This document shows positions 1 through 64,000 of a stretch of DNA of 64,000 nucleotides, piece after piece. The notes beneath the pieces are model-generated. The model had not been told where the DNA came from. It did not search any database and saw nothing but the letters and a program-made list of their open reading frames with translations. Location of the stretch: contig CAKPKR010000003.1 in NCBI GenBank assembly GCA_934167465.1, forward strand, positions 2,992 through 66,991, written 5' to 3'. The first letter of the stretch is position 1; each line of letters begins with the position of its first letter. This stretch comes from an uncultured Bacilli bacterium. GTDB lineage: Bacteria > Bacillota_I > Bacilli_A > RF39 > UBA660. The position numbers were made by a program, and so were the translations under genes.

Positions 1-1
1 T

Positions 2-241
2 CCAAAATTAAAAGATATGAAATTTCAAATAGTTGGAACAAAAGTAACAAACGGAAAAGACATAAAAGAACTTGAAAAAAATAAAAAAATATGTATAATA
101 ATGGGAAATGAAGGAAATGGAATAAGCAATGAAATCCTTAATTTATGTGATGACTATATATATATAAAAATGAATAATAATTGTGAAAGTTTGAATGTAG
201 GAGTTGCTACATCAATCATACTTTATGAAATGGATAAATAG
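2..241 (+). CDS. SpoU/TrmH-family RNA 2'-O-methyltransferase, C-terminal fragment; the gene starts upstream of the window
   Basis: The open frame runs off the 5' edge of the window. GNEGNGIS and SLNVGVATSIILYE match SpoU motifs 2 and 3. Confidence 0.55.
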   Translation, partial: PKLKDMKFQIVGTKVTNGKDIKELEKNKKICIIMGNEGNGISNEILNLCDDYIYIKMNNNCESLNVGVATSIILYEMDK

Positions 242-249
242 GTGAAAAC

Positions 250-726
250 ATGATTTATATTGGAAAATTAGTAAACACTCATGGTATAAAAGGAGAAGTA
301 AAAATTATATCAGATATTGATTATAAAAAAGAAGTATTTAAAAAAGGAAATCATTTATATGTAAATGATGATAAATTAACTATAAATAATTATAGAACTC
401 ATAAAAATTTTGATATGGTGATATTTGAAGAAATAACAGATATAAATGAAGCTTTAAAATATAAAAATTGTAATGTTTATATAGACAAAAATGAAATTAA
501 AAATATTACATTAAATGAAGAATTAATAGGCTATGATGTTTATAGTAATAGATATATAGGAAAAGTTAGTAAATTAATGAAAAATAAAAAATATGATATT
601 TTAGTAATAGAAAACAATGAAAAAGAATATTTAGTTCCTAATATTAAAGAATTTGTAATAAAAATTGATTCAGAAAATAAAAAAATAATAATAAATGAAA
701 TAGAAGGTTTAATAAATGAAAATTGA
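250..726 (+). CDS. rimM: 16S rRNA processing protein RimM
   Basis: The N-terminal LVNTHGIKGEVKI (GxHGxxGE) motif is present. A Shine-Dalgarno sequence, AGGTGA, precedes the ATG. The gene overlaps trmD as in the conserved rimM-trmD arrangement. Confidence 0.8.
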   Translation: MIYIGKLVNTHGIKGEVKIISDIDYKKEVFKKGNHLYVNDDKLTINNYRTHKNFDMVIFEEITDINEALKYKNCNVYIDKNEIKNITLNEELIGYDVYSNRYIGKVSKLMKNKKYDILVIENNEKEYLVPNIKEFVIKIDSENKKIIINEIEGLINEN

Positions 727-1384
727 TGTTTTAACACTTTTTCCAGATATGTATACTGGAATAATTAATGAATCAATTATATCTAGAGCAGTCAAAAATA
801 AATTAGTTGAAATAAATATTCACAATTTTAGGGAATATTCAAAAGAAAAAAACAAAAAAGTTGATGACTATGGTTTTGGTGGAGGGAAAGGTATGGTATT
901 AATGCCTCAACCTATATATGATGCTATTAATGCTTTAAAAACAAAAGATACATTAGTAATAATGATGACACCACAAGGTAAACCTTATAATCAAAAAAAA
1001 GCATATGAGCTTAGTAAATATAAGCACATAATTATTTTGTGTGGACACTATGAAGGATTTGATGAAAGAATAAGAAATTTTGTGGATTTAGAAATAAGTA
1101 TTGGTGACTATGTATTAACAGGTGGTGAAATTCCTAGTATGGTGTTAATAGATAGCATTACAAGATTAATACCAGGTGTAATAGAGCAAGAATCACATAT
1201 AGAAGACTCATTTAATAACAATCTATTAGACTATCCAGTTTACACAAAACCAACTGATTTTAATGGAATGAAAGTTCCTGATGTATTATTATCAGGTCAC
1301 CATGAAAACATAAAAAAATGGCGATTAGAACAAAGCATCAAAAAAACCAAAGAACGAAGACCAGATTTACTAGAAAAGAGTTGA
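716..1384 (+). CDS. trmD: tRNA (guanine37-N1)-methyltransferase TrmD
   Basis: IDVLTLFPDM and the SPOUT-fold motifs are present. The gene ends at a TGA stop, which shows that TGA is not read as Trp here. Confidence 0.9.
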   Translation: MKIDVLTLFPDMYTGIINESIISRAVKNKLVEINIHNFREYSKEKNKKVDDYGFGGGKGMVLMPQPIYDAINALKTKDTLVIMMTPQGKPYNQKKAYELSKYKHIIILCGHYEGFDERIRNFVDLEISIGDYVLTGGEIPSMVLIDSITRLIPGVIEQESHIEDSFNNNLLDYPVYTKPTDFNGMKVPDVLLSGHHENIKKWRLEQSIKKTKERRPDLLEKS

Positions 1385-1388
1385 TATT

Positions 1389-1832
1389 ATGAAAAATTAT
1401 ATGGTTGCTAAAAGTAATTATAAAGGTGAAATAGTATTTGTAAATTATGAAAAATTGGATGGTTATAAAATCAGTCCTAAAAATATTAAAACACCTGGTA
1501 TAAGTGTAAAAAGCTTAATTATAGTTAAACCATCATTTATTGAAAAAGTATTAAAAAGAAAATTACAAAGAAAATTGGAATATTATCTTAAATATTTAAT
1601 TGAAATAAATGATGATGATTCAACTGACTTTAGAGAAGCTCTTAACGATATTGAGAGATTCAAGGAAATCATTAAATATAAATATCAAAAATATTTAGAT
1701 GATAAATATATAAATTTATTACTAAAAAAAATAACACTTATTCAAAAAGAAATAAAAGAAAAAATTATCTATAAAGAATTTAATAAAAATGAAGAAAATG
1801 AATACGAAGAAGTAAGACATAGAAGTAGATGA
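1389..1832 (+). CDS. hypothetical Lys/Glu-rich protein
   Basis: The ORF begins 4 nt after trmD. I found no recognisable motif. Confidence 0.3.
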   Translation: MKNYMVAKSNYKGEIVFVNYEKLDGYKISPKNIKTPGISVKSLIIVKPSFIEKVLKRKLQRKLEYYLKYLIEINDDDSTDFREALNDIERFKEIIKYKYQKYLDDKYINLLLKKITLIQKEIKEKIIYKEFNKNEENEYEEVRHRSR

Positions 1833-1868
1833 TTTGATAAAAAAATATAATAATTATCAGGGGACATT

Positions 1869-2639
1869 ATGAAAGAAAAAACTAAATATAAAATATTAAA
1901 AACTGAAATAGCAACTTTAATTATAATTGCTTTCTTAAATGTTGATATTAATTTAAAAACATATAATGATATAAAAAAAGAAACAATTGAATTTGAAAAC
2001 AACAATGATGATATAATTAAACTTTATAATGAATATATAAAAATTCTAGCAAACTATTATAAAAATAATTATGATAATGTATTCAATATTTCAGAATCAT
2101 TTCATTTAATGTATATAAATAACTTATTATCTTATGGTGATGGTTTCTTTGAAAATGGAAAACCAGATTTAGATATTACTAAATATGGTGGAATTGACGT
2201 TGTAAATGGTAAAGGTGTTTGCAGAAATGTAAATTGTTGCTTTACCGATATCTTAAAATCAATTGGTTTTGATTGTGGAAATGTATATGGTACTATTAAT
2301 TATAAAAATAATGTAGAAATAATTCCAAATCACGTTTTAACATGGGTTAACATTGATGAATATATATATCTATTAGATCCATACAATAATTTTATTTTTA
2401 AAAAAAATAAATTATTTTATTCTTCTAGTGAAGGAGCGACATTCGTACCTAGTTTGTTAACAACTAAAAAAATGAATGAAAAAATTAATTTAAAAGTATT
2501 TTTTTATGAAAAAAATGACTCTGAAATATATGTTGAAAGAATAAATATAGAACAATTAATAAATTCTAAAAAATTTGAAGAACAAAATTTAGAAGAACTA
2601 GAAAAACAAATAGTTTTAAAGTTAAATACTTTACAATAA
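1869..2639 (+). CDS. transglutaminase-like cysteine protease superfamily protein
   Basis: The Cys-His-Asp arrangement GKGVCRN ... NHVLTWVN ... LLDPYN resembles a transglutaminase-like core. Confidence 0.4.
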   Translation: MKEKTKYKILKTEIATLIIIAFLNVDINLKTYNDIKKETIEFENNNDDIIKLYNEYIKILANYYKNNYDNVFNISESFHLMYINNLLSYGDGFFENGKPDLDITKYGGIDVVNGKGVCRNVNCCFTDILKSIGFDCGNVYGTINYKNNVEIIPNHVLTWVNIDEYIYLLDPYNNFIFKKNKLFYSSSEGATFVPSLLTTKKMNEKINLKVFFYEKNDSEIYVERINIEQLINSKKFEEQNLEELEKQIVLKLNTLQ

Positions 2640-2732
2640 TATAAAAATATGTTAAAATGATTAAGTTGTGATCCGCTTTTCATAAAATTAATGATTATGA
2701 TCATATTAAAACAAAAGAAAGGACGTGCGAGA

Positions 2733-3077
2733 ATGAATTTAGTTGAAAAAATAACTAAAAGTCAAATAAGAACAGACCTTCCAGAATTTAGAGTTGGAGA
2801 TACTATTAAAGTAGGTTACAAAATTAAAGAAGGTAACAAAGAAAGAATCCAAGATTTTGAAGGAATTGTTATTACAATTAAAAAAAGAGGAGTTGGAAGA
2901 AACTTTATAGTTAGAAAACTTTCTCAAGGAATTGGTGTTGAAAGAACATTTGCTATGAATTCACCAAAAATTGATTCAATAACAGTAATTAGAAAAGGTA
3001 AAGTTCGTCAAGCTAGACTTGGATATTTAAGAGATTTAGTTAGTCAACCAAAAATTAAAGAAAGAAGAGATAAATAA
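2733..3077 (+). CDS. rplS: 50S ribosomal protein L19
   Basis: MNLVEKITKSQIRTDLPEFRVGDTIKV matches the L19 N-terminus. The start was moved to the internal ATG. Confidence 0.9.
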   Translation: MNLVEKITKSQIRTDLPEFRVGDTIKVGYKIKEGNKERIQDFEGIVITIKKRGVGRNFIVRKLSQGIGVERTFAMNSPKIDSITVIRKGKVRQARLGYLRDLVSQPKIKERRDK

Positions 3078-3117
3078 TCTCTTTTTATTTTTAAATAAAA
3101 GTAGTATAATTAAATAG

Positions 3118-3612
3118 GTGAATATTATGAATAAAATAAAAGAATTAGTACCATATATAGTAATAACAATGATTGTAATATTAATTAGAATGTTTATCAT
3201 ATCTCCAGTTAGAGTAGATGGAACATCAATGTATCCAACACTATCAAACAATGAATTTTTATTATTGAGTAAATATGATCAATCATATGATAGATTTGAT
3301 ATTGTAGTTTTAAAATATAGAAATGAACGATTAGTAAAAAGAATAATTGGTTTACCAGGTGAAACTGTAGAATATAAAAATAATACATTATATATAAATG
3401 GAAAAGAAATGGAAGAACCATTTATTAATACAAACACTGATGATTTTAATTTGAATGAATTAGGTTATGATAAAATACCTGAAAACTATTATTTTGTCGT
3501 AGGAGATAATCGTGGTTCATCATTAGATAGTAGAATGATAGGACTAATAAATAAAAAAGATTTACAAGGAACAATAAAACTAAGTATAACAGGGTTTAAG
3601 TTTGTAAAATAA
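3118..3612 (+). CDS. lepB: signal peptidase I
   Basis: A transmembrane segment is followed by VDGTSMYPTL, the catalytic Ser box. KRIIGLPGETV and GDNRGSSLDSR are also present. Confidence 0.85.
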   Translation: MNIMNKIKELVPYIVITMIVILIRMFIISPVRVDGTSMYPTLSNNEFLLLSKYDQSYDRFDIVVLKYRNERLVKRIIGLPGETVEYKNNTLYINGKEMEEPFINTNTDDFNLNELGYDKIPENYYFVVGDNRGSSLDSRMIGLINKKDLQGTIKLSITGFKFVK

Positions 3613-3742
3613 ATGTACATTAATAAAAATCACTTGCATATTATAATAATATAGTGTATATTATATATGTACTTATTTTTGGACAAATGAGTCTCCGACT
3701 TTTGCCTAGAAATATGCGAATTTAATGAAAGGAGAAAATAAA

Positions 3743-4012
3743 ATGGCATTAAGTAAAGAAATTAAAGAAAAAATTGTAAAAGAATATGCTAGAAGTGAAG
3801 GTGACACTGGTTCAGCTGAAGTTCAAATAGCAATCTTAACACAAGAAATCAAAGATTTAACTGAACATTTAAAAGAACATCAACATGACTTCCATTCAAG
3901 AAGAGGACTTCTTAAAAAAGTTGGTCAAAGAAGAAGTATGTTACAATACTTATACAAAACTGATGTTACTCGTTATAGAGACTTAATTAAAAAATTAGGT
4001 TTAAGAAAATAA
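3743..4012 (+). CDS. rpsO: 30S ribosomal protein S15
   Basis: The S15 sequence is 89 aa. A Shine-Dalgarno sequence, AAAGGAG, lies upstream of the internal ATG. Confidence 0.9.
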
Positions 4013-4048
4013 TTGAAAATAGTAGGCACTCTTTTTTGAGTGTCTTTT
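4013..4048 (+). terminator. rpsO terminator and pnp leader hairpin
   Basis: GGCACTC-tttttt-GAGTGTC is followed by a T-run between rpsO and pnp. Confidence 0.4.
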
Positions 4049-4066
4049 ATATATGAGGAGGTAAAT

Positions 4067-6205
4067 ATGAAAAAAATATTTGAATTAGATTTTAGGGGAA
4101 GAAAATTAGTAGTAGAACATGGAGAACTTGCCAAACAAGCTCATGGTGCTGTTTTAGTAAGATATGGAGATACAGTTATACTATCAACAGCAGTAGTATC
4201 TAAAAATGCGAATATTCTATCAGACTTTTTCCCATTAATGGTACTATATCAAGAAAAATTATACTCAGTTGGTAAAATACCAGGTGGATTTATAAAAAGA
4301 GAAGGTCGTCCAACAGATGCTGCAACTTTAGCAGCTCGTATGATAGATAGACCTATGAGACCAATGTTTCCAAGTGATTTCAGAAATGAGGTTCAAGTGG
4401 TAAACACAGTATTATCAGTAGATAATGATTATTCACCAGAACTTACTGCTATGTTTGGATCAAGTTTATGTACAAGCATATCAAAAATACCATTTGATGG
4501 ACCAATAGCTGGTGTAAAAGTAGGTAGAATTGATGGCGAATTTATTATCAATCCAACTCCAGATCAACTAGAGGTATCTGATATTGACTTAACAGTTGCA
4601 GGAACTAAATATGCTATAAATATGGTTGAAGCTGGTTCTAAAGAAGTATCAGAAGAAGATATGTTAGAAGCATTAATGTTTGGTCATGAAGCAGTTAAAG
4701 AGTTATGTGAGTTCCAAGAAAAAATCATCGATGAAATTGGTGAAGAAAAAATGGAATATGAAAAACTAGAAATAGAAGATAGTTTAAGAAATGAAATATA
4801 TGAACTTGCTGCTTCTAAATTAGATAAAGCAATGCGTATTAAAGAAAAATTAGAAAAATATGCAGCAATAGATGCTGTAAAAGAAGAAGTTGTAAATAAA
4901 TACACAGAAGAAAATTCTGAATTAGAAAAAGATGACTTAAATATTTTAATTACTAAAGTTAAATTAGTATTAGAATCCATCGAATATGATATATTTAGAT
5001 CAATAACAGTTAATGAAAAAACAAGATCTGATGGTAGAAGTATGACCGAAATAAGACCATTATCAACAGATATAGATTTACTTCCTAGAACTCATGGTAG
5101 TGCTTTATTTACAAGAGGTGAAACTCAAGCGTTAGCTGTAACAACTTTAGGTGCATTAAATGAATATCAAGCCTTAGATGGAATTAGTTTAGAAGCCGAA
5201 AAACATTTTATGTTACATTATAATTTCCCTCAATTTTCAGTTGGGGAAACTGGTAGATATGGTTCACCAGGTAGAAGAGAAATAGGTCATGGTGCTTTAG
5301 GAGAAAGATGTTTAAAACAAGTAATGCCTTCTGAAGATGAATTCCCATATACAGTAAGAGTTGTATCAGAAATATTAGAATCTAATGGTTCAAGTAGTCA
5401 AGCAACAATATGTGCTGGATGTATGAGTTTAATGGCAGCAGGTGTTCCGATTAAAGCTCCAGTTGCTGGAATTGCTATGGGATTAATCACATCTAAAGAT
5501 GAAAAAGAATATACAATATTAACTGATATTCAAGGTATGGAAGACCACTTAGGTGATATGGACTTCAAAGTAGGAGGAACAAGAAAAGGTATTTGTTCAT
5601 TACAAATGGATATCAAAATTAAAGGAATAACAAAAGAAATTTTAAGAGAAGCTTTAGCGCAAGCTAAACAAGCTCGTATGGAAATATTAGATGTAATGGA
5701 AGTACAAATAGCTGAACCTCGTAAAGAAGTTTCTAAATATGCACCAAAAACAATGATATTTACAATTGATCCAAACAAAATCAAAGATGTTATTGGTAGA
5801 GGTGGAGAAACAATCACTAAGATAATTTGCGATGCTTCTAATGTAAATACAGTTACTGATGTAAATGCTGTTAAAGTTGATTTAGCTGATGATGGTAAAG
5901 TTACTATTTATCATACTGATAAAGAAATAATTGAAAAAACAGCAGAAATGATTAAATCAATTGTTAGAGAAGTAGAAGATAATGTTATTTATAAAGGTAA
6001 AGTAGTTAAAGTAGAAGAATTTGGTTGTTTTGTAGAATTGTGGCCTGGATGTGAAGGATTAGTTCATGTTTCTCAGTTAGCAAACGAAAGAGTAGAAAAA
6101 CCAAGTGATTTAGTTAAAGTTGGCGATGAAATTTTAGTTAAATCATTAGGATATGATAAAAAAGGAAGATTGAATCTTTCAAGAAAAGAAGCATTAAAAG
6201 GATAA
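4067..6205 (+). CDS. pnp: polynucleotide phosphorylase
   Basis: Two RNase PH domains, a KH domain and an S1 domain are present. The start was moved to the ATG after the Shine-Dalgarno sequence GAGGAGG. Confidence 0.95.
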
Positions 6206-6226
6206 TATATCCTTTTTCTTTACATT
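6196..6226 (+). terminator. rho-independent terminator after pnp
   Basis: AAGGATAatatATCCTT is followed by a T-run. Confidence 0.5.
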
Positions 6227-6266
6227 TTTATAGATTTTAATTATAATAATGGCATAGAGGTGCAGT

Positions 6267-7382
6267 ATGAAAAAAAGATACTTGTTTTTAATAATTTTTA
6301 TAATAATATTGTTGATACCTATAATAGTTATCAATATACCAAAAAAAGAAATAAAACCAATTGTTACTAATAATACTAATAGTTTTATCAAGAAAAATAT
6401 TAAGCTAAATTCTAATGATGACATTAATGTTAATGATTTTATTATTGATTTAAAACATAGTACTAATAGTTTATTTAATAATAATTTAGATGTATTTAAA
6501 GATTGGAAATTAAAAATTACTGATTGTTTTAATAATGAAGTTAAATTAACAACTATTTATCTAGATGAAAGTAATTCAGTTATTTCTAAAGAAGAGGCAA
6601 TTATAAATGATGAATTAAAAGAAGGTATAAAAGAAAAAAATATTTTACCTAAATCAGGAAAATATAATGTTCAAATAACTAATAATAAAAATAAATTTAA
6701 TACAACAATTACAATTATTGATAATGAAAAACCAATTTTAAAACTAAAAGAAATAACTATTAAAGAAGGAGAAGAAGTTAATATTAATTCATTTATAGAA
6801 AGTTGTACGGATAATAGTTATAGTTGTTCCAATTTAAAATTAACTAATTATGAAAAATTACCAACTGAAATTGGTGAATATGAATTAGAATTTGTAATTC
6901 AAGATATAAATGGAAATATAAGTGACCCTGTTAAGACAAAATTTAAAATTGAAAGTAAATATTCTTATACACCTAGTTACTCAAATGATAACTATACCCC
7001 AGCTCAAAATTCTTATGATAGAAGTAATCCAATAGTTAATAAAGCTCTTTCATTAGTAGGTTCATCTGGACTTTGTAGTGAGATAGCAGAAGCATCAATA
7101 AATACTATTGGTAAAACAGCTTGGTTAGAAGAAAATTTTGGAGGAATTACACTTCATTCTTTAACACCAGAAAATTTCCTAAAAATAGGCTATGAAGTTG
7201 GAATTAATTCAGTTCAACCTGGTGATATTTTATATTATGCAAATGGTGGCTTCGGTAGTTCACATGTTGCTATATATATTGGTAATGGTAATGCAGTTCA
7301 TGGTAATTTTAATGGAATAACTGTTATCTATTCAATGTATGTTCCAGGTGCATCTAATCCTAGAGTAATTAGAATAAATTAA
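6267..7382 (+). CDS. secreted NlpC/P60-family (CHAP-like) cell-wall hydrolase
   Basis: The protein has a signal anchor. The C-terminus has a Cys (SGLCSEIA) ... His (SSHVAIYIGNGNAVHG) arrangement typical of NlpC/P60. Confidence 0.5.
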   Translation: MKKRYLFLIIFIIILLIPIIVINIPKKEIKPIVTNNTNSFIKKNIKLNSNDDINVNDFIIDLKHSTNSLFNNNLDVFKDWKLKITDCFNNEVKLTTIYLDESNSVISKEEAIINDELKEGIKEKNILPKSGKYNVQITNNKNKFNTTITIIDNEKPILKLKEITIKEGEEVNINSFIESCTDNSYSCSNLKLTNYEKLPTEIGEYELEFVIQDINGNISDPVKTKFKIESKYSYTPSYSNDNYTPAQNSYDRSNPIVNKALSLVGSSGLCSEIAEASINTIGKTAWLEENFGGITLHSLTPENFLKIGYEVGINSVQPGDILYYANGGFGSSHVAIYIGNGNAVHGNFNGITVIYSMYVPGASNPRVIRIN

Positions 7383-7394
7383 AAAAATTATTTA

Positions 7395-7428
7395 AATCGA
7401 CATATTTTAATATGTCTTTTTTTTTATA
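7395..7428 (+). terminator. rho-independent terminator
   Basis: CGACATATtttaATATGTC is followed by T9. Confidence 0.5.
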
Positions 7429-7445
7429 ATAAAAATGGTGATAAT

Positions 7446-8228
7446 ATGAAAATATATTTAGATATGATATTTATGCTTAATTTTTGTTTTGATTTTATAT
7501 TATTATTAAGTGTATCAATCGTATTAAGAAGAAATATTAGTATTAAAAGATTACTGTTAGGCTCCACTTTAGGTGGATTAAGCATATTTGTATTATTTAT
7601 GAAAATAAATAGTTTTGAGCTTTTTTTGATTAAATTTGTAATTAGTTTGTTGATGTTACTAGTAACATTTAAATATAAAGATTTAAAATATACATTAAGA
7701 AATTTAGGATTTCTATACATTAACAGTATTCTTTTGGGTGGATTCTTATATTTTTTAAACATCCAGTTCTCGTACAAACAAGAAGGGTTAGTATTCTATC
7801 ACAATGGATTATCAATTAATTTTATATTTTTAATCATAATTTCACCAATAATAATATATATTTATATAAGACAAGCTAAGTCTTTGAAAAATACTTACTC
7901 TTTATATCATAAAGTAAATATATATTTTAATAATAAGGTATATAAAGTAAATGGATTTTTAGATACCGGAAACAAACTAAAAGATCCAATTACAAATAAG
8001 CCAGTAATAATATTAAAAGATAATATAATAAAAAATATAAATGATTATTATCTAATTCCATATACAACAATAAAAGAAAATGGATTAATAAAATGTATAA
8101 AAGTAGACAAAATTGAAATTAGTGATGTTGGTATTAAAGAAAATGTATTAGTTGGATTTATAAAAAATTTAAAAATGGAAGGAATAGATTGTATTTTAAA
8201 TACAACTATAATGGAGGGAAAATGTTAA
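7446..8228 (+). CDS. spoIIGA: sporulation sigma-E processing peptidase SpoIIGA
   Basis: Several transmembrane helices are followed by FLDTGNKLKDPITNKPVIIL, an aspartic protease DTG motif in a SpoIIGA-like context. The gene sits directly upstream of the pro-sigma-E gene. Confidence 0.75.
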   Translation: MKIYLDMIFMLNFCFDFILLLSVSIVLRRNISIKRLLLGSTLGGLSIFVLFMKINSFELFLIKFVISLLMLLVTFKYKDLKYTLRNLGFLYINSILLGGFLYFLNIQFSYKQEGLVFYHNGLSINFIFLIIISPIIIYIYIRQAKSLKNTYSLYHKVNIYFNNKVYKVNGFLDTGNKLKDPITNKPVIILKDNIIKNINDYYLIPYTTIKENGLIKCIKVDKIEISDVGIKENVLVGFIKNLKMEGIDCILNTTIMEGKC

Positions 8229-8914
8229 AGAAATTATTATATAAAATATTAAGATATTTTAGAGATGAGAATAATATGTTTTTTATTGGTAGTACAGATA
8301 AACTGCCAGAACCACTTTCAAAAGAAGATGAAGTTTATTATGTAACAAAATCTATGGATGGTGATGAATATGCCAGAAGTAAATTAATAGAACATAATTT
8401 AAGATTAGTTGTTTTCTTATCTAAAAAATATGAAAATACAGGAGTTGATTTAGAAGATTTAGTAAGTATTGGAACAATAGGTTTAATAAAAGGTGTAAAT
8501 ACATATAAATTAGATAAAAATATTAAGTTAGCAACTTATGCCTCTCGTTGTATAGATAATGAAATATTAATGTTCTTAAGAAAGAATAAAAAAAGAAGAA
8601 CTGAAATTTCTTTTGAGGATAGTTTGAGTTATGATTCAGAAGGGAATGAATTACATTTAGAAGATATACTTGGAACTGAACCTGATATAGTAACAAAAGG
8701 AATTGAAAAAGAAAATGAAAAAAAATTATTAAGTATGGAAATTAGTAAATTGAATGCTAGAGACAAACAGATAATGACTTTGAGATATGGATTAAATAAT
8801 AATGAAGAAATGACTCAAAAAGATGTGGCAAATGTTTTAGGAATAAGTCAAAGTTATATTTCGAGAATTGAAAAAAAGGTTATTAGAAAATTAAAAGGTT
8901 TGATCAAAATGTAA
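8222..8914 (+). CDS. sigE: sporulation sigma factor SigE (pro-sigma-E)
   Basis: NLRLVVFLSKKYENTGVDLEDLVSIGTIGLIKGVNTY, KLATYASRCIDNEILMFLR and QKDVANVLGISQSYISRIEK match Bacillus SigE almost residue for residue. The gene is adjacent to spoIIGA. Confidence 0.85.
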   Translation: MLKKLLYKILRYFRDENNMFFIGSTDKLPEPLSKEDEVYYVTKSMDGDEYARSKLIEHNLRLVVFLSKKYENTGVDLEDLVSIGTIGLIKGVNTYKLDKNIKLATYASRCIDNEILMFLRKNKKRRTEISFEDSLSYDSEGNELHLEDILGTEPDIVTKGIEKENEKKLLSMEISKLNARDKQIMTLRYGLNNNEEMTQKDVANVLGISQSYISRIEKKVIRKLKGLIKM

Positions 8915-9047
8915 GTAAGTAATTCCTTTTTTTGTATTGTTTTTTTTAATGTTTATAATAATAAAAAGATGTAAATAAAAAAATGATGTCTTGCAATATG
9001 TAATATATTTATTATATAATAAAATAGAAAGGTAGTAGTGAAGTAGT
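8915..9047 (+). promoter_or_regulatory. shared promoter and leader module, copy 1 (TTGCAA-18-TATAAT plus conserved 5' UTR ATAGAAAGGTAGTAGTGAAGTAGT-ATG)
   Basis: A module of about 130 bp recurs almost identically upstream of the genes at 9048, 10055 and 49682. The -35 is at 8991-8996 and the -10 at 9015-9020. Confidence 0.55.
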
Positions 9048-9917
9048 ATGAAAAAAATGTTAAGAAGCAGAATTTTTTTGGTAATAGTAACATTAATAAT
9101 AGGAATAAGTGGAACATTATATGCAGCAAACTCATATAACGCAAATGCTATTGTTTATAATTCAAGTGATGGAACAAGTAAAAATGTAAATGAAGCTTTG
9201 AATGATTTATATACAAAAAGTAAAAAAGAATATTATGTAAATGGATTAGTAGCATATTATAATCCTGTAACAGGATCAAAATGTAAAGTAAGCGAAGCAA
9301 CATCAAATACAAATAGCAAAGGAACATATACAGAGGTAAAAACAGGATGTATGAAATGGTATATTTTTAAAGAAGATTTTGATAATTATACAATGATATT
9401 AGATCACAATACTACTGCAAGAATAAAATGGAATGATAATAATGTAAATGTATCTTATGAAAATAGCAATATTAAAGCCGAAGTAGATAAGTTAGTAAGT
9501 GTCTCAAAATGGAAAAATACTCCTAGATTAATTACAGCAAATGAATTATCCAAAATAACAAATAATTCAACTTTTAATGATTCAGTTGAAAATAATTGGT
9601 ATTTTTTTGATAGTAATAGTCATAATCAAACTGCTACATCAAAGGGTGCAAGCACTTATTCTTGGCTATATGATTATACATCTTCTTGTTCAAGTTGGGG
9701 ATGTAATGTGGAAGATAATAATTATTATACTGGCGTTGGTACATCAGGAACTGGTTATTTTTATGGATATTGGACATCAACAACAAGGGGAACAGCTGGT
9801 GCTGGATATGCTGTTTGGGATGTTTTCCATCATGGTAATTTAGATGGTGGTGATGCTAATTATGATGCACGTGGTATTCGCCCAGTTATAACAATTTCAA
9901 AAACAATATTAAAATAA
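9048..9917 (+). CDS. variable secreted protein family member A0 (conserved N-terminal module plus DUF1566/Lcl-C-like C-terminus)
   Basis: The N-terminal 60 aa are shared with the genes at 32462, 33087, 33715, 41108, 42438, 52511 and 61881. The C-terminus, YWTSTT...AVWDVFHHGNL...ARGIRPV, fits the DUF1566 / FGE-fold ending. Confidence 0.6.
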   Translation: MKKMLRSRIFLVIVTLIIGISGTLYAANSYNANAIVYNSSDGTSKNVNEALNDLYTKSKKEYYVNGLVAYYNPVTGSKCKVSEATSNTNSKGTYTEVKTGCMKWYIFKEDFDNYTMILDHNTTARIKWNDNNVNVSYENSNIKAEVDKLVSVSKWKNTPRLITANELSKITNNSTFNDSVENNWYFFDSNSHNQTATSKGASTYSWLYDYTSSCSSWGCNVEDNNYYTGVGTSGTGYFYGYWTSTTRGTAGAGYAVWDVFHHGNLDGGDANYDARGIRPVITISKTILK

Positions 9918-10054
9918 GGAAGTAATTCCTTTTTTTGTATTCTTTTTCTAATAATAGTTATACTAATAAAAAAAGATGTAAATAAAAAAATATTGTCTTG
10001 CAAAAAGTAATACAATTAATGTATAATTGAATAGAAAGGTAGTAGTGAAGTAGT
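9918..10054 (+). promoter_or_regulatory. shared promoter and leader module, copy 2
   Basis: Same module. TTGCAA is at 9998-10003 and TATAAT at 10022-10027. A small AGGAA-gtaa-TTCCT-T7 terminator lies at its 5' end. Confidence 0.55.
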
Positions 10055-11698
10055 ATGAAAAAAGGATTTACATTAATAGAATTATTGGCAGTAATAGTGA
10101 TATTGGCAGTAATAGCATTAATCGCAACACCAATAATATTAAATGTAATAGAAGAATCAAAAAAGGGAGCCGCTGAACAATCAGTAATCGGATATGTAAA
10201 CGGAATAGAGAATAATGTTTTAGTATCAGAATTGGATAATAGTTCTATAGAAGATGGAAGTTACAATATAAATGAAATAGAAGTAGAAGTAAAAGGAAAT
10301 AAACCTGATAGTGGGAATATAACAATAGAAAAAGGAATAGTAGTAGATGCAGTAATGTGTATGAGTGGATATAAAGTAATATATTCAAATAGTAAAGCGG
10401 AAGTCCAAGGAAAATGTGAAGGAAATCTAGTATATAGTGAAGGTATTTTAAATGGAACAGATCCAGTATTAGGTGAAAATATGATACCAGTAACAATAGA
10501 AAAAGATGGAACAGTAAAATATGCAGATATAAATAAGAAATGGTATAGTTATGGAAATAAAGAATGGGCAAATGCAGTAATATTAAATACAAGTAATAGT
10601 TATAATGTAGGAGATATAATACCAGAAAGTGAAATAGAATCATATTTTGTGTGGATACCAAGATATAGATATAAATTATTTAATGTAGATAATACAAGTA
10701 AAGATTCAAAAACATATACAAATTATAAAGATATACCAAGTAAAGCAGAGGAAATAGAAATAGTATTTGAAAATAAAGAAACAAAAATAAGTAACGGAAA
10801 TAAAAATGGTGAATATTTAATGCATCCAGCTTTTACATCATTTGAAAGTAATGGAATGTGGGTAGGAAAATTTGAAACAGGATATAAAGGAGCAACAACT
10901 ACTTCAACAGCTCAAGTAAACTCAAATGATTCTACAAAAGTAATAGTTAAACCAAACGTTTATAGTTGGAGAAGTATAACAGTAGGAAATATCTTTTTAA
11001 CAAGTTATAATTATAAAAGAGATTTGGATTCACATATGATGAAGAATACCGAATGGGGAGCAGTAGCATATCTTTCACATTCAAAATATGGAATAAATAG
11101 TGAAGTAAGAATAAATAATAATAGTGCACATATAACAGGTTATGCAAAGACTGAACAACCAACTTGTGGTTGGACAAATAGTAATGAAGAATGTAATAAG
11201 TTTGAAAGTACGGCTTTAAATCAAGATGGAACATATACAAAAAGATATAATACCGAAATTGGATATTTAGCAAGTACAACAGGAAATATAACCGGAATCT
11301 ATGATATGAGTGGCGGATCTAATGAATATATGGCAGCCTATATGGCAGGACAACTAGGAAATAGTGGACTAATACCAACCGATTATGATTCAAAATATTT
11401 TAATGTATATAATTCATCAAGTACAGTAACAAGTTATCAATATCGCATCTTAGGAGATGCAACTGGAGAAATGGGACCATTTACAAATTTAAAATCAAGT
11501 GGAAGTGATGGAGACAAAACCTCATATGCATCAAGTTGGTATGCCGACCGTTCGAACTTTGTTGACTCTGGTAGCCCTTGGTTCAACCGAGGCGGCGATT
11601 ACGGCCATGGTGTAGTTGCAGGTCAGTTCAACTTCCTTAGGAGCCCGGGTGGTACTTACAGTTACGTTGGCTTCCGCCTAGTTTTAACACCTCAATAA
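10055..11698 (+). CDS. type IV prepilin-like N-terminus fused to an FGE-sulfatase/DUF1566-like domain protein (paralog B1)
   Basis: MKKGFTLIELLAVIVIL is a class III prepilin signal: G then F, with E at +5. The middle and C-terminal parts, TEWGAVAYL, GIYDMSGGSNEY, RGG...VGFRLV, resemble the FGE-sulfatase fold. Confidence 0.6.
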   Translation: MKKGFTLIELLAVIVILAVIALIATPIILNVIEESKKGAAEQSVIGYVNGIENNVLVSELDNSSIEDGSYNINEIEVEVKGNKPDSGNITIEKGIVVDAVMCMSGYKVIYSNSKAEVQGKCEGNLVYSEGILNGTDPVLGENMIPVTIEKDGTVKYADINKKWYSYGNKEWANAVILNTSNSYNVGDIIPESEIESYFVWIPRYRYKLFNVDNTSKDSKTYTNYKDIPSKAEEIEIVFENKETKISNGNKNGEYLMHPAFTSFESNGMWVGKFETGYKGATTTSTAQVNSNDSTKVIVKPNVYSWRSITVGNIFLTSYNYKRDLDSHMMKNTEWGAVAYLSHSKYGINSEVRINNNSAHITGYAKTEQPTCGWTNSNEECNKFESTALNQDGTYTKRYNTEIGYLASTTGNITGIYDMSGGSNEYMAAYMAGQLGNSGLIPTDYDSKYFNVYNSSSTVTSYQYRILGDATGEMGPFTNLKSSGSDGDKTSYASSWYADRSNFVDSGSPWFNRGGDYGHGVVAGQFNFLRSPGGTYSYVGFRLVLTPQ

Positions 11699-11730
11699 AA
11701 ATAATGTTTAAACATTGTTTTTTTCTATAA
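11699..11730 (+). terminator. rho-independent terminator
   Basis: AATGTTTAAACATT is followed by T7. Confidence 0.55.
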
Positions 11731-11889
11731 ATTTAAAAATTATCAACATTTATTTTTAAATTATATTTAATAAATTTGTCGAAATTTATATGTTAAAAAG
11801 TGAATGAAAAAAAGCAAAAATGTAGTAAAATATAAAGCGATATATTTAATTGGTGTTGGTGCATTCCTCCATTATGAGGAGGTGGTATT

Positions 11890-11967
11890 ATGTCTAAAAG
11901 AGAAATTTCCTTTTTCATTATAATACTTCTATTATTTTTTATAATAATTACTTTATTATATAGATAA
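11890..11967 (+). CDS. 25-aa hydrophobic peptide MSKREISFFIIILLLFFIIITLLYR (candidate type I toxin)
   Basis: A strong Shine-Dalgarno sequence, GGAGGTGG, lies inside a CCTCC...GGAGG hairpin. The ORF is conserved in three copies. Confidence 0.5.
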   Translation: MSKREISFFIIILLLFFIIITLLYR

Positions 11968-12082
11968 TAAAATAAGCACTATCACAGGGGGTAGTGCTTT
12001 CTAAATACAATTTGGAATGTATCTAACTCTATCAACAATTAGATATATCCTTTTTTTATTGTATGAGTAATAACTCATCTAT
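11968..12082 (-). ncRNA. predicted antisense sRNA (candidate antitoxin)
   Basis: A minus-strand promoter, TTGAAA-17-TAATAT, is at 12115-12087. The transcript would terminate at the hairpin AGCACTATC...GTAGTGCT plus a T-run, reading in the minus orientation. Confidence 0.4.
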
Positions 12083-12220
12083 ATACATATTAACATTTTT
12101 AAAATATTTTTTCAATAATATTTTAAAATAATTTATAAATGAAATTTTTTATAATTTAATAAGAAATATTGATATATGTTTTTCATCCATTTTATGGTAA
12201 AATAATAATTGGTGGTAAGA

Positions 12221-14758
12221 ATGAATATAAATGATGTAGATATGAATAAAGTATCTCCAATGATGAAACAATATATAGAAATAAAAAAACAAAATCCTGA
12301 TATAGTAATTTTCTTTAGACTAGGGGATTTCTATGAAATGTTTTTTGAAGATGCAATTAAAGTATCTCATGAATTAGAATTAACTTTAACAGGAAAAAAT
12401 GCTGGTTTGGAAGAAAAAATTCCAATGTGTGGAATACCTCATCATGCAGCAAATCTATATATAGAGAAATTAGTTGATTTAGGATATAAAATAGGAATAT
12501 GTGAGCAATTAGAAGATCCTAAAAACGCTAAAGGAATAGTTAAAAGAGATTTAATTCAAATAATAAGTAAAGGGACAATAATAAATGATGAATCATTAAT
12601 TGCAAATGAAAATAACTATATAGCAAGTATAAATGATTTTAATCACGCCTTTGTAGTTACATACGCTGATATATCAACAGGAGAAATATATGCTGTCGTA
12701 CTAGAACATAATATAACAAATCTTGTATCATATGTAGTATCATTAGGAATAAAAGAAGTGATAATGTCTAATAAATTAGATAAAACTATTATGTCATTAT
12801 TGAAAAACCAATTTAAAATAACAGTAACTATAACAGATGAAATAGAAGATTTAGATATATATAAATATATATATGAAGATATAATTGATATGCGTTACAT
12901 TGAAAGTGTAAAATACTTATTAACATATATCAATAACACTCAAAAAAGAAGTTTATCTCATTTACAAAAATTACAAATAAAAGAAAATAAAAACTACCTA
13001 AAAATGGATATTCATACCAAAAGAAACCTAGAATTAACTGAGACATTAAGATTAAAACAAAGAAATTATTCATTAATATGGTTATTAGATAAAACTAAAA
13101 CAGCAATGGGATCAAGAATGCTTAAAAATATGATTGAAAATCCAATTTTAGATAAAAACGAATTAAATAAAAGGTATGATGTAATAGATACATTATTAAA
13201 AGAATTTATATTAAAAGACGATCTAAACAAATTACTATTTGAAGTATATGATTTAGAAAGACTAAGTGGAAGAGTAGCATTCGGAAATGCTAATGCTAAA
13301 GATCTACTACAACTTAAAAATTCTTTAAAAGTATTACCTGATATTAAAGAAATCTTAACAAAAATAAAATTCTATAAAAATATTGAACCATTAAATGATT
13401 TATATGAATTATTAGAAAAAGGAATATATGAAAATCCACCATTATCCATAAAAGAAGGATATATAATTAAAGATGGATATAGTAAAGAATTAGATGAATT
13501 AAAAGATTTGAGAAAAGGTGGAAAAGACTTTGTTGCTAAATTCGAAAGTGAAGAAAAAGAAAGAACCGGAATTAAAAATTTAAGAGTTGGATATAATCGT
13601 GTATTTGGATATTATATTGAAGTATCAAAAGGTAATTCTAATCTAATAAAAGAAGAATATGGTTATGAAAGAAGACAAACTTTAGCAAACTGTGAAAGAT
13701 ATATAAGTCCAATTCTAAAAGAAAAAGAATCATTAATATTAAATGCTGAAGAAAAAATAATTGATTTAGAATATGATTTATTTATAGAAATAAGAGAAAA
13801 AGTAAAAAAATACATTCCTGAATTACAAGAAATTTCAAAAGTAATAAGTGAAATAGATGTATTGCAATCATTCTCAACAGTAGCTGAAGAAAATAATTTT
13901 ATAAGACCAACATTAATTGATGAAAGAATAATAGAACTAAAAGAAAATAGACATCCAGTAGTTGAAAAAGTAATAAATGGCGAATATGTAGCTAATGATA
14001 TTATAATGAATGAAAAAACAGACATATTATTAATAACAGGACCTAATATGGCTGGTAAATCAACATATATGCGCCAGTTAGCAATTACAATAATTATGGC
14101 TCAAATAGGTTCATTTGTACCTGCTAAAGCAGCAAAAATGCCTATCTTTGATGCAATCTATACAAGAATTGGAGCTAGTGATGACTTAGTCTCAGGTGAA
14201 TCGACATTTATGGTTGAAATGAATGAAGCTAATAGGGCAATAACTAATGCTACTAAAAATAGTTTAATTTTATTTGATGAATTAGGTAGAGGTACAGCTA
14301 CATTTGATGGTATGGCTTTAGCTCAATCAATAATAGAATATATAAGCACAAACATTAAGTGCAAGACATTATTTTCAACTCATTATCACGAATTAACAGA
14401 TTTGGAAGATACATTACCAGACTTAAGAAATGTTCATGTAAGTGCTGTTGAAAGTGAAGGAAAAGTTACATTTTTACATAAAATTAAAGAAGGAAGTATT
14501 GATAAAAGTTATGGTATCCATGTTGCTAAATTAGCAAATTTACCTGACTCTTTAATCAAAAGAGCTGGTGAGATTTTAAAAGTATATGAAAATAAAGAAC
14601 AAAAAAGAGATGTTATTATTCAGCAAACTTTAAACTTTGATGAACCCGTTTCAAAAGAAAGTGAAATTGAAAAAGAATTAAAATCATTAGATGTTTTATC
14701 TTTAACACCAATAGAAGCAATGAATACCCTTTATAATTTAAAAAATAAAATTAAGTAG
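12221..14758 (+). CDS. mutS: DNA mismatch repair protein MutS
   Basis: The N-terminal mismatch-binding motif, the Walker A motif GPNMAGKSTYMRQ, and the typical overall length are present. Confidence 0.95.
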   Translation: MNINDVDMNKVSPMMKQYIEIKKQNPDIVIFFRLGDFYEMFFEDAIKVSHELELTLTGKNAGLEEKIPMCGIPHHAANLYIEKLVDLGYKIGICEQLEDPKNAKGIVKRDLIQIISKGTIINDESLIANENNYIASINDFNHAFVVTYADISTGEIYAVVLEHNITNLVSYVVSLGIKEVIMSNKLDKTIMSLLKNQFKITVTITDEIEDLDIYKYIYEDIIDMRYIESVKYLLTYINNTQKRSLSHLQKLQIKENKNYLKMDIHTKRNLELTETLRLKQRNYSLIWLLDKTKTAMGSRMLKNMIENPILDKNELNKRYDVIDTLLKEFILKDDLNKLLFEVYDLERLSGRVAFGNANAKDLLQLKNSLKVLPDIKEILTKIKFYKNIEPLNDLYELLEKGIYENPPLSIKEGYIIKDGYSKELDELKDLRKGGKDFVAKFESEEKERTGIKNLRVGYNRVFGYYIEVSKGNSNLIKEEYGYERRQTLANCERYISPILKEKESLILNAEEKIIDLEYDLFIEIREKVKKYIPELQEISKVISEIDVLQSFSTVAEENNFIRPTLIDERIIELKENRHPVVEKVINGEYVANDIIMNEKTDILLITGPNMAGKSTYMRQLAITIIMAQIGSFVPAKAAKMPIFDAIYTRIGASDDLVSGESTFMVEMNEANRAITNATKNSLILFDELGRGTATFDGMALAQSIIEYISTNIKCKTLFSTHYHELTDLEDTLPDLRNVHVSAVESEGKVTFLHKIKEGSIDKSYGIHVAKLANLPDSLIKRAGEILKVYENKEQKRDVIIQQTLNFDEPVSKESEIEKELKSLDVLSLTPIEAMNTLYNLKNKIK

Positions 14759-14766
14759 GTGAAAAT

Positions 14767-15390
14767 ATGATAATTGAAAGAAAAAATATGTATAATATGT
14801 CGGATTGTTATAAATTTAAATATTTATTTAAGTTACAAAATGCAACTATTGAATTTTTTCAAGGAAGTAATCAAGATTTAATATTTGCAGCTAGAAGTCA
14901 AGATAAAAAAATAATTATGGAAATTAATAATACTGAATTAAATATCAACAAAGAAGAATATTTATTATATAATTCAATTGATAAATTATATAATGAAATA
15001 GTTATAAATAGATGTATGAGTAAACATAATTATGAATGCAAAAAAAATGGAAAACCTGAATATTTTTATACACCATATGGATATTTTGACTTGGTCAATG
15101 ATGAAATAATAAATTGGAAAAGTGATGCTCCAGCTTATGAAGATGGTACAGAATCTGGTGAACGTATATATAATTATTTAAATATATTTAAAGATAAATA
15201 TATAGATAAATATATAATAGAATTTATAAATAATACATCTAAACAATTTTTTTGTATTGAATTTAATACAAGTAGAAGTAGATATGGAAGATTTGTTTAT
15301 CCTTTTTGTCAATTAATAAGAGATTTAGAAGAAATAACTAATTCCAATCGTTTAGTAGATACAAATAAAACATTAACTAAAAGAAAGTAG
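14767..15390 (+). CDS. hypothetical protein
   Basis: The ORF begins 9 nt after mutS. I found no recognisable motif. Confidence 0.3.
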   Translation: MIIERKNMYNMSDCYKFKYLFKLQNATIEFFQGSNQDLIFAARSQDKKIIMEINNTELNINKEEYLLYNSIDKLYNEIVINRCMSKHNYECKKNGKPEYFYTPYGYFDLVNDEIINWKSDAPAYEDGTESGERIYNYLNIFKDKYIDKYIIEFINNTSKQFFCIEFNTSRSRYGRFVYPFCQLIRDLEEITNSNRLVDTNKTLTKRK

Positions 15391-15397
15391 GTAAAAG

Positions 15398-15784
15398 ATG
15401 TTACTTAAAAAGAATAAATGGTGGATATATTTATTACTTAATATAATAACACTCGGTTTAATTAATTTTGTAATGGCCGAGATGATGGAATTATATGATA
15501 AAAATGCTTGGTATACCAAAAGAATTTATTGGTTTTCAGCAGCTATTTGCTTTATTTTTCCAGTAATTTTAATGTTCATTATATTTTTGATTCAAATAAG
15601 TGTTAAAGTAGCGCATTCCTTAAATGTAGATGGTGATAAAATATATGATAATGTTTATGCATGGATATTATGTTTAATTATTCCTATTTTTGGATGGATA
15701 ATGCTAATAGTTATGTATTTATATATAAATGTATTTTCAGCAGTTGCTATTTATAATGGTAATGGAGAAAAATATTTATTATGA
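15398..15784 (+). CDS. hypothetical membrane protein
   Basis: The ORF has 3-4 predicted transmembrane segments. Confidence 0.35.
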   Translation: MLLKKNKWWIYLLLNIITLGLINFVMAEMMELYDKNAWYTKRIYWFSAAICFIFPVILMFIIFLIQISVKVAHSLNVDGDKIYDNVYAWILCLIIPIFGWIMLIVMYLYINVFSAVAIYNGNGEKYLL

Positions 15785-16602
15785 TAAGCTTAGTAATAAT
15801 GGCTGCTGGTCTTGGCTCTAGGTATAAAAATGGAATAAAACAATTAGAGAAAGTTGGACCAAACAATGAAACCATAATGGAATATTCGGTAATGAGTGCG
15901 AAAAAATCTGGAATTGAAGAAGTAATATTTATACTAAGAAAAGATATATTTACTGAATTTAAAGAAGTAATTGGAAATAAAATAGAAAAAATAATTAAAA
16001 CAAGATATGTTTTTCAAGAAGTAGACAAAATACCAAATGAATTTAAGAGTGATAAAAGAATCAAACCCTGGGGAACAGGACATGCCATATTAATGTTAGA
16101 AGAAATGAATAATCCATTTATTGTTATAAATGCCGATGATTATTATGGTGATGAAGGTTTTAAAAATCTATATAATTTTCTAACAAATGTAAATAATAAT
16201 AGTTATAATTATTGTATGTCAGGGTTTATTTTAAAAAATACTTTATCAGATAATGGTGGAGTATCTAGAGGTATTTGTAAAGTCTCTAATGGTTACTTAG
16301 AAGAAATAACTGAAACTTACAATATAACTACTAATAGTAATATTAATATGAATTCTATAGTATCAATGAATATGTGGGGATTTACACCAACAATATTAAA
16401 AGAATTAAAAATAAAATTTGATGAGTTTTTAAAACAAAATAATGAAGACTTGTCTAAGGAATTTTTATTACCAAACATAATTGATGAACTGATTAAAACT
16501 AAAAAAATAACAGTAAAAGTATTAGTCACCAATGATAAATGGTATGGAATAACATATAGTGAAGATTTAAAAAAAATAAAAGATCATTTTAAAAATATCT
16601 AA
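15781..16602 (+). CDS. sugar-nucleotide nucleotidyltransferase-like protein
   Basis: The N-terminus IMAAGLGSRY (GxGxR) matches the NTP_transferase fold. Confidence 0.5.
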   Translation: MISLVIMAAGLGSRYKNGIKQLEKVGPNNETIMEYSVMSAKKSGIEEVIFILRKDIFTEFKEVIGNKIEKIIKTRYVFQEVDKIPNEFKSDKRIKPWGTGHAILMLEEMNNPFIVINADDYYGDEGFKNLYNFLTNVNNNSYNYCMSGFILKNTLSDNGGVSRGICKVSNGYLEEITETYNITTNSNINMNSIVSMNMWGFTPTILKELKIKFDEFLKQNNEDLSKEFLLPNIIDELIKTKKITVKVLVTNDKWYGITYSEDLKKIKDHFKNI

Positions 16603-16685
16603 ATTAATAGATATTTTTTCTATATGCACTTTAAATATAATAAAAAAATTGATATAATACATATAAGAATAAGAAGGGTGACAGT

Positions 16686-18098
16686 ATGAAAAAAACAAAA
16701 ATAATAGGAACTATTGGACCTGCTAGTAAAGATGAAAATGTATTAAAAGAATTAATTATTAATGGACTTGATATAGTAAGAATAAACATGACACATGCTG
16801 ATCATAAATTTGTCCAAGAAATAGTTAATAAAGTTAAAAATATTAATAAAGAATTAAATAAACATACATCAATTATGATTGATTTAAAAGGACCAGACAT
16901 AACTGTTGACGATTTTGAAGGTGGCAGTGCATATCTTAATAAAGGTGATAAAGTAAGAATATATGATGATTATATTTTAGGAGATGCGACTAAATTCTCT
17001 GTAAGTTATCCTAACTTTGTAAAAGATGTAAAAACAAATACTATCATTAAATTGAATGATGGATTAATTGAACTATATGTTTTAGAAAAAGGAGTAGATT
17101 ATTTACTTTGTCAAGTTAATGTTGGAGGTTTTATTGAAAACAATAAAGGTGTTAATGTAATTGATACTAAATTGAATATTCCTTTTTTAAGTCCTAAAGA
17201 TATTGATGATATTAAATTTGCAGATAAAATTGATGCTGATTATTTAGGATTATCTTTTGTTTCCAATCATGAAGATGTATTAGATGTAAATGATTTATTA
17301 ATTAATTTAAAAAATGATCATTTAAGTATCATATCTAAAATAGAAACAGAAGCTTCACTAGAAGATTTAGATGAGATAATTAAATGTAGTGATGGAATAA
17401 TGGTAGCTCGTGGAGATTTGGGCGTAGAAATTCCGCTAGAAAGAGTTCCAGGAATTCAAAAAAGAATATTAACAAAATGTCATATTGAAGGTAAATTAAG
17501 TATAGTAGCTACAGAAATGTTGTCTACGATGGAAAATACAATTAGACCAACTAGAGCAGAAGTTGGTGATGTTGCGAACTCTATTTTAGAGGGAACAGAT
17601 GCAGTATTATTATCAAGTGAAACAGCTATAGGTAATTATCCTATAGAAACTTTAGAAACAATGGTAAAAATAATTGAACAAGCAGAAACGGAAGTTAATT
17701 ATTATGATTTTCTAGATCGAACAATGAGAACTGAAAAACAAGATATTACCAGTTCAATTGCTTATAATGTTGTTGAAAGTTCTGAACGTTTAAAAGCAAA
17801 GTTTATTGTTACACCAACAATGAGTGGTTATACTGCTAAAAAAATTAGTAGATTCAGACCATATTGTCCAATTGTCGCTTTATCTCCAGATGAAGAAGTA
17901 GTAAAAAATTTAAGTATGTATTATGGAATAATTCCTATATTAATAGGTGACGTTAAAACATTTGATAAAATGATGGCAAAAGCAAGAGATGAAGTAATAA
18001 AATTAGGACTACAAGAAAATGATAAATTTATTATTACTGGTGGTTATCCGTTTAATGAAGTTAAACATACTAATTTTATGAAAATAGAAGAAATATAA
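16686..18098 (+). CDS. pyk: pyruvate kinase
   Basis: KIIGTIGPAS, MVARGDLGVEIP and the expected length are present. Confidence 0.9.
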   Translation: MKKTKIIGTIGPASKDENVLKELIINGLDIVRINMTHADHKFVQEIVNKVKNINKELNKHTSIMIDLKGPDITVDDFEGGSAYLNKGDKVRIYDDYILGDATKFSVSYPNFVKDVKTNTIIKLNDGLIELYVLEKGVDYLLCQVNVGGFIENNKGVNVIDTKLNIPFLSPKDIDDIKFADKIDADYLGLSFVSNHEDVLDVNDLLINLKNDHLSIISKIETEASLEDLDEIIKCSDGIMVARGDLGVEIPLERVPGIQKRILTKCHIEGKLSIVATEMLSTMENTIRPTRAEVGDVANSILEGTDAVLLSSETAIGNYPIETLETMVKIIEQAETEVNYYDFLDRTMRTEKQDITSSIAYNVVESSERLKAKFIVTPTMSGYTAKKISRFRPYCPIVALSPDEEVVKNLSMYYGIIPILIGDVKTFDKMMAKARDEVIKLGLQENDKFIITGGYPFNEVKHTNFMKIEEI

Positions 18099-18111
18099 AG
18101 TGGGTGAAAAA

Positions 18112-20520
18112 ATGTATAATTTAGGTAAACAATTTGATTTTGATTATGAACAAGCAAAAGCTAATCCTAAAAATATAGTTCAAGGAAATAAATATAGATT
18201 TACTATTTTAACTGAAAGACTAATTAGAATGGAATATAATGAAAATGGTGTTTTTGAAGATAGACCTACTAAATTAGTTTGGTATCGAAATATGGATAAA
18301 GTTGACTATAAATTAAAAGAAGATGAAAAATATCTTGAAATTGAAACAAGTTATTTTAGATTAACATATAAGAAAGAAAGACCTTTCAAAGGTAGTTGGA
18401 TTAATTCAATGGGAAATTTGAAAGTTGAATTATTAAACTCAGATAGAATATGGTACTATGGCCATCCAGAAGTTAGGAATTATGGTGCTCCTAGTACATC
18501 ATTAGATGATAATAATGGAAAATTAAAATTAAAAAAAGGATTATATTCTGTAGATGGTTTCGCAAGTATCGACAATTCAAATGATTCAATATTTATGCCA
18601 AATGGAACAGTTGAAGAAAGAGTTGAAACTGGATTAGATATATATTTATTTATGTATTTAAAAGATTTCGCATTATGTCTAAAAGATTATTTTGGTATTA
18701 CTGGAAGTCCTGCTTTAATTCCTAGATATGCTTTAGGAAATTGGTGGAGTAGGAACTTAGAATATAATGATAAAACATTAAGTGAATTAGTTAATAGTTT
18801 TGAAGAAAATAAGATACCATTATCTGTTGTTTTATTAGATAAAGATTGGCATATAAGAGAATACAATGGCAAAAAATATGAAACTGGATTTACTTGGAAT
18901 GATAGACTATTTGTTAATCCTAAAAAAATGATTGAATATCTACATCGAAAAGGTGTTAGAATTGGTTTGAATGTTGATCCATTAGAAGGAATTTTGCCTT
19001 ATGAAGAAAGATTCAATACTTTAACTAATTATTTGGATAAAAATGAAAACGGAGTTATACCATTTAATGTATTTAATCCTAAAACAATAGATGCTTATTT
19101 AAAAATTTTAATTCATCCATTAGATGAACAAGAAGTTGATTTCTATTGGATAAACTATGAAGAAAAGAAAAAATTAAATGAATTATTTTTACTTGATCAT
19201 TATCATTTTAATGATATGAAAAGAGATTATAAAAGGAGGCCAATGGTATTAACTAGAAATCATTTAATCGCACCTCATAGATATCCAGTATTATATTCTG
19301 GTAAAACAATTGTAAGTTGGGATACACTAAAAATGATTCCATATCATAATGCCAGTGCTACTAATATTGGTGTAAGCTTTTGGAGCCATGATATAGGTGG
19401 TTATTATAAAGGAACTGAAGATAATGAATTATACACTAGATATGTTCAATTAGGGGTATTTTCTCCAATCTTAAAATTTGGTAGTGATGAAGGAAAATAT
19501 TATAAGAGGGAACCTTGGAAATGGGGAATTAAAACCTATAGTATTGTAAGAGATTATTTACAACTTAGACATAGATTAATACCATATATGTATGCCGAAA
19601 GTTATAAATATCACGAATATGGTATGCCTCTTATAATGCCTATTTATTATAAATATCCTGAAATGTATGATGATGCTAACTATAGAAATGGATATTACTT
19701 TGGAACAGAATTATTTGTATCTCCAATTATTAATAAAAAAGATTATATAATGAATAGATCAATTCATAAATTTTTCCTACCTGATGGTGTATGGTATGAT
19801 TATGTTACTGGTAAGAAATTCCCTGGCGGTAAAAATTATGTTTCATTTTTTAAAGACGAAGATTATCCTGTATTTGCCAAAGCCGGTTCAATTATAACTT
19901 TAGGTGATAATGAAAATATTAATGATACAACACCACCTAAAAATTTAGAAATTCAAATTTTTCCAGGTAGAAGCAATACTTATAATTTGTATGAAGATGA
20001 TGGTGTTAGTGATCTACATAGGAAAGACTTCTATTTGTTAACGTCAATTGATTATAATTATATGCCTAATAATTATACAGTTATTGTTAGACCTCTGACT
20101 GGTAAAACAGGTATAGTTCCAGAAACTAGAAATTATAAATTTGTGTTTAGAAATACTAAAAAGGCTAATGATGTTATTGTTTATTTTAATGATACACCAA
20201 TAGATGCTAAAGGATATGTTGAAAAAAATAATTTTGTTGTTGAAGTCAATGATGTTTCAACAATTGGACAATTAACAATCAATTGTAAAGGAAAAGATAT
20301 TGAAATTGATGCTGTTAGATTAATCAATGATGATATTGAATCAATCATATCAGACTTACAAATTGAAACTAGTATGAAACAAATGATTGATGAAGTATTA
20401 TTTAGTGATTTATCAATTAAAAAGAAAAGAATTGGTATCAGAAAATTAAGTAGAAAAGGTTTAGAACACAAATTTGTTAAATTATTCTTAAAATTATTAG
20501 AATATGTTGAACAAGTATAA
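18112..20520 (+). CDS. glycoside hydrolase family 31 (alpha-glucosidase/xylosidase-like)
   Basis: Signatures WIDMNE-like, DKDWH and FWSHDIGGY are present. The protein is about 800 aa. Confidence 0.65.
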   Translation: MYNLGKQFDFDYEQAKANPKNIVQGNKYRFTILTERLIRMEYNENGVFEDRPTKLVWYRNMDKVDYKLKEDEKYLEIETSYFRLTYKKERPFKGSWINSMGNLKVELLNSDRIWYYGHPEVRNYGAPSTSLDDNNGKLKLKKGLYSVDGFASIDNSNDSIFMPNGTVEERVETGLDIYLFMYLKDFALCLKDYFGITGSPALIPRYALGNWWSRNLEYNDKTLSELVNSFEENKIPLSVVLLDKDWHIREYNGKKYETGFTWNDRLFVNPKKMIEYLHRKGVRIGLNVDPLEGILPYEERFNTLTNYLDKNENGVIPFNVFNPKTIDAYLKILIHPLDEQEVDFYWINYEEKKKLNELFLLDHYHFNDMKRDYKRRPMVLTRNHLIAPHRYPVLYSGKTIVSWDTLKMIPYHNASATNIGVSFWSHDIGGYYKGTEDNELYTRYVQLGVFSPILKFGSDEGKYYKREPWKWGIKTYSIVRDYLQLRHRLIPYMYAESYKYHEYGMPLIMPIYYKYPEMYDDANYRNGYYFGTELFVSPIINKKDYIMNRSIHKFFLPDGVWYDYVTGKKFPGGKNYVSFFKDEDYPVFAKAGSIITLGDNENINDTTPPKNLEIQIFPGRSNTYNLYEDDGVSDLHRKDFYLLTSIDYNYMPNNYTVIVRPLTGKTGIVPETRNYKFVFRNTKKANDVIVYFNDTPIDAKGYVEKNNFVVEVNDVSTIGQLTINCKGKDIEIDAVRLINDDIESIISDLQIETSMKQMIDEVLFSDLSIKKKRIGIRKLSRKGLEHKFVKLFLKLLEYVEQV

Positions 20521-20556
20521 AATCTTATGTTAGATGAACATAAGATTTTTTCTTAA
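20521..20556 (+). terminator. rho-independent terminator
   Basis: AATCTTATG-9nt-CATAAGATT is followed by T6. Confidence 0.55.
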
Positions 20557-20634
20557 ATAAAATTGATTTTTTTCTATTAATCGACTTATTAATTAATTTT
20601 TTATGCATATAATAATCTTTGAAAGGAGAAGAAT

Positions 20635-22914
20635 ATGTTTGCAAATTTTGAAGAGGAGTCACGAGTAATATTAGTAGCCGCAAAAAAAGAAATGCAAGAA
20701 CTAAAACATCCTTATATTGGAAGTGAACATATGCTACTTGCAATCTTAAATAATGATAATGATGTTTCAAAAAAATTAAAAGAATATAATATAGATTATA
20801 AAGGCTTTAAAAAAGAAGTAATAAATATAGTAGGTATTGGTGCAAAAGAAAATGACCTTTTTTTATATACTCCATTACTTAAAAGGGTAATAGAAAATGC
20901 CATAATTGATAGTAAAGAATTTAATTCTGGAGAAGTTTCTATAAGTAATTTATTTGCTAGTTTATTAGAAGAAGGTGAGGGTGTAGCCCTTAGAATTTTA
21001 CTTAGTATGAATGTTGATTTAGATGAATTATATAGTGAATTTAATTATAATTTAACGACAAAAAAGAAGAAAAAAAATAAAAAACTTATAATTGAAGAAA
21101 TGGGTGAAAACTTAGTAGAAAAAGCTTCTTATTTAGATCCTGTGATTGGAAGAGAAAAAGAAGTAAAAAGATTAATTGAAATTTTATCAAGAAGAACTAA
21201 AAATAATCCTATTCTAATAGGAAATGCAGGAGTAGGTAAAACAGCAATTGTTGAAGAACTTTCTAGAATGATTGCGAATAATACTGTACCTATAAACTTA
21301 AGAAATAAAAAAATAATAAGCTTAGATATGGCTAGTACTGTAGCTGGAACAAAATATCGAGGTGAATTTGAAGAAAGATTAAAAAAAATCATTAAAGAAG
21401 TTGAAGATAATGATGATATAATCTTATTTATTGATGAAATTCATACATTAGTAGGTGCTGGCGGAGCAGAAGGAGCTATTGATGCATCTAATATTTTTAA
21501 ACCCGCTTTAGCGCGTAATAAACTAAGATGTATTGGAGCTACAACAATTGATGAATATAAAAAGTATATTGAACAAGATAGTGCTTTAGAAAGAAGATTT
21601 CAAAAAATTATAATTAATGAACCAAATAAAAATGAAGTGAAAAATATTTTAAACAACATTAAGCCTATATATGAAAAATATCATAATGTAATAATATCTA
21701 ATGAAATAATTGATATGATTGTTGATTTAACAAGTAAATATATATTTGGAAGATTTGAACCTGATAGATCAATTGATATTTTAGATGAAGTATGTGCGAA
21801 GGTAAGTTTGAAAGAAAATAAGAATTTAAAAAAATATTTAAATCTTAAAAAAGAATATGAAAAAATTAACAATGAAAAACATAAGGCTATCATTAATAAT
21901 GAATATAATAAAGCTTTAGAAATAAAAGATTATGAAAATAATGTTATTGATAAAATAAATAAAATGGAATTAAAACTATATGAAAAAAACAGTAATAATG
22001 TTGAAAAAATAGATGTTGCTGAGGTAATTGCTGCTAAATCTAATATGCCAATATATGAGGTAATAAAAGATGATAAGAAGATTATTAAAGAATTAGAAAA
22101 GAGTCTAAATAATGGAATTATTGGTCAAGATAATGCTTTAAGAGAAGTAATGAAAATAGCTAAAAAAATAAAATTAGGTTATACTGATAATAAGTGTTAT
22201 TCAATGTTATTTGTAGGGCCATCAGGAGTTGGTAAAACTCTTTTAGCTAATATGTTTGGTAAAAATATGAATATGAATGTTATTAAATTGGATATGTCAG
22301 AATATATAGAAGAACATAGTGTTAGTAAAATAATAGGTTCGCCTCCAGGATATGTTGGATATAAAGAATCAAATACTATTTTAGATGAAATAAGAGATAA
22401 TCCTAATACACTATTGATTTTAGATGAAATTGAAAAAGCTCATCCGAATGTAATAAATTTATTTCTCCAAGTTTTAGATGATGGGAAATTAAAAGATAGT
22501 ACTGGTAAGATAGTTCGTTTTGATAATTCAATTATAATAATGACTTCTAATGTTGGAATATATGATAATAATATGGGCTTTGTTTTAAACAAAGAAAATA
22601 TGACAAAATTAAAGGATTCTTTTTCACCACAATTTATAAATAGGATAAATAATATTATATATTTTAATAAATTAAATGAAGAGGCAATTTCTAAAATAGT
22701 TGATATAAAATTAAATGAAATTAAAAATAAATACGAAATTAAATTAAATAAAAATATTAAAAATGAAGTAATAGAATTATCTGACTTTAAAGAATTTGGC
22801 GCTAGAAAAATAGAAAAAATTATTAAAGATAGATTAGAAAATCAAATTATCGACAAATTAATTATGAATGAATTTCCAAATATTACTACCTTAAAAGAAG
22901 AAAGTATTGTTTAA
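20635..22914 (+). CDS. clpC: ClpC-like AAA+ chaperone ATPase
   Basis: Clp_N repeats, two Walker A boxes (GNAGVGKTA and GPSGVGKT), and the ClpB D2-small domain are present. Confidence 0.7.
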   Translation: MFANFEEESRVILVAAKKEMQELKHPYIGSEHMLLAILNNDNDVSKKLKEYNIDYKGFKKEVINIVGIGAKENDLFLYTPLLKRVIENAIIDSKEFNSGEVSISNLFASLLEEGEGVALRILLSMNVDLDELYSEFNYNLTTKKKKKNKKLIIEEMGENLVEKASYLDPVIGREKEVKRLIEILSRRTKNNPILIGNAGVGKTAIVEELSRMIANNTVPINLRNKKIISLDMASTVAGTKYRGEFEERLKKIIKEVEDNDDIILFIDEIHTLVGAGGAEGAIDASNIFKPALARNKLRCIGATTIDEYKKYIEQDSALERRFQKIIINEPNKNEVKNILNNIKPIYEKYHNVIISNEIIDMIVDLTSKYIFGRFEPDRSIDILDEVCAKVSLKENKNLKKYLNLKKEYEKINNEKHKAIINNEYNKALEIKDYENNVIDKINKMELKLYEKNSNNVEKIDVAEVIAAKSNMPIYEVIKDDKKIIKELEKSLNNGIIGQDNALREVMKIAKKIKLGYTDNKCYSMLFVGPSGVGKTLLANMFGKNMNMNVIKLDMSEYIEEHSVSKIIGSPPGYVGYKESNTILDEIRDNPNTLLILDEIEKAHPNVINLFLQVLDDGKLKDSTGKIVRFDNSIIIMTSNVGIYDNNMGFVLNKENMTKLKDSFSPQFINRINNIIYFNKLNEEAISKIVDIKLNEIKNKYEIKLNKNIKNEVIELSDFKEFGARKIEKIIKDRLENQIIDKLIMNEFPNITTLKEESIV

Positions 22915-23045
22915 ATAATACTTTTTTTTGTCGGAATTTGTATGTTAAAAAATGGATAAACAAAAACTAAAATGTAGTAGAATATAAAGCGATATATTTA
23001 ATTGGTGTTAGTGCATTCCTTCTAGAATAAGAAGGCGGTGATATT

Positions 23046-23123
23046 ATGACAAAAAGAGAAATATCTTTATTTTTAATAATAATTCTATTATTTGTTATAA
23101 TTTTTATTTTATTATATAAATAA
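23046..23123 (+). CDS. 25-aa hydrophobic peptide MTKREISLFLIIILLFVIIFILLYK (candidate type I toxin)
   Basis: The Shine-Dalgarno sequence AGAAGGCGGTG is sequestered in the hairpin CCTTCT-agaata-AGAAGG. Confidence 0.5.
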   Translation: MTKREISLFLIIILLFVIIFILLYK

Positions 23124-23236
23124 AAAAATGCACTATCACAGGGGGATAGTACTAACTAAAAAACCATTTAGGAATGTATCTAATTTTTAGAACAATTAGA
23201 TATATCCTTTTTTAATTATATGGGCATTACTTATCT
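23122..23236 (-). ncRNA. predicted antisense sRNA (candidate antitoxin)
   Basis: The minus-strand promoter has TTGAAA at 23271-23266, a 17-nt spacer and TATTAT at 23248-23243. A terminator hairpin at 23130-23152 is followed by an A-run on the plus strand. Confidence 0.4.
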
Positions 23237-23336
23237 ATATACATAATAACATTTTAAAAATATTTTTTCAATAATTTTATGTAATTTACGAATATAAACA
23301 AAATAGACTTTTTAACAAAAATTTGATACAATTTTA

Positions 23337-23978
23337 TTGGTGATTAATGTGAGATTAAAATATGTAAAAGGCGCTAGTGAAAAGATTGAAAAATCTCCTT
23401 ATGTAATTTTAAATCCTAGTGATTATAAAGGTAAATATAATGAACTATTTAACAATAATAATCCAATTTATATAGAAATAGGTATGGGTAAAGGAACATT
23501 TATATATGAAAATGCTTTAAAATATCCTAATATTAATTTTATTGGAATAGAAAAATATGATAGTGTAATGGTAAGAGCAATTGAAAAAGTAGAAAAAGAA
23601 GAAATAAATAATTTAAAATTTATTAGAATAGATGCTAGAAAAATAGAAGAAATATTTGATAAAGAAATAGATAGAATTTATTTAAATTTTTCTGATCCTT
23701 GGCCAAAAGTAAGACACGATAAAAGAAGATTAAGTAGTCCTAATTTTTTAGAAAAATATGATAATATATTCAAAAAAGAAAAAAGGATTATTATGAAAAC
23801 TGATAATAGAAAATTATTTGAATTTTCCATTATATCTTTTACAAATTATGGCTATAAAATAAATGATATTTCATTGGATTTACATAATGATGATATAAAA
23901 GACAATATTGAAACCGAGTATGAAAAGAAATTCTCATCAATGGGATACCCTATTTATAAAATTGATGTATCTAAATAA
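23337..23978 (+). CDS. trmB: tRNA (guanine46-N7)-methyltransferase TrmB
   Basis: IEIGMGKGTF is a SAM-binding motif. FSDPWPKVRHDKRRL is also present. Confidence 0.8.
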   Translation: MVINVRLKYVKGASEKIEKSPYVILNPSDYKGKYNELFNNNNPIYIEIGMGKGTFIYENALKYPNINFIGIEKYDSVMVRAIEKVEKEEINNLKFIRIDARKIEEIFDKEIDRIYLNFSDPWPKVRHDKRRLSSPNFLEKYDNIFKKEKRIIMKTDNRKLFEFSIISFTNYGYKINDISLDLHNDDIKDNIETEYEKKFSSMGYPIYKIDVSK

Positions 23979-24062
23979 GTAGACATTTGTTGGACACTTA
24001 TTTAGAAAAAAAGTAGTCTAATTTTAATATTTTTGATATAATTAGAATAAGAGTGGTGATAT

Positions 24063-24656
24063 ATGAAAAAATTAGCTATTCTATTTATGATATTATTACT
24101 TACAGGATGTACAGTAGTAAGAATAGATACAAAAAGTATCGATAACATTACAAATGTAATTTTATCTAAAGAAAACAATATTTTTAATAGAGTTGGAAAA
24201 GGTTATAAATATTATATTCCTAGAGGTGTTTCTTACATTGATACAACTGAACTAAATGATAAATTATATTCAAATGGAGTTTATTACTATTTATATGTTG
24301 ATGCTGTAAGTTATTATTATAAAACAAAAACAGAATATAAAGAAAACAAAGAATTATATTATTCTAAAAAAATAATGGGAGCGAAAGATGGTTATTTAGA
24401 AATTACAAAAAAAGAAAATGATTATTATATCGTATTTGTTTACAACTATGCCAAAATAGAAGCTAAAGTAAGTAAAGATAAAATAGAAGAAGTAGTGTTG
24501 AATGCAAGTTATATTTTATCTACTGTAAAGTTTAATGATAATATAGTTGGATTAATGTTAGATAATGATTATTTTACAAATAAAGAAGAACAATATGATG
24601 TCTTTAGTAAAAAAAATGAGAATAATAATTTCTTAATTGATGAGGAAGAAAAATAG
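24063..24656 (+). CDS. lipoprotein, hypothetical
   Basis: The signal peptide carries the lipobox LLTGC. Confidence 0.5.
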   Translation: MKKLAILFMILLLTGCTVVRIDTKSIDNITNVILSKENNIFNRVGKGYKYYIPRGVSYIDTTELNDKLYSNGVYYYLYVDAVSYYYKTKTEYKENKELYYSKKIMGAKDGYLEITKKENDYYIVFVYNYAKIEAKVSKDKIEEVVLNASYILSTVKFNDNIVGLMLDNDYFTNKEEQYDVFSKKNENNNFLIDEEEK

Positions 24657-24666
24657 AGGTGGATAT

Positions 24667-25611
24667 ATGAAACTATTTGATAAAGTAAAAAATCTATTTA
24701 CAGAAGAAGTAGAAGAAGAACCAGTAGTAAAAAAAGAAGTAAGACATGTTGAGGTAACAGCTCCTACTAGAGTTGAGAGAGAACCTGAAATAGTAGAAGA
24801 AAAAGAAGAAAAAAAAGAAGAAAAATTTGTGTTCTTTTCAGATGATGATTTTAAAGACTTAGAAAGACCAAAACCTAAAAAAGAAGAACCAAAACCTGAA
24901 AAAAAAGAAGAACCAAAACCATATCGTGGAGCTGCTTTTACTCAAATTGTTGAAGAAAAGAAACCATTTAAACCTTCACCAATTATTTCTCCTGTTTATG
25001 GTGTTTTAGATAAAAATTATTCGAAAGATGAAGTCGTAACTAAGAAAGTTACCCGTTCATATTCTTATGATAATAAAAAATTATCAGTAGATGATATTAG
25101 AAATAAAGCTTATGGAACAGTAGAAGATGATATTAAAGATGAGTTATTAGGCAACATTCAATTTGAAAAGAAGGAAGAACCTATTGTTAATGATATTGAC
25201 ATATTTCAAGAATTAGAAAAATATGAAGAATTGGATAAATTAGAAAAAAAAGTAAATGATAATAAAGATAATAATATTGATGATTTATTTGATGAGTTAG
25301 ATAATAAAAAAGTAGAGATACTAGATGAACTTGATAATAAAAAAGATGAAATATTAGATGAATTATCTAGCAAAAAAGATGACATAATAATAAATGATGA
25401 TGGTTTAGATGATGAAACTTTAGAATTATCAAAACAATTAGAAACACAAAGAAGAAAATTAGATGAATTAAATGACTTCTTAGAAGATAATGAAGAAGAA
25501 CCAGAAGAATTAGATTTTGAATTAGAAGAAAAAAAATCTGATGATGAACTAAACGAAAGTGAATTGTTTGATTTAATTGACTCTATGTACGAAAAAAAGG
25601 ATGATGAATAA
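24667..25611 (+). CDS. highly acidic Glu/Lys/Asp-rich repeat protein
   Basis: The sequence is low-complexity, with internal repeats DELDNKKVEILDELDNKKDEILDEL. Confidence 0.4.
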   Translation: MKLFDKVKNLFTEEVEEEPVVKKEVRHVEVTAPTRVEREPEIVEEKEEKKEEKFVFFSDDDFKDLERPKPKKEEPKPEKKEEPKPYRGAAFTQIVEEKKPFKPSPIISPVYGVLDKNYSKDEVVTKKVTRSYSYDNKKLSVDDIRNKAYGTVEDDIKDELLGNIQFEKKEEPIVNDIDIFQELEKYEELDKLEKKVNDNKDNNIDDLFDELDNKKVEILDELDNKKDEILDELSSKKDDIIINDDGLDDETLELSKQLETQRRKLDELNDFLEDNEEEPEELDFELEEKKSDDELNESELFDLIDSMYEKKDDE

Positions 25612-25892
25612 TGAATGAAGTTTTTCCTATCATATTATATATATTAGGGAGCATATTATTAGTAGTACTTATTATTTTAGTTATTAAAATAATGATTACA
25701 TTAAATAAGGTTGATAAAGCAATAGAAGACTACAATGATAAATCAAGTAAACTTAATGGTTTATTTGATATTATTGATAGTACAACTGATACTATATCTT
25801 CTATAGGTGATAAAGTTATTAGTTCTATTATTAGTGGAATAACAGCTTTAATTACTAGGAAAAGAAAAAAGGAGGAACAAGAAGATGAGTAA
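25611..25892 (+). CDS. small membrane protein (DUF948/YtxG-like)
   Basis: An N-terminal transmembrane segment is followed by a coiled region. The ORF overlaps the next gene. Confidence 0.35.
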   Translation: MNEVFPIILYILGSILLVVLIILVIKIMITLNKVDKAIEDYNDKSSKLNGLFDIIDSTTDTISSIGDKVISSIISGITALITRKRKKEEQEDE

Positions 25893-26292
25893 AGAAAAAA
25901 AAGGATTAGGTAAATTATTTGCAGGAATTGCTATTGGTGCTGGACTTGGAGTTTTGTTTGCACCTAAGAAAGGTTCTGAAACAAGAAAGGATTTAATGAA
26001 TAAATTTGAAGAATTAAAATTAAAAGCTAAAGATATTGATATTGATGAAGTAAGAGATAATATTGATGAAAAAATAGAAAATCTTAAAGCTGAATTAGCT
26101 GATTTAGATAAAGAAAAAGTTTTAAAAATTGCTAAAAAGAAAGCTGGACAAATTAGAGATATGGCTGAAGAATTAGTTGATTATGCCGTTGAAAAAGGAA
26201 CTCCAGTATTAGAAAAAGCTGCAACAGCTGCTAGAAACAAAGCAATTGATGTTACTAAAGAAATTTTAGAAAAATTAGAAAAAGAAAAATAG
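25885..26292 (+). CDS. YtxH-like protein
   Basis: GKLFAGIAIGAGLGVLFAPKKGSETRKDL matches the YtxH N-terminus. Confidence 0.5.
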   Translation: MSKEKKGLGKLFAGIAIGAGLGVLFAPKKGSETRKDLMNKFEELKLKAKDIDIDEVRDNIDEKIENLKAELADLDKEKVLKIAKKKAGQIRDMAEELVDYAVEKGTPVLEKAATAARNKAIDVTKEILEKLEKEK

Positions 26293-26321
26293 TCTATACA
26301 AAAGTATAGATTTTTTTGTAA
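26293..26321 (+). terminator. rho-independent terminator
   Basis: TCTATAC-aaaag-TATAGA is followed by T7. Confidence 0.5.
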
Positions 26322-26506
26322 AATTTTAGTAAAAAATGAATCTATAGATAGTTAAGTTAGAGATTTAAACTTTATTTAATAAAAGTGTTAATTTTATTAA
26401 ATAAACATATAATTAATAGTATTAAATACAAATCATAATTAAATGTAAATATTTTCTTTACAAATAAGTATTATTATTATACAATTAAACTAGAAGGAGG
26501 GTTGTT

Positions 26507-27190
26507 ATGAAAAATAAAATATGGGGATTAGTACTAATTGCAATAGGACTTATTTTTGGATTAAATGCATTAGAGATAACAAATATTGATATTTTCTTTG
26601 ATGGTTGGTGGACCTTATTTATAATAGTTCCATGTTTCATTGGTCTAATTACAGAAAGGGAAAAAACAGGAAATTTAATTGGATTATTAGTTGGTATTTC
26701 TTTATTATTAGGTTGTTTAGATATTTTAGAATTTGAAACAATTGGAAAATTAATATTTCCAGTAATATTAGTTATTATTGGATTATCAATTTTATTCAAA
26801 GATACTATCACTAGAGAAGTAACAAAAGAAATAGATAGGTTAAATGATAAAAGAGAAAAAGAAAATGAGTATTGTTCTACATTTAGTTCTCAAACAATAA
26901 ACATTGATGATGAATTTAAAGGCTGTGATTTAACAACAGTATTTGGTGGAATGAAATTTGATTTAAGTGAAGCTAAAATAAATGAAGACGTTGTTATAAA
27001 TGCAACAGCAGTATTTGGTGGAATTACAATTAATGCTCCTAAAGGCGCAAAAATAAAAGTAAAATCTAATTCAATCTTTGGTGGAGTTACAAATAAAAGT
27101 ACCGCTAATGATGGAAGTATTGTTTATGTAAATTGTTTTTGTTTGTTTGGAGGAGTAGAAATTTATGACTCAAACTCAAAAAATAATTAA
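26507..27190 (+). CDS. LiaF-like membrane protein (DUF2154-type C-terminal domain)
   Basis: An N-terminal transmembrane region is followed by repeated FGG(I/V)T motifs. Confidence 0.4.
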   Translation: MKNKIWGLVLIAIGLIFGLNALEITNIDIFFDGWWTLFIIVPCFIGLITEREKTGNLIGLLVGISLLLGCLDILEFETIGKLIFPVILVIIGLSILFKDTITREVTKEIDRLNDKREKENEYCSTFSSQTINIDDEFKGCDLTTVFGGMKFDLSEAKINEDVVINATAVFGGITINAPKGAKIKVKSNSIFGGVTNKSTANDGSIVYVNCFCLFGGVEIYDSNSKNN

Positions 27191-27965
27191 ATACTTTGCA
27201 ATAGCCTTAGCTTTTTTAATTATATTTAGTATTTTTAGTTCAATATTTGGGTTTATAAATACATTAACTATGAAAAAAGAAAAGGATAGAAAAATAGAAT
27301 CGATATTTAATTCTGATTATGCAAATGTAGCTTATTTAGATATTGATGTTAAAGCTGTAGATTTAGTTATAAAAACTGGTAATAATTTAATAGTGGAAAC
27401 AAATAATAAGTATATCAATTGTAAACAAAATAGCAATAAATTAATTATTAAAGAAAGAAAACATAGTAGTTGGAGCAAAAATAATAATAAACTAATAATT
27501 ACAATACCTGAAAATATTGAATTTGATGCCTTTAGACTAGATGCTGGAGCTGGAAAAATAGATATAGATCAAATAAATTCTAAAAAAACCGATATTAATT
27601 TAGACACTGGAAAAGCTACTATTAATGTTCTTAATGCTACTGATAAATTAAAATTAGATACAGGTGTCGGAAAGCTAGAAATTTTAAATGGAATAATTAA
27701 TAATTTAGATTTAGATATGGGTGTTGGAAAAGTTTCAATCAATTCTAAATTAGTTGGTAAAAGTAAAATTGAAGCTGGAATTGGTACTTTAAGAATTAAT
27801 CTATTAGATAAAAAAGACAATTATTCGATTGAAGTTAGTAAAGGATTAGGAACAATAAGTTTAAATGAAAAAAAATTAAACGAAGGTACTTATGGAAATA
27901 GTTCTAATGAAATAAATATTGATGGTGGCATTGGAAATATAGATATTACAACTACTGAGAGATGA
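27165..27965 (+). CDS. DUF4097-like putative beta-helix adhesin domain protein
   Basis: Repeats D(T/M)GVGK(L/V)xI(N/L)N are present. The gene overlaps the preceding LiaF-like gene. Confidence 0.4.
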   Translation: MTQTQKIIKYFAIALAFLIIFSIFSSIFGFINTLTMKKEKDRKIESIFNSDYANVAYLDIDVKAVDLVIKTGNNLIVETNNKYINCKQNSNKLIIKERKHSSWSKNNNKLIITIPENIEFDAFRLDAGAGKIDIDQINSKKTDINLDTGKATINVLNATDKLKLDTGVGKLEILNGIINNLDLDMGVGKVSINSKLVGKSKIEAGIGTLRINLLDKKDNYSIEVSKGLGTISLNEKKLNEGTYGNSSNEINIDGGIGNIDITTTER

Positions 27966-28025
27966 TAATTCTCATCTTTTTTTTATTGTTTTTTAATGCT
28001 ATAATCAATATAAGGAGTAGGTTAT

Positions 28026-28523
28026 ATGATGATTATATATTATATAGTGTCAATACTATCAATTTTTTTATTTGTAATAAGTATTCAATTTAAAGATAAA
28101 AAGGATATATTACTAATTCAAACTTTTGCATCTATGTGCTACTTCATAGCTTATTTGATATTAGGATCACATAGTGGATGTGCTATCGAATTGATTGAAC
28201 AAACAAAAGATATAGTATTTTATAGGTATGAAAAAAAGAAGAAAGAAATTTCTATAATATTATTAATAATATTTGTAAGTTCTTTAATTATAGCTTCAAT
28301 TATTACGTATGATGGTTTTTATTCTTTAATGCCACTAATCATAAATTTACTGTATTTTGTATCTTCATATTTTAAAAATCCAAAATATATGAGAATAACA
28401 ATGTTATTATGTGGTTTCTTATGGATATATTTTAATTTTAAAGTTGGTGCTTATATTATAATAATTGGTAATATATTAGAAATTATCTCTGCTATTATTT
28501 CATTAGTGAGGTATAAGAAATAA
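28026..28523 (+). CDS. hypothetical membrane protein
   Basis: The ORF has 4-5 transmembrane segments. Confidence 0.3.
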   Translation: MMIIYYIVSILSIFLFVISIQFKDKKDILLIQTFASMCYFIAYLILGSHSGCAIELIEQTKDIVFYRYEKKKKEISIILLIIFVSSLIIASIITYDGFYSLMPLIINLLYFVSSYFKNPKYMRITMLLCGFLWIYFNFKVGAYIIIIGNILEIISAIISLVRYKK

Positions 28524-28524
28524 T

Positions 28525-28887
28525 ATGGAAAATAATATTGAACAATTATTGGATTCTTTAGCAACATCTAAATTTAGATCTTCATTCCATCTAAATTCTA
28601 AAATGAAGGACTATGTAATGGAAAAAGGATTAAATAAAATTAAATTGGATGCAATTGATTTAATAAAAAAAAGAGTAGAACCAGAAAATCCAAATAATGA
28701 TGGTAAACAAACACCTATGAAACAAGTACATCCGGTTTTTATAGCACAACATGCTACTGGGTGTTGTTGTAGAGGTTGTTTAGAGAAAATTCACCATATA
28801 AAAAAAGGACATAAACTTTCTAACAAAGAAATTGATTATATTGTAAATGTAATAATGCTGTGGATTCAAAGAGAAATAAAAAAATAG
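28525..28887 (+). CDS. DUF4186-like Cys-rich protein
   Basis: The ATGCCCRGCLEKIHHI motif is present. Confidence 0.35.
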   Translation: MENNIEQLLDSLATSKFRSSFHLNSKMKDYVMEKGLNKIKLDAIDLIKKRVEPENPNNDGKQTPMKQVHPVFIAQHATGCCCRGCLEKIHHIKKGHKLSNKEIDYIVNVIMLWIQREIKK

Positions 28888-29076
28888 TACTAGTACTAAA
28901 ATTTGAGTAAATTATAAAGAATTAAAGTTTCATTATAGATTTAGTGAGTTAAATACAAAACATTGTTACAAATGGAAGTAAATATGTTTTTTTACTGTAA
29001 TAATAGTTTTAAAGTCAGATATGTTAACTTGCAATAATCTTAAATTTATAGTATTATTGTTATTAGGTGATAAAAA

Positions 29077-29391
29077 ATGGAATATATACAATATTTAATA
29101 ATAATTGTTGTCGCTCTTTTAATAGCTTTTGCAATTATAAAATCAAAGAAAAAAGATTTCAAAATGGATGTGAACAAATTAGTTACTTATTTAGGTGGGA
29201 AAGACAATATTTTAGAGTATGAATTTTCTAAATCAAGATTCATTGTTACTTTAAAAAATGTCGACATAGTTAATAAAGAAGGAATCCAAAAAATGGGGGC
29301 TCAAGGTATAGTTGAAATAGATAATCAATTAAAAATTATAATTGGTGAAGAAGCAAAACAATTAAAAAAATATATAGATGAATTAAAATAA
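29077..29391 (+). CDS. membrane-anchored PTS EIIB-like domain protein (lacks the phospho-Cys)
   Basis: LGGKDNI...GAQGIVEIDNQLKIIIG resembles the EIIB fold without the catalytic Cys. Confidence 0.3.
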   Translation: MEYIQYLIIIVVALLIAFAIIKSKKKDFKMDVNKLVTYLGGKDNILEYEFSKSRFIVTLKNVDIVNKEGIQKMGAQGIVEIDNQLKIIIGEEAKQLKKYIDELK

Positions 29392-29445
29392 GCATTGAAA
29401 AATGCTTTTTTTCGACAAAAAATGACATAAATAAATTGTATAATT

Positions 29446-30654
29446 TTGTCGGAAGGTGATATATTGAATTTATTTGAAATAGTAGTTTTGGATGTTTCAT
29501 TAATTGTATTTCCGATATTGTGTTATATAGTGTATTTATTTTTTGCTAAAACTTTTAATCAACAAAGAAGTGAATTAATTTTAGATGTAGCATTAATATC
29601 ATCGGTTTACTTATCTTTAAAATATGGTTTTACTTCATGTCATGGAATTCCTTTAATTTTGTTTGATGTACCTTTTGTAATAGCTTGTATTAGAAAAAGA
29701 CATTTCAGTATGATAGCAATTTTAATTTTATTAATTTACTATTATAATGAAGAATATTCAATTAATTTATTATTTTTATTAATTAGTTATATGATATATA
29801 TTTTAAACATTTTTAAATCTAAAAAAATTGATTTTATAAGTATTTCATTAATTTTACGAAGTGTAATTTTCTATAGTTTATATATTAATAAAAATAATAT
29901 TGGAATTTTAATGGTTGTAATAATTATATTTTACATAATAACTAAATTTTTAATTAGTTTATTTAAAAATACAGAATCTATTTTTTCGCTATATAAATCT
30001 CTTCAAAATTTTGAAGAAGATAAAGAATCAAAAGAATCTTTATTCAAAATAACTCATGAAATTAAAAATCCAATAGCGGTGGTAAAAGGCTATTTAGATA
30101 TGTATGATATTAATAATATTGAACATTCAAATAAATATATTCCAATCATTAAAGAGGAAATAAATCGAGTTTTAATGTTATTAGAAGATTTCCTTAGTAT
30201 AACAAAAATTAAAGTTGAAAAAGAAGAAATGGATTTAGGATTTCTTTTAGAGGATATAAAAAATAATTTTGTTTTAATTCTAAAAAGTAAAAATATAAAA
30301 TTAATTTGTAATGATATAGATGAATTATATATTGAAGCAGATTATAATAGATTGAAACAAGTGCTTGTTAATTTGATTAAAAATAGCGTAGAATCAATTG
30401 AAAAAAATGGTACTATAAAATTATATATTTCTAATTCTAAAAATAAAGTAAAAATAATAATTGAAGATACAGGTATGGGAATGACTGAAGAGGAATTAAA
30501 ACAAATTAAAAATGCATTTTTTACAACAAAACAAAATGGTACTGGATTAGGAACATATTTATCAAATGAAATAATTAAAGCACATAATGGATTTATGAAA
30601 TACCATTCAAAAAAAAATAAGGGAACAAAAGTTGTTATTACAATTCCAAAATAA
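29446..30654 (+). CDS. orphan sensor histidine kinase
   Basis: About six transmembrane segments are followed by a HisKA box ITHEIKNPIAV and HATPase N/G boxes. The start is a TTG at 29446 or 29464. There is no adjacent response regulator. Confidence 0.6.
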   Translation: MSEGDILNLFEIVVLDVSLIVFPILCYIVYLFFAKTFNQQRSELILDVALISSVYLSLKYGFTSCHGIPLILFDVPFVIACIRKRHFSMIAILILLIYYYNEEYSINLLFLLISYMIYILNIFKSKKIDFISISLILRSVIFYSLYINKNNIGILMVVIIIFYIITKFLISLFKNTESIFSLYKSLQNFEEDKESKESLFKITHEIKNPIAVVKGYLDMYDINNIEHSNKYIPIIKEEINRVLMLLEDFLSITKIKVEKEEMDLGFLLEDIKNNFVLILKSKNIKLICNDIDELYIEADYNRLKQVLVNLIKNSVESIEKNGTIKLYISNSKNKVKIIIEDTGMGMTEEELKQIKNAFFTTKQNGTGLGTYLSNEIIKAHNGFMKYHSKKNKGTKVVITIPK

Positions 30655-30686
30655 AAAGGATATTATTTAATATCCATTATAACAGG
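30655..30686. terminator. bidirectional terminator between the histidine kinase gene and rnjA
   Basis: The palindrome GGATAT-tattta-ATATCC is flanked by A and T runs. Confidence 0.45.
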
Positions 30687-32333
30687 TAGAATAATAGGTT
30701 TTCTTCCTGTTTTTTCATATGCATAATTTGATAAAACATTTAAAACATCAGTTTTGATATCAGAAAAGTTATTATTTTTAGTTAATTTTTCTAATATTGT
30801 TTTTTTAGCTAAACTTTCGATTGATTTTAGTAATTCTTCATTTTCATTTACTTGAACAAATCCTCTAGTTGTTATATTAACTTTACCTAATAATTCAGAT
30901 TTTTTCATGTTAATATTTGCTATTACAACAATAATTCCGTCGTTAGCCATAACTTTTCGATCTCTTATAACAGCTGATCCAATATCACCAATTCTATTTC
31001 CATCTACATATGTATCACCAGCAGGAATTTTTCCTGCTTTTTTAATTTTTCCTTTTTTTATGGATAAAACATCTCCATTTTCAAGGATAAATGTATTTTG
31101 TTTAGGTATACCACAATCAATAGCAATATCAGCATGTTTTTTTAACATTCTATATTCACCATGAAATGGCATAATATAAGTTGGGTTTATAAGTCTAATC
31201 ATTAATTTTAATTCTTCTTCATAAGCATGTCCAGAAGTATGAACATCAGATAAAGATGTATTAGTATATACTTTAACACCTTTTAAATATAATTTATTTA
31301 TTGTTCTTGATATACTTAATGCATTACCTGGAATAGCAGAAGAAGAGAACACTACTACATCACTATCGGGTCTTAGTGTGATATATTTGTGACTTCCGTC
31401 AGCAATTCTTGATAAAGCCGCTAAAGGTTCTCCTTGACTACCAGTACATAATAAACATACTTTGCTAGGAGGTAATTTATTGGCTTCCTCAGCAGAAATA
31501 AATATTTCTTTATTTTTAATATAGCCACCTTGAATAGAAATTTCAATATTATTTTCCATACTTCTACCAAATGTAGTTATTTTTCTACCAGTTTTTTTAC
31601 AATTATCAACTATATGTTTTAATCTATATATATTTGAAGCAAATGTGGCAATGATAACTCTACCTTTTTCTTTTTTTAATATTTCATATAAAGCATCATC
31701 AACTTTTGATTCACTTTTACTCATCCCTTCATTTAAAGCATTAGTACTATCACTTAGTAATAGTGTAACACCTCTTTTACCAATTTCAGCCATTTTATGT
31801 AAATTAGCCATTGGTCCTATAGGCGTTAAATCAAATTTAAAATCTCCCGTAGTTACTATTCTACCATTTGGGGTAGTAATACAAAATCCGTGTGAATCTG
31901 GTATAGAGTGTGTTGTTCTAAAGAATTCAACTTCTATATTTTTAAATTTTACTTTAGTTTTTTCGTTGTAAATAATTAAATTTTTATATTGAATATTTCT
32001 ATCTTCTAATTTTTTTCTTATTAAACCAACGGCTTGATTTGGAGCATATATATAAGGTATATTAATCGTTTGTAATAAAAATGGTATTGCTCCTATATGA
32101 TCCTCGTGTCCGTGTGTTATAAATAAAGCTTTAATTTTATTTTCGTTTTTCTTAAGGAAAGTAACATCTGGTATTATATAATCAATACCTAATTGTTCTC
32201 CCTCAGGAAAAGTCATACCCGCATCTGTAATAATTATTTCATTTCCATGCATTACACAATACATGTTTTTTCCGACTTCACCCAAACCTCCTAAAGCAAA
32301 TACTTTAGTGTCTGTGTCATCAAAAAATTTCAT
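30663..32333 (-). CDS. rnjA: ribonuclease J
   Basis: The metallo-beta-lactamase motif HGHEDHIGA, a beta-CASP domain and the RNase J C-terminal domain are present, in 556 aa. Confidence 0.9.
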   Translation of the reverse strand: MKFFDDTDTKVFALGGLGEVGKNMYCVMHGNEIIITDAGMTFPEGEQLGIDYIIPDVTFLKKNENKIKALFITHGHEDHIGAIPFLLQTINIPYIYAPNQAVGLIRKKLEDRNIQYKNLIIYNEKTKVKFKNIEVEFFRTTHSIPDSHGFCITTPNGRIVTTGDFKFDLTPIGPMANLHKMAEIGKRGVTLLLSDSTNALNEGMSKSESKVDDALYEILKKEKGRVIIATFASNIYRLKHIVDNCKKTGRKITTFGRSMENNIEISIQGGYIKNKEIFISAEEANKLPPSKVCLLCTGSQGEPLAALSRIADGSHKYITLRPDSDVVVFSSSAIPGNALSISRTINKLYLKGVKVYTNTSLSDVHTSGHAYEEELKLMIRLINPTYIMPFHGEYRMLKKHADIAIDCGIPKQNTFILENGDVLSIKKGKIKKAGKIPAGDTYVDGNRIGDIGSAVIRDRKVMANDGIIVVIANINMKKSELLGKVNITTRGFVQVNENEELLKSIESLAKKTILEKLTKNNNFSDIKTDVLNVLSNYAYEKTGRKPIILPVIMDIK

Positions 32334-32407
32334 AAAAACTCCTTTCTTTAATAAAATAACTCAACTTCATAATTATATACTTTTTTTTAAAATTTGACAA
32401 GTTCACC

Positions 32408-32438
32408 TTGACAAAAACGTCTGGGGGGGGGGTATGAT
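32408..32438 (+). promoter_or_regulatory. poly-G promoter of A1: TTGACA, spacer with G10 at 32423-32432, TATGAT
   Basis: The spacer is 19 nt. The homopolymer lies exactly between the -35 and the -10. Confidence 0.7.
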
Positions 32439-32461
32439 ATTGATAGAAAGTAGGAATCTAG

Positions 32462-32917
32462 ATGAAAAAAGTAATAAAAAATAGAATGTTTTTGGTGATT
32501 ATAATAACTATCATAGTTACTAGTGTAAGTGTATATGCCGCAACCACATATAAAGCAACAGATGTAATATATAAAGCAAGTGATGGAACAAGTATGAATG
32601 TAAATGATGCTTTAAATGAATTATATAATAAAAGTAATAATACAGGATATCCTGATATTAAAATTTATTATGATTCAGGTTGGGGTGGTGGTACTTGTCA
32701 AGCATTTGCTAATTTTAATATACCTAAAGGGTATAATTATTTAGAAGTAATACCACCATATGTTAGTTCTGAACATAGTTCATCTATGGAAGGAAAAATA
32801 ATTTCTCTTAATCAAAAGATTAATGTTTCGGAAAAAGATAGTGTACGAGTAAATGTATATAATGAAGCTACTAGTGGAGCTTGTAGAGCAAATGGTACTA
32901 TTGTACTTAGTCATTAA
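32462..32917 (+). CDS. variable secreted protein family member A1
   Basis: The conserved N-terminus MKKVIKNRMFLVII...YAATTYKATDVIYKASDGTSMNVNDALNELYNK is followed by a variable C-terminus. Confidence 0.65.
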   Translation: MKKVIKNRMFLVIIITIIVTSVSVYAATTYKATDVIYKASDGTSMNVNDALNELYNKSNNTGYPDIKIYYDSGWGGGTCQAFANFNIPKGYNYLEVIPPYVSSEHSSSMEGKIISLNQKINVSEKDSVRVNVYNEATSGACRANGTIVLSH

Positions 32918-32924
32918 TTTTATA

Positions 32925-32975
32925 ACTATATTTCAATTATTATTATTATTATGAATAAAGGTTTTTAGAACCTTT
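32925..32975 (+). terminator. terminator after A1
   Basis: AAAGGTTtttagAACCTTT is followed by a T-run. An (ATT)5 microsatellite lies just upstream. Confidence 0.5.
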
Positions 32976-33032
32976 TTAAATTTTATTATTATTTTTTATA
33001 TAAAGTTTTTTTCACAATTTTTTGAAAATTTC

Positions 33033-33063
33033 TTGACTTTTACGTCTGGGGGGGGGGTATGAT
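33033..33063 (+). promoter_or_regulatory. poly-G promoter of A2: TTGACT, spacer with G10 at 33048-33057, TATGAT
   Basis: The spacer is 19 nt. Confidence 0.7.
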
Positions 33064-33086
33064 ATATCTAGAAAGTAGGAATCTAG

Positions 33087-33551
33087 ATGAAAAAAATAAT
33101 GAAAAGTAGAATATTTTTAGTAATTATAATAACTATCATAGTTGCTAGCGTAAGTGTATATGCCGCAACCACATATAAAGCAACAGATGTAATATATAAA
33201 GCAAGTGATGGAACAAGTATGAATGTAAATGATGCTTTAAATGAATTATATAATAAAAGTAATAATACAGGATATCCTGATATTACAATGTATCTTGATT
33301 CAGGTTATGTAGCAGCAGCTAATTGTGCAACCTCTGTTACTATTGATATACCTGATGGTTATAATTATTTAACTGTAACAACTACTGGTAATGTTTCACA
33401 AACTAAGATAGCAATGGATAGCACATATGTTACTTCTGGAGAGAAATATGATGTTTCAGAGAAAAATAGTATATTAATAAAAATTATACATTATAAAAAT
33501 TCTAGTGGTACGTATTCTAGAGCAATGGGAACTATTGTACTCAGTCATTAA
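33087..33551 (+). CDS. variable secreted protein family member A2
   Basis: A tandem paralog of A1 and A3. Confidence 0.65.
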   Translation: MKKIMKSRIFLVIIITIIVASVSVYAATTYKATDVIYKASDGTSMNVNDALNELYNKSNNTGYPDITMYLDSGYVAAANCATSVTIDIPDGYNYLTVTTTGNVSQTKIAMDSTYVTSGEKYDVSEKNSILIKIIHYKNSSGTYSRAMGTIVLSH

Positions 33552-33661
33552 TTTTTAGCTATATTTCAATTATTATTATTATGAATAAAGGTTTCTAGAA
33601 CCTTTTTAAATTTTATTATTACTTTTTATAAAATTTTTTTTTATAAATTTTTGAAAATTTC

Positions 33662-33691
33662 TTGACTTTTACGTCTGGGGGGGGGTATGAT
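33662..33691 (+). promoter_or_regulatory. poly-G promoter of A3: TTGACT, spacer with G9 at 33677-33685, TATGAT
   Basis: The spacer is 18 nt. Confidence 0.7.
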
Positions 33692-33714
33692 ATATCTAGA
33701 AAGTAGGAATCTAG

Positions 33715-34173
33715 ATGAAAAAAGTAATAAAAAATAGAATGTTTTTGGTGATTATAATAACTATCATAGTTACTAGTGTAAGTGTATATGCCGCAACCAC
33801 ATATAAAGCAACAGATGTAATATATAAAGCAAGTGATGGAACAAGTATGAATGTAAATGATGCTTTAAATGAATTATATAATAAAAGTAATAATACAGGA
33901 TATCCTAATATTACAATGTACCTTGATTCAGGTTATGTAGCAGCAGCTAATTGTTCTGATTCCATTACTATTGATATACCTGATGGGTATAATTATTTAA
34001 CTGTAACAATTAATTATCCATCTATTGATACAATAAAGATGGATGGAACAATTATTACTTCTGGAGAAAAATATAATGTTTCTGAAAAAGAAAAAGTATT
34101 AATAAGTGTATCACAAATAAATACGGGTGGAACTTATGTTAGAGCAAAAGGAACTATTGTTCTTACTCGTTAA
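33715..34173 (+). CDS. variable secreted protein family member A3
   Basis: A tandem paralog. Its C-terminus is GTIVLTR. Confidence 0.65.
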   Translation: MKKVIKNRMFLVIIITIIVTSVSVYAATTYKATDVIYKASDGTSMNVNDALNELYNKSNNTGYPNITMYLDSGYVAAANCSDSITIDIPDGYNYLTVTINYPSIDTIKMDGTIITSGEKYNVSEKEKVLISVSQINTGGTYVRAKGTIVLTR

Positions 34174-34352
34174 TTTTCTTCTAATTTTAGTATTAAATAA
34201 TAACTGATAGTTTTTAAAAATTTTGATTACCATTATAATGTGTTTACTAATTGCATTTTTAATAAACGATAAATTAATTATTATAAGAAATAAAGGTTTA
34301 TGAACCTTTTTTTTATAAAAAAAATATAGTATAATTAATAAAGGTGATTAAA

Positions 34353-35654
34353 ATGTTTGAAAGTTTAGGCGATAGATTAGAATCAGCCGTAAATAAAATA
34401 AAAGGCTATGGGAAGATAACAGAAGAAAATATTACAGAAGTAACTAGAGAAATTAGATTAGCGCTTCTTGAAGCAGATGTTAATTATGTAGTTGTAAAAG
34501 AATTTATATCAAGTGTTAAAGAAAAAGCTTTAGGTGAGGAAGTTACTAAAAGCTTAAAACCTGGAGAAGTGTTTGTCAAAATTTTGAAGGATGAATTAGT
34601 TGAATTATTAGGTGGAGAGAAAAAAGATTTAAATCTAAATGGTAATCCAGCAATATTAATGTTAGTTGGTTTACAAGGTAGTGGTAAAACTACAACAATT
34701 GGTAAACTTGCAAATATGCTAAGAAAGAAACATAAAAAAAATCCATTGTTAGTTGCTTGTGACATTTATAGACCGGCTGCAATTGATCAATTAAAACAAT
34801 TAGGAAAAGAATTAAATATTGAGGTATATAGTGAAGGTACTAATAATCCAGTAGAAATAGCTGCAAATGCTATAAAATATGCTAAAGAAAACAAATTTGA
34901 TTATGTTTTAATAGATACAGCAGGTAGACTTCATATAGATGAAGAATTAATGAATGAACTAATAAATATTAAAAAATCAGTAAATCCAAATGAAATTTTG
35001 TTGGTTATTGATAGCATGATGGGACAAGATGCAATTAATGTAATAACAGGATTTAATGATAAATTACCATTAACAGGAGCTATTTTAACTAAGTTAGATG
35101 GAGATACAAGAGGAGGAGCGGCTTTATCAATTAGACATTTAACTAATATTCCGATTAAATTTATAGGTGTTTCAGAGAAATTAGATGGACTAGAAGAATT
35201 CTATCCGGAAAGAATGGCTACACGTATTTTGGGAATGGGAGATATTATGTCAATGATAGAAAAAGCAGAATCTGTTATTGATGAAAAAGAAGCTCTTGAT
35301 TTAGCAAGAAAAATGGAAAAAGGAAAATTTGATTTAGAAGATTTTTTAAAACAAATGGAACAAATAAAAAAATTAGGACCTTTAGAAAATTTAATTAAAA
35401 TGATACCAGGCGCTAAAAAAATGGGATTAAATAATGTTAAAATAAATCCTAAAGATATGGCTCATATAGAAGCAATAATAAAATCAATGACATCTTATGA
35501 AAGGAAAAACCCAGATATTTTAAAGGCAAGTAGAAAAATAAGAATTGCTAAAGGTAGTGGTAGAAGTGTTGAAGAAGTTAATAGACTTTTAAAACAATTT
35601 GAAGAAATGAAAAAAATGATGAAACTTATGAAAAATGGAAAAATGCCTTTTTAA
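34353..35654 (+). CDS. ffh: signal recognition particle protein Ffh
   Basis: The NG domain has GLQGSGKTTT and DTAGR. The M domain is Met-rich. Confidence 0.95.
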   Translation: MFESLGDRLESAVNKIKGYGKITEENITEVTREIRLALLEADVNYVVVKEFISSVKEKALGEEVTKSLKPGEVFVKILKDELVELLGGEKKDLNLNGNPAILMLVGLQGSGKTTTIGKLANMLRKKHKKNPLLVACDIYRPAAIDQLKQLGKELNIEVYSEGTNNPVEIAANAIKYAKENKFDYVLIDTAGRLHIDEELMNELINIKKSVNPNEILLVIDSMMGQDAINVITGFNDKLPLTGAILTKLDGDTRGGAALSIRHLTNIPIKFIGVSEKLDGLEEFYPERMATRILGMGDIMSMIEKAESVIDEKEALDLARKMEKGKFDLEDFLKQMEQIKKLGPLENLIKMIPGAKKMGLNNVKINPKDMAHIEAIIKSMTSYERKNPDILKASRKIRIAKGSGRSVEEVNRLLKQFEEMKKMMKLMKNGKMPF

Positions 35655-35729
35655 TGAAAAAATATGACAATTATCATATTCATATTTATACCTAGTACAT
35701 AAGATAAACTAGGTAAGGAGGAATCAGTG

Positions 35730-36002
35730 ATGTTTTGTAATAGAAACTGTTGCCGACAAGGATTCGGAATGAATCAAAATATGATGCAACCAATGTTGGA
35801 AAATCAAGTTGTTGAACCAACAATTACAAAATGTGTTGAACAAGAATTCTATCATGAAGTACCACATGTTTGTCCAATACATACGCATACAATAAATAAA
35901 CATATTTATAAACATACTTATACTCCACAATTCTCTTGTTCAGAAGAATGTCAAGTTGTAAATATGGATTGTGGTAAATGTTCTGGATTTGTAGGACAAT
36001 AA
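35730..36002 (+). CDS. CotD-like Cys/His-rich spore coat protein
   Basis: VVEPTITKCVEQEFYHEVPHVCPIHTHTINKHIYKHTYTP resembles the CotD family. The Shine-Dalgarno sequence is AAGGAGG. Confidence 0.5.
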   Translation: MFCNRNCCRQGFGMNQNMMQPMLENQVVEPTITKCVEQEFYHEVPHVCPIHTHTINKHIYKHTYTPQFSCSEECQVVNMDCGKCSGFVGQ

Positions 36003-36036
36003 AATCAAGTTTAAACTTGATTTTTTTTTGAAACAT
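36003..36036 (+). terminator. rho-independent terminator
   Basis: AATCAAGTttaaACTTGATT is followed by T9. Confidence 0.55.
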
Positions 36037-36121
36037 CATTAAATGGCTATATTTAAAAATAATTTAAACTTTACTAAATAAAAAAAATAATGTAAAATAT
36101 AATTTATTGGAGGCATAAAAT

Positions 36122-36838
36122 ATGGGAAGAGCTTATGAAGTAAGAAAAGCAAGCATTCAAAAAACAGGTGCTGCAAGAGGTAAAATTTATACAATGTATG
36201 CTAAAGAAATATACCAAGCGGCAAAAAATGGAGGAACAGAACCATCTAGTAATGCTACATTAAAAAGATTATTAGATAGAGCAAAAAAAGAACAAGTACC
36301 AAGTGATATTATTAAAAGAGCAATTGATAAAGTAAATAGTGGAGTTGATGAAAACTATCAACAAACTGTATATGAAATGTTTGGACCAGCTGGGGCAACA
36401 TTAGTAATAGAATGTTTAACTGATAATTTAAATAGAACAGTTAGTGAACTTAGAGCAGTAGTAAATAAATGCCATATAAAGATGGGTGCTATGGGAAGTG
36501 TTTTATTTAATTATGATCATTTATGTGTAGTTGGATTTAAAGGTTTAACAGAAGAAGAAACAATGGAAGCATTAATTGAAAATGGCGCTGATTTTATTGA
36601 TATGGAAAATGATGATAATAGTATTATTGTTTATGGTAATCCACAAGATTTATATCAAATAAAAGAAGCTATTTCAACTAAATTACCTGATGTTGAATTT
36701 GATATTGATGAAATAACATATATGGCTAAAGAAAAAATTAATATATCAGGTGATGATTTAGTTATTTTTGAAAGAGTATTATCAATGTTAGATGATGTTG
36801 AAGATGTTCAAAATGTATATCATAATGTAAATTTATAA
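36122..36838 (+). CDS. yebC: YebC/PmpR-family transcriptional regulator
   Basis: MGRAYEVRKASIQKTGAARGK and the overall profile match the YebC family. Confidence 0.9.
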   Translation: MGRAYEVRKASIQKTGAARGKIYTMYAKEIYQAAKNGGTEPSSNATLKRLLDRAKKEQVPSDIIKRAIDKVNSGVDENYQQTVYEMFGPAGATLVIECLTDNLNRTVSELRAVVNKCHIKMGAMGSVLFNYDHLCVVGFKGLTEEETMEALIENGADFIDMENDDNSIIVYGNPQDLYQIKEAISTKLPDVEFDIDEITYMAKEKINISGDDLVIFERVLSMLDDVEDVQNVYHNVNL

Positions 36839-36871
36839 TGTTGTATTATATTTTTTTAGAAAGGAAAAAAT

Positions 36872-37486
36872 ATGCAATATAAAAATAATGATGAAATAAG
36901 AGAATACTTTAAATTGTTAAGAAAAGGACATACGGAATATAGAGAAAAGATAATAGTTAATTATTTAGATTTAGTTTATTCAATTATTAATGAGATGAAG
37001 TTAAATGATGATTTTTTTTCTGATGGATGTATAGGACTTATTAAAGCTGTTGATAGTTATGATACTAATAAAGATGTTAAATTTATAACTTATGCTACAA
37101 AATGTATTAGAAATTATATTATAACAGAATTGAGAAATAATTCTGAAAATGTTAAAACATTTAGTTTAAATGATGCTATAAATGTTAATAATGATGGTGA
37201 TAGTACTACAATAGAAGATACACTATATGATGAAGAATATGATGTATTAAATAACTATTTATTAAAAGAAGAATATGATGAATTGAGACTAATATTATCA
37301 AATTTAAATGAAAAAGAGTTGACAATAATCAATTTATATTATGGCTTTAATTGTGAACGATTAACGCAAAAGGAAATTGCAATTATTTTTAATACTAGTA
37401 GTGCTAATATTTCTAGACTAATAAAAAAAATTGAAGATAAATTAAGAATTCAATATAAAAATAAAATATTGACTAAACACAAATAA
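36872..37486 (+). CDS. sigma-70 family sigma factor, group 3 (SigF/SigG/FliA-like)
   Basis: Region 2, GCIGLIKAVDSYDTNKDVKFITYATKCIRNYI, and a region 4 helix-turn-helix, LTQKEIAIIFNTSSANISRL, are present. Confidence 0.6.
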   Translation: MQYKNNDEIREYFKLLRKGHTEYREKIIVNYLDLVYSIINEMKLNDDFFSDGCIGLIKAVDSYDTNKDVKFITYATKCIRNYIITELRNNSENVKTFSLNDAINVNNDGDSTTIEDTLYDEEYDVLNNYLLKEEYDELRLILSNLNEKELTIINLYYGFNCERLTQKEIAIIFNTSSANISRLIKKIEDKLRIQYKNKILTKHK

Positions 37487-37499
37487 AGTATTAATATAT

Positions 37500-37620
37500 A
37501 ATTATAGATGTGTTGACGGACTGGAAACCCTGAGCAATATAAAAAGAGCTGATTCTTCTAGAATAAGTAAGGTGGAACCGCGGGTTAGACTCGTCCTTAC
37601 ATTTTCTAGAAGTTTTTTTG
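37500..37620 (+). promoter_or_regulatory. T-box riboswitch leader (Gly) upstream of LOG-glyQS
   Basis: The T-box sequence AAGGTGGAACCGCGGG is at 37569-37584. A terminator, CTTCTAGAA...TTCTAGAAG plus T7, can compete with an antiterminator. Confidence 0.7.
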
Positions 37621-37636
37621 AAAATTGGGAGGTACT

Positions 37637-38203
37637 ATGAATGTATTAATATTGTCTTCTTCAAGAGAAGAAATTGATCCATATTATAAAAGTATAGCTA
37701 GAAGCATATCAAGTTTTTTAGCAAAATCTGAATGTGATTTAGTATTTGGTGCAGCATCTTCTTCAATGATGGGAATTTGTTATGAAGAATTTGTTAAAAA
37801 TAATAGAAATGTTTATTCTTTTACAACAAAAAAACATATAGATGATTTAAAGAAATTAGACAAAAGTGAACATTATATAAGAGAGACAACTTTTGATTTG
37901 AAAAAAGATATGTTTTTCAATAGTGATTTTATTGTTTGTTTACCTGGTGGCGTTGGAACAATATCAGAATTATTAACCTATATAGAAGAAAAAAGATCAA
38001 ACGATAGCAATAAACCGATAATAGTTTATGATGAAAATAATTTTTATGATAAGATTATTGAATCATTAAAAGAATTGGTAAATGAAGGATTTGTTTCAGA
38101 AGATATATTTGATATGTTTAAGATAATTAAAAATCCAAATGATTTTAAAAATGAATATTATGAAATAAAATATAATTATTTAAGTAAAGGGAGAGTGAAA
38201 TAA
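37637..38203 (+). CDS. LOG-family protein (lysine-decarboxylase-like / nucleotide 5'-monophosphate nucleosidase fold)
   Basis: [10 protein letters not shown] matches the PGGxGTxxE motif. Its stop codon overlaps the glyQS start codon. Confidence 0.7.
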
Positions 38204-39573
38204 TGGGAAAATTAACAATGGATAAATTAGTAAATATTTGTAAACAATATGGTTTTATATTCCAAGGGAGTGAAATTTATGGTGGTTTAGCAAATACCTG
38301 GGATTATGGTCCACTTGGTGCGGAACTAAAAAGTAATATTAAAAAAGCATGGTTAAAGAAATTTATTCAAGAAGATCCAAATAATGTAGGACTAGATAGT
38401 GCGATATTAATGAATCCTAAAACATGGGAAGCAAGTGGTCATATAAGTACTTTTTCAGATCCTTTAATTGATTGTAAAAATTGTAAAACAAGACACAGAG
38501 CTGATAAGTTAGTAGAAGATACTGGCATTGAAGCAGGTTCAATGAATGATGAAGAATTAATGAAATATATTTATGAACATAATATTGTATGTCCAAATTG
38601 TGGTAAATTAGATTATACAGATATTAGAAAATTTAATTTAATGTTTAAAACTTTTCAAGGGGTTACTGAAGATTCAAAAAGTACAATTTATTTAAGACCA
38701 GAAACAGCTCAAGGTATATTTGCTGATTTCTTAAATGTTCAAAGAAGTATGCGTTTAAAAGTACCTTTTGGAATTGGTCAAGCAGGTAAAAGTTTTAGGA
38801 ATGAAATAACTCCAGGTAACTTTATTTTTAGAGTAAGAGAGTTTGAACAAATGGAACTAGAATTTTTCTGTAAACCAGGTACGGAATTAGAATGGTTTAA
38901 ATATTATAAAGATTATTGTAAAAATTTCTTATTATCTTTAGGAATTAAAGAAGAAAATTTAAGACTAAGAGACCATTCAAAAGAAGAATTATGTTTCTAT
39001 AGTAATGCAACAACAGATATTGAATACAAATTTCCGTTTGGTTGGGGAGAACTTTGGGGAATAGCAAGTAGAACTGATTATGATTTAAAACAACATCAAA
39101 AGTTTTCAGGAGTTTCAATGGAATATTTAGATCCTGAAACAAATGAAAAATATATCCCTTATGTAATTGAACCTAGCTTAGGAGTGGAAAGAACAGTATT
39201 AACAGTATTGTCAAATGCTTATGAGGTTGAAGAATTAGAAAATGGTGAGGAAAGAGAAGTAATGAAATTTCATCCATTTTTAGCACCTTATAAGGTGGCA
39301 GTATTACCACTAATTAAAAAATATCATACTGATAAAGCTATGAATGTTTATAAAAATTTGAGTAAGCATTTTATGGTTTCATATGATGAATCAGGTAATA
39401 TTGGTAAAAGATACAGAAGACAAGATATTATGGGAACGCCATATGTTATAACTATTGATGATGAAACTTTAAATAATAATACAGTAACAATTAGAAATAG
39501 AGATACAATGAAACAAATCACTATATCATTAGATGATGTAGTTGACTATATAACAAAGAAAACAGAATTTTAA
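38203..39573 (+). CDS. glyQS: glycine--tRNA ligase (single-chain GlyQS type)
   Basis: Class II motifs are present, with Zn-binding [11 protein letters not shown]...CPNCG. The protein is 456 aa. Confidence 0.95.
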
Positions 39574-39591
39574 AAATTCTGTTTTTTTTTC
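39560..39591 (+). terminator. rho-independent terminator after glyQS
   Basis: ACAGAATTTTaaAAATTCTGT is followed by T9. Confidence 0.55.
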
Positions 39592-39666
39592 TAAAAATCG
39601 TTTGCTTTTATAAATATATGTGGTAAAATTATTTATAGAGTTAGAGTATCGCTAGGAGGAAAAAAA

Positions 39667-40077
39667 GTGGGAATATTAAAGAAAATTTTATCGAATGATG
39701 AAGATATATTAACTGATAACATATCAGGTGACGAGTACTATGATTTAAAACCAGAAGAAGCATTAAAGGAAAATGATGGTAGTACTAAAATGATACTATT
39801 AGAACCACGTGCTTATTCTGAGGCACAACAAATTGCCGATCATTTAAAAATGAGAAATACAGTTGTTGTTAATTTAAAAAGAGTAACAAGTGATCAAGCA
39901 AAAAGAATAATAGATTTTTTAGCAGGAACTATCTATGCTATAAGTGGTGATTTACAAAAAATCGGTGGTGGAATATTCTTATGTACACCAAATAACATAA
40001 ACATTCAGGGGAAAATAACTGAGGAAACTCAAGGAAAAGACATTCATGATAATGATGATATCAATATTGAATGGTAA
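39667..40077 (+). CDS. sepF: cell division protein SepF
   Basis: The protein has a GTG start. [32 protein letters not shown] matches the SepF core. Confidence 0.8.
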
Positions 40078-40115
40078 AAAAATACGCTATTAAATAGCTT
40101 TATGAGGTGAATGGT

Positions 40116-40574
40116 ATGGAAAAATTTAGCCGTACAATGAGAGGATACGATCCAGAGGAAGTTAATAACTTTTTGGATAAAGTAATTAACCAAGTTGAAA
40201 CAATGGTTAATGAAATGAATGAAAAAGATAAAAAAATTAAAGAATTACAATCTTTTGAAATTGAAAATAAGGCTTTAAAAGAAAAACTTCTTCAATATGA
40301 ACGTATGGAAGGAACACTTAATAAAGCAATAATAATGGCTGAAAAAACAAGTGAGCAAATTAAAGTTAATGCTCATAATGAAGCTGAAACTATTTTAGAA
40401 GATGCCAAAAGAAACGCTAACAGAATTGTTAATGAAGCATTACTTAGAGCCGAAAAAGCTGAAAATGAAGCAAATTTATTAAGAAGAAATACTACTATAT
40501 TTAAAAAAAGAGTAAAAGAAATAGTTGATGCTCAATCTGAAATGGTAGATGAATTAGATAAAATAGAATTATAA
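40116..40574 (+). CDS. divIVA: DivIVA-domain protein
   Basis: FSRTMRGYDPEEVNNFLDKV is the DivIVA N-terminal motif. A coiled coil is present. Confidence 0.75.
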   Translation: MEKFSRTMRGYDPEEVNNFLDKVINQVETMVNEMNEKDKKIKELQSFEIENKALKEKLLQYERMEGTLNKAIIMAEKTSEQIKVNAHNEAETILEDAKRNANRIVNEALLRAEKAENEANLLRRNTTIFKKRVKEIVDAQSEMVDELDKIEL

Positions 40575-40775
40575 TTCTATTTTTTTTTATATATTAGGAA
40601 AGTGCTTCCAAATTTTAAAAAAAAATATATGTTCTATTAAAAAAACTTTCTAAATTTTTGTCAGAATTTGTATGTAAAAAAAAAGATGAAAATAATAAAA
40701 AATATAGTAGAATATAAATCGATATATTTAATTGGTGTTAGTGCATTCCTTCTAGAATAAGAAGGTGGTGATTTT

Positions 40776-40853
40776 ATGACAAAAAGAGAAATATCTTTAT
40801 TCTTAATAATAATTCTATTATTTGTTATAATTTTTACTTTATTATATAAATAA
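40776..40853 (+). CDS. 25-aa hydrophobic peptide MTKREISLFLIIILLFVIIFTLLYK (candidate type I toxin)
   Basis: The Shine-Dalgarno sequence AGAAGGTGGTG lies in the hairpin CCTTCT-agaata-AGAAGG. Confidence 0.5.
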   Translation: MTKREISLFLIIILLFVIIFTLLYK

Positions 40854-40967
40854 AAAAATTGCACTATCACAGGGGGGATAGTGCATTCGCAAAACAAATT
40901 AGGAATGTATCTAACTCTTTAGACAATTAGATATATCCTTTTTTATTGTATGAGCAATAACTCATCT
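40854..40967 (-). ncRNA. predicted antisense sRNA (candidate antitoxin)
   Basis: The minus-strand promoter has TTGAAA at 41002-40997, a 17-nt spacer and TACTAT at 40979-40974. It terminates at the hairpin GCACTATC-acaggggg-GATAGTGC at 40861-40884. Confidence 0.4.
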
Positions 40968-41053
40968 GTATACATAGTAACATTTTAAAAATATTTTTTC
41001 AATAATATTATAAAATAAATTGCAAAATTTTAAAACGCGAACAAAATTTCTGC

Positions 41054-41083
41054 TTGACTTTTACGTCTGGGGGGGGGTATGAT
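41054..41083 (+). promoter_or_regulatory. poly-G promoter of A4: TTGACT, spacer with G9 at 41069-41077, TATGAT
   Basis: The spacer is 18 nt. The conserved upstream box is ACGCGAACAAAATTTCTGC. Confidence 0.7.
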
Positions 41084-41107
41084 AGTATTGGAAAGTAGGA
41101 ATTTATA

Positions 41108-41992
41108 ATGAAAAAAATAATGAAAAGCAGAATATTTTTAGTAATAATTACAATGATTATATGTATAAGTGGAACTTTATATGCAGCGGTCACATATAAA
41201 GCAACAGATGTAGTATATAATGCCAATGATGGAACAAGTAAAAATGTAAGTGAGGCTTTAAATGAATTGTATGAAAATTGTTCTATTACAAAAATATATC
41301 CAAAAGTAACAATAACTACAGAAGCAGATACTGTTATAGGCCAGACAGTAATTGCAACATTAATCAAAGATAAAGATGGAAATTCTCCTAAAGAAGAATA
41401 TGTAGTGAAGGGTACATTAACTAATAGTACAACTTTAGTGTTAAAAAAAATAGGAACTTATAAAATTACAGCAAGTTCTTCTGATGGATTAGAAAATTAT
41501 AGCGATGAAATAACTGTTCAATACGATAATGTATATAATATTAATTATACTGTAAAAAAATATCTTTTTAATAATAGTGATGTAACTGCAGTAACTGGAG
41601 GTTGGGGAGTGATGTGGGAGGCATCTGGTGGTACACCTGGAGCTTCAACGTCTGGTGGTACTGTTAATTCGACATTGTATTTAACTTCTGGATCATCGGG
41701 TAAAAAAGATATGTATGCGAAAAATTCAATTGATTTAACAGGATGGAAAAGAATTGTTATAGTATGTACATATTATAATAATTTAAATAATGGATGGGCA
41801 GGACTTCATTTATATCAACCTGGAGGTTATTGGAGTAAAGATGCTAAATTAGTTGTTGGAGATTTAGGAGCTTTTTCAGTTGGAACATTTACTTATGATA
41901 TTTCTAGTTCTAAATACCAAAAAGAAGTTAGATTTGCATTATTAGCGGCTAGAGTTGAATGGAAAATATCTAAAATATATTTAGAAAAATAA
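41108..41992 (+). CDS. variable secreted protein family member A4 (294 aa)
   Basis: The family N-terminus is followed by a long unique C-terminal region. Confidence 0.65.
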   Translation: MKKIMKSRIFLVIITMIICISGTLYAAVTYKATDVVYNANDGTSKNVSEALNELYENCSITKIYPKVTITTEADTVIGQTVIATLIKDKDGNSPKEEYVVKGTLTNSTTLVLKKIGTYKITASSSDGLENYSDEITVQYDNVYNINYTVKKYLFNNSDVTAVTGGWGVMWEASGGTPGASTSGGTVNSTLYLTSGSSGKKDMYAKNSIDLTGWKRIVIVCTYYNNLNNGWAGLHLYQPGGYWSKDAKLVVGDLGAFSVGTFTYDISSSKYQKEVRFALLAARVEWKISKIYLEK

Positions 41993-42384
41993 ATTTAATA
42001 GTAATTGTTTTTTAGATAAAAGAACCATCAATTTCAAAAATAGCAATTCTATTATAATAACTATGACAAATAAGATCAGAAGAATTACAACAAGGACAAA
42101 AAAATTGGTAATTATTACCATTATCATATAAATTTAATAAATCGTTAAAATTAGTACTGCATTTTTAAGAATTTAATATTATCATAACAATGTCGAAAGA
42201 CAAAGGAAGAAAAAGAAGACAAAACAAAAATCGTGGTGTAGTCTTCTTTTTTTATTGTTTTAAGACTCTTTCTGATAAATTTGCACATTATTTTATACTA
42301 TTTAATAAACTTTTACAAAATAATTTGCGAAAACATTGTATATATTAATTCGACAAAATTTACAAATACGAACAAAATTTCTGC

Positions 42385-42414
42385 TTGATTTTTACGCCTG
42401 GGGGGGGGTATAAT
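42385..42414 (+). promoter_or_regulatory. poly-G promoter of A5: TTGATT, spacer with G9 at 42400-42408, TATAAT
   Basis: The spacer is 18 nt. It has the same upstream box as A4 and A7. Confidence 0.7.
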
Positions 42415-42437
42415 CTAAGTAGGATAGGTGTTTATAG

Positions 42438-42926
42438 ATGAAAAAAATAATAAAAAGCAGAATATTTTTAGTAATAATTACAATGATTATATGTATAAGT
42501 GGAACATTATATGCCGCATCAACATACAAAGCAAGTGATGTAGTATATAACGCAAGTGATGGTACATCAACCAATGTTGAAAGTGCTTTAAATGATTTAT
42601 ATAATAAAACAAAAGAATATAGTAATAATTTTTTTCCATTTAATGTAAATTATGTATATAATAATTATATTGGTTCAACAAATAAAATAACATTTACTAC
42701 TACAATAGAAACAGGAAATATAGATATAACAAAATATAAAATAGTTGGTGGAACAACAAGAGTAGAACCATGGCTAAATACTCAAGGAAAATATATTGAT
42801 ACAACAAGTTCAATAATTAGTTGCAAAGAAGGTATTACGACTATAGAAATAACAGTAACAATTGATGCGGCATCTAGTCTAGCAGGACCCGTTAACTATA
42901 GCGGTGCAATATATAGAATTGAATAA
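42438..42926 (+). CDS. variable secreted protein family member A5 (162 aa)
   Basis: The family N-terminus is present. Confidence 0.65.
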   Translation: MKKIIKSRIFLVIITMIICISGTLYAASTYKASDVVYNASDGTSTNVESALNDLYNKTKEYSNNFFPFNVNYVYNNYIGSTNKITFTTTIETGNIDITKYKIVGGTTRVEPWLNTQGKYIDTTSSIISCKEGITTIEITVTIDAASSLAGPVNYSGAIYRIE

Positions 42927-42976
42927 ATTATAATTTTGTTCTTGCAATAGCATAAAATATATTATATAATTGTTTT

Positions 42977-43190
42977 TAGAAAGCAAGTGCGAAAGACGAG
43001 ATTTATTTAATTATTTAAAAAGAGAGTTCCTGTTTGGTGAAAAGGAATAAATAAACTTAAATCTAGATCACTTTCAAGTTGTGTTTTATGGATAAGATAA
43101 AAACGGTAACGCGTTATAGTTTTGAGTATAAATTAAGGTGGTACCACGTAAATCACGTCCTTATAATTAGGATGTGTTTTTTTAAATTTT
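42977..43190 (+). promoter_or_regulatory. T-box riboswitch leader (Ile) of ileS
   Basis: A TTGCAA-17-TATAAT promoter is at 42942-42970. A stem I AGAGAG element is present. The T-box AATTAAGGTGGTACCACG is at 43131-43148. A terminator is followed by T7. Confidence 0.7.
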
Positions 43191-43205
43191 AAAGAGGTGA
43201 AAAAA

Positions 43206-46200
43206 ATGAAAAAATTTGGAGAATTAGAAAAAGGTAAAGTTAGTGAAAATGAATTAAAAATATTAGAACAATTCAAAAAAAATGACACATTTAATAAATC
43301 AATTGAAAATAGAAAAGAAAGTGAAAATTTTGTATTTTATGATGGTCCAGCAACAGCAAATGGGATGCCTGGAATCCATCATATGTTAGCAAAACTTTTA
43401 AAAGACACAGTATGTAAATACAAAACAATGCAAGGATATAGAGTACTTAGAAAAATTGGCTGGGATACTCATGGATTACCAGTAGAAGTACAAGTAGAAA
43501 AAGAACTTGGATTTGAAGGAAAAACAGACATTGAAAAATATGGAATAAAAGAATTCAATCAAAAATGTCGTGAATCTGTTTGGAAAAATGAAGCAGCCTT
43601 CAAAGATTTTACAGAAAAAATGGGACAATTTATTGACTTGGAACATCCTTATATAACATATGATAATAATTATATTGAAACAGAATGGTGGATATTAAAA
43701 GAATTCTTTAATAAAGGATTAATTTATGATGGACTTAAAATATTACCATATTGTCCTAGATGTGGAACAGGATTGGCATCACATGAAGTAGCACAAGGCT
43801 ATAAAGAAATATCAGTAAATACAGTAACAGTTCCTTTTAAATTAAAAGATGAAGATACTTACCTTTTAGTATGGACAACAACACCTTGGACGTTGTTAGC
43901 AAACGTTGCAGCTTGTGTAAATCCAAATGAAGAATATGTAAAATGTAATTCAAAGGGTTATAATTTTATAGTAGCTAAAAAGCTAGCAAACAAAGTACTT
44001 GGTGACGAATACGAAATAGTAGAAACATATAAAGGAAAAGACTTAGAATATAAAGAATATGAACAATTACTTCCAATCTTAAAAGTAAATAAGAAAGCGT
44101 TTTATATAACATGTGCCGACTATGTAACTATGGAAGATGGTACAGGTATTGTTCATATTGCCCCAGCTTTTGGTCAAGATGACTATGAAGTAGGTTTAAA
44201 ATATGATTTACCAGTCTTAAACCCAGTGGACGAACAAGGAAAATATACAAGTGGACCTTGGGAAGGAAGATTTGTATTAGATACTGATTTAGAAATAGAA
44301 ATAATTAAATATTTAGCTTCAAATGACAAACTATTTAAAAAACAAAAAATGGAACATAATTATCCACATTGTTGGAGATGTGGAACACCACTTCTATATT
44401 ATTCAAAACCAAGTTTATATATAAAAGTAACAGATTTTAAAGATAAAATAATTGAAGCTAATAAAAAAGTAAATTGGTATCCAGATTATGTTGGAGAAAA
44501 AAGATTTGGAAATTGGCTTGAAAATATGAATGATTGGGCTATTTCAAGAAATAGATATTGGGGAACACCAATTCCATTATGGAGATGTTCTTGTGGACAT
44601 AATCATATGGTTGGTTCAAGAAAAGAATTAGCAGAATTAGCAATTGAAGATATAACAGAAGAAATAGAATTACATCGACCATATGTAGATGACATTCATA
44701 TCAAATGTAGTGAATGTGGCAAACCAATGACTAGGGTAACAGATGTAATGGATTGTTGGTTTGATTCTGGTTCAATGCCATTTGCTCAATACCATTATCC
44801 ATTTGAAAATAAAGAATTATTTGAATCACAATTCCCAGCTGATTTCATTTGTGAAGGTATTGATCAAACAAGAGGTTGGTTTTATTCATTAATTGTAATA
44901 TCAACTTTTCTAAAAGGATGTGCTCCATATAAAAATGTCTTAGTAAATGATTTAGTATTGGATAAATTTGGTGGTAAAATGCATAAATCAAAAGGTAATT
45001 CAGTATCACCGTTTGCTACAATTGAAAACTATGGTGCTGATGCTACTCGTTGGTATATGTTATCAGCTTCACCAGTATGGACACCACTTAAATTTGATGA
45101 AGATGGAATAAAAGAAGTAATTTCTAAATTTTTCAACACTTTAAAAAATACTTATACTTTCTTTAGTATGTATGCTAATACCGATGAAGTAGATCCAAGA
45201 ACATTTAAAGTTGAATATAATGATTTAGAAGAAATAGATAAATGGTTAATTTCAAAATATAATAAATTAGTTAAAAATGTAACTAATAGTATGGAAGAAT
45301 ATGATTTGAATAAATCAGTTAAATTAATAAGTAATTTTGTTAGTGAAGACTTATCAAATTGGTATATCAGAAGAAACAGAAGAAGATTTTGGTCTAGTGA
45401 GTTAGATACTAGTAAAAAAGCTGTATATCAAACAACATATGAAATATTAATGGGAGTGTGTAAACTAATGGCTCCTATGGCTCCATTTATATCAGAAGAA
45501 ATTTATAACAAATTAACAGATAAATCAGTTCATTTAGCTGATTATCCAAAATGTGATGATTCAAAAATAAATGAATTAATTGAATCTAGAATGGACTTAA
45601 TAAGAGATTTAATTTCTTTAGGTAGAAATGTTAGAGAAGAAACAAAGATAAAAGTTAGACAACCAATTAGTGAAGTACTAATAGATGCTAAAAACGAGGA
45701 ATTAATAAGTGACTTAGTAACTTTAATTGAAGAAGAATTAAATGTTAAAAAGGTTACATTTATTAAAGATGTAAGCAATTATATGGAATTCATGGTTAAA
45801 CCAAACTTTAAAGTGGCTGGACCTATATTTGGACCTAATATAAAAGAATATAGTAGTAAATTAAATGAGCTAAGTATGGATGAAATTGCTAAATTACAAA
45901 ATGGTGAAACTATTAAATTAGATGTTAATAATAATAGTTATGATATAAATAGTGAATTAGTTGATATTAGAGTATCCTCTAAAGAAGGATTTAACGTTGC
46001 TACACTAAATGATAATTTTATTATTCTAGATACAAATTTAACAAAAGACTTAATTTTAGAAGGTATAGCAAGAGAAATGATTTCTAAAGTTCAAAATATC
46101 AGAAAAGAAAATGATTATAATATAATTGATAGAATTAATTTATATTATAAAGGTGATGAAGAAGTAGATGAAGCTGTTAATAAATTTGATGAATTTATTA

Positions 46201-46301
46201 AGAAAGAAACTTTAGCAATCAATATATCAGTAAAAGAAGGTATTAATAATTCATATGATTTAAATGGTCATGAAGTATTTATAGAAACAGAAAAGAGATA
46301 A
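43206..46301 (+). CDS. ileS: isoleucine--tRNA ligase (long, about 1030-aa form)
   Basis: The HIGH-like motif PGIHHM, the KMSKS motif KMHKS, the editing domain and C-terminal Zn-binding Cys pairs are present. Confidence 0.95.
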   Translation: MKKFGELEKGKVSENELKILEQFKKNDTFNKSIENRKESENFVFYDGPATANGMPGIHHMLAKLLKDTVCKYKTMQGYRVLRKIGWDTHGLPVEVQVEKELGFEGKTDIEKYGIKEFNQKCRESVWKNEAAFKDFTEKMGQFIDLEHPYITYDNNYIETEWWILKEFFNKGLIYDGLKILPYCPRCGTGLASHEVAQGYKEISVNTVTVPFKLKDEDTYLLVWTTTPWTLLANVAACVNPNEEYVKCNSKGYNFIVAKKLANKVLGDEYEIVETYKGKDLEYKEYEQLLPILKVNKKAFYITCADYVTMEDGTGIVHIAPAFGQDDYEVGLKYDLPVLNPVDEQGKYTSGPWEGRFVLDTDLEIEIIKYLASNDKLFKKQKMEHNYPHCWRCGTPLLYYSKPSLYIKVTDFKDKIIEANKKVNWYPDYVGEKRFGNWLENMNDWAISRNRYWGTPIPLWRCSCGHNHMVGSRKELAELAIEDITEEIELHRPYVDDIHIKCSECGKPMTRVTDVMDCWFDSGSMPFAQYHYPFENKELFESQFPADFICEGIDQTRGWFYSLIVISTFLKGCAPYKNVLVNDLVLDKFGGKMHKSKGNSVSPFATIENYGADATRWYMLSASPVWTPLKFDEDGIKEVISKFFNTLKNTYTFFSMYANTDEVDPRTFKVEYNDLEEIDKWLISKYNKLVKNVTNSMEEYDLNKSVKLISNFVSEDLSNWYIRRNRRRFWSSELDTSKKAVYQTTYEILMGVCKLMAPMAPFISEEIYNKLTDKSVHLADYPKCDDSKINELIESRMDLIRDLISLGRNVREETKIKVRQPISEVLIDAKNEELISDLVTLIEEELNVKKVTFIKDVSNYMEFMVKPNFKVAGPIFGPNIKEYSSKLNELSMDEIAKLQNGETIKLDVNNNSYDINSELVDIRVSSKEGFNVATLNDNFIILDTNLTKDLILEGIAREMISKVQNIRKENDYNIIDRINLYYKGDEEVDEAVNKFDEFIKKETLAINISVKEGINNSYDLNGHEVFIETEKR

Positions 46302-46318
46302 AATTTATCTCTTTTTTT
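46290..46318. terminator. bidirectional terminator
   Basis: AGAGATAAaatTTATCTCT is followed by T7. Confidence 0.5.
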
Positions 46319-46880
46319 CTAAATTATTAAATAGTTCAGGATTTTTATAATACAATTCTAATATTTTATTAATAATCAAAGTTGGATATTTACATTCATA
46401 AAAACTACATAATTCTTTAATATTAAAAGAATCTATATCTAATATATAATTTTTATCTATTTTAGAAATTTGTTTCTTTCTTTCAATTTCACTTTTTAAT
46501 TCAAGAATACTATCTTTACTTATATTACAAGTAATTAAACTATTAATAAAATTTTCATTTTCAGGAAAAATAAAATTGTTTATAAAAATTTGCTTTTGAA
46601 GTGATGAATTAAATGATAATTTTCTTCTATGACTTGTAGATGGTAGTGAATTCATATCACTCATGAAAGAAGTTGTTCTACTAGAAAAAGTTTTATATGA
46701 ATTAATTAATTCTAAACTTTTTTTATATAAAAATAGTGACTTATCGTATTTTATATTACCACAAATTTGTCTTTCTTTTAAAGAACAATATATTATTAAT
46801 TCATATTTTTTATCATCAATGTTATTTGTTTTAAAACTATCATCATTGTACGAAAATACATTTTTAATATTTATTTGCAT
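46305..46880 (-). CDS. hypothetical protein
   Basis: The ORF is convergent with ileS. I found no recognisable motif. Confidence 0.35.
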   Translation of the reverse strand: MQINIKNVFSYNDDSFKTNNIDDKKYELIIYCSLKERQICGNIKYDKSLFLYKKSLELINSYKTFSSRTTSFMSDMNSLPSTSHRRKLSFNSSLQKQIFINNFIFPENENFINSLITCNISKDSILELKSEIERKKQISKIDKNYILDIDSFNIKELCSFYECKYPTLIINKILELYYKNPELFNNLEKKR

Positions 46881-46966
46881 TATAAATCACCTATAAAGAT
46901 TATATAATAGTTTTTATTCGATTGCAATTAAATTACAATTAATGTATAATCTTTAAAGGGAAGTGA

Positions 46967-48094
<1,128 letters not shown>

Positions 48095-48111
48095 TTACTA
48101 TGGAGGTTTAA

Positions 48112-48318
48112 ATGAAAGATTTAGAATATCAAGAAGTATTTAAAAAAACAGTGTTAAAGGAAGATATAGAACATGTAATTAAAGCTGTAAAAGAGGTACA
48201 TAATGAATATTCTGGATGGGAAATTGGCGAACCTATGATAATCCCTATTGATGAAAAAAGTGTTCAAATTCAAATACCATTAAAAAAATATTCAAAGGAA
48301 AGAACTAGATGTTTCTAG
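48112..48318 (+). CDS. small hypothetical protein
   Basis: The ORF has a Shine-Dalgarno sequence, GGAGG. Confidence 0.35.
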   Translation: MKDLEYQEVFKKTVLKEDIEHVIKAVKEVHNEYSGWEIGEPMIIPIDEKSVQIQIPLKKYSKERTRCF

Positions 48319-48677
48319 TTCTTTTTGTTTATACCTATCATACTTCCTAGAATAGTTGAAGTAATTAAAATTATGTAATAAAAAACTAATTTCAAATCAA
48401 ATTTTTGTTGTAATACTAGTAAATCAAAAATTATTAAAATAAAGGAAATTATTAAACCAAATTTTAATCCTTCTAACCATCCTTTTTTTGAACTTTTTTT
48501 GCCTATCAATAATCCACCAATAAAATAAGTAATTATGATAATTAAAATCTTAAAGATTGATAATGTCCCTTTACTAAAAATATCAAAATAATTTAGAGTT
48601 GTTAAAATTAAACTAGATATAAAAATAATACCCAACATAATTAGAAAAATAATACCAATATTTTTTAAATATTTCAT
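48315..48677 (-). CDS. hypothetical membrane protein
   Basis: The ORF has four transmembrane segments. Confidence 0.35.
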   Translation of the reverse strand: MKYLKNIGIIFLIMLGIIFISSLILTTLNYFDIFSKGTLSIFKILIIIITYFIGGLLIGKKSSKKGWLEGLKFGLIISFILIIFDLLVLQQKFDLKLVFYYIILITSTILGSMIGINKKN

Positions 48678-48740
48678 AAAATCACCTAATAAATAATATG
48701 AAATGTATAAATAATTATTCTTTTAACATAATGATAACAG

Positions 48741-49379
48741 GTGATATTTATGTATATAGCATTGGCTTTAAAAACTGCAATTCTTTATTTTTTTATTGTT
48801 TTGGCATACCGAATTATGGGTAAAAAAGAAGTAGGAGAATTAAGTATAATAGATTTAATTGTTACTATTTTAATAGCTGAATTAGCAGCTATTTGTATTG
48901 AAAAAGATAAATCTTCTATAATGGTTTCAATAGTTCCAATTACTATTTTAGTTATAATTCAAGTTGGTATAAGTTTTATTTCATTAAAAAATGAAAGTAT
49001 TAGAAATTTTATTGATGGAAAACCAAGTGTGATTATTAAAGATGGTGTTGTTAATTTTAGTGTAATGACAAAATTAAGATATAGTTTAGATGATTTACTT
49101 TCGCAATTAAGAGAAAAAGGAGTTAAAAATATAGATGAAGTTGATTATGCTATATTAGAAAATAGTGGTAATTTATCAATTTTCAAAAATACAAAAGATT
49201 ATCCGTTACCATTAATTTTGGATGGTAAAGTAGATTATGGTGTTTTAAAGGAAATAAAGAAAGATGAGAAATGGTTAAATGCTTTGATAAAAGAAAATAA
49301 TATAAACATCGAAAATATTTTTTATGCCTTCTATACCAAAAATAAAACTTATGTTATAAAAAAAGATGAAGTTTTATAA
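48741..49379 (+). CDS. DUF421 (YetF-like) membrane protein
   Basis: YRIMGKKEVGELSIIDLIVTILIAELAA is typical of DUF421. Confidence 0.6.
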   Translation: MIFMYIALALKTAILYFFIVLAYRIMGKKEVGELSIIDLIVTILIAELAAICIEKDKSSIMVSIVPITILVIIQVGISFISLKNESIRNFIDGKPSVIIKDGVVNFSVMTKLRYSLDDLLSQLREKGVKNIDEVDYAILENSGNLSIFKNTKDYPLPLILDGKVDYGVLKEIKKDEKWLNALIKENNINIENIFYAFYTKNKTYVIKKDEVL

Positions 49380-49544
49380 TTTATCATATAATGGAATTAG
49401 TTTGAATTTGAACTTAAAAAAGTTTCTAAAAACGCGATGGATGTATCAGAAATTGAAGTGTTAAACAAATTTTTGGAATAGTTGTAAAAGAAGTATTAAA
49501 ATAAGTAAGACTACATCAGGTACTAATGAAGTTATAGTTTTAAG

Positions 49545-49681
49545 TAGTTTTGACTACTTTTTTCTGTATTGTTTTTTTTATAATGTTTATAATAATAAAA
49601 AGATGTAAATAAGAAAATATTGTCTTGCAATACGTAATACGTTTATTATATAATAAGATAGAAAGGTAGTAGTGAAGTAGT
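49545..49681 (+). promoter_or_regulatory. shared promoter and leader module, copy 3
   Basis: A terminator, AGTAGT-tttg-ACTACT-T6, is followed by TTGCAA at 49625-49630, an 18-nt spacer, TATAAT at 49649-49654, and the 5' UTR identical to the copies at 9024 and 10031. Confidence 0.55.
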
Positions 49682-51328
49682 ATGAAAAAACAAGGATTTA
49701 CACTTATTGAGTTGTTAGCAGTTATCGTAATATTAGCTGTGATAGCTTTAATCGCAACACCAATAATCTTAAATGTAATTGAAGATTCAAAAAAGGGAGC
49801 AGCCGAACAATCAGTAATCGGATATATAAATGGAATAGAAAATAGTGTATTAGTATCAGAATTAGATAATAATTCATTAGATGATGGAAGTTATAATATA
49901 AATGAATTAAATGTCGAAGTAAAAGGAAATAAACCAAGTAGTGGTAATGTAACATTAGAAAATGGAATAGTAGTAGATGCTGTAATTTGTATGAATGGAT
50001 ATAGAATAAATTATGCAAATAGTAAAGCTGAAGTCCAAGGAAAATGTGATGAAGCATTAGTATATAGTGAAGGTATTTTAAATGGAACAGATCCCGTATT
50101 AGGTGACAATATGATACCAGTCACAATTGAAAAAGATGGAACAGTAAAGTATGCTGATATAAACAAAAAATGGTATAGTTATAGAAATAAAGAATGGGCA
50201 AATGCAGTAATATTAAATACAAGTAATACTTACAAAGTAGGAGATATAATACCAGAAAGTGAAATTGAATCATATTTTGTATGGATACCTAGATATAAAT
50301 ATAAATTATTTAATGTAGATAATACAAGTAAAGATTCAAAGACATATACAATATATACAGATGTACCAAGTAAAGCAGAGGAAATAGAAATAATATTTGA
50401 AAATAAAGAAACAAAAGAAAGTATAGGAACAAAGAATGGAGAATATTTAACCCACCCAGCCTTCACATCATTTGAAAGTAATGGAATGTGGGTAGGAAAG
50501 TTTGAAACAGGCTATAAAGGAGCAACTTCAACTACTTCAGCTCAAGTAAATAGTAATGATTTAAGTAAAGTAATAGTTAAACCTAATGTATATAGTTGGC
50601 GAAATATAACTATAAATAATATATTCTTAACAAGTTATAATTATAAAAGAAATTTAGATTCACATATGATGAAGAATACCGAATGGGGAGCAGTAGCATA
50701 CCTATCACATTCAAAATATGGAATTAATAATGATATAAGAATAAATAATAATAGTGCATATATAACAGGATATGCCAAGACAGAACAACCAACATGTGGA
50801 TATACAAATAGCAATGAAAATTGTAATAGATTTGAAAGTACATCATTAAATCAAGATGGGACATATACCAAGAGATATAATACGGAAATAGGCTATTTAG
50901 CTAGTACAACCGGAAATATTACGGGAATCTATGATATGAGTGGTGGGTCACATGAATATGTAGCAGCATATATGGCAGGAAACTTAGGAAGTAGTGGAAT
51001 AACACCAACCGATTATGATTCAAAATACTTTAATGTATATAATGCATCAAGTACACAAACAAGTTATCAATATCGAATTTTAGGAGATGCAACTGGCGAA
51101 ATGGGACCATTTACAAATTTAAAATCAACTGGGAGCAATGGTGTTAAGACAGCATATGTTTCAAGTTGGTACGCTTCCGACGCGAATTTCGTTGACTCTT
51201 CTTACCCTTGGTTCATTCGTGGCATCCATTTCATCGGTGGTGTACTTGCAGGTCAGTTCAACTTCGCTAGGAACACAGGAACTAATAATGGTTATATTGG
51301 TTTCCGTTTAGTTTTAACACCACAATAA
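49682..51328 (+). CDS. type IV prepilin-like N-terminus fused to an FGE-sulfatase/DUF1566-like domain protein (paralog B2)
   Basis: MKKQGFTLIELLAVIVIL is a prepilin signal. The protein is collinear with B1 throughout. The last 150 nt are GC-rich. Confidence 0.6.
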   Translation: MKKQGFTLIELLAVIVILAVIALIATPIILNVIEDSKKGAAEQSVIGYINGIENSVLVSELDNNSLDDGSYNINELNVEVKGNKPSSGNVTLENGIVVDAVICMNGYRINYANSKAEVQGKCDEALVYSEGILNGTDPVLGDNMIPVTIEKDGTVKYADINKKWYSYRNKEWANAVILNTSNTYKVGDIIPESEIESYFVWIPRYKYKLFNVDNTSKDSKTYTIYTDVPSKAEEIEIIFENKETKESIGTKNGEYLTHPAFTSFESNGMWVGKFETGYKGATSTTSAQVNSNDLSKVIVKPNVYSWRNITINNIFLTSYNYKRNLDSHMMKNTEWGAVAYLSHSKYGINNDIRINNNSAYITGYAKTEQPTCGYTNSNENCNRFESTSLNQDGTYTKRYNTEIGYLASTTGNITGIYDMSGGSHEYVAAYMAGNLGSSGITPTDYDSKYFNVYNASSTQTSYQYRILGDATGEMGPFTNLKSTGSNGVKTAYVSSWYASDANFVDSSYPWFIRGIHFIGGVLAGQFNFARNTGTNNGYIGFRLVLTPQ

Positions 51329-51362
51329 AGCAATGTTTAAAAAACATTGTTTTTTTCTAAAA
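51329..51362 (+). terminator. rho-independent terminator
   Basis: AATGTTTAAAAAACATT is followed by T7. Confidence 0.55.
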
Positions 51363-51508
51363 CTACTAATTTTCTTAGAAACAATAAAAAACTACCTTCA
51401 ATTTTAAAAATTGACTAGATTAATTTTAAAAATTGACTTATAAAATAACAAAATTGGTCATTTTACATTATAAAAAATAAATGATATTCTTTCTTCACCG
51501 GAGGAGGA

Positions 51509-52381
51509 ATGCTTATGCAAATAGAAAAAAATACATTCTATACTTGTAAATATGATAGACCATTCAAAGAAATATTTTTAAATGAACAAAATAAACATTT
51601 ATTAAAAGGATTATTAGAAACAATACTAAAAACAGAAATTGATAAAATAGAACTAAAGCCAAGCGAATTAAATAGTAATAATATAAATATAAAAAGAAAA
51701 TATTTAGATGCATTAATATATGTAAAAGGTAAAAAAATAGGAATAGAAGTAAATTCAAATGCTGAAGAAAATTATTTAAGACCAAGAAATGCATCATTTA
51801 TATTTAATATATATTCATCACATACATTAGTAAGTGAAACATATGATGAAAAAACCGATATAATTCAAATTAATTTATCATATAACTTAAAAGATAAAAA
51901 GAATATAAGAATATATAAATTAAGAGATGAAGAAGGAAAAGAATATATTGAAAATTTATATATTTACGAAATAAATATGGATTACTATAGGAAACTATGG
52001 TACAATAAAAAAGAAGAAGTAAAAGAAGCAAAATATCTAGTAATGTTAGATTTAGAAGAAAAAGAATTAAAGGAATTTGCAAAAAACGATAGAGAGGTGA
52101 ATGAATATATGGAAAAATTGGAGAATTTAAATAGTAATCCAGAATTTTACCAATATATGACACACGAAGAAGATGAAAGAAAGATACACAACTCTATGAT
52201 GTATGAAGCAGAGCAAAAAGGTCTAGAAAAAGGTATAGAACAAGGTTTAGAACAAGGAATTGAAGAAGGAAAAAATGCCGAAAAAATAGCTACAGCGACA
52301 AACTTTAAAAATCTTGGCATAGATATTGAAACTATATCAAAAGCAACTGGTCTATCAAAAGAAGAAATAGAAAAATTATAA
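51509..52381 (+). CDS. Rpn/YhgA-family PD-(D/E)XK recombination-promoting nuclease (putative transposase)
   Basis: The N-terminus YDRPFKEIFLNEQNKH...DALIYVKGKKIGIEV is present. The characteristic C-terminal tail has KGLEKGIEQGLEQGIEEG repeats plus IATATNFKNLGIDIETISKATGLSKEEIEKL. Confidence 0.6.
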   Translation: MLMQIEKNTFYTCKYDRPFKEIFLNEQNKHLLKGLLETILKTEIDKIELKPSELNSNNINIKRKYLDALIYVKGKKIGIEVNSNAEENYLRPRNASFIFNIYSSHTLVSETYDEKTDIIQINLSYNLKDKKNIRIYKLRDEEGKEYIENLYIYEINMDYYRKLWYNKKEEVKEAKYLVMLDLEEKELKEFAKNDREVNEYMEKLENLNSNPEFYQYMTHEEDERKIHNSMMYEAEQKGLEKGIEQGLEQGIEEGKNAEKIATATNFKNLGIDIETISKATGLSKEEIEKL

Positions 52382-52455
52382 TAAACTTCATTTTAAATAA
52401 TGAAGTTTTGTATCTATTAATTTGACAAAAATCATAATACGAACAAAAATTCTAC

Positions 52456-52487
52456 TTGACTTTTACGTCTGGGGGGGGGGGTATGAT
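52456..52487 (+). promoter_or_regulatory. poly-G promoter of A6: TTGACT, spacer with G11 at 52471-52481, TATGAT
   Basis: The spacer is 20 nt. This is the longest tract in the window. Confidence 0.7.
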
Positions 52488-52510
52488 AGTAATGGAAAGT
52501 AGGAATCTAG

Positions 52511-53122
52511 ATGAAAAAAGTAATAAAAAGTAGAATATTTTTAGTAATAATTACGATGATTATATGTATAAGCGGAACATTATATGCAGCTAATACATAT
52601 AAAGCATCAGATGTAGTATATAATACCAGTGATGGAACAAGTAAAAATGTAAGTGAAGTCTTAAACGAGTTATATGATAAATCAAATAACAATTCTGATT
52701 TAGAATTAATATATGATGCAATGGTTTCTAAAGGAGTAACACCATCTAGTAAAAAGATAGATGATATTATAATGGCAATCAAAACAAAGATGGGAGTTTC
52801 AACTCATATAGCATCTGTTAGATTTGCAAATAGAGCCACTAATAGTTCTTCATATACAAGGGGTAGAATGTATTTATATGACTCTAGTGGGACAGTACTA
52901 TCATCTAGTTGGGCAGAAGGATCAGGAGAATCAACAATTTATGGTGAGGATGTTAGAGTCAGTTCTGGTACAATTTTATATGCTGGTTTTTCATCAGCAT
53001 CTGATAAAAATACAAGAGGAATATTGCAGCTTGTTGTTGATGGAAATGTGGTAACATCTGTATTTGTTGAAACAAGCAAAGGAACGTCAAATACTAATAA
53101 AATTACAGTTTTGGATTCTTAA
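52511..53122 (+). CDS. variable secreted protein family member A6 (203 aa)
   Basis: The family N-terminus is present. Confidence 0.65.
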   Translation: MKKVIKSRIFLVIITMIICISGTLYAANTYKASDVVYNTSDGTSKNVSEVLNELYDKSNNNSDLELIYDAMVSKGVTPSSKKIDDIIMAIKTKMGVSTHIASVRFANRATNSSSYTRGRMYLYDSSGTVLSSSWAEGSGESTIYGEDVRVSSGTILYAGFSSASDKNTRGILQLVVDGNVVTSVFVETSKGTSNTNKITVLDS

Positions 53123-53191
53123 AATACTAATTATATTAGTATTTCTTTTCTTTAAATAGAAAATATGATATATTGTATAAGAGGTGATTAT

Positions 53192-53917
53192 GTGGTAGTA
53201 CTTATAACAGGTGGCGCTAAAAATATTGGAAGAAGTATTGCTTTAGAATTTGCTAAAAACGGATATGATGTTGTTATAAATTATAATAGTAGTGAAATGG
53301 AAGCAATTGAACTTAAGGAATTACTAGAAAAAACATATAACATTAGTGCTCTGATAATTAAATGTGATATAAGTAATGAAATAGAAGTAAAAAATATGAT
53401 CAATAAAATAGTTTCAAAATATTCAAAAATAGATGTTTTAGTTAATAATGCTGCTATTGAAATAAATAGTGAATTTGAAGAAAAAACAAAAGAAACATTT
53501 AATAAAGTTTTATCTACTAATTTAGTTGGTACTTTTTTAGTTAGCAAATATGCTAGTTTTTATATGGAAAAAGGATATATTATAAATATATCAAGTAATA
53601 ATGCTATAAATAAGAATGATCCAAATACATTGGAATATGATGCATCAAAAGCTGGTATAATTTCTTTAACACATAATCTCGCTAAAAAACTTTCACCAAA
53701 TATAAATGTAAACTGTATTGCTCCAGGTTGGGTTGAAACAAATGAAATAAAAGAACTAGACAAATCACTAGATAATAAATTTATAGAAGAAGAAAGTAAG
53801 AAAATTTTAAAAAGAAGATTTGCTAAAGAAGAAGAAATAGCATCTCTAACTTATTATTTAACAACTAATAATTACATAAATGATACTGTAATAACTATAG
53901 ATGGAGGTAGTATCTAA
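53192..53917 (+). CDS. short-chain dehydrogenase/reductase (FabG-like)
   Basis: TGGAKNIGRS, NNAAI and the YxxxK motif YDASKAG are present. The protein has a GTG start. Confidence 0.75.
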   Translation: MVVLITGGAKNIGRSIALEFAKNGYDVVINYNSSEMEAIELKELLEKTYNISALIIKCDISNEIEVKNMINKIVSKYSKIDVLVNNAAIEINSEFEEKTKETFNKVLSTNLVGTFLVSKYASFYMEKGYIINISSNNAINKNDPNTLEYDASKAGIISLTHNLAKKLSPNINVNCIAPGWVETNEIKELDKSLDNKFIEEESKKILKRRFAKEEEIASLTYYLTTNNYINDTVITIDGGSI

Positions 53918-55137
53918 TGAACGTACAAGAAAAAGAAATAGAAATAAGAGAAGAATTAAAAAAAATAGATGATATATGTCTATTTAATAGCAAAAAAGTA
54001 TTAGAATCTTTCAAAAAGAACAATTTATCTGAGATCCATTTTAATAGTACGACTGGGTATGGATATAATGATTCAGGTAGGGAAACAATTGAGAAAATAT
54101 ATAGTGATATCTTTAAAGCAGAAGATGCTTTAGTAAGAAGTCAATTTATTTCAGGCTCACATGCTTTAACTGTAACTCTTTTTGGACTATTAAGACCTAA
54201 TGACACATTACTTTCAATTTCAGGACTTCCTTATGATACTTTACATGAGGTTATTGGAATTAAAGAAAATAAAAGTTCATTAAAATCATTTGGAATAAAC
54301 TATGAACAAATTGACTTAATTGACAATGATTTTGATTACAAACAAATTGAAAAAAAATTAAAAGAAAAAAAGATTAAACTAATTGAAATTCAAAGATCAA
54401 AAGGATACTCAACTAGAAAAAGTATTACTATTGATAAATTAGAAAAAATAATTAATTTCATAAAAAATATTGATAAAGAAGTAATAATTATGATTGATAA
54501 TTGTTATTGTGAATTTGTTAATACTAAAGAGCCAATAGAAATAGGTGCGGATATAGCAGTTGGTTCATTAATAAAAAATTTAGGAGCAGGAATTGCTCCA
54601 AATGGTGCTTATGTAGTTGGTAGAAAAGATTTAATTGAATTAGTTAGTGAAAGATTAAATTTACCTGGTGAAGGAAAAGAAGTTGGACCAACTTTAGGAA
54701 TAAACAAATTAATTTTACAAGGGTTATATATGGCTCCAAGTGTAGTTTCAGCTTCACTTAAAACAGCTGTATTAACTAGCAAAGTAATGAATGAATTGGG
54801 ATATGACGTAGAACCAAAATATAATGAAGAAAGAGCCGACATTGTGCAAAGTATAATATTTCACAATAAAGAAGATTTAATTAAATATGTGGAAGGAATT
54901 CAATTAGGATCAGCTGTAGATTCTAATGCGATTCCAATTCCAGTTGATATGCCAGGGTATGATGATCAAGTTATAATGGCATCAGGATCATTTACTCAAG
55001 GCTCTTCAATTGAACTCTCTTGCGATGGACCAATCAGAGAACCTTTTATAGCATATCAACAAGGTGGTTTAACTTATGAATATGGAAAATTAGGTTTACA
55101 ATGCGCTGTAAATAGAATTCTTGAATATAAAAAATAA
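53917..55137 (+). CDS. methionine gamma-lyase-family / aluminium-resistance (YnbB-like) PLP-fold protein
   Basis: The overall profile is GYGYNDSGRE...SGSHAL...LI(E/Q)..KG.S. Confidence 0.5.
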   Translation: MNVQEKEIEIREELKKIDDICLFNSKKVLESFKKNNLSEIHFNSTTGYGYNDSGRETIEKIYSDIFKAEDALVRSQFISGSHALTVTLFGLLRPNDTLLSISGLPYDTLHEVIGIKENKSSLKSFGINYEQIDLIDNDFDYKQIEKKLKEKKIKLIEIQRSKGYSTRKSITIDKLEKIINFIKNIDKEVIIMIDNCYCEFVNTKEPIEIGADIAVGSLIKNLGAGIAPNGAYVVGRKDLIELVSERLNLPGEGKEVGPTLGINKLILQGLYMAPSVVSASLKTAVLTSKVMNELGYDVEPKYNEERADIVQSIIFHNKEDLIKYVEGIQLGSAVDSNAIPIPVDMPGYDDQVIMASGSFTQGSSIELSCDGPIREPFIAYQQGGLTYEYGKLGLQCAVNRILEYKK

Positions 55138-55166
55138 TTGTGATATACTAAATAATAGGTGATAGT

Positions 55167-55715
55167 ATGGAAAGAAAAAACAATGAATTTATGTTATGGA
55201 TTGTAATTTGTACAATAATTGGATTATTTATTTGGCAAATGCCTAATATTGAAAGATTAATATTTGGTAGAGCTAAAAAAGATAAAACGAAAACAGAAGA
55301 AAAAACAGAAGAAAAAAAAGATGAAATTGTAAAAAGCGGTCGAATTACTTGTGGTATGACAGGTAACAATGAAGAAACAGTTGAGTATCAAATATCATAT
55401 ACTGACTCAAAATTAACAAAAGTAACAGAAATAATTTCAGCAGTTTATGAAACAAATTCAGATGAATATAAAAAGGCTTTAGAAATTTGTAATAATACTG
55501 AAAGTAAATATGCTAATCATGATGGATTTACTGCAACTTGTACAAATGATTATTCTGTATTTGAAACAAAGCGTATTTATGATTTGAAAAAATTTAAAGA
55601 ATTTACCATTGATAATAATAATGAAACTGAGATTGTATCTATAGATGTTAGATATAATGAGGATATAGATTCAGTTATAAAAAAATATCAAGAAAAAGGT
55701 GCTACATGTAAATAA
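55167..55715 (+). CDS. hypothetical secreted protein
   Basis: The ORF has an N-terminal signal anchor. Confidence 0.35.
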   Translation: MERKNNEFMLWIVICTIIGLFIWQMPNIERLIFGRAKKDKTKTEEKTEEKKDEIVKSGRITCGMTGNNEETVEYQISYTDSKLTKVTEIISAVYETNSDEYKKALEICNNTESKYANHDGFTATCTNDYSVFETKRIYDLKKFKEFTIDNNNETEIVSIDVRYNEDIDSVIKKYQEKGATCK

Positions 55716-55805
55716 AATTGATATATAAATATCAATTTTTTCTATTCAAAGTTTGACATTAATAAATGATGATGCTATACTCTATAAACAGGGGAGTAAT
55801 GTAAT

Positions 55806-56252
55806 ATGGAAGTAAAAAGATTAAGATTAAAATTAATTAAAGGAGTTAATTCAGAAGGTGAAATTGTTTATAGTGAACCTTATGATTTAGCAGAAAAAAT
55901 GGATATAAGTTTATTACAAAAAATTTTAAAAGAAAAAATTTTTTTCCCAGGATTTGTTTTGGAAAGAAGTTATTTTGAAAAAAATGATTATAATAATGAA
56001 TATGGAGAAAATGAATTTCATCCTATACTTGAAGTTGTATATGCAATAGATTATATAGATTCTTTTAAGTTTTTTGATGATGTTTTTTTCAAAACTAAAT
56101 ATCATATAGTTAAAGATAGCATTTTAGAAGTTAGAAATTACTTAAAAGAAATTTTAATTAATAGTAAGTATGGTATTGATGATACATTAGAATATGTTGT
56201 AGAAAGACTAGAATGTAGTCAAAAAAGAAAAATATTAAAAAAAGTAAAATAA
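55806..56252 (+). CDS. hypothetical protein
   Basis: I found no recognisable motif. Confidence 0.3.
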   Translation: MEVKRLRLKLIKGVNSEGEIVYSEPYDLAEKMDISLLQKILKEKIFFPGFVLERSYFEKNDYNNEYGENEFHPILEVVYAIDYIDSFKFFDDVFFKTKYHIVKDSILEVRNYLKEILINSKYGIDDTLEYVVERLECSQKRKILKKVK

Positions 56253-56269
56253 TTACTATTAATAAGGTA

Positions 56270-56440
56270 TTGACAAGCATATATTATTATTGTATAATCA
56301 TTAAGAAATCAAAAAAAGGAAAGAAGTGTATCCACACTCACCTGAATGCAATTAGCGTTAGGTAAAATGCCAATTATTTTAATATAGTTAGCTATTAGTG
56401 GATACATTTGTGTATTCACTTTTTTATGGAGGTGTCAGGT
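56270..56440 (+). promoter_or_regulatory. infC-rpmI-rplT promoter and L20-type autoregulatory leader
   Basis: TTGACA is at 56270-56275. After a 17-nt spacer, TGTATAAT is an extended -10. Alternative pairings GTGTATCCAC versus GTGGATACA...GTATTCAC plus T6 give an antiterminator and terminator logic. Confidence 0.5.
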
Positions 56441-56968
56441 ATCGCAAAGGAAAAAGAATTGTATATTAATGAAAAAATACGTGCTAAAGAAGTAATGGTA
56501 ATCGGTCCTAAAGGAGAACAATTAGGAATCAAACCAATAGCTGATGCATTAACATTAGCAAGTTATGCTGGATTTGATTTAGTTATGATAAATAATAATG
56601 GTGCAACACCTGTTTGTAAAATTATGGATTATAATAAATTCAAATACGAAAATAAGAAAAAACAAAAAGAAAATATAAAAAAACAAAGAGAAAGCAATTT
56701 AGAAGTAAAAGAATATAGATTATCAGTAACTATTGATGTCCATGATTTTAATACACGTATTAAAAATTCATCAAAATACTTAGAAAAAGGTCATAAAGTT
56801 AAGATTTCAATTAAATTTAAAGGTAGAGAAATGGCTCACCCAGAATTAGGTAGAGAGGTATTAGAAAGATTTGCTAAAGAGGTAGAATCTTTAGCTACTC
56901 CAGAATCTTCTCCTAAAATGGAAGGAAGATTTATGACTATGATGCTTATACCAAATAAAGAAAAATAG
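56408..56968 (+). CDS. infC: translation initiation factor IF-3
   Basis: INEKIRAKEVMVIGPKGEQLG is the IF3 N-terminal domain. The true start is probably a non-ATG codon (ATC/ATT) a few codons downstream of the Shine-Dalgarno sequence GGAGGTG at about 56430. Confidence 0.8.
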   Translation: MCIHFFMEVSGIAKEKELYINEKIRAKEVMVIGPKGEQLGIKPIADALTLASYAGFDLVMINNNGATPVCKIMDYNKFKYENKKKQKENIKKQRESNLEVKEYRLSVTIDVHDFNTRIKNSSKYLEKGHKVKISIKFKGREMAHPELGREVLERFAKEVESLATPESSPKMEGRFMTMMLIPNKEK

Positions 56969-56979
56969 GAGGAATTAAT

Positions 56980-57168
56980 ATGCCAAAACAAAAAACACAT
57001 AAAGGAATGGCTAAGGTTTGCAAAGTTAGACCTGGTGGAACAATCAAGATAGGAAAACCTGGAACAAGACATAACACAGGTAAAAAAAGCTCATTATCAA
57101 ATAGAGCTGGTAGAAAAGGTAACGGATTAACTCAATCTGATTACAAAAGAATTAAAGATTTTATATAG
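56980..57168 (+). CDS. rpmI: 50S ribosomal protein L35
   Basis: MPKQKTHKGMAKVCKVRPGG matches L35. Confidence 0.9.
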   Translation: MPKQKTHKGMAKVCKVRPGGTIKIGKPGTRHNTGKKSSLSNRAGRKGNGLTQSDYKRIKDFI

Positions 57169-57183
57169 AAAGTAGGGATTTAA

Positions 57184-57714
57184 ATGCCAAGAGTTAAAGG
57201 TGGAACAATACATCGTGCAAGACGTGCAAAAGTTATGAAAGCTGCCAAAGGTTATTTTGGAAGTAAACATAGATTATACAAAACAGCTAAAGAACAAGTA
57301 ATGCATTCATTATCTTATTCATATAGAGATAGAAGACAAAAGAAAAGAGATTTTAGAAAATTATGGATTACAAGAATTAATGCTGCTTGTAGAATGAATG
57401 ATATTAGTTATTCAAAATTTATAAATGGTTTATCAAAAGCAGGAGTTGATATCAACAGAAAAATGTTGTCAGAAATAGCAATTGATAATCCAGCTGCATT
57501 TACTGAATTAGTTAAAGTAGCAAATGAAGGTTTGTCTGGAAAAACAGTTAAAGAAGAGCCAAAAAAAGAAACAACAAAAAAAGCTGTTAAAGAAGAAGTT
57601 AAGGAAGATTTATCTAAATTAACAGTTGCTGAATTAAAAAAACTAGCTGCTTCAAAAAAAATTGAAGGTGCTTCAACAATGAAAAAAGCCGAATTATTAG
57701 AAGCTTTAAAATAA
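57184..57714 (+). CDS. rplT: 50S ribosomal protein L20 with a C-terminal Lys/Glu-rich, Rho_N-like extension
   Basis: The first 118 aa are a typical L20. An extra 58 aa end in [29 protein letters not shown]. Confidence 0.85.
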
Positions 57715-57765
57715 TCATTAATTGATTATTTTTTTTAACTATTATATAATTTTAATGGTGATAAC

Positions 57766-58245
57766 ATGGAAATATTTGAAAATATGATTGTAAGAAATTT
57801 TGATAAGGAATCCGATAAAAATATTTTGGATGAAATAAATGGAAAATCGAAATCTAATATGATTCATCAAATAGAAGAAAGATTATTAACAAGTAGAAAA
57901 GTTGAATCTTTAGAATTTGATAATGCTTATTTAATAGATATTGCTAATAAAACAGTCGCTTATATATTTTTATCAGGAAAATCAAAACAAGTTATTTATT
58001 TTGAATGTTTGGTTTTAAAAGATTATCGAAATAAAGGAGTTGGTAAATATATTTTAGAAAATATGAGCGAATATATATTAAGAAATAATACCGACTTAAA
58101 AGAAATAAAATTAAGTATCGATAGAAGTAATATTGCTAGTATGAGAACTGCTGAATCTGTGGGATATGTATGTGATAGTGATTATACTAATGAAAAATTA
58201 GATTTTATAATGGATAATCCATATTACGTGAAATATAAAAAATAA
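57766..58245 (+). CDS. GNAT-family N-acetyltransferase
   Basis: VLKDYRNKGVGKYILE is a GNAT motif A. Confidence 0.6.
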   Translation: MEIFENMIVRNFDKESDKNILDEINGKSKSNMIHQIEERLLTSRKVESLEFDNAYLIDIANKTVAYIFLSGKSKQVIYFECLVLKDYRNKGVGKYILENMSEYILRNNTDLKEIKLSIDRSNIASMRTAESVGYVCDSDYTNEKLDFIMDNPYYVKYKK

Positions 58246-58310
58246 AAATTTGACAAATTTTTATTTTTTAATATAATAATTAAAAATTATAGATTTTGGA
58301 GGAATGAAAG

Positions 58311-59135
58311 ATGTTGGAATTACAGGAAAATATTAGAGAAGTAAAAAGTCAGTATGATAAAAACAAAAATAACTGTAATAAAATAGAACAATTAGATTAT
58401 ATGAGAAGTTTAATTAAATTGTATCATAATTTTGAATGTAAAAAAACTTATGAAGAAATGATGAGAGAATATAAAGTAAGATACATTTACAATGAATCAA
58501 AAGTTGAAGGAAATATTACACCAGAAGAACAACTTGGTATAGGTGTTGTATACGATTATATCCAAAAATTTGATTTTGAAAAAGATTATTTTAATGTTTT
58601 CACAACTTCACTTTTAATTCATCAAAAATTATATTCTAAATGTTTTTACAAAGAATTTGGAGGTAAACTGAGAACTGAATCAGTGTATTTAAAAAATTCT
58701 AATATTGAAATAATGGAACCTTTAGCTGCTCAAAAGTATTTCAATTCATTTATTAGCAAAAGTGAAGAAGTATTTATTCCTCTTGATGAAAATGATATTT
58801 TAGGTTATATTGAAAAATGTATTAAATTAACAACGGACTTAATAAAAGTTCAACCATTTCAAGATGGTAATAAAAGAACTTTTAGGTCATTATTAAATTT
58901 ATTATTAAAAAAAGCAACATTACCACCAATATATATTAATATTAATCACAGGGTAGAATATAAGAAATATTTAATGGATGCAATTTTGAATGATGAATAT
59001 TCAGGTATTTATGAATTTTACTATAATAGAATTGAAGAAGCAATATTTGAATTAGATTTATATAATAGAGAAATAGAAGAAGAAGTTAAAACTTATCGTT
59101 TATTAAGAGATATTAAAAATATAAGCAAATATTAA
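58311..59135 (+). CDS. Fic/Doc-family protein with a degenerate active-site motif
   Basis: VQPFQDGNKRTFR aligns to HPFx(D/E)GNGRxxR with H changed to Q and G changed to K. Confidence 0.6.
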   Translation: MLELQENIREVKSQYDKNKNNCNKIEQLDYMRSLIKLYHNFECKKTYEEMMREYKVRYIYNESKVEGNITPEEQLGIGVVYDYIQKFDFEKDYFNVFTTSLLIHQKLYSKCFYKEFGGKLRTESVYLKNSNIEIMEPLAAQKYFNSFISKSEEVFIPLDENDILGYIEKCIKLTTDLIKVQPFQDGNKRTFRSLLNLLLKKATLPPIYININHRVEYKKYLMDAILNDEYSGIYEFYYNRIEEAIFELDLYNREIEEEVKTYRLLRDIKNISKY

Positions 59136-59180
59136 CTTTATTTTTAAAAGATAATTTGGTATAATACCATAGGTGATAGT

Positions 59181-59396
59181 ATGATAAGTTTTTTAGAATT
59201 ATTTTTAGGTAAAAGCGCGAAATGGTTAATTTTATTTATAATAGGGACCATTTTAGGATATTTTTTACTTAAAATAGCAGATAAAAAATTACCTAGAAAA
59301 ATATATAATATAATTTACTTTATTGTTTATGCTATATTGGGAATATTTTTAATATTATTTTTTGTAGAATTAATAATAAGAGTGTTTACAATTTAA
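59181..59396 (+). CDS. small membrane protein
   Basis: The ORF has two transmembrane segments. Confidence 0.3.
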   Translation: MISFLELFLGKSAKWLILFIIGTILGYFLLKIADKKLPRKIYNIIYFIVYAILGIFLILFFVELIIRVFTI

Positions 59397-59450
59397 GGAA
59401 AAACTTTGTGTTTTTTCTTTTTTTTTGTTATAATGAAAAAGGTGGTAAAT

Positions 59451-61358
59451 ATGAAAAACTACGATGAAAGTTCAATAAAAATTCTAGAGGGACTAGAAGC
59501 CGTAAGAAAAAGACCAGGTATGTATATTGGTTCAACCGATAAAAGAGGTTTACATCATTTAATCTGGGAAATTGTCGATAATGGTGTCGATGAAGTAATA
59601 AATGGTTATGGTAAAAAAATTAAGATTTCAATTAATCAAGATGAATCAATTACAGTAGAAGACGAAGGAAGAGGTGTTCCAGTTGGAATGCATTCTAGTG
59701 GAATGTCTACTCCTGAAGTAATTTATACAGTATTACATGCTGGTGGTAAATTTGAAACTGGTGGATATAAAGTATCTGGAGGATTGCACGGAGTTGGTGC
59801 TTCAGTCGTAAATGCTCTATCTAGTTGGATGGAAGTTTATATTAAAAGAGATGGGTATGAACATTTTATTAGATTTAAAGATGGTGGTAAATTAGATATA
59901 CCATTAAAGAAATTAGAAAAAACTAATAAAACGGGGACTAAAGTAACATTTATGCCTGATCCTACAATATTTTCTACAACGCATTTTTCATTTACAACGA
60001 TTTGTGAGAGAATGCAAGAGTGTGCTTTTTTACTTAAAGGGTTAACAATCGAAGTATATGATATACCTGATGATAAAAAAGAGGTATACCATTATGAAAA
60101 TGGTTTAGAAGCATTTGTAGATTATTTAAATGAAGACAAAAATTCATTACATAAAACTGTTCATTTTGAAGGAATGAAAGAAAAAATAAATGTTGAAATA
60201 GCATTTCAATATACTGATTCATATTCAGAAAATATAATTTCATTTGTCAATAATGTTAAAACAAATGATGGTGGAACACATGAAGTTGGATTTAAAACAG
60301 CAATAACAAGAGTATTTAATGATTATGCTAAAAACAATGGTTTTCTAAAAGCAAAAGATAAAACTTTTGAAGGAGCCGATACTAGAGAGGGACTAACTGC
60401 TATTATAAGTTTACAAATACCAGAAGATTTATTACAATTTGAAGGTCAAACTAAGGGTAAACTAGGGACACCACTTGCTCGTAATGTTGTTGATAATATA
60501 GTAGCTGAAAAATTACAATTTTTCTTAGAAGAAAATAAAGAAGTAGCAACTAATATTTTAAATAAGATGGTTAAAAGTAAAAATGTTAGAGAAGCTGCTC
60601 GAAAAGCAAGAGATGAAGCTCGAAATGGAAAATCAAAAAACAAAAAAGAACAAGCTTTGTCTGGTAAATTATCACCTGCACAAAGTAAAGATGCTACTAA
60701 AAATGAATTGTTCTTAGTCGAAGGAGATTCAGCTGGTGGTTCAGCTAAACTTGGTAGGGATAAAAAATATCAAGCGATTTTACCATTAAGAGGTAAAGTT
60801 TTAAATACTGAAAAAGTTAGAATGGAAGAAATATTCAAAAACGAAGAAATTAATACAATGATTCACACAATAGGAGCTGGAGTTGGAACTGATTTCGATG
60901 TTAAAGATTGTAATTATGATAAAGTAATTATAATGACCGATGCCGATGATGATGGTGCTCATATTCAAATACTATTAATTACTTTCTTTTATAGATACAT
61001 GAAACCATTAATAGAGGCTGGGAAACTATATATAGCCATGCCTCCATTGTATAAAATTTCGTCTGGTAAAGAAGAATATTATGCTTGGACTGAAGAAGAT
61101 AGAAAAGAAATACTAGAAAAATTCAAAAATAAAACATCTAATACACAAAGATATAAAGGACTTGGTGAAATGGATGCTATCCAATTAAGAGAAACAACAA
61201 TGGATCCTGAAAAAAGAAGTTTAATTAAAGTAAGTATTAATGATGGGGCTTTAGCCGAAAAAAGAGTAAGTATTTTAATGGGAGATAAAGTAGAACCAAG
61301 AAAAGAATGGATAGAAGAAAATGTTGATTTTACTTTACAAGATAATTATATAAAATAG
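59451..61358 (+). CDS. parE: DNA topoisomerase IV subunit B (type IIA topoisomerase B subunit)
   Basis: The GHKL ATPase, TOPRIM motifs EGDSAGG and PLRGK, and the C-terminal domain are present. It is called ParE rather than GyrB because the downstream partner is ParC-like. Confidence 0.8.
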   Translation: MKNYDESSIKILEGLEAVRKRPGMYIGSTDKRGLHHLIWEIVDNGVDEVINGYGKKIKISINQDESITVEDEGRGVPVGMHSSGMSTPEVIYTVLHAGGKFETGGYKVSGGLHGVGASVVNALSSWMEVYIKRDGYEHFIRFKDGGKLDIPLKKLEKTNKTGTKVTFMPDPTIFSTTHFSFTTICERMQECAFLLKGLTIEVYDIPDDKKEVYHYENGLEAFVDYLNEDKNSLHKTVHFEGMKEKINVEIAFQYTDSYSENIISFVNNVKTNDGGTHEVGFKTAITRVFNDYAKNNGFLKAKDKTFEGADTREGLTAIISLQIPEDLLQFEGQTKGKLGTPLARNVVDNIVAEKLQFFLEENKEVATNILNKMVKSKNVREAARKARDEARNGKSKNKKEQALSGKLSPAQSKDATKNELFLVEGDSAGGSAKLGRDKKYQAILPLRGKVLNTEKVRMEEIFKNEEINTMIHTIGAGVGTDFDVKDCNYDKVIIMTDADDDGAHIQILLITFFYRYMKPLIEAGKLYIAMPPLYKISSGKEEYYAWTEEDRKEILEKFKNKTSNTQRYKGLGEMDAIQLRETTMDPEKRSLIKVSINDGALAEKRVSILMGDKVEPRKEWIEENVDFTLQDNYIK

Positions 61359-61383
61359 GATTTTTTTAAATCCTTTTTTGTTT
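61359..61383 (+). terminator. rho-independent terminator after parE
   Basis: AGGATTTttttAAATCCT is followed by T6. Confidence 0.55.
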
Positions 61384-61437
61384 ATTATGAAATTTTTACA
61401 AAATTATCAAGAATTATTTTGTTTTTGTTCTAAATAA

Positions 61438-61790
61438 TATGTCGGAATTCGTATGTAAAAAATTAGATAAGAAAAATTAAAAATATGGTAGAATATTAAT
61501 CGATATATTTAATTGGTGTTAGTGCATTCCTTCTATAATAAGAAGGAGAGGTGGTCGTTATGAAAGAAAGAGAAAAACTCTATTCTTAATAATCTTCCTA
61601 CTATTATTTATAGTAATTATATTACTTTATAAATAAAAAAATGCACTATCACAGGGGGATAGTGCTTTCAAAACTTTTGGAATGTATCTAACTCTGAACA
61701 ATTAGATATATCCTTTTTTATTGTATGAGTAATAACTCATCTATATACATAGTAACATTTTAAAAAAATTTTTCAATAATATTATAAAAT
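61438..61790. repeat. type I toxin-antitoxin-like repeat, copy 4, with a disrupted peptide frame
   Basis: It has the same unit structure. The ATG at 61560 gives only MKEREKLYS before a stop. The LIIFLLLFIVIILLYK tail is in another frame. Confidence 0.65.
61560..61636 (+). pseudogene. frameshifted remnant of the 25-aa peptide gene
   Basis: See the repeat feature above. The hairpins and the antisense promoter, TTGAAA at 61776-61771, are retained. Confidence 0.5.
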
Positions 61791-61827
61791 AAATTGCAAG
61801 AATTTAAAACGCGAACAAAATTTCTGC

Positions 61828-61858
61828 TTGATTTTTACGCCTGGGGGGGGGGTATAAT
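61828..61858 (+). promoter_or_regulatory. poly-G promoter of A7: TTGATT, spacer with G10 at 61843-61852, TATAAT
   Basis: The spacer is 19 nt. It has the same upstream box, ACGCGAACAAAATTTCTGC. Confidence 0.7.
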
Positions 61859-61880
61859 CTAAGTAGGATAGGTGTTATAA

Positions 61881-62597
61881 ATGAAAAAAATAATAAAAAA
61901 TAAAATAATTTTAATAGTAATATTATGTATAATAAGTTGTGGTATAGGAGTATATGCTGCAACAACATATAAAGCAAGTGATATAGTATATAACGCAAGT
62001 GACGGAACAAGTATAAATGTAAATGATGCTTTAAATGATATTTATACAATCAAAACACAAGGTAATGCAACAGAAAATGATATTTTGAATGGAAAAACAG
62101 CTGTCGTAAAAGGAAAAATGATAACTGGTACATTTAAAAATAATTTTACCTTTGAAACAATAGAAAACCCGGTTGGTACATCTATTATGGATTATAATGA
62201 GAAAAGAAAAGATAAATATTTGACTTTTACACTAGGTGAAAGGTTAAGTTACAATGATACTAATTATTCTGATTATATGTGTTATATTTATCCTATAGAT
62301 TTAACTAATGTTTCAACACTCATCTTGTATCAATGGAATTATATATCGATGCATTTTACAGTAGCAATTTCATTATTTGATACTCCATTATATTCTAGGC
62401 AAGAAATAATAGATAATGCATTTGCAACGTGGACATATTCGACATCAGGTAGTAAAAAGGCATCTAATTACAATATTAAAGAAATTGATGTAAGAAATGT
62501 AACTGGTAAGAAGTATATCAATATTGCAGTTGTTAGTAAGAATAATTCTTCTGATGAATATTATATGCTTACTAAAAATATAATATCGTTTAATTAA
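61881..62597 (+). CDS. variable secreted protein family member A7 (238 aa)
   Basis: It is the most diverged family N-terminus: MKKIIKNKIILIVIL...YAATTYKASDIVYNASDGTSINVNDALNDIY. Confidence 0.6.
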   Translation: MKKIIKNKIILIVILCIISCGIGVYAATTYKASDIVYNASDGTSINVNDALNDIYTIKTQGNATENDILNGKTAVVKGKMITGTFKNNFTFETIENPVGTSIMDYNEKRKDKYLTFTLGERLSYNDTNYSDYMCYIYPIDLTNVSTLILYQWNYISMHFTVAISLFDTPLYSRQEIIDNAFATWTYSTSGSKKASNYNIKEIDVRNVTGKKYINIAVVSKNNSSDEYYMLTKNIISFN

Positions 62598-62674
62598 AAA
62601 AATAAAATTATGACATTTTTCGACAAATTATTTATTTCCTAATGCATATAATATATAAGTATTGGAGGAATTAT

Positions 62675-63046
62675 ATGTGTTTAGAAGAAACAATGTTTTA
62701 TAAAATAAAATTTATTGATGAAAATAAAGTTGTAATAAAAGAAAATATATTAGATAAAATAGAATATAATAATAGTCAAAGTACGCTACTTTTAATTTTA
62801 GTTAAATATTTATTGGATGATACAGAATATGTATGCGAAGAATATAATTCTTTAAAAAAATTTATTGATATAACACCACAAAAAAATACACCAACAAACT
62901 TGGTTGATATTTTAGGAATAATAAAAATTTTTATAAATAAAGTATGCCCAGGAACAATAGAAGAGGAAAAATTATTAAGTAAGCTACAACTTTATGATGA
63001 TATCATTAATCAAGAAGGAAAGACTTTAACATTTGCTTTGGCTTAA
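62675..63046 (+). CDS. hypothetical protein
   Basis: A Shine-Dalgarno sequence, GGAGGAA, is present. There are no motifs. Confidence 0.3.
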
Positions 63047-63086
63047 ATTCTTTGCATTACTTCTTTTTTTTTGGTATAATTAACTA

Positions 63087-64000
63087 TGGTGAGATTATGA
63101 ATGTATTAAACAAAATATATGATTATGCTCTAGAAGAAATAATGGGAGATAGATTCGGAAGATATTCAAAATCTATTATTCAAGATAGAGCGCTTCCAGA
63201 TATTAGAGATGGTTTAAAACCGGTTCAAAGAAGAATATTATACGCAATGTATAGAGATAGAAATACTAGTGATAAACCATATAAAAAATCAGCTACGGCT
63301 GTAGGAAATATAATGGGACATTATCATCCCCATGGTGACTCATCAATCTATGATGCAATGGTTAGATTGAGTCAATGGTGGAAACAAAATACTCCATATA
63401 TAGATATGCATGGTAATAATGGTTCCATTGATGGTGATGGAGCAGCGGCAATGCGTTATACTGAATCTAGATTATCAAAAATTTCTATGGAATTATTAAA
63501 AGATATCGATAAAGACACAGTTGATATGGTATGGAATTTTGATGATACCTTAAAAGAACCTGTTGTTTTACCCGCTAAATTTCCAAATTTATTAGTAAAT
63601 GGATCAAATGGTATTAGTGCAGGATATGCAACAAATATTCCAACCCATAACTTAGTAGAAGTAATAGATGCAACCATAAAAAGAATAGACAGTCCAAATT
63701 GTAGATTAGATTCTATTTTAGAAATAGTAAAAGGTCCAGATTTTCCAACTGGTGGAATAGTTGAAGGAAAAAAAGGAATAATTGACGCTTTTACAACAGG
63801 TAGAGGTAAAGTAATAGTTAAAGCAAAAACTGAATTTGTAAAAGACAAAGGTAAGAATACTATTTTAGTAACAGAAATACCTTTTGAAGTTAATAAAGCT
63901 TTACTAGTAAAAAAAATAGATGAAATTAGAATTGACAAAAAAATTGAAGGAATAGTTGAAGTATTAGATGAATCAAATTTTGAAGAACCAACTAGAATAG
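63087..64000 (+). CDS. parC: DNA topoisomerase IV subunit A, N-terminal part; continues beyond the window
   Basis: [35 protein letters not shown] and [19 protein letters not shown] are present. The gene has its own extended -10 promoter, TGGTATAAT, at 63062-63070. It is not in the ORF track because no stop codon falls in the window. Confidence 0.8.

Follow-up and report, generated by a model that had tools for sequence, protein, structure and literature searches.

In a 64,000-nt stretch of DNA from an uncultured Bacilli bacterium (the whole stretch that was analysed, referred to here as the window), seven paralogous genes coding for small, putatively exported proteins are each preceded by a promoter-like cassette in which a run of 9 to 11 guanines lies between a -35-like and a -10 hexamer. 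This arrangement is conserved across paralogs and in other species, and the length of the run differs between genomes that are otherwise nearly identical, the polymorphism being confined to the G runs. The reading that we favour, with a probability of about 0.65, is that slippage at the G run changes the spacer of the family promoters and, with it, their transcription. The original prediction had singled out one copy, A6, which carries the longest tract, as an OFF promoter; its state in this genome is considered below together with that of the other copies.

When the upstream regions of A1-A7 are aligned, the same elements appear in the same order: TTGAC(T/A) or TTGATT, nine nucleotides, the G run, TAT(G/A)AT, 22-24 nt and the ATG. 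The -35-like hexamer is TTGACT, TTGACA or TTGATT, with CTTGA invariant in 7/7 paralogs, and the nine fixed spacer bases are TTTACGTCT or a variant of it. Since the spacer is made of these nine bases plus n G's, it measures 18 nt in A3, A4 and A5, 19 nt in A1, A2 and A7, and 20 nt in A6, exactly as originally read. The leader between the -10 hexamer and the ATG contains a GGAAAGTAGGA-type ribosome-binding sequence in most copies, with a variant leader in A5 and A7. The predicted promoter is near-consensus for the sigma-A/sigma-70 type and contains the tract inside its spacer, in agreement with what had been claimed, and in silico this position is conserved in the paralogs and in other species. 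All seven copies (G9-G11) have a homopolymer long enough to slip, for which about 7-8 nt or more are needed. The description as a seven-member poly-G family was correct for the seven tract promoters, but it overlooked an eighth paralog, A0, which is tract-free. Apart from the A6 locus, the family members and the neighbouring genes referred to below are the following:

8189-8914, sigma-70-family gene (241 aa, regions 2 and 4), directly upstream of A0
8984-9917, + strand, A0, tract-free eighth paralog: TTGCAA-18 nt-TATAAT (promoter 8984-9013), ORF 9048-9917 (289 aa)
10055-11698, gene for a protein with a prepilin-type N-terminal methylation motif, just 3' of A0
12209-14758, MutS gene, intact, with all five domains
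32408-32917, + strand, A1: TTGACA, 19-nt spacer including G10 (32423-32432), TATGAT, ORF 32462-32917
33033-33551, + strand, A2: G10 (33048-33057), 19-nt spacer, ORF 33087-33551
33662-34173, + strand, A3: G9 (33677-33685), 18-nt spacer, ORF 33715-34173
41054-41992, + strand, A4: G9 (41069-41077), 18-nt spacer, ORF 41108-41992
42385-42926, + strand, A5: TTGATT, G9 (42400-42408), 18-nt spacer, TATAAT, ORF 42438-42926
49682-51328, gene for a second protein with a prepilin-type N-terminal methylation motif, just 5' of the Rpn gene and A6
61828-62597, + strand, A7: TTGATT, G10 (61843-61852), 19-nt spacer, TATAAT, ORF 61881-62597

The seven G runs (three G9, three G10 and one G11) are all on the + strand, and no further run of seven or more G or C is found in the window. 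Overlapping G8 matches number 19, against 0.12 expected from shuffled sequences, and 0/100 shuffles reach this number. A role as G-quadruplex or in the 5'-UTR was rejected, there being a single G run, located upstream of the -10. The A0 promoter is identical in nine metagenome contigs that cover it (one of them partly), and in a tenth (L085) it has substitutions in the spacer and keeps the TTGCAA-18-TATAAT spacing; A0 thereby provides the family with a reference of fixed spacer length. An additional element, the box (A/G)CGAACAAAATTTCT (also written ACGAACAAAATTTCT), is found immediately 5' of the -35 in the majority of family promoters and is shared between species: it is carried by A4-A7 (42368-42382 in A5), by the P0058, P0068 and P0038 loci, by L062-L075 and L088-L092, and, in related metagenome-assembled genomes (MAGs), by L009, L011, L014, L015 and L017, and it is absent from A1-A3. 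This box may be a UP-element-like sequence or a regulator site. An Rfam scan of the window returned no RNA family, and exact-pattern scans for the cassette gave 0 matches in the genome contig collection, where the source species is missing or masked, and 0 in the viral contig collection; there is no sign of a phage origin.

The same architecture (TTGACA/TTGAAA, 8-9 nt, G10-11, TATGAT/TATAAT) is present in two other MAG species, and a JGI metagenome containing a related strain has nine such promoters (two G9 and seven G10). One of the two MAGs (CAZXOH01; L009-L013 and L015-L017) combines G10/G11 tracts, interrupted tracts and tract-free promoters within one family. It is labelled 'uncultured Muribaculaceae bacterium', a label that is probably wrong because its GC content is about 22%, and it carries this Firmicute-type family. 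The promoter in L015 has an 8-nt fixed part that, with G11, gives 19 nt, and the tract-free family promoter in L016 reads TTGACA-18-TATGAT. In L009 (2940-3000) the tract is interrupted (GGGGAGGGGGGG), the spacer is 21 nt and the gene is intact (148 aa); in L010 (2940-3000) the interrupted tract (GAGGGGGAGGG) gives a 20-nt spacer and the gene runs off the contig. These interrupted tracts may be partly 'locked' switches. The other related MAG is labelled 'uncultured Bacilli bacterium' (Hadza); in its contig L014 (2860-3000) the box, TTGAAA, 9 nt plus G10 and TATAAT are followed by a longer leader, with a second ribosome-binding site, that places the promoter about 100 nt before the ATG.

The proteins encoded behind these promoters share an N-terminal module and differ in the rest. 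The seven ORFs A1-A7 have about 55 N-terminal residues in common (mean column identity of 77% over the first 62 residues) and mutually unrelated C-terminal parts, a conserved cassette followed by a divergent mature region, as in the Vlp proteins. The shared N-terminus is composed of a hydrophobic signal or anchor with (V/L)YA-A at its end, which looks like a signal peptidase I site (VYA or LYA followed by A), and the motif TYKA(T/S)DV(V/I)YNxSDGTSxNVxxALN(E/D)LY, of about 30 residues, which in A6 reads TYKASDVVYNxSDGTSxNVxxxLNELY. A lipobox cysteine is not conserved, and A1-A3 have no Cys in the signal region. Profile searches of the family proteins against Pfam, NCBIfam, PHROGs and PDB gave no match above threshold (sub-threshold noise included Phage_spike_2, E = 0.07). 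A profile of the N-terminal module recovered 1,223 cluster representatives at E <= 0.001, 113 of them at E <= 1e-10, and among the best 150 of the 1,223 the module is always N-terminal and the proteins are short (56-368 aa). The C-terminal domain of A6 has three full-length relatives among 5.8 billion proteins. It is predicted to be a beta-sandwich; the AlphaFold model of A6 is poor (pLDDT 57.7), and Foldseek found no match for it in PDB at E <= 0.001. We take the family to consist of uncharacterised proteins that are exported or anchored at the surface and whose heads can be exchanged. In P0012 and P0016 an A6-type head is joined to other signal-peptide variants, which indicates recombination between modules.

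Rearrangement is also apparent in the tandem array A1-A2-A3 (window 32340-34173), which differs from sample to sample: L036 (G8) and L037 (G10) have the A3 body joined to an A1-type promoter and leader, L035 has an A2-like upstream region, and in L029 an HU gene takes the place of A1 in front of A2. This variation indicates recombination or deletion among the tandem paralogs. The family members of the window sit among housekeeping genes (ileS, RNase J, ffh, topA) and do not form a single island, and those on L088-L092 and L093-L094 sit among sporulation and cell-wall genes (YabP, YqfD, SpoIIP, MurG, MurB, PBP).

Proteins identical to those of the window family were found in human-gut metagenome assemblies only, among them those from Hadza and other cohorts. 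The host would be a walled Firmicute and not a mollicute, and is probably spore-forming, because the window contains RNase J1, SepF, DivIVA and MutS genes and related contigs encode YabP, YqfD, SpoIIP, MurG, MurB and PBPs. The GC content of the window is 25.3%. No MutL gene adjoins the MutS gene in the window; from its gene content, mismatch repair does not seem to be obviously missing in the host, despite the many hypermutable G tracts. A 232-aa sigma gene similar to that beside A0 is found on L088, about 6 kb upstream of the family member P0038. The two proteins with prepilin-type motifs have 547 and 548 aa.

Tract lengths were compared in contigs that encode exactly the same proteins as the window, the tract comparison being limited to those at least 99% identical to it. 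In these human-gut contigs the G tracts differ in length from the window in 19/35 comparisons, against 5/179 for A/T runs of 7-9 nt, and in most contigs the G tract is the sole alignment gap with respect to the window. Among 67 promoter observations from outside the window there are two G8, 15 G9, 42 G10 and eight G11; lengths of 8-11 are found at nearly every locus while the flanks remain constant, and the combinations differ from sample to sample. Thus, the claimed variability of the tracts is borne out between near-identical genomes, as is, at the level of the tracts, the claim of a pattern of subset expression, with different combinations of lengths per sample, as for a phase-variable repertoire. 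The lengths are the consensus of often low-coverage Illumina assemblies, in which errors of one nucleotide are possible. Assembly error alone is an unlikely cause of the differences, because A/T runs are stable by contrast and because the same few lengths recur in independent assemblies. N gaps or contig ends are found at or within a few bases of the tract in L094 (about 9950) and L095 (about 4440), and contig ends near it in L007, L008, L032, L038, L039, L052-L055, L061, L076, L096 and L097. They could be due to the repeated cassette, to poor poly-G coverage or to mixed lengths, and were given no weight, because a repeated cassette of about 250 nt would also produce them.

A6 has the longest tract of the window, as had been pointed out. 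This is so in the present genome (G11, 20 nt) but is not a property of the locus: the identical gene has G10 in 5/6 other samples (L002-L006) and G11 in the remaining one (L001). G11 is therefore a transient state and does not characterise A6 as such, most of the other samples having G10 in this gene. Outside A6, G11 is found at A2 (L030), A5 (L048), the P0058 locus (L063, L069, L071) and two further loci (L089, L094). The A6 locus is organised as follows:

51509-52381, + strand, gene of a Rpn-family (PD-(D/E)XK) recombination-promoting nuclease/putative transposase, directly upstream of A6
52383-52408, + strand, weak terminator-like element behind the Rpn gene: AT-rich hairpin (AAACTTCATT / AATGAAGTTT) with a T-rich stretch 3' of it
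52439-52453, + strand, upstream box ACGAACAAAA(A/T)TTCT, just 5' of the A6 -35
52456-52461, + strand, -35-like hexamer TTGACT, read from the sequence
52462-52481, + strand, 20-nt spacer, TTTACGTCT plus G11
52471-52481, + strand, G11 tract, longest of the seven in the window, length-polymorphic between samples
52482-52487, + strand, -10 hexamer TATGAT, ending 23 nt before the ATG
52494-52504, + strand, ribosome-binding region GGAAAGTAGGA, with AGGA 6 nt before the ATG, conserved in most paralogs
52511-53122, + strand, A6 ORF (203 aa): N-terminal signal or anchor, motif of about 30 aa and lineage-specific C-terminal domain

The position of A6 directly 3' of an Rpn-family nuclease gene, also part of the original prediction, agrees with two profile matches above their cut-offs: TIGR01784, by a narrow margin (53.5 bits, cut-off 52.1), and PF12784 (41.5 bits, cut-off 27.4, E = 1.7e-10). 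A module made up of the 3' end of the Rpn gene, the hairpin and the poly-G promoter is duplicated (window 52111-52510 matches positions 1-400 of L062/L069), and a second, diverged Rpn paralog precedes the family member P0058, with an intergenic region nearly identical to that of A6 in which the hairpin is conserved.

According to the proposed mechanism, A6 would belong to a set of genes for small exported proteins, at least eight in the window and others in the rest of the genome, whose products have a common signal or anchor, a motif of about 30 residues and unrelated C-terminal domains, seven of the eight being driven by a sigma-A-type cassette whose spacer consists of nine fixed bases and a G run. 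The hexamers would constitute a working promoter, and slipped-strand mispairing at replication, presumably at a high rate within the lineage, would add or remove G's in each gene independently, moving the spacer between 17 and 20 nt (G8-G11). This would alter the contact of RNA polymerase with both hexamers and result in a stochastic, heritable and reversible change of transcription, either on/off or graded, so that cells or populations would display different subsets of the family. G11, with 20 nt, would be the setting furthest from an optimum of 17-18 nt, which would make A6 the likeliest of the copies to be silent or weakest; a good spacing would require the loss of two or three G's, one at a time.

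Which lengths would be ON can be approached from several sides. Promoter libraries in Escherichia coli show that spacers of 15-19 bp are optimal and those of 20-23 bp suboptimal for sigma-70 (PMC8695583), and in the poly-G spacers of porA and tp0126 activity peaks at 17 nt and is lost 2 nt away (PMC7864442). A spacer of 20 nt is thus outside the range that works well for sigma-70, in line with the loss of most activity asserted for this length. The tract-free family promoters (A0 and L016) have 18-nt spacers and the three best consensus housekeeping-type promoters in the window have spacers of 16-17 nt; when all promoter-like sites of the window were counted by spacer length, the result was no different from that of Markov-shuffled sequence, and only these three best sites are informative. 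Taken together, the 18 nt of the tract-free promoters, the 16-17 nt of the best promoters, the 17 nt of porA and tp0126 and the suboptimal 20-23 bp of E. coli lead us to expect that A6 would be silent or weakest. Low activity, or none, is plausible for a 20-nt spacer: at G11, A6 would probably be the weakest of the seven copies, and it is rather likely that it would be effectively OFF. The same spacer logic that disfavours G11 implies that the G10 copies could also be largely off, so the three with 19 nt (A1, A2 and A7) may be almost as quiet as A6. The G9 copies have one nucleotide more than the 17-nt optimum, and the statement that they are on would derive from one line of evidence, the 18-nt spacers of the tract-free paralogs.

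G10 (19 nt) is the most frequent setting, and G8, which would give the canonical optimum of 17 nt, is rare (2/67). This mode may reflect either a functional 19-nt spacer or a mutational equilibrium like that of the Campylobacter jejuni tracts, in which insertions dominate at G8 and deletions at G11, maintaining G9-G10 (PMC8355987). The first possibility leads to the alternative that survives best, unlikely as it appears to us: 19 nt would be the ON setting, perhaps as a result of long G.C runs being shorter and less twisted than B-DNA of the usual kind, and G9 and G11 would both be reduced, so that A6 would still be down and 'G9 on' would be wrong. It agrees with the predominance of G10 in every data set (42/67, 7/9 in the JGI metagenome and 5/6 at A6) and with L015, in which a shorter fixed part and a longer tract again add up to 19 nt. 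However, the tract-free paralogs use 18 nt, the spacers of porA and tp0126, which also consist mostly of G's, have their optimum at 17 nt (PMC7864442), and a G9-G10 mode can come from mutational bias alone (PMC8355987). A displacement of the optimum to 19 nt by A-form geometry of the G run was set aside on the same grounds, the poly-G spacers of porA and tp0126 peaking at 17 nt.

It is improbable, in our view, that the tract is hypermutable and nearly neutral, with expression decided by the -10 hexamer, by the upstream box and an activator or by another sigma factor, in which case A6 would not be OFF. The intact gene that persists behind the 21-nt interrupted tract of L009 speaks for such a neutrality, and would be compatible both with an OFF copy that is tolerated and with transcription that depends less on spacing; the conserved ACGAACAAAATTTCT box and the sigma-70-family gene beside A0 point in the same direction, and may leave room for additional regulation. 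A neutral tract, on the other hand, is difficult to reconcile with a near-consensus -35 fixed 9 nt from the tract in at least two species, with the exact position of the tract and its narrow range of lengths (8-11) being kept in many paralogs, and with tract-free copies that keep both hexamers at 18 nt.

Expression of A6 by read-through from the Rpn gene, which would make its own promoter irrelevant, is quite improbable, notwithstanding that the two genes have the same orientation and are 129 nt apart, and that the intervening hairpin, rich in A-T and G-U pairs throughout, is weak (RNA fold of -10 kcal/mol, z = -2.3 against shuffles) and was not called by a terminator scan that requires at least three G-C pairs. 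Since the hairpin is weak, partial read-through into A6 would be possible; nevertheless, the hairpin and its T-rich tail are conserved at the second Rpn-family-gene junction, which suggests a working terminator, and the Rpn gene is fragmented in some samples, as in L001 (sample ERZ27287287), where it is called as two shorter genes and A6 is intact. Finally, that the tract is fixed and its length differences are homopolymer sequencing or assembly errors, as the low coverage (2-8x) of many contigs and their frequent ends or N gaps at the tract might lead one to think, can be dismissed as most improbable in view of the stability of A/T homopolymers in the same contigs (5/179 against 19/35), of the same alternative lengths being obtained in independent assemblies from different assemblers and of a promoter-spacer placement conserved across species, which is the classical pattern of a contingency locus.

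Slippage-driven change of the promoter spacer, the reading preferred here, belongs to a well-known class of mechanisms, represented by the vlp genes of Mycoplasma hyorhinis, porA of Neisseria meningitidis and tp0126 of Treponema pallidum. The vlp genes are switched by a poly-A tract in the promoter (PMC10502178), and the present family resembles them in having many paralogs with a conserved 5' part (promoter and signal peptide) and external regions that diverge, each gene having its own promoter homopolymer, which in Vlp allows independent, combinatorial ON/OFF switching (PMC10502178). In contrast to Vlp, the tract is poly-G, there is no sequence similarity, the proteins have neither a conserved lipobox (A1-A3 have no Cys) nor Vlp-type tandem repeats, and the host is not a mollicute but a gut Firmicute that has a wall and apparently forms spores. 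With porA and tp0126 it shares a poly-G tract within the promoter spacer; in porA and tp0126 the length of the tract sets the -35/-10 distance and, with it, the level of transcription (PMC7864442). Those are, however, single genes for outer-membrane proteins of Gram-negatives and spirochaetes, whereas here a whole paralogous family of a low-GC Firmicute is involved, and its spacers of 17-20 nt lie mostly on the long side of their 17-nt optimum. Judging from the protein sequences, which show neither homology nor a conserved lipobox, the family does not belong to the Vlp, porA or tp0126 protein families.

A paralogous family of surface proteins with promoter poly-G tracts is also known in T. pallidum (tpr subfamily II and tprL), with tracts of 7-11 G's that vary within isolates; 8 G's or fewer allow transcription and longer tracts lower it (PMC7864442). 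Unlike in the present cassette, the tprL tract overlaps the -10 region, adjacent to the start site, leaving the -35/-10 spacing unaltered, and the proteins are unrelated. The range of lengths (G8-G11, mostly G9-G10) is that of the poly-G contingency loci of C. jejuni, which are numerous in each genome and whose combinations are described as 'phasotypes' (PMC8355987). In C. jejuni most tracts are located within coding frames, where they switch translation, whereas here all of them are in promoters, and C. jejuni lacks mismatch repair, whereas MutS is present here. A literature search for this family, or for SSR phase variation in RF39 or the gut, found no relevant description, and the gene family itself appears to be undescribed.

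Phase variation in gut commensals is known mostly through invertible promoters (Bacteroides, Clostridioides), and repeat-driven promoter switches are known mainly in pathogens (Neisseria, Haemophilus, Treponema, Mycoplasma and Campylobacter). The family described here would provide a clear example, driven by repeats and involving many genes, in a bacterium of the human gut (Hadza samples included) that is uncultured, very low in GC and apparently spore-forming, with switch settings that are visibly different between people's metagenomes and states that can be scored from sequence data. It also singles out the exported family proteins as probable targets of selection by the host or by phages. 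The claim specific to A6 is of lesser weight, because G11 is the momentary state of one genome. Genes for Rpn recombination-promoting nucleases are found directly upstream of at least two family members (A6 and P0058), and a wider reading, which is speculative and rather unlikely, is that of a modular surface-display system in which recombination, possibly aided by Rpn, joins poly-G expression cassettes to C-terminal domains from a large pool whose members are unrelated. If this were true, the ON/OFF phasotype of the family would be readable straight from human gut metagenomes.

Follow-up and report, generated by a model that had tools for sequence, protein, structure and literature searches.

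The window (the whole stretch of DNA that was analysed, 64,000 nt) carries both topoisomerase IV genes on the plus strand close to its right end. The subunit B gene, parE (59451-61358, 635 aa), scored 992 bits against the TIGR01058 parE_Gpos model (cut-off 900) and contained the Pfam gyrase B domains. The subunit A gene, parC (63097-64000), is truncated by the window end, and it was assigned through the identical locus L107, where the full-length product scored 998 bits against TIGR01061 parC_Gpos (cut-off 813). Both products stayed below the cut-offs of the gyrB and gyrA models, and the pair was classed as Gram-positive topoisomerase IV. The two genes were not adjacent as in an operon, and the gap of 1,738 nt between them contained three hairpin/U-run sites and two further genes. 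A preliminary description of this DNA had reported such a split, which was borne out at about 1.7 kb, and all seven items of that description were found in the sequence at or near their reported positions.

The terminator that had been placed at the end of parE was recovered as a terminator-like, AT-rich hairpin, GGAUUUUUUUAAAUCC, followed by U6 (61356-61381, plus strand; −9.2 kcal/mol, z −2.7). A G+C-based terminator scan missed this hairpin because it is too AT-rich, and the only terminator-like site that the scan returned in 61300-63200 was a minus-strand hairpin at 61643-61665. The parE hairpin also accompanies parE in a separate genome, L001, whose homology to the window stops at 61392, and judging from its sequence it is probably the place where parE transcription terminates.

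The gene is followed by a repeat (R4, about 61395-61801, approximately 370-400 nt) that looks like a type I toxin-antitoxin locus. A four-copy alignment showed that the window has four copies of this repeat, with starts at about 11773, 22925, 40655 and 61436, and that the copies are mutually 64-93% identical. Copies 1-3 have an intact ORF for a 25-aa hydrophobic peptide (e.g. MTKREISLFLIIILLFVIIFTLLYK) with its own promoter and ribosome-binding site, but copy 4 does not. Its ATG frame, with a 1-nt frameshift, reads MKEREKLYS and stops after 9 codons, and in the ORF remnant (61560-61636, plus strand) the hydrophobic segment TLFLIIFLLLFIVIILLYK, set against intact copy 3, is encoded in a different frame that lacks a start codon, so the peptide frame is broken as previously described. 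The G+C-rich hairpin with U-run at 61643-61665 (minus strand) is invariant across all repeat copies and is the predicted terminator of an antisense RNA, for which a promoter-like site TTGAAA-16-TG-TACTAT (61749-61776, minus strand) is conserved in all copies. The predicted antisense RNA (from about 61745 down to 61636) folded into three hairpins with z −4.9, and no covariation was found across the repeat copies because they are too similar. A second hairpin with T6 (61679-61719, plus strand; z −3.4 for 61636-61725) is likely to be the end of the toxin-side transcript and an extra barrier to read-through from parE. Rfam at gathering thresholds gave zero matches across the whole window, and the 25-aa peptide had no Pfam match, so it belongs to no described toxin family by sequence. 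In other strains, the toxin half of the repeat was deleted and the antisense half was retained.

The first of the two genes in the gap, A7 (61881-62597, plus strand), encodes by ORF translation a protein of 238 aa that starts MKKIIKNKIILIVILCIISCGIGVYA. It contains a signal peptide (residues 1-26), a conserved motif ATTYKASDIVYNASDGTSINVNDALNDIY (27-55), one GxATxxDIxxGKTAxVxGxxITGT unit (about 62-84) and a rare beta-rich C-terminal domain. In an alignment of seven promoters, the A7 promoter (61828-61858, plus strand) has a −35 TTGATT at 61828-61833, a 19-nt spacer composed of TTTACGCCT and G10 (61843-61852), and a −10 TATAAT at 61853-61858, so that the G10 that had been reported for the promoter of this gene lies within the −35/−10 spacer. 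No terminator was present between A7 and the second gene, the 123-aa hypothetical gene that had been noted before (62675-63046, plus strand), which was called identically in other assemblies and lies directly 5′ of parC in every strain of the species seen. Its product had no significant family in Pfam, PHROGs or NCBIfam. When it was compared with the small genes 5′ of parC in relatives, phmmer gave E values of 0.002-0.006 (52-sequence set) and jackhmmer recruited 7 sequences, and BLASTP was without matches.

In front of the parC ATG at 63097, a promoter-like site consisting of TTGCAT (63052-63057), a 17-nt spacer and an extended −10 TGGTATAAT (63072-63080) was found on the plus strand (63052-63080 in all), in agreement with the parC promoter proposed earlier, and parC is probably transcribed from it. 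The parE hairpin, the two repeat hairpins, an independently promoted gene and the parC promoter-like site all lie in the interval, and therefore separate transcription of parE and parC is likely. In addition, parC may be reached by read-through from an active A7 promoter.

Poly-G tracts in the promoters of the A7 family

At least seven genes of the window, A7 among them, have in common a poly-G promoter, a signal peptide and an N-terminal motif of 30 aa, and more members lie outside the window. A1, A2 and A3 stand in tandem (32408-34173, ATGs at 32462, 33087 and 33715) with promoters of G10, G10 and G9; repeat copy 3 lies immediately 5′ of A4 (ATG 41108, G9), which is followed by A5 (ATG 42438, G9), the three together spanning 40655-42926; and A6 (52456-53122, ATG 52511) has a G11 promoter, all of them on the plus strand. 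A0 (9048-9917, plus strand) has the same N-terminal module without poly-G, and it uses another conserved promoter that is common to two prepilin-like genes. In a window of about 25% G+C, there were seven tracts of G9 or longer, and the 19 G8 matches fell at 7 loci, where 0.12 would be expected by chance. All seven tracts (G9-G11) are on the plus strand and in the identical promoter position, preceded by an invariant −35 of the TTGA(C/T) type and followed by a −10 that reads TATGAT or TATAAT.

Across independent assemblies, as read from consensus contigs to which homopolymer sequencing or assembly errors could contribute, the tract length ranged from G8 to G11, which corresponds to spacers of 17-20 nt, mostly 18-20. 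With 100% identical proteins and the same flanks, the tract of A4 was G9 or G10, that of A5 was G9, G10 or G11, and that of A6 was G10 or G11, while the P0032 type had G8, G9 or G10 and the P0025 type had G9 or G10. G10 was the modal tract at nearly every locus, and a single G8 allele was observed. Thus the length varied between constant flanks in the family, but not at A7 itself, where we found no length change in nine contigs from approximately eight independent assemblies, all with 10 positions. An interrupted A7 allele, GGAGGGGGGG, was present in two assemblies. Such an interrupted tract should slip less, and together with the constant length this means that A7 may be a more stable or locked member of the family.

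The identical proteins with tracts of G8 to G11 in different assemblies support slipped-strand phase variation of the −35/−10 spacing. With spacers mostly of 18-20 nt, where 17 nt is canonical, and with a single G8 allele, the commonest tract state may be OFF. It is unlikely, in our judgement, that the G tract is instead a fixed promoter element (regulator-binding or structural) under conventional regulation, with no phase variation and with length differences that are homopolymer artefacts, even though the A7 tract is equally long in all assemblies, the range is as narrow as G8-G11 around the G10 mode, and the 18-20-nt spacers misfit a simple model in which 17 nt is ON. What argues against a fixed element is that lengths differ between assemblies from the same assembler despite identical flanks and proteins, with variation seen within each assembler type, and that runs of G9 or longer, at about 25% G+C, are confined to the family promoters. 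G tracts of such length are also a classic slippage substrate, as in Neisseria, Campylobacter and Mycoplasma, and related species have G10-11 tracts in other regulatory, leader or coding positions.

Putative exported proteins with exchangeable C-terminal domains

Family members have a conserved N-terminus of 56 aa and end in non-repetitive C-terminal domains that are unrelated to one another, with no tandem-repeat mature region. The preliminary description had called A7 the most diverged member with a unique C-terminus, which can be kept for the window only. The signal region of A7 is 57-64% identical to those of A1-A6, but its mature motif (67-76%) is no outlier, and its C-terminus is no more unique than those of A4, A5, A6 and A0. 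The signal-peptide type of A7 was also found on at least five other C-terminal types among paralogues of the same species. A7 itself is a mosaic, being 94% A4-like far upstream and 93-100% A5-like in the core promoter and 5′UTR, with a mature motif nearest to that of A1-A3.

Inspection of the signal regions by eye showed no Cys in A1-A3, MIIC with a poor lipobox in A4-A6 and a lipobox-like IISC↓G only in A7, while VYA↓A or LYA↓A closes the signal region of every member and resembles a signal peptidase I site. A lipoprotein identity for A7 was therefore rejected. The prepilin motif (G↓FTLIE-type) was absent from A7 and its paralogues, and was present on neighbouring 547-aa genes and on P0003. 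No significant family was found for A7 and its paralogues in Pfam, PHROGs or NCBIfam, and a PDB profile search gave no matches; all hints stayed below threshold, such as Phage_spike_2 (E 0.073) on the N-terminal motif of A6. An AlphaFold2 model of A7 from an alignment of 16 sequences was of low confidence (pLDDT 56.8), and Foldseek returned weak viral matches to it (TM ≤0.33; tail, jelly-roll capsid and uncharacterised proteins), which were set aside as uninformative.

The C-terminal domain of A7 recurs at 62% identity on P0003, a protein with a prepilin-type N-terminus, and at 33% identity on P0187, whose N-terminus appears phage-tail-fibre-like by eye. The GKTA unit, present once in A7, occurs in tandem repeats in proteins that carry the phage baseplate domain Gp10_C, and another family member has BclA_C. 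Such tail-fibre-like modules, an IS3 transposase adjoining A7 in L109, an integrase near a paralogue in L137 and the weak structural matches to phage tail proteins could suggest that a prophage or other mobile element once integrated between parE and parC, and that A7 (as a tail-fibre gene), the 123-aa gene and the repeat are what is left of it. We regard this origin as quite improbable, since the interval and its surroundings lack other phage genes, every family member has a Sec-type signal peptide and a housekeeping-type promoter of its own, and at least 10 copies are dispersed among core genes. The family promoter pattern, moreover, had 0 matches in 2.9 million viral contigs, and tblastn of A7 against 50,697 phage records found no match.

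Variation of the parE-parC interval and its interpretation

Synteny comparison showed that, of the 79 other relatives examined at the species level, none has the insert of the window (same insert in 0/79). Among 68 informative related genomes, parE and parC were adjacent in 22, separated by unrelated inserts of 0.4-2.5 kb in 34, and without a parC within at least 3 kb in 12, so the statement that the two genes are normally adjacent does not apply to this lineage. Separation of the pair is here commoner than adjacency. None of the relatives with a ParE identity of 82% or more had the genes adjacent, and they carried a different insert or no linkage; in the next closest relatives (86-90% ParE identity), the distance was 0.4-1.7 kb.

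Among near-identical strains, the block of A7, the 123-aa gene and parC is constant, and its left neighbour varies. The neighbour was parE in L107, L138 and L140, topA in L108 and L081, the IS3 transposase in L109, and LysM/SPOCS genes in L110, with left-junction breakpoints at 61626, 61812 and 61837. In L116, a different family gene substitutes for A7 exactly up to the stop codon. L139 has parE and the repeat but no parC after them, and what follows there is again a different family gene. L001, the closest genome at the species level, has only 59116-61392 in common with the window, and its parE is 96% identical. The left junctions varied among strains whose 123-aa protein was 100% identical, which speaks for recent recombination that is still under way, and against an insertion that is old and stable. 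The mosaic structure of A7 and its shared signal-peptide type likewise argue for ongoing recombination over great age, and so the earlier suggestion that the family is old in this lineage was not upheld. That the join of parE to A7 is an assembly chimera at the repeat, the true genome lacking this parE-parC linkage, is very improbable, because although many contigs break off within the repeat or within the 5′ part of A7 (L141-L146), alternative left neighbours exist and L001 matches over so short a stretch, the order parE-R4-A7-123-aa gene-parC came out of the assemblies of at least three samples (L138, L140, and L141 to the contig end) with different assemblers, repeat copies of such limited identity are poor substrates for k=141 mis-joins, and the relatives at 86-90% ParE identity also have the two genes 0.4-1.7 kb apart. 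The parE-parC split is real; it reflects rearrangement at the level of strains and is not an ancient trait. The anatomy of the locus, the polymorphic tract lengths at paralogous loci, the exchange of domains among paralogues and the junctions that vary by strain are all seen directly in the sequences, whereas an ON/OFF effect of tract length, the cell-surface position and role of the protein and the structure of the transcripts are inferred from them.

We consider it probable that A7 is a member of a phase-variable family of exported proteins with a poly-G promoter switch, situated in a variable, recombining parE-parC interval. The family would comprise Sec-exported, tail-fibre-like proteins of an uncultured gut lineage of about 25% G+C that is related to Bacilli and Mycoplasmatota. 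Each gene would have its own sigma-70-type promoter, in which the G tract makes up half of the −35/−10 spacer, and slipped-strand mispairing at replication would lengthen or shorten the tract (G8-G11, spacers 17-20 nt). The change in spacer would alter promoter geometry, so that transcription of each gene is switched or graded independently, as at a contingency locus. The exported protein, presumably at the cell surface, would have a conserved stalk motif at its N-terminus and, at its C-terminus, a domain that can be exchanged and is probably a binding or antigenic tip. The parE-parC interval would be a generally permissive, variable insertion site in this lineage, and the promoter/5′ modules of the family and the dispersed TA-like repeats would serve as substrates for homologous recombination, which would leave the A7-123-aa gene-parC block stable and its left side different by strain, here parE and a decayed TA-like repeat.

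A more far-reaching combination of contingency and recombination is put forward only tentatively. A portable module (poly-G promoter, 5′UTR and signal peptide) would gate expression stochastically, and the module and the TA-like repeats, as recombination sites, would exchange whole tip domains for receptor binding between surface proteins, pilin-like proteins and the tail fibres of phages, and would rearrange the chromosome, including the linking and unlinking of parE and parC; an A7 promoter in the ON state might then feed the 123-aa gene and parC.

Multigene families with phase variation are familiar from pathogens, for instance Mycoplasma, Neisseria and Campylobacter. In the literature on phase variation in RF39, we found no phase-variable multigene family described for uncultured reduced-genome gut lineages that are Bacilli- or Mycoplasmatota-like. 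Lineages of this kind are common in human and animal guts. If the G tracts switch expression, the surface would be diversified stochastically, with a bearing on persistence against host immunity and phages, and metagenome consensus sequences would mask functionally distinct subpopulations. The family modules and the TA-like repeat mark breakpoints of strain-level rearrangement, and they are useful for judging the contiguity or chimerism of MAGs. The parE-parC split itself is of minor weight, because the interval is variable throughout the lineage.

Comparison with known systems

In Gram-positive bacteria, parE and parC form operons, such as grlB-grlA in Staphylococcus aureus and parE-parC in Bacillus subtilis. 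The window genes have the same order on one strand and pass the Gram-positive equivalog models, but they lie 1.7 kb apart, with terminator-like hairpins and two unrelated genes in between. Type I toxin-antitoxin loci with convergent, 3′-overlapping RNAs are known from B. subtilis (txpA/RatA, bsrG/SR4) and Enterococcus (par, Fst/RNAII). The repeat resembles them in its 25-aa hydrophobic ORF with promoter and Shine-Dalgarno sequence, in a convergent promoter-like site about 100 nt downstream with a predicted shared hairpin terminator, and in being multi-copy and intergenic with toxin halves that decay or are deleted. It differs in that it matches no Pfam toxin or Rfam antitoxin RNA and that copy 4 is frameshifted, and it is a putative toxin-antitoxin locus by sequence. 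Phage tail-fibre and receptor-binding proteins are built, like the A7 family, from a conserved module at the N-terminus, short units of the GKTA type and a C-terminal domain that can be swapped, and the units and C-terminal domain of A7 are indeed common to phage-like proteins; the A7 family, however, consists of dispersed cellular genes with Sec signal peptides and has no match to phage genomes or viral contigs.

Phase variation of the promoter spacer by simple repeats is known from vlp of Mycoplasma hyorhinis (poly-A), Vmm of M. mycoides (TA repeats), and porA (poly-G) and opc (poly-C) of Neisseria meningitidis. In all of these, as in the A7 family, a hypermutable repeat lies between −35 and −10, and its length sets the promoter spacing. 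The vlp genes also have a common promoter/5′UTR/signal-peptide module before divergent mature regions and a switch for each gene. Unlike vlp-type systems, the A7 family is poly-G, belongs to an uncultured gut lineage of about 25% G+C, is known here from sequence, and has spacers of 17-20 nt, mostly 18-20. Its members are not demonstrably lipoproteins and lack internal tandem repeats, and their variable parts are whole unrelated globular domains. The poly-G/C contingency loci of Campylobacter and Helicobacter and the G-tract switch of the Bifidobacterium breve pilus (PMC6321876, PMC2823697, PMC9187656) likewise control surface structures through G tracts, about 8-11 nt long, in genomes of low G+C content or of commensals, but they are mostly intragenic frameshift switches, whereas the seven tracts of the A7 family are all in promoter spacers.

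Gene order between parE and parC

Eighty species-representative genomes, labelled uncultured Bacilli, Tenericutes or Firmicutes and with ParE 76-100% identical to that of the window, were fetched, and the parE-parC spacing was counted in the 68 that had enough sequence downstream. Named relatives, such as Candidatus Faecisoma, are placed under Mycoplasmatota incertae sedis. An insert of 0.4-2.5 kb separated the two genes in 34 genomes, parC was absent within at least 3 kb in 12, and the pair was adjacent (13-95 nt apart) in only 22 of the 68 informative relatives, so the split is not the rarity that the preliminary description had assumed. Adjacent pairs came exclusively from more distant relatives (76-81% ParE identity), and all relatives with ParE identity of at least 82% had the pair split or unlinked. 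The inserts were mutually unrelated (ORF6N-like, acyltransferase-like, sugar-transferase-like and beta-lactamase-like genes, and small hypotheticals). This synteny check found no gene of the A family, whose proteins have a common N-terminal module, in any relative's parE-parC insert, and the toxin-antitoxin-like (TA-like) repeat was essentially absent from these intervals. Because the inserts differ and both the family gene and the repeat are missing in relatives, sequence comparison indicates that the interval is a general variable site and that its A7-containing cargo is species-specific.

The window has about 25% G+C, and its + strand carries nearly all genes. The parE gene (59451-61358, + strand) scored 992 bits with the Gram-positive ParE equivalog model (cut-off 900), and parC (ATG at 63097, + strand) scored 998 bits with the ParC equivalog model (cut-off 813), for which the full-length product was taken from L107, a locus identical to the window. 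In one assembly (L110:4423-6920), gene calling split parC into ORFs of 312 and 515 aa, through either a frameshift or an assembly error. Immediately upstream of parE (58311-59396) are a gene with a Fic/DOC domain (274 aa) and one for a 71-aa membrane peptide; in L001, a genome with 96% identity across parE, window homology sets in only at 59116, so this flank is variable too.

Directly 3' of the parE stop lies an AT-rich hairpin, GGAUUUUUUUAAAUCC followed by U6 (+ strand; -9.2 kcal/mol, z -2.7), which a G+C-based terminator scan left undetected. The fourth of four copies of the TA-like repeat (about 61395-61801), the A7 promoter (61828-61858, +), the A7 gene (61881-62597, +), a 123-aa hypothetical ORF (62675-63046, +) and the promoter-like site TTGCAT-17 nt-TGGTATAAT (63052-63080, +) follow before parC. 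All elements listed for this region in the preliminary description are present; of its interpretation, the split stands and parE and parC are probably transcribed separately here, and its presumed rarity and the age argument fall away. No terminator-like hairpin was found between A7, the 123-aa gene and parC (62598-63096), and for this reason read-through is possible: an active A7 promoter could transcribe on into parC, which would couple a housekeeping gene to a variable promoter.

Poly-G promoters and the A family

Seven sites in the window carry G8 or a longer run, where chance alone predicts 0.12 matches; all seven are on the + strand, and an ATG follows about 30 nt downstream of each. Alignment of the seven upstream regions gave CTTGA(C/T)TTTTACG(T/C)CT, G9-11, TATGAT or TATAAT, a Shine-Dalgarno sequence and ATGAAAAAA. 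The -35/-10 spacer consists of 9 nt plus the G tract, which means 18-20 nt within the window. About 56 N-terminal residues are common to the family, with a K-rich start, a hydrophobic stretch to VYA|A or LYA|A and the motif ATTYKA(T/S)DV(V/I)YNASDGTSxNVNDALNELY, beyond which divergence is complete; the C-termini of A1-A3 are mutually related, and those of A4, A5, A6, A7 and A0 mutually unrelated. The eighth member, A0 (9048-9917), has another promoter without poly-G. A sporulation-type (SigE/K-like) sigma-70 family gene (8189-8914) precedes three genes with a common conserved 130-nt promoter region (8927-9056, 9934-10063 and 49561-49690), which serves A0 and two proteins of 547 aa whose N-termini are of prepilin type (MKKGFTLIELLAVIVILAVIA). 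These three genes, within 8189-11698 and 49561-51328, appear to encode displayed proteins under separate regulation.

Exact-protein look-ups led to independent assemblies from many samples, with encoded proteins 100% identical and flanks conserved, and tract lengths were taken from their consensus contigs, not from reads. The A4 tract was G9 (3 contigs) or G10 (2), that of A5 G9 (3), G10 (5) or G11 (4), and that of A6 G10 (6) or G11 (4-5). Among paralogues outside the window, the P0032 type had G8, G9 and G10, and the P0025 and 453-aa types both had G9 and G10. Length varied among MEGAHIT contigs and likewise among SPAdes contigs. Judged from these consensus sequences, such variation beside identical proteins is the expected signature of slipped-strand mispairing. 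The A7 tract was 10 long in every assembly compared, being G10 in the window (identical to L138), L140, L141, L108, L109, L110 and L112, and GGAGGGGGGG in L081 and L082. A 17-nt spacer (G8) occurred only once.

Related species carry G9-G11 tracts at other positions (L005:12007, L015:8541, L016:5145, L017:9149, L019:9148, L026:5318, L040:8523 and L044:252). In one type, unrelated genes are preceded by a conserved leader, TATAGT...GCAAAC-G10/11-ACACCCTC-T7, in which the G tract may form one arm of a terminator-like hairpin; in L044, a prepilin-like gene contains such a tract within its coding sequence. Poly-G switches may be a lineage-wide habit with several mechanisms.

Segment-by-segment comparison of A7 with its paralogues showed 94% identity to A4 at 45-130 nt upstream of the tract, 100% (-35/spacer) and 93% (-10 to ATG) identity to A5, 70-76% identity to all paralogues in the signal-peptide codons, and A1-A3 as nearest (85%) in the mature motif; the remainder was unrelated to any paralogue. 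The A7 signal peptide that had been called diverged, MKKIIKNKIILIVILCIISCGIGVYA, recurs, identical or with one substitution, with at least five further C-terminal types encoded elsewhere in the same species; one of these lies about 8 kb past parC, on the scaffold that has the window's arrangement. By these comparisons, A7 is a mosaic and no ancient outlier, and its divergence cannot serve as a sign that the family is old, as had been proposed.

The TA-like repeat and strain-level junctions

Repeat copies 1-3 (11773-12139, 22925-23295 and 40655-41026) are apparently intact, and each sits just 3' of a gene's stop codon; copy 3 adjoins the A4 promoter in the same way as copy 4 adjoins that of A7. 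They contain a promoter-like region, a Shine-Dalgarno sequence and an ORF for a very hydrophobic 25-aa peptide (MTKREISLFLIIILLFVIIFTLLYK in copy 3), followed by a G+C-rich hairpin, with a U-run on the minus strand, and a second hairpin with a T-run. A convergent promoter-like site, TTGAAA-16-(TG)TACTAT, lies on the - strand (61776-61749 in copy 4). An antisense RNA of about 110 nt is predicted here; it folded into three hairpins (z -4.9) that are kept in every copy, with no covariation across the copies. This layout matches type I toxin-antitoxin loci with convergent, 3'-overlapping RNAs. Pfam and Rfam searches gave no match, so the repeat, which in sequence resembles such a locus, would be a member of no described family. 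Copy 4 has lost 1 nt, so that its ATG opens only MKEREKLYS* and the hydrophobic part is in a frame without a start codon; in other strains (L081 and L108), the toxin half is deleted outright and the antisense half retained.

The exactly identical 123-aa protein was found on at least 23 contigs, and among the matches listed parC followed its gene in all ten places and A7 preceded it in nine. The tenth, L116, has another family gene in A7's stead, with window homology resuming at 62602, five bases past the A7 stop. To the left, L107/L138 and L140 (and L141 as far as the contig goes) have parE and the repeat, continuous with the window. The left neighbour is topA in L108 and L081 (homology from 61626), an IS3 transposase in L109 (from 61837, at the G tract, with an A1-type -35) and LysM/SPOCS-type genes in L110 (from 61812); L139 has parE and the repeat, then another family gene, a 263-aa ORF and cdaA, and no parC. 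An assembly chimera is ruled out as the origin of the window's arrangement, because this recurs in at least three samples among the matches listed, besides 8 further similar places. The breakpoints map to the repeat and to the conserved promoter and 5' module of the family, and homologous recombination between dispersed copies of these would be the simplest explanation of the variable junctions. Another family locus lies after hisS-aspS, about 8 kb past parC and outside the window (L081:11551-11657, L131-L135). Its content (P0032, P0025, 243-aa and 453-aa types) and downstream context differ by strain, and contigs often terminate there.

Nature of the A proteins

In a phmmer search of the full library with A7 residues 58-238, only two proteins were related to the C-terminal domain over its full length: P0002, a 97% identical fragment, and P0003, 62% identical in this domain, in which a prepilin-type methylation motif replaces the family N-terminal module. 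P0187 matched residues 71-163 at 33%, and its N-terminus is phage-tail-fibre-like by eye. About 160 further hits were confined to residues 59-95, a GxATxxDIxxGKTAxVxGxxITGT unit that occurs in up to 16 tandem repeats in large proteins, one of which (P0085) has a C-terminal phage baseplate Gp10_C domain. P0114 and P0144, from other taxa, share this order of parts (signal peptide, short conserved N-terminal motif that closes with an ALNDLY variant, GKTA units, variable domain). The AF2 model of A7 was of low confidence (pLDDT 56.8), with a beta-rich C-terminal half and weak fold matches. These data are best read as pointing to a protein that is exported and fibre-like and carries an exchangeable tip domain; we infer a surface location and a ligand for it. 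Another family member, P0036, has BclA_C (TNF/C1q-like) domains, which are of exosporium type. Strains of this species encode the sporulation proteins YabP, YqfD, a SpoVID-N-like domain and Cse60 (L126:4541-5949, L110:1042-1626, L136:1178-1348), even though its relatives are classified as Mycoplasmatota or Tenericutes.

We propose that a modular family of surface proteins undergoes phase variation through its promoter spacers, together with repeat-mediated rearrangement, and the significance rests more on the family than on the parE-parC split itself. Our search of the literature on RF39 with phase variation found no description of such a system, only an unrelated paper; systems of this type are known in other bacteria.
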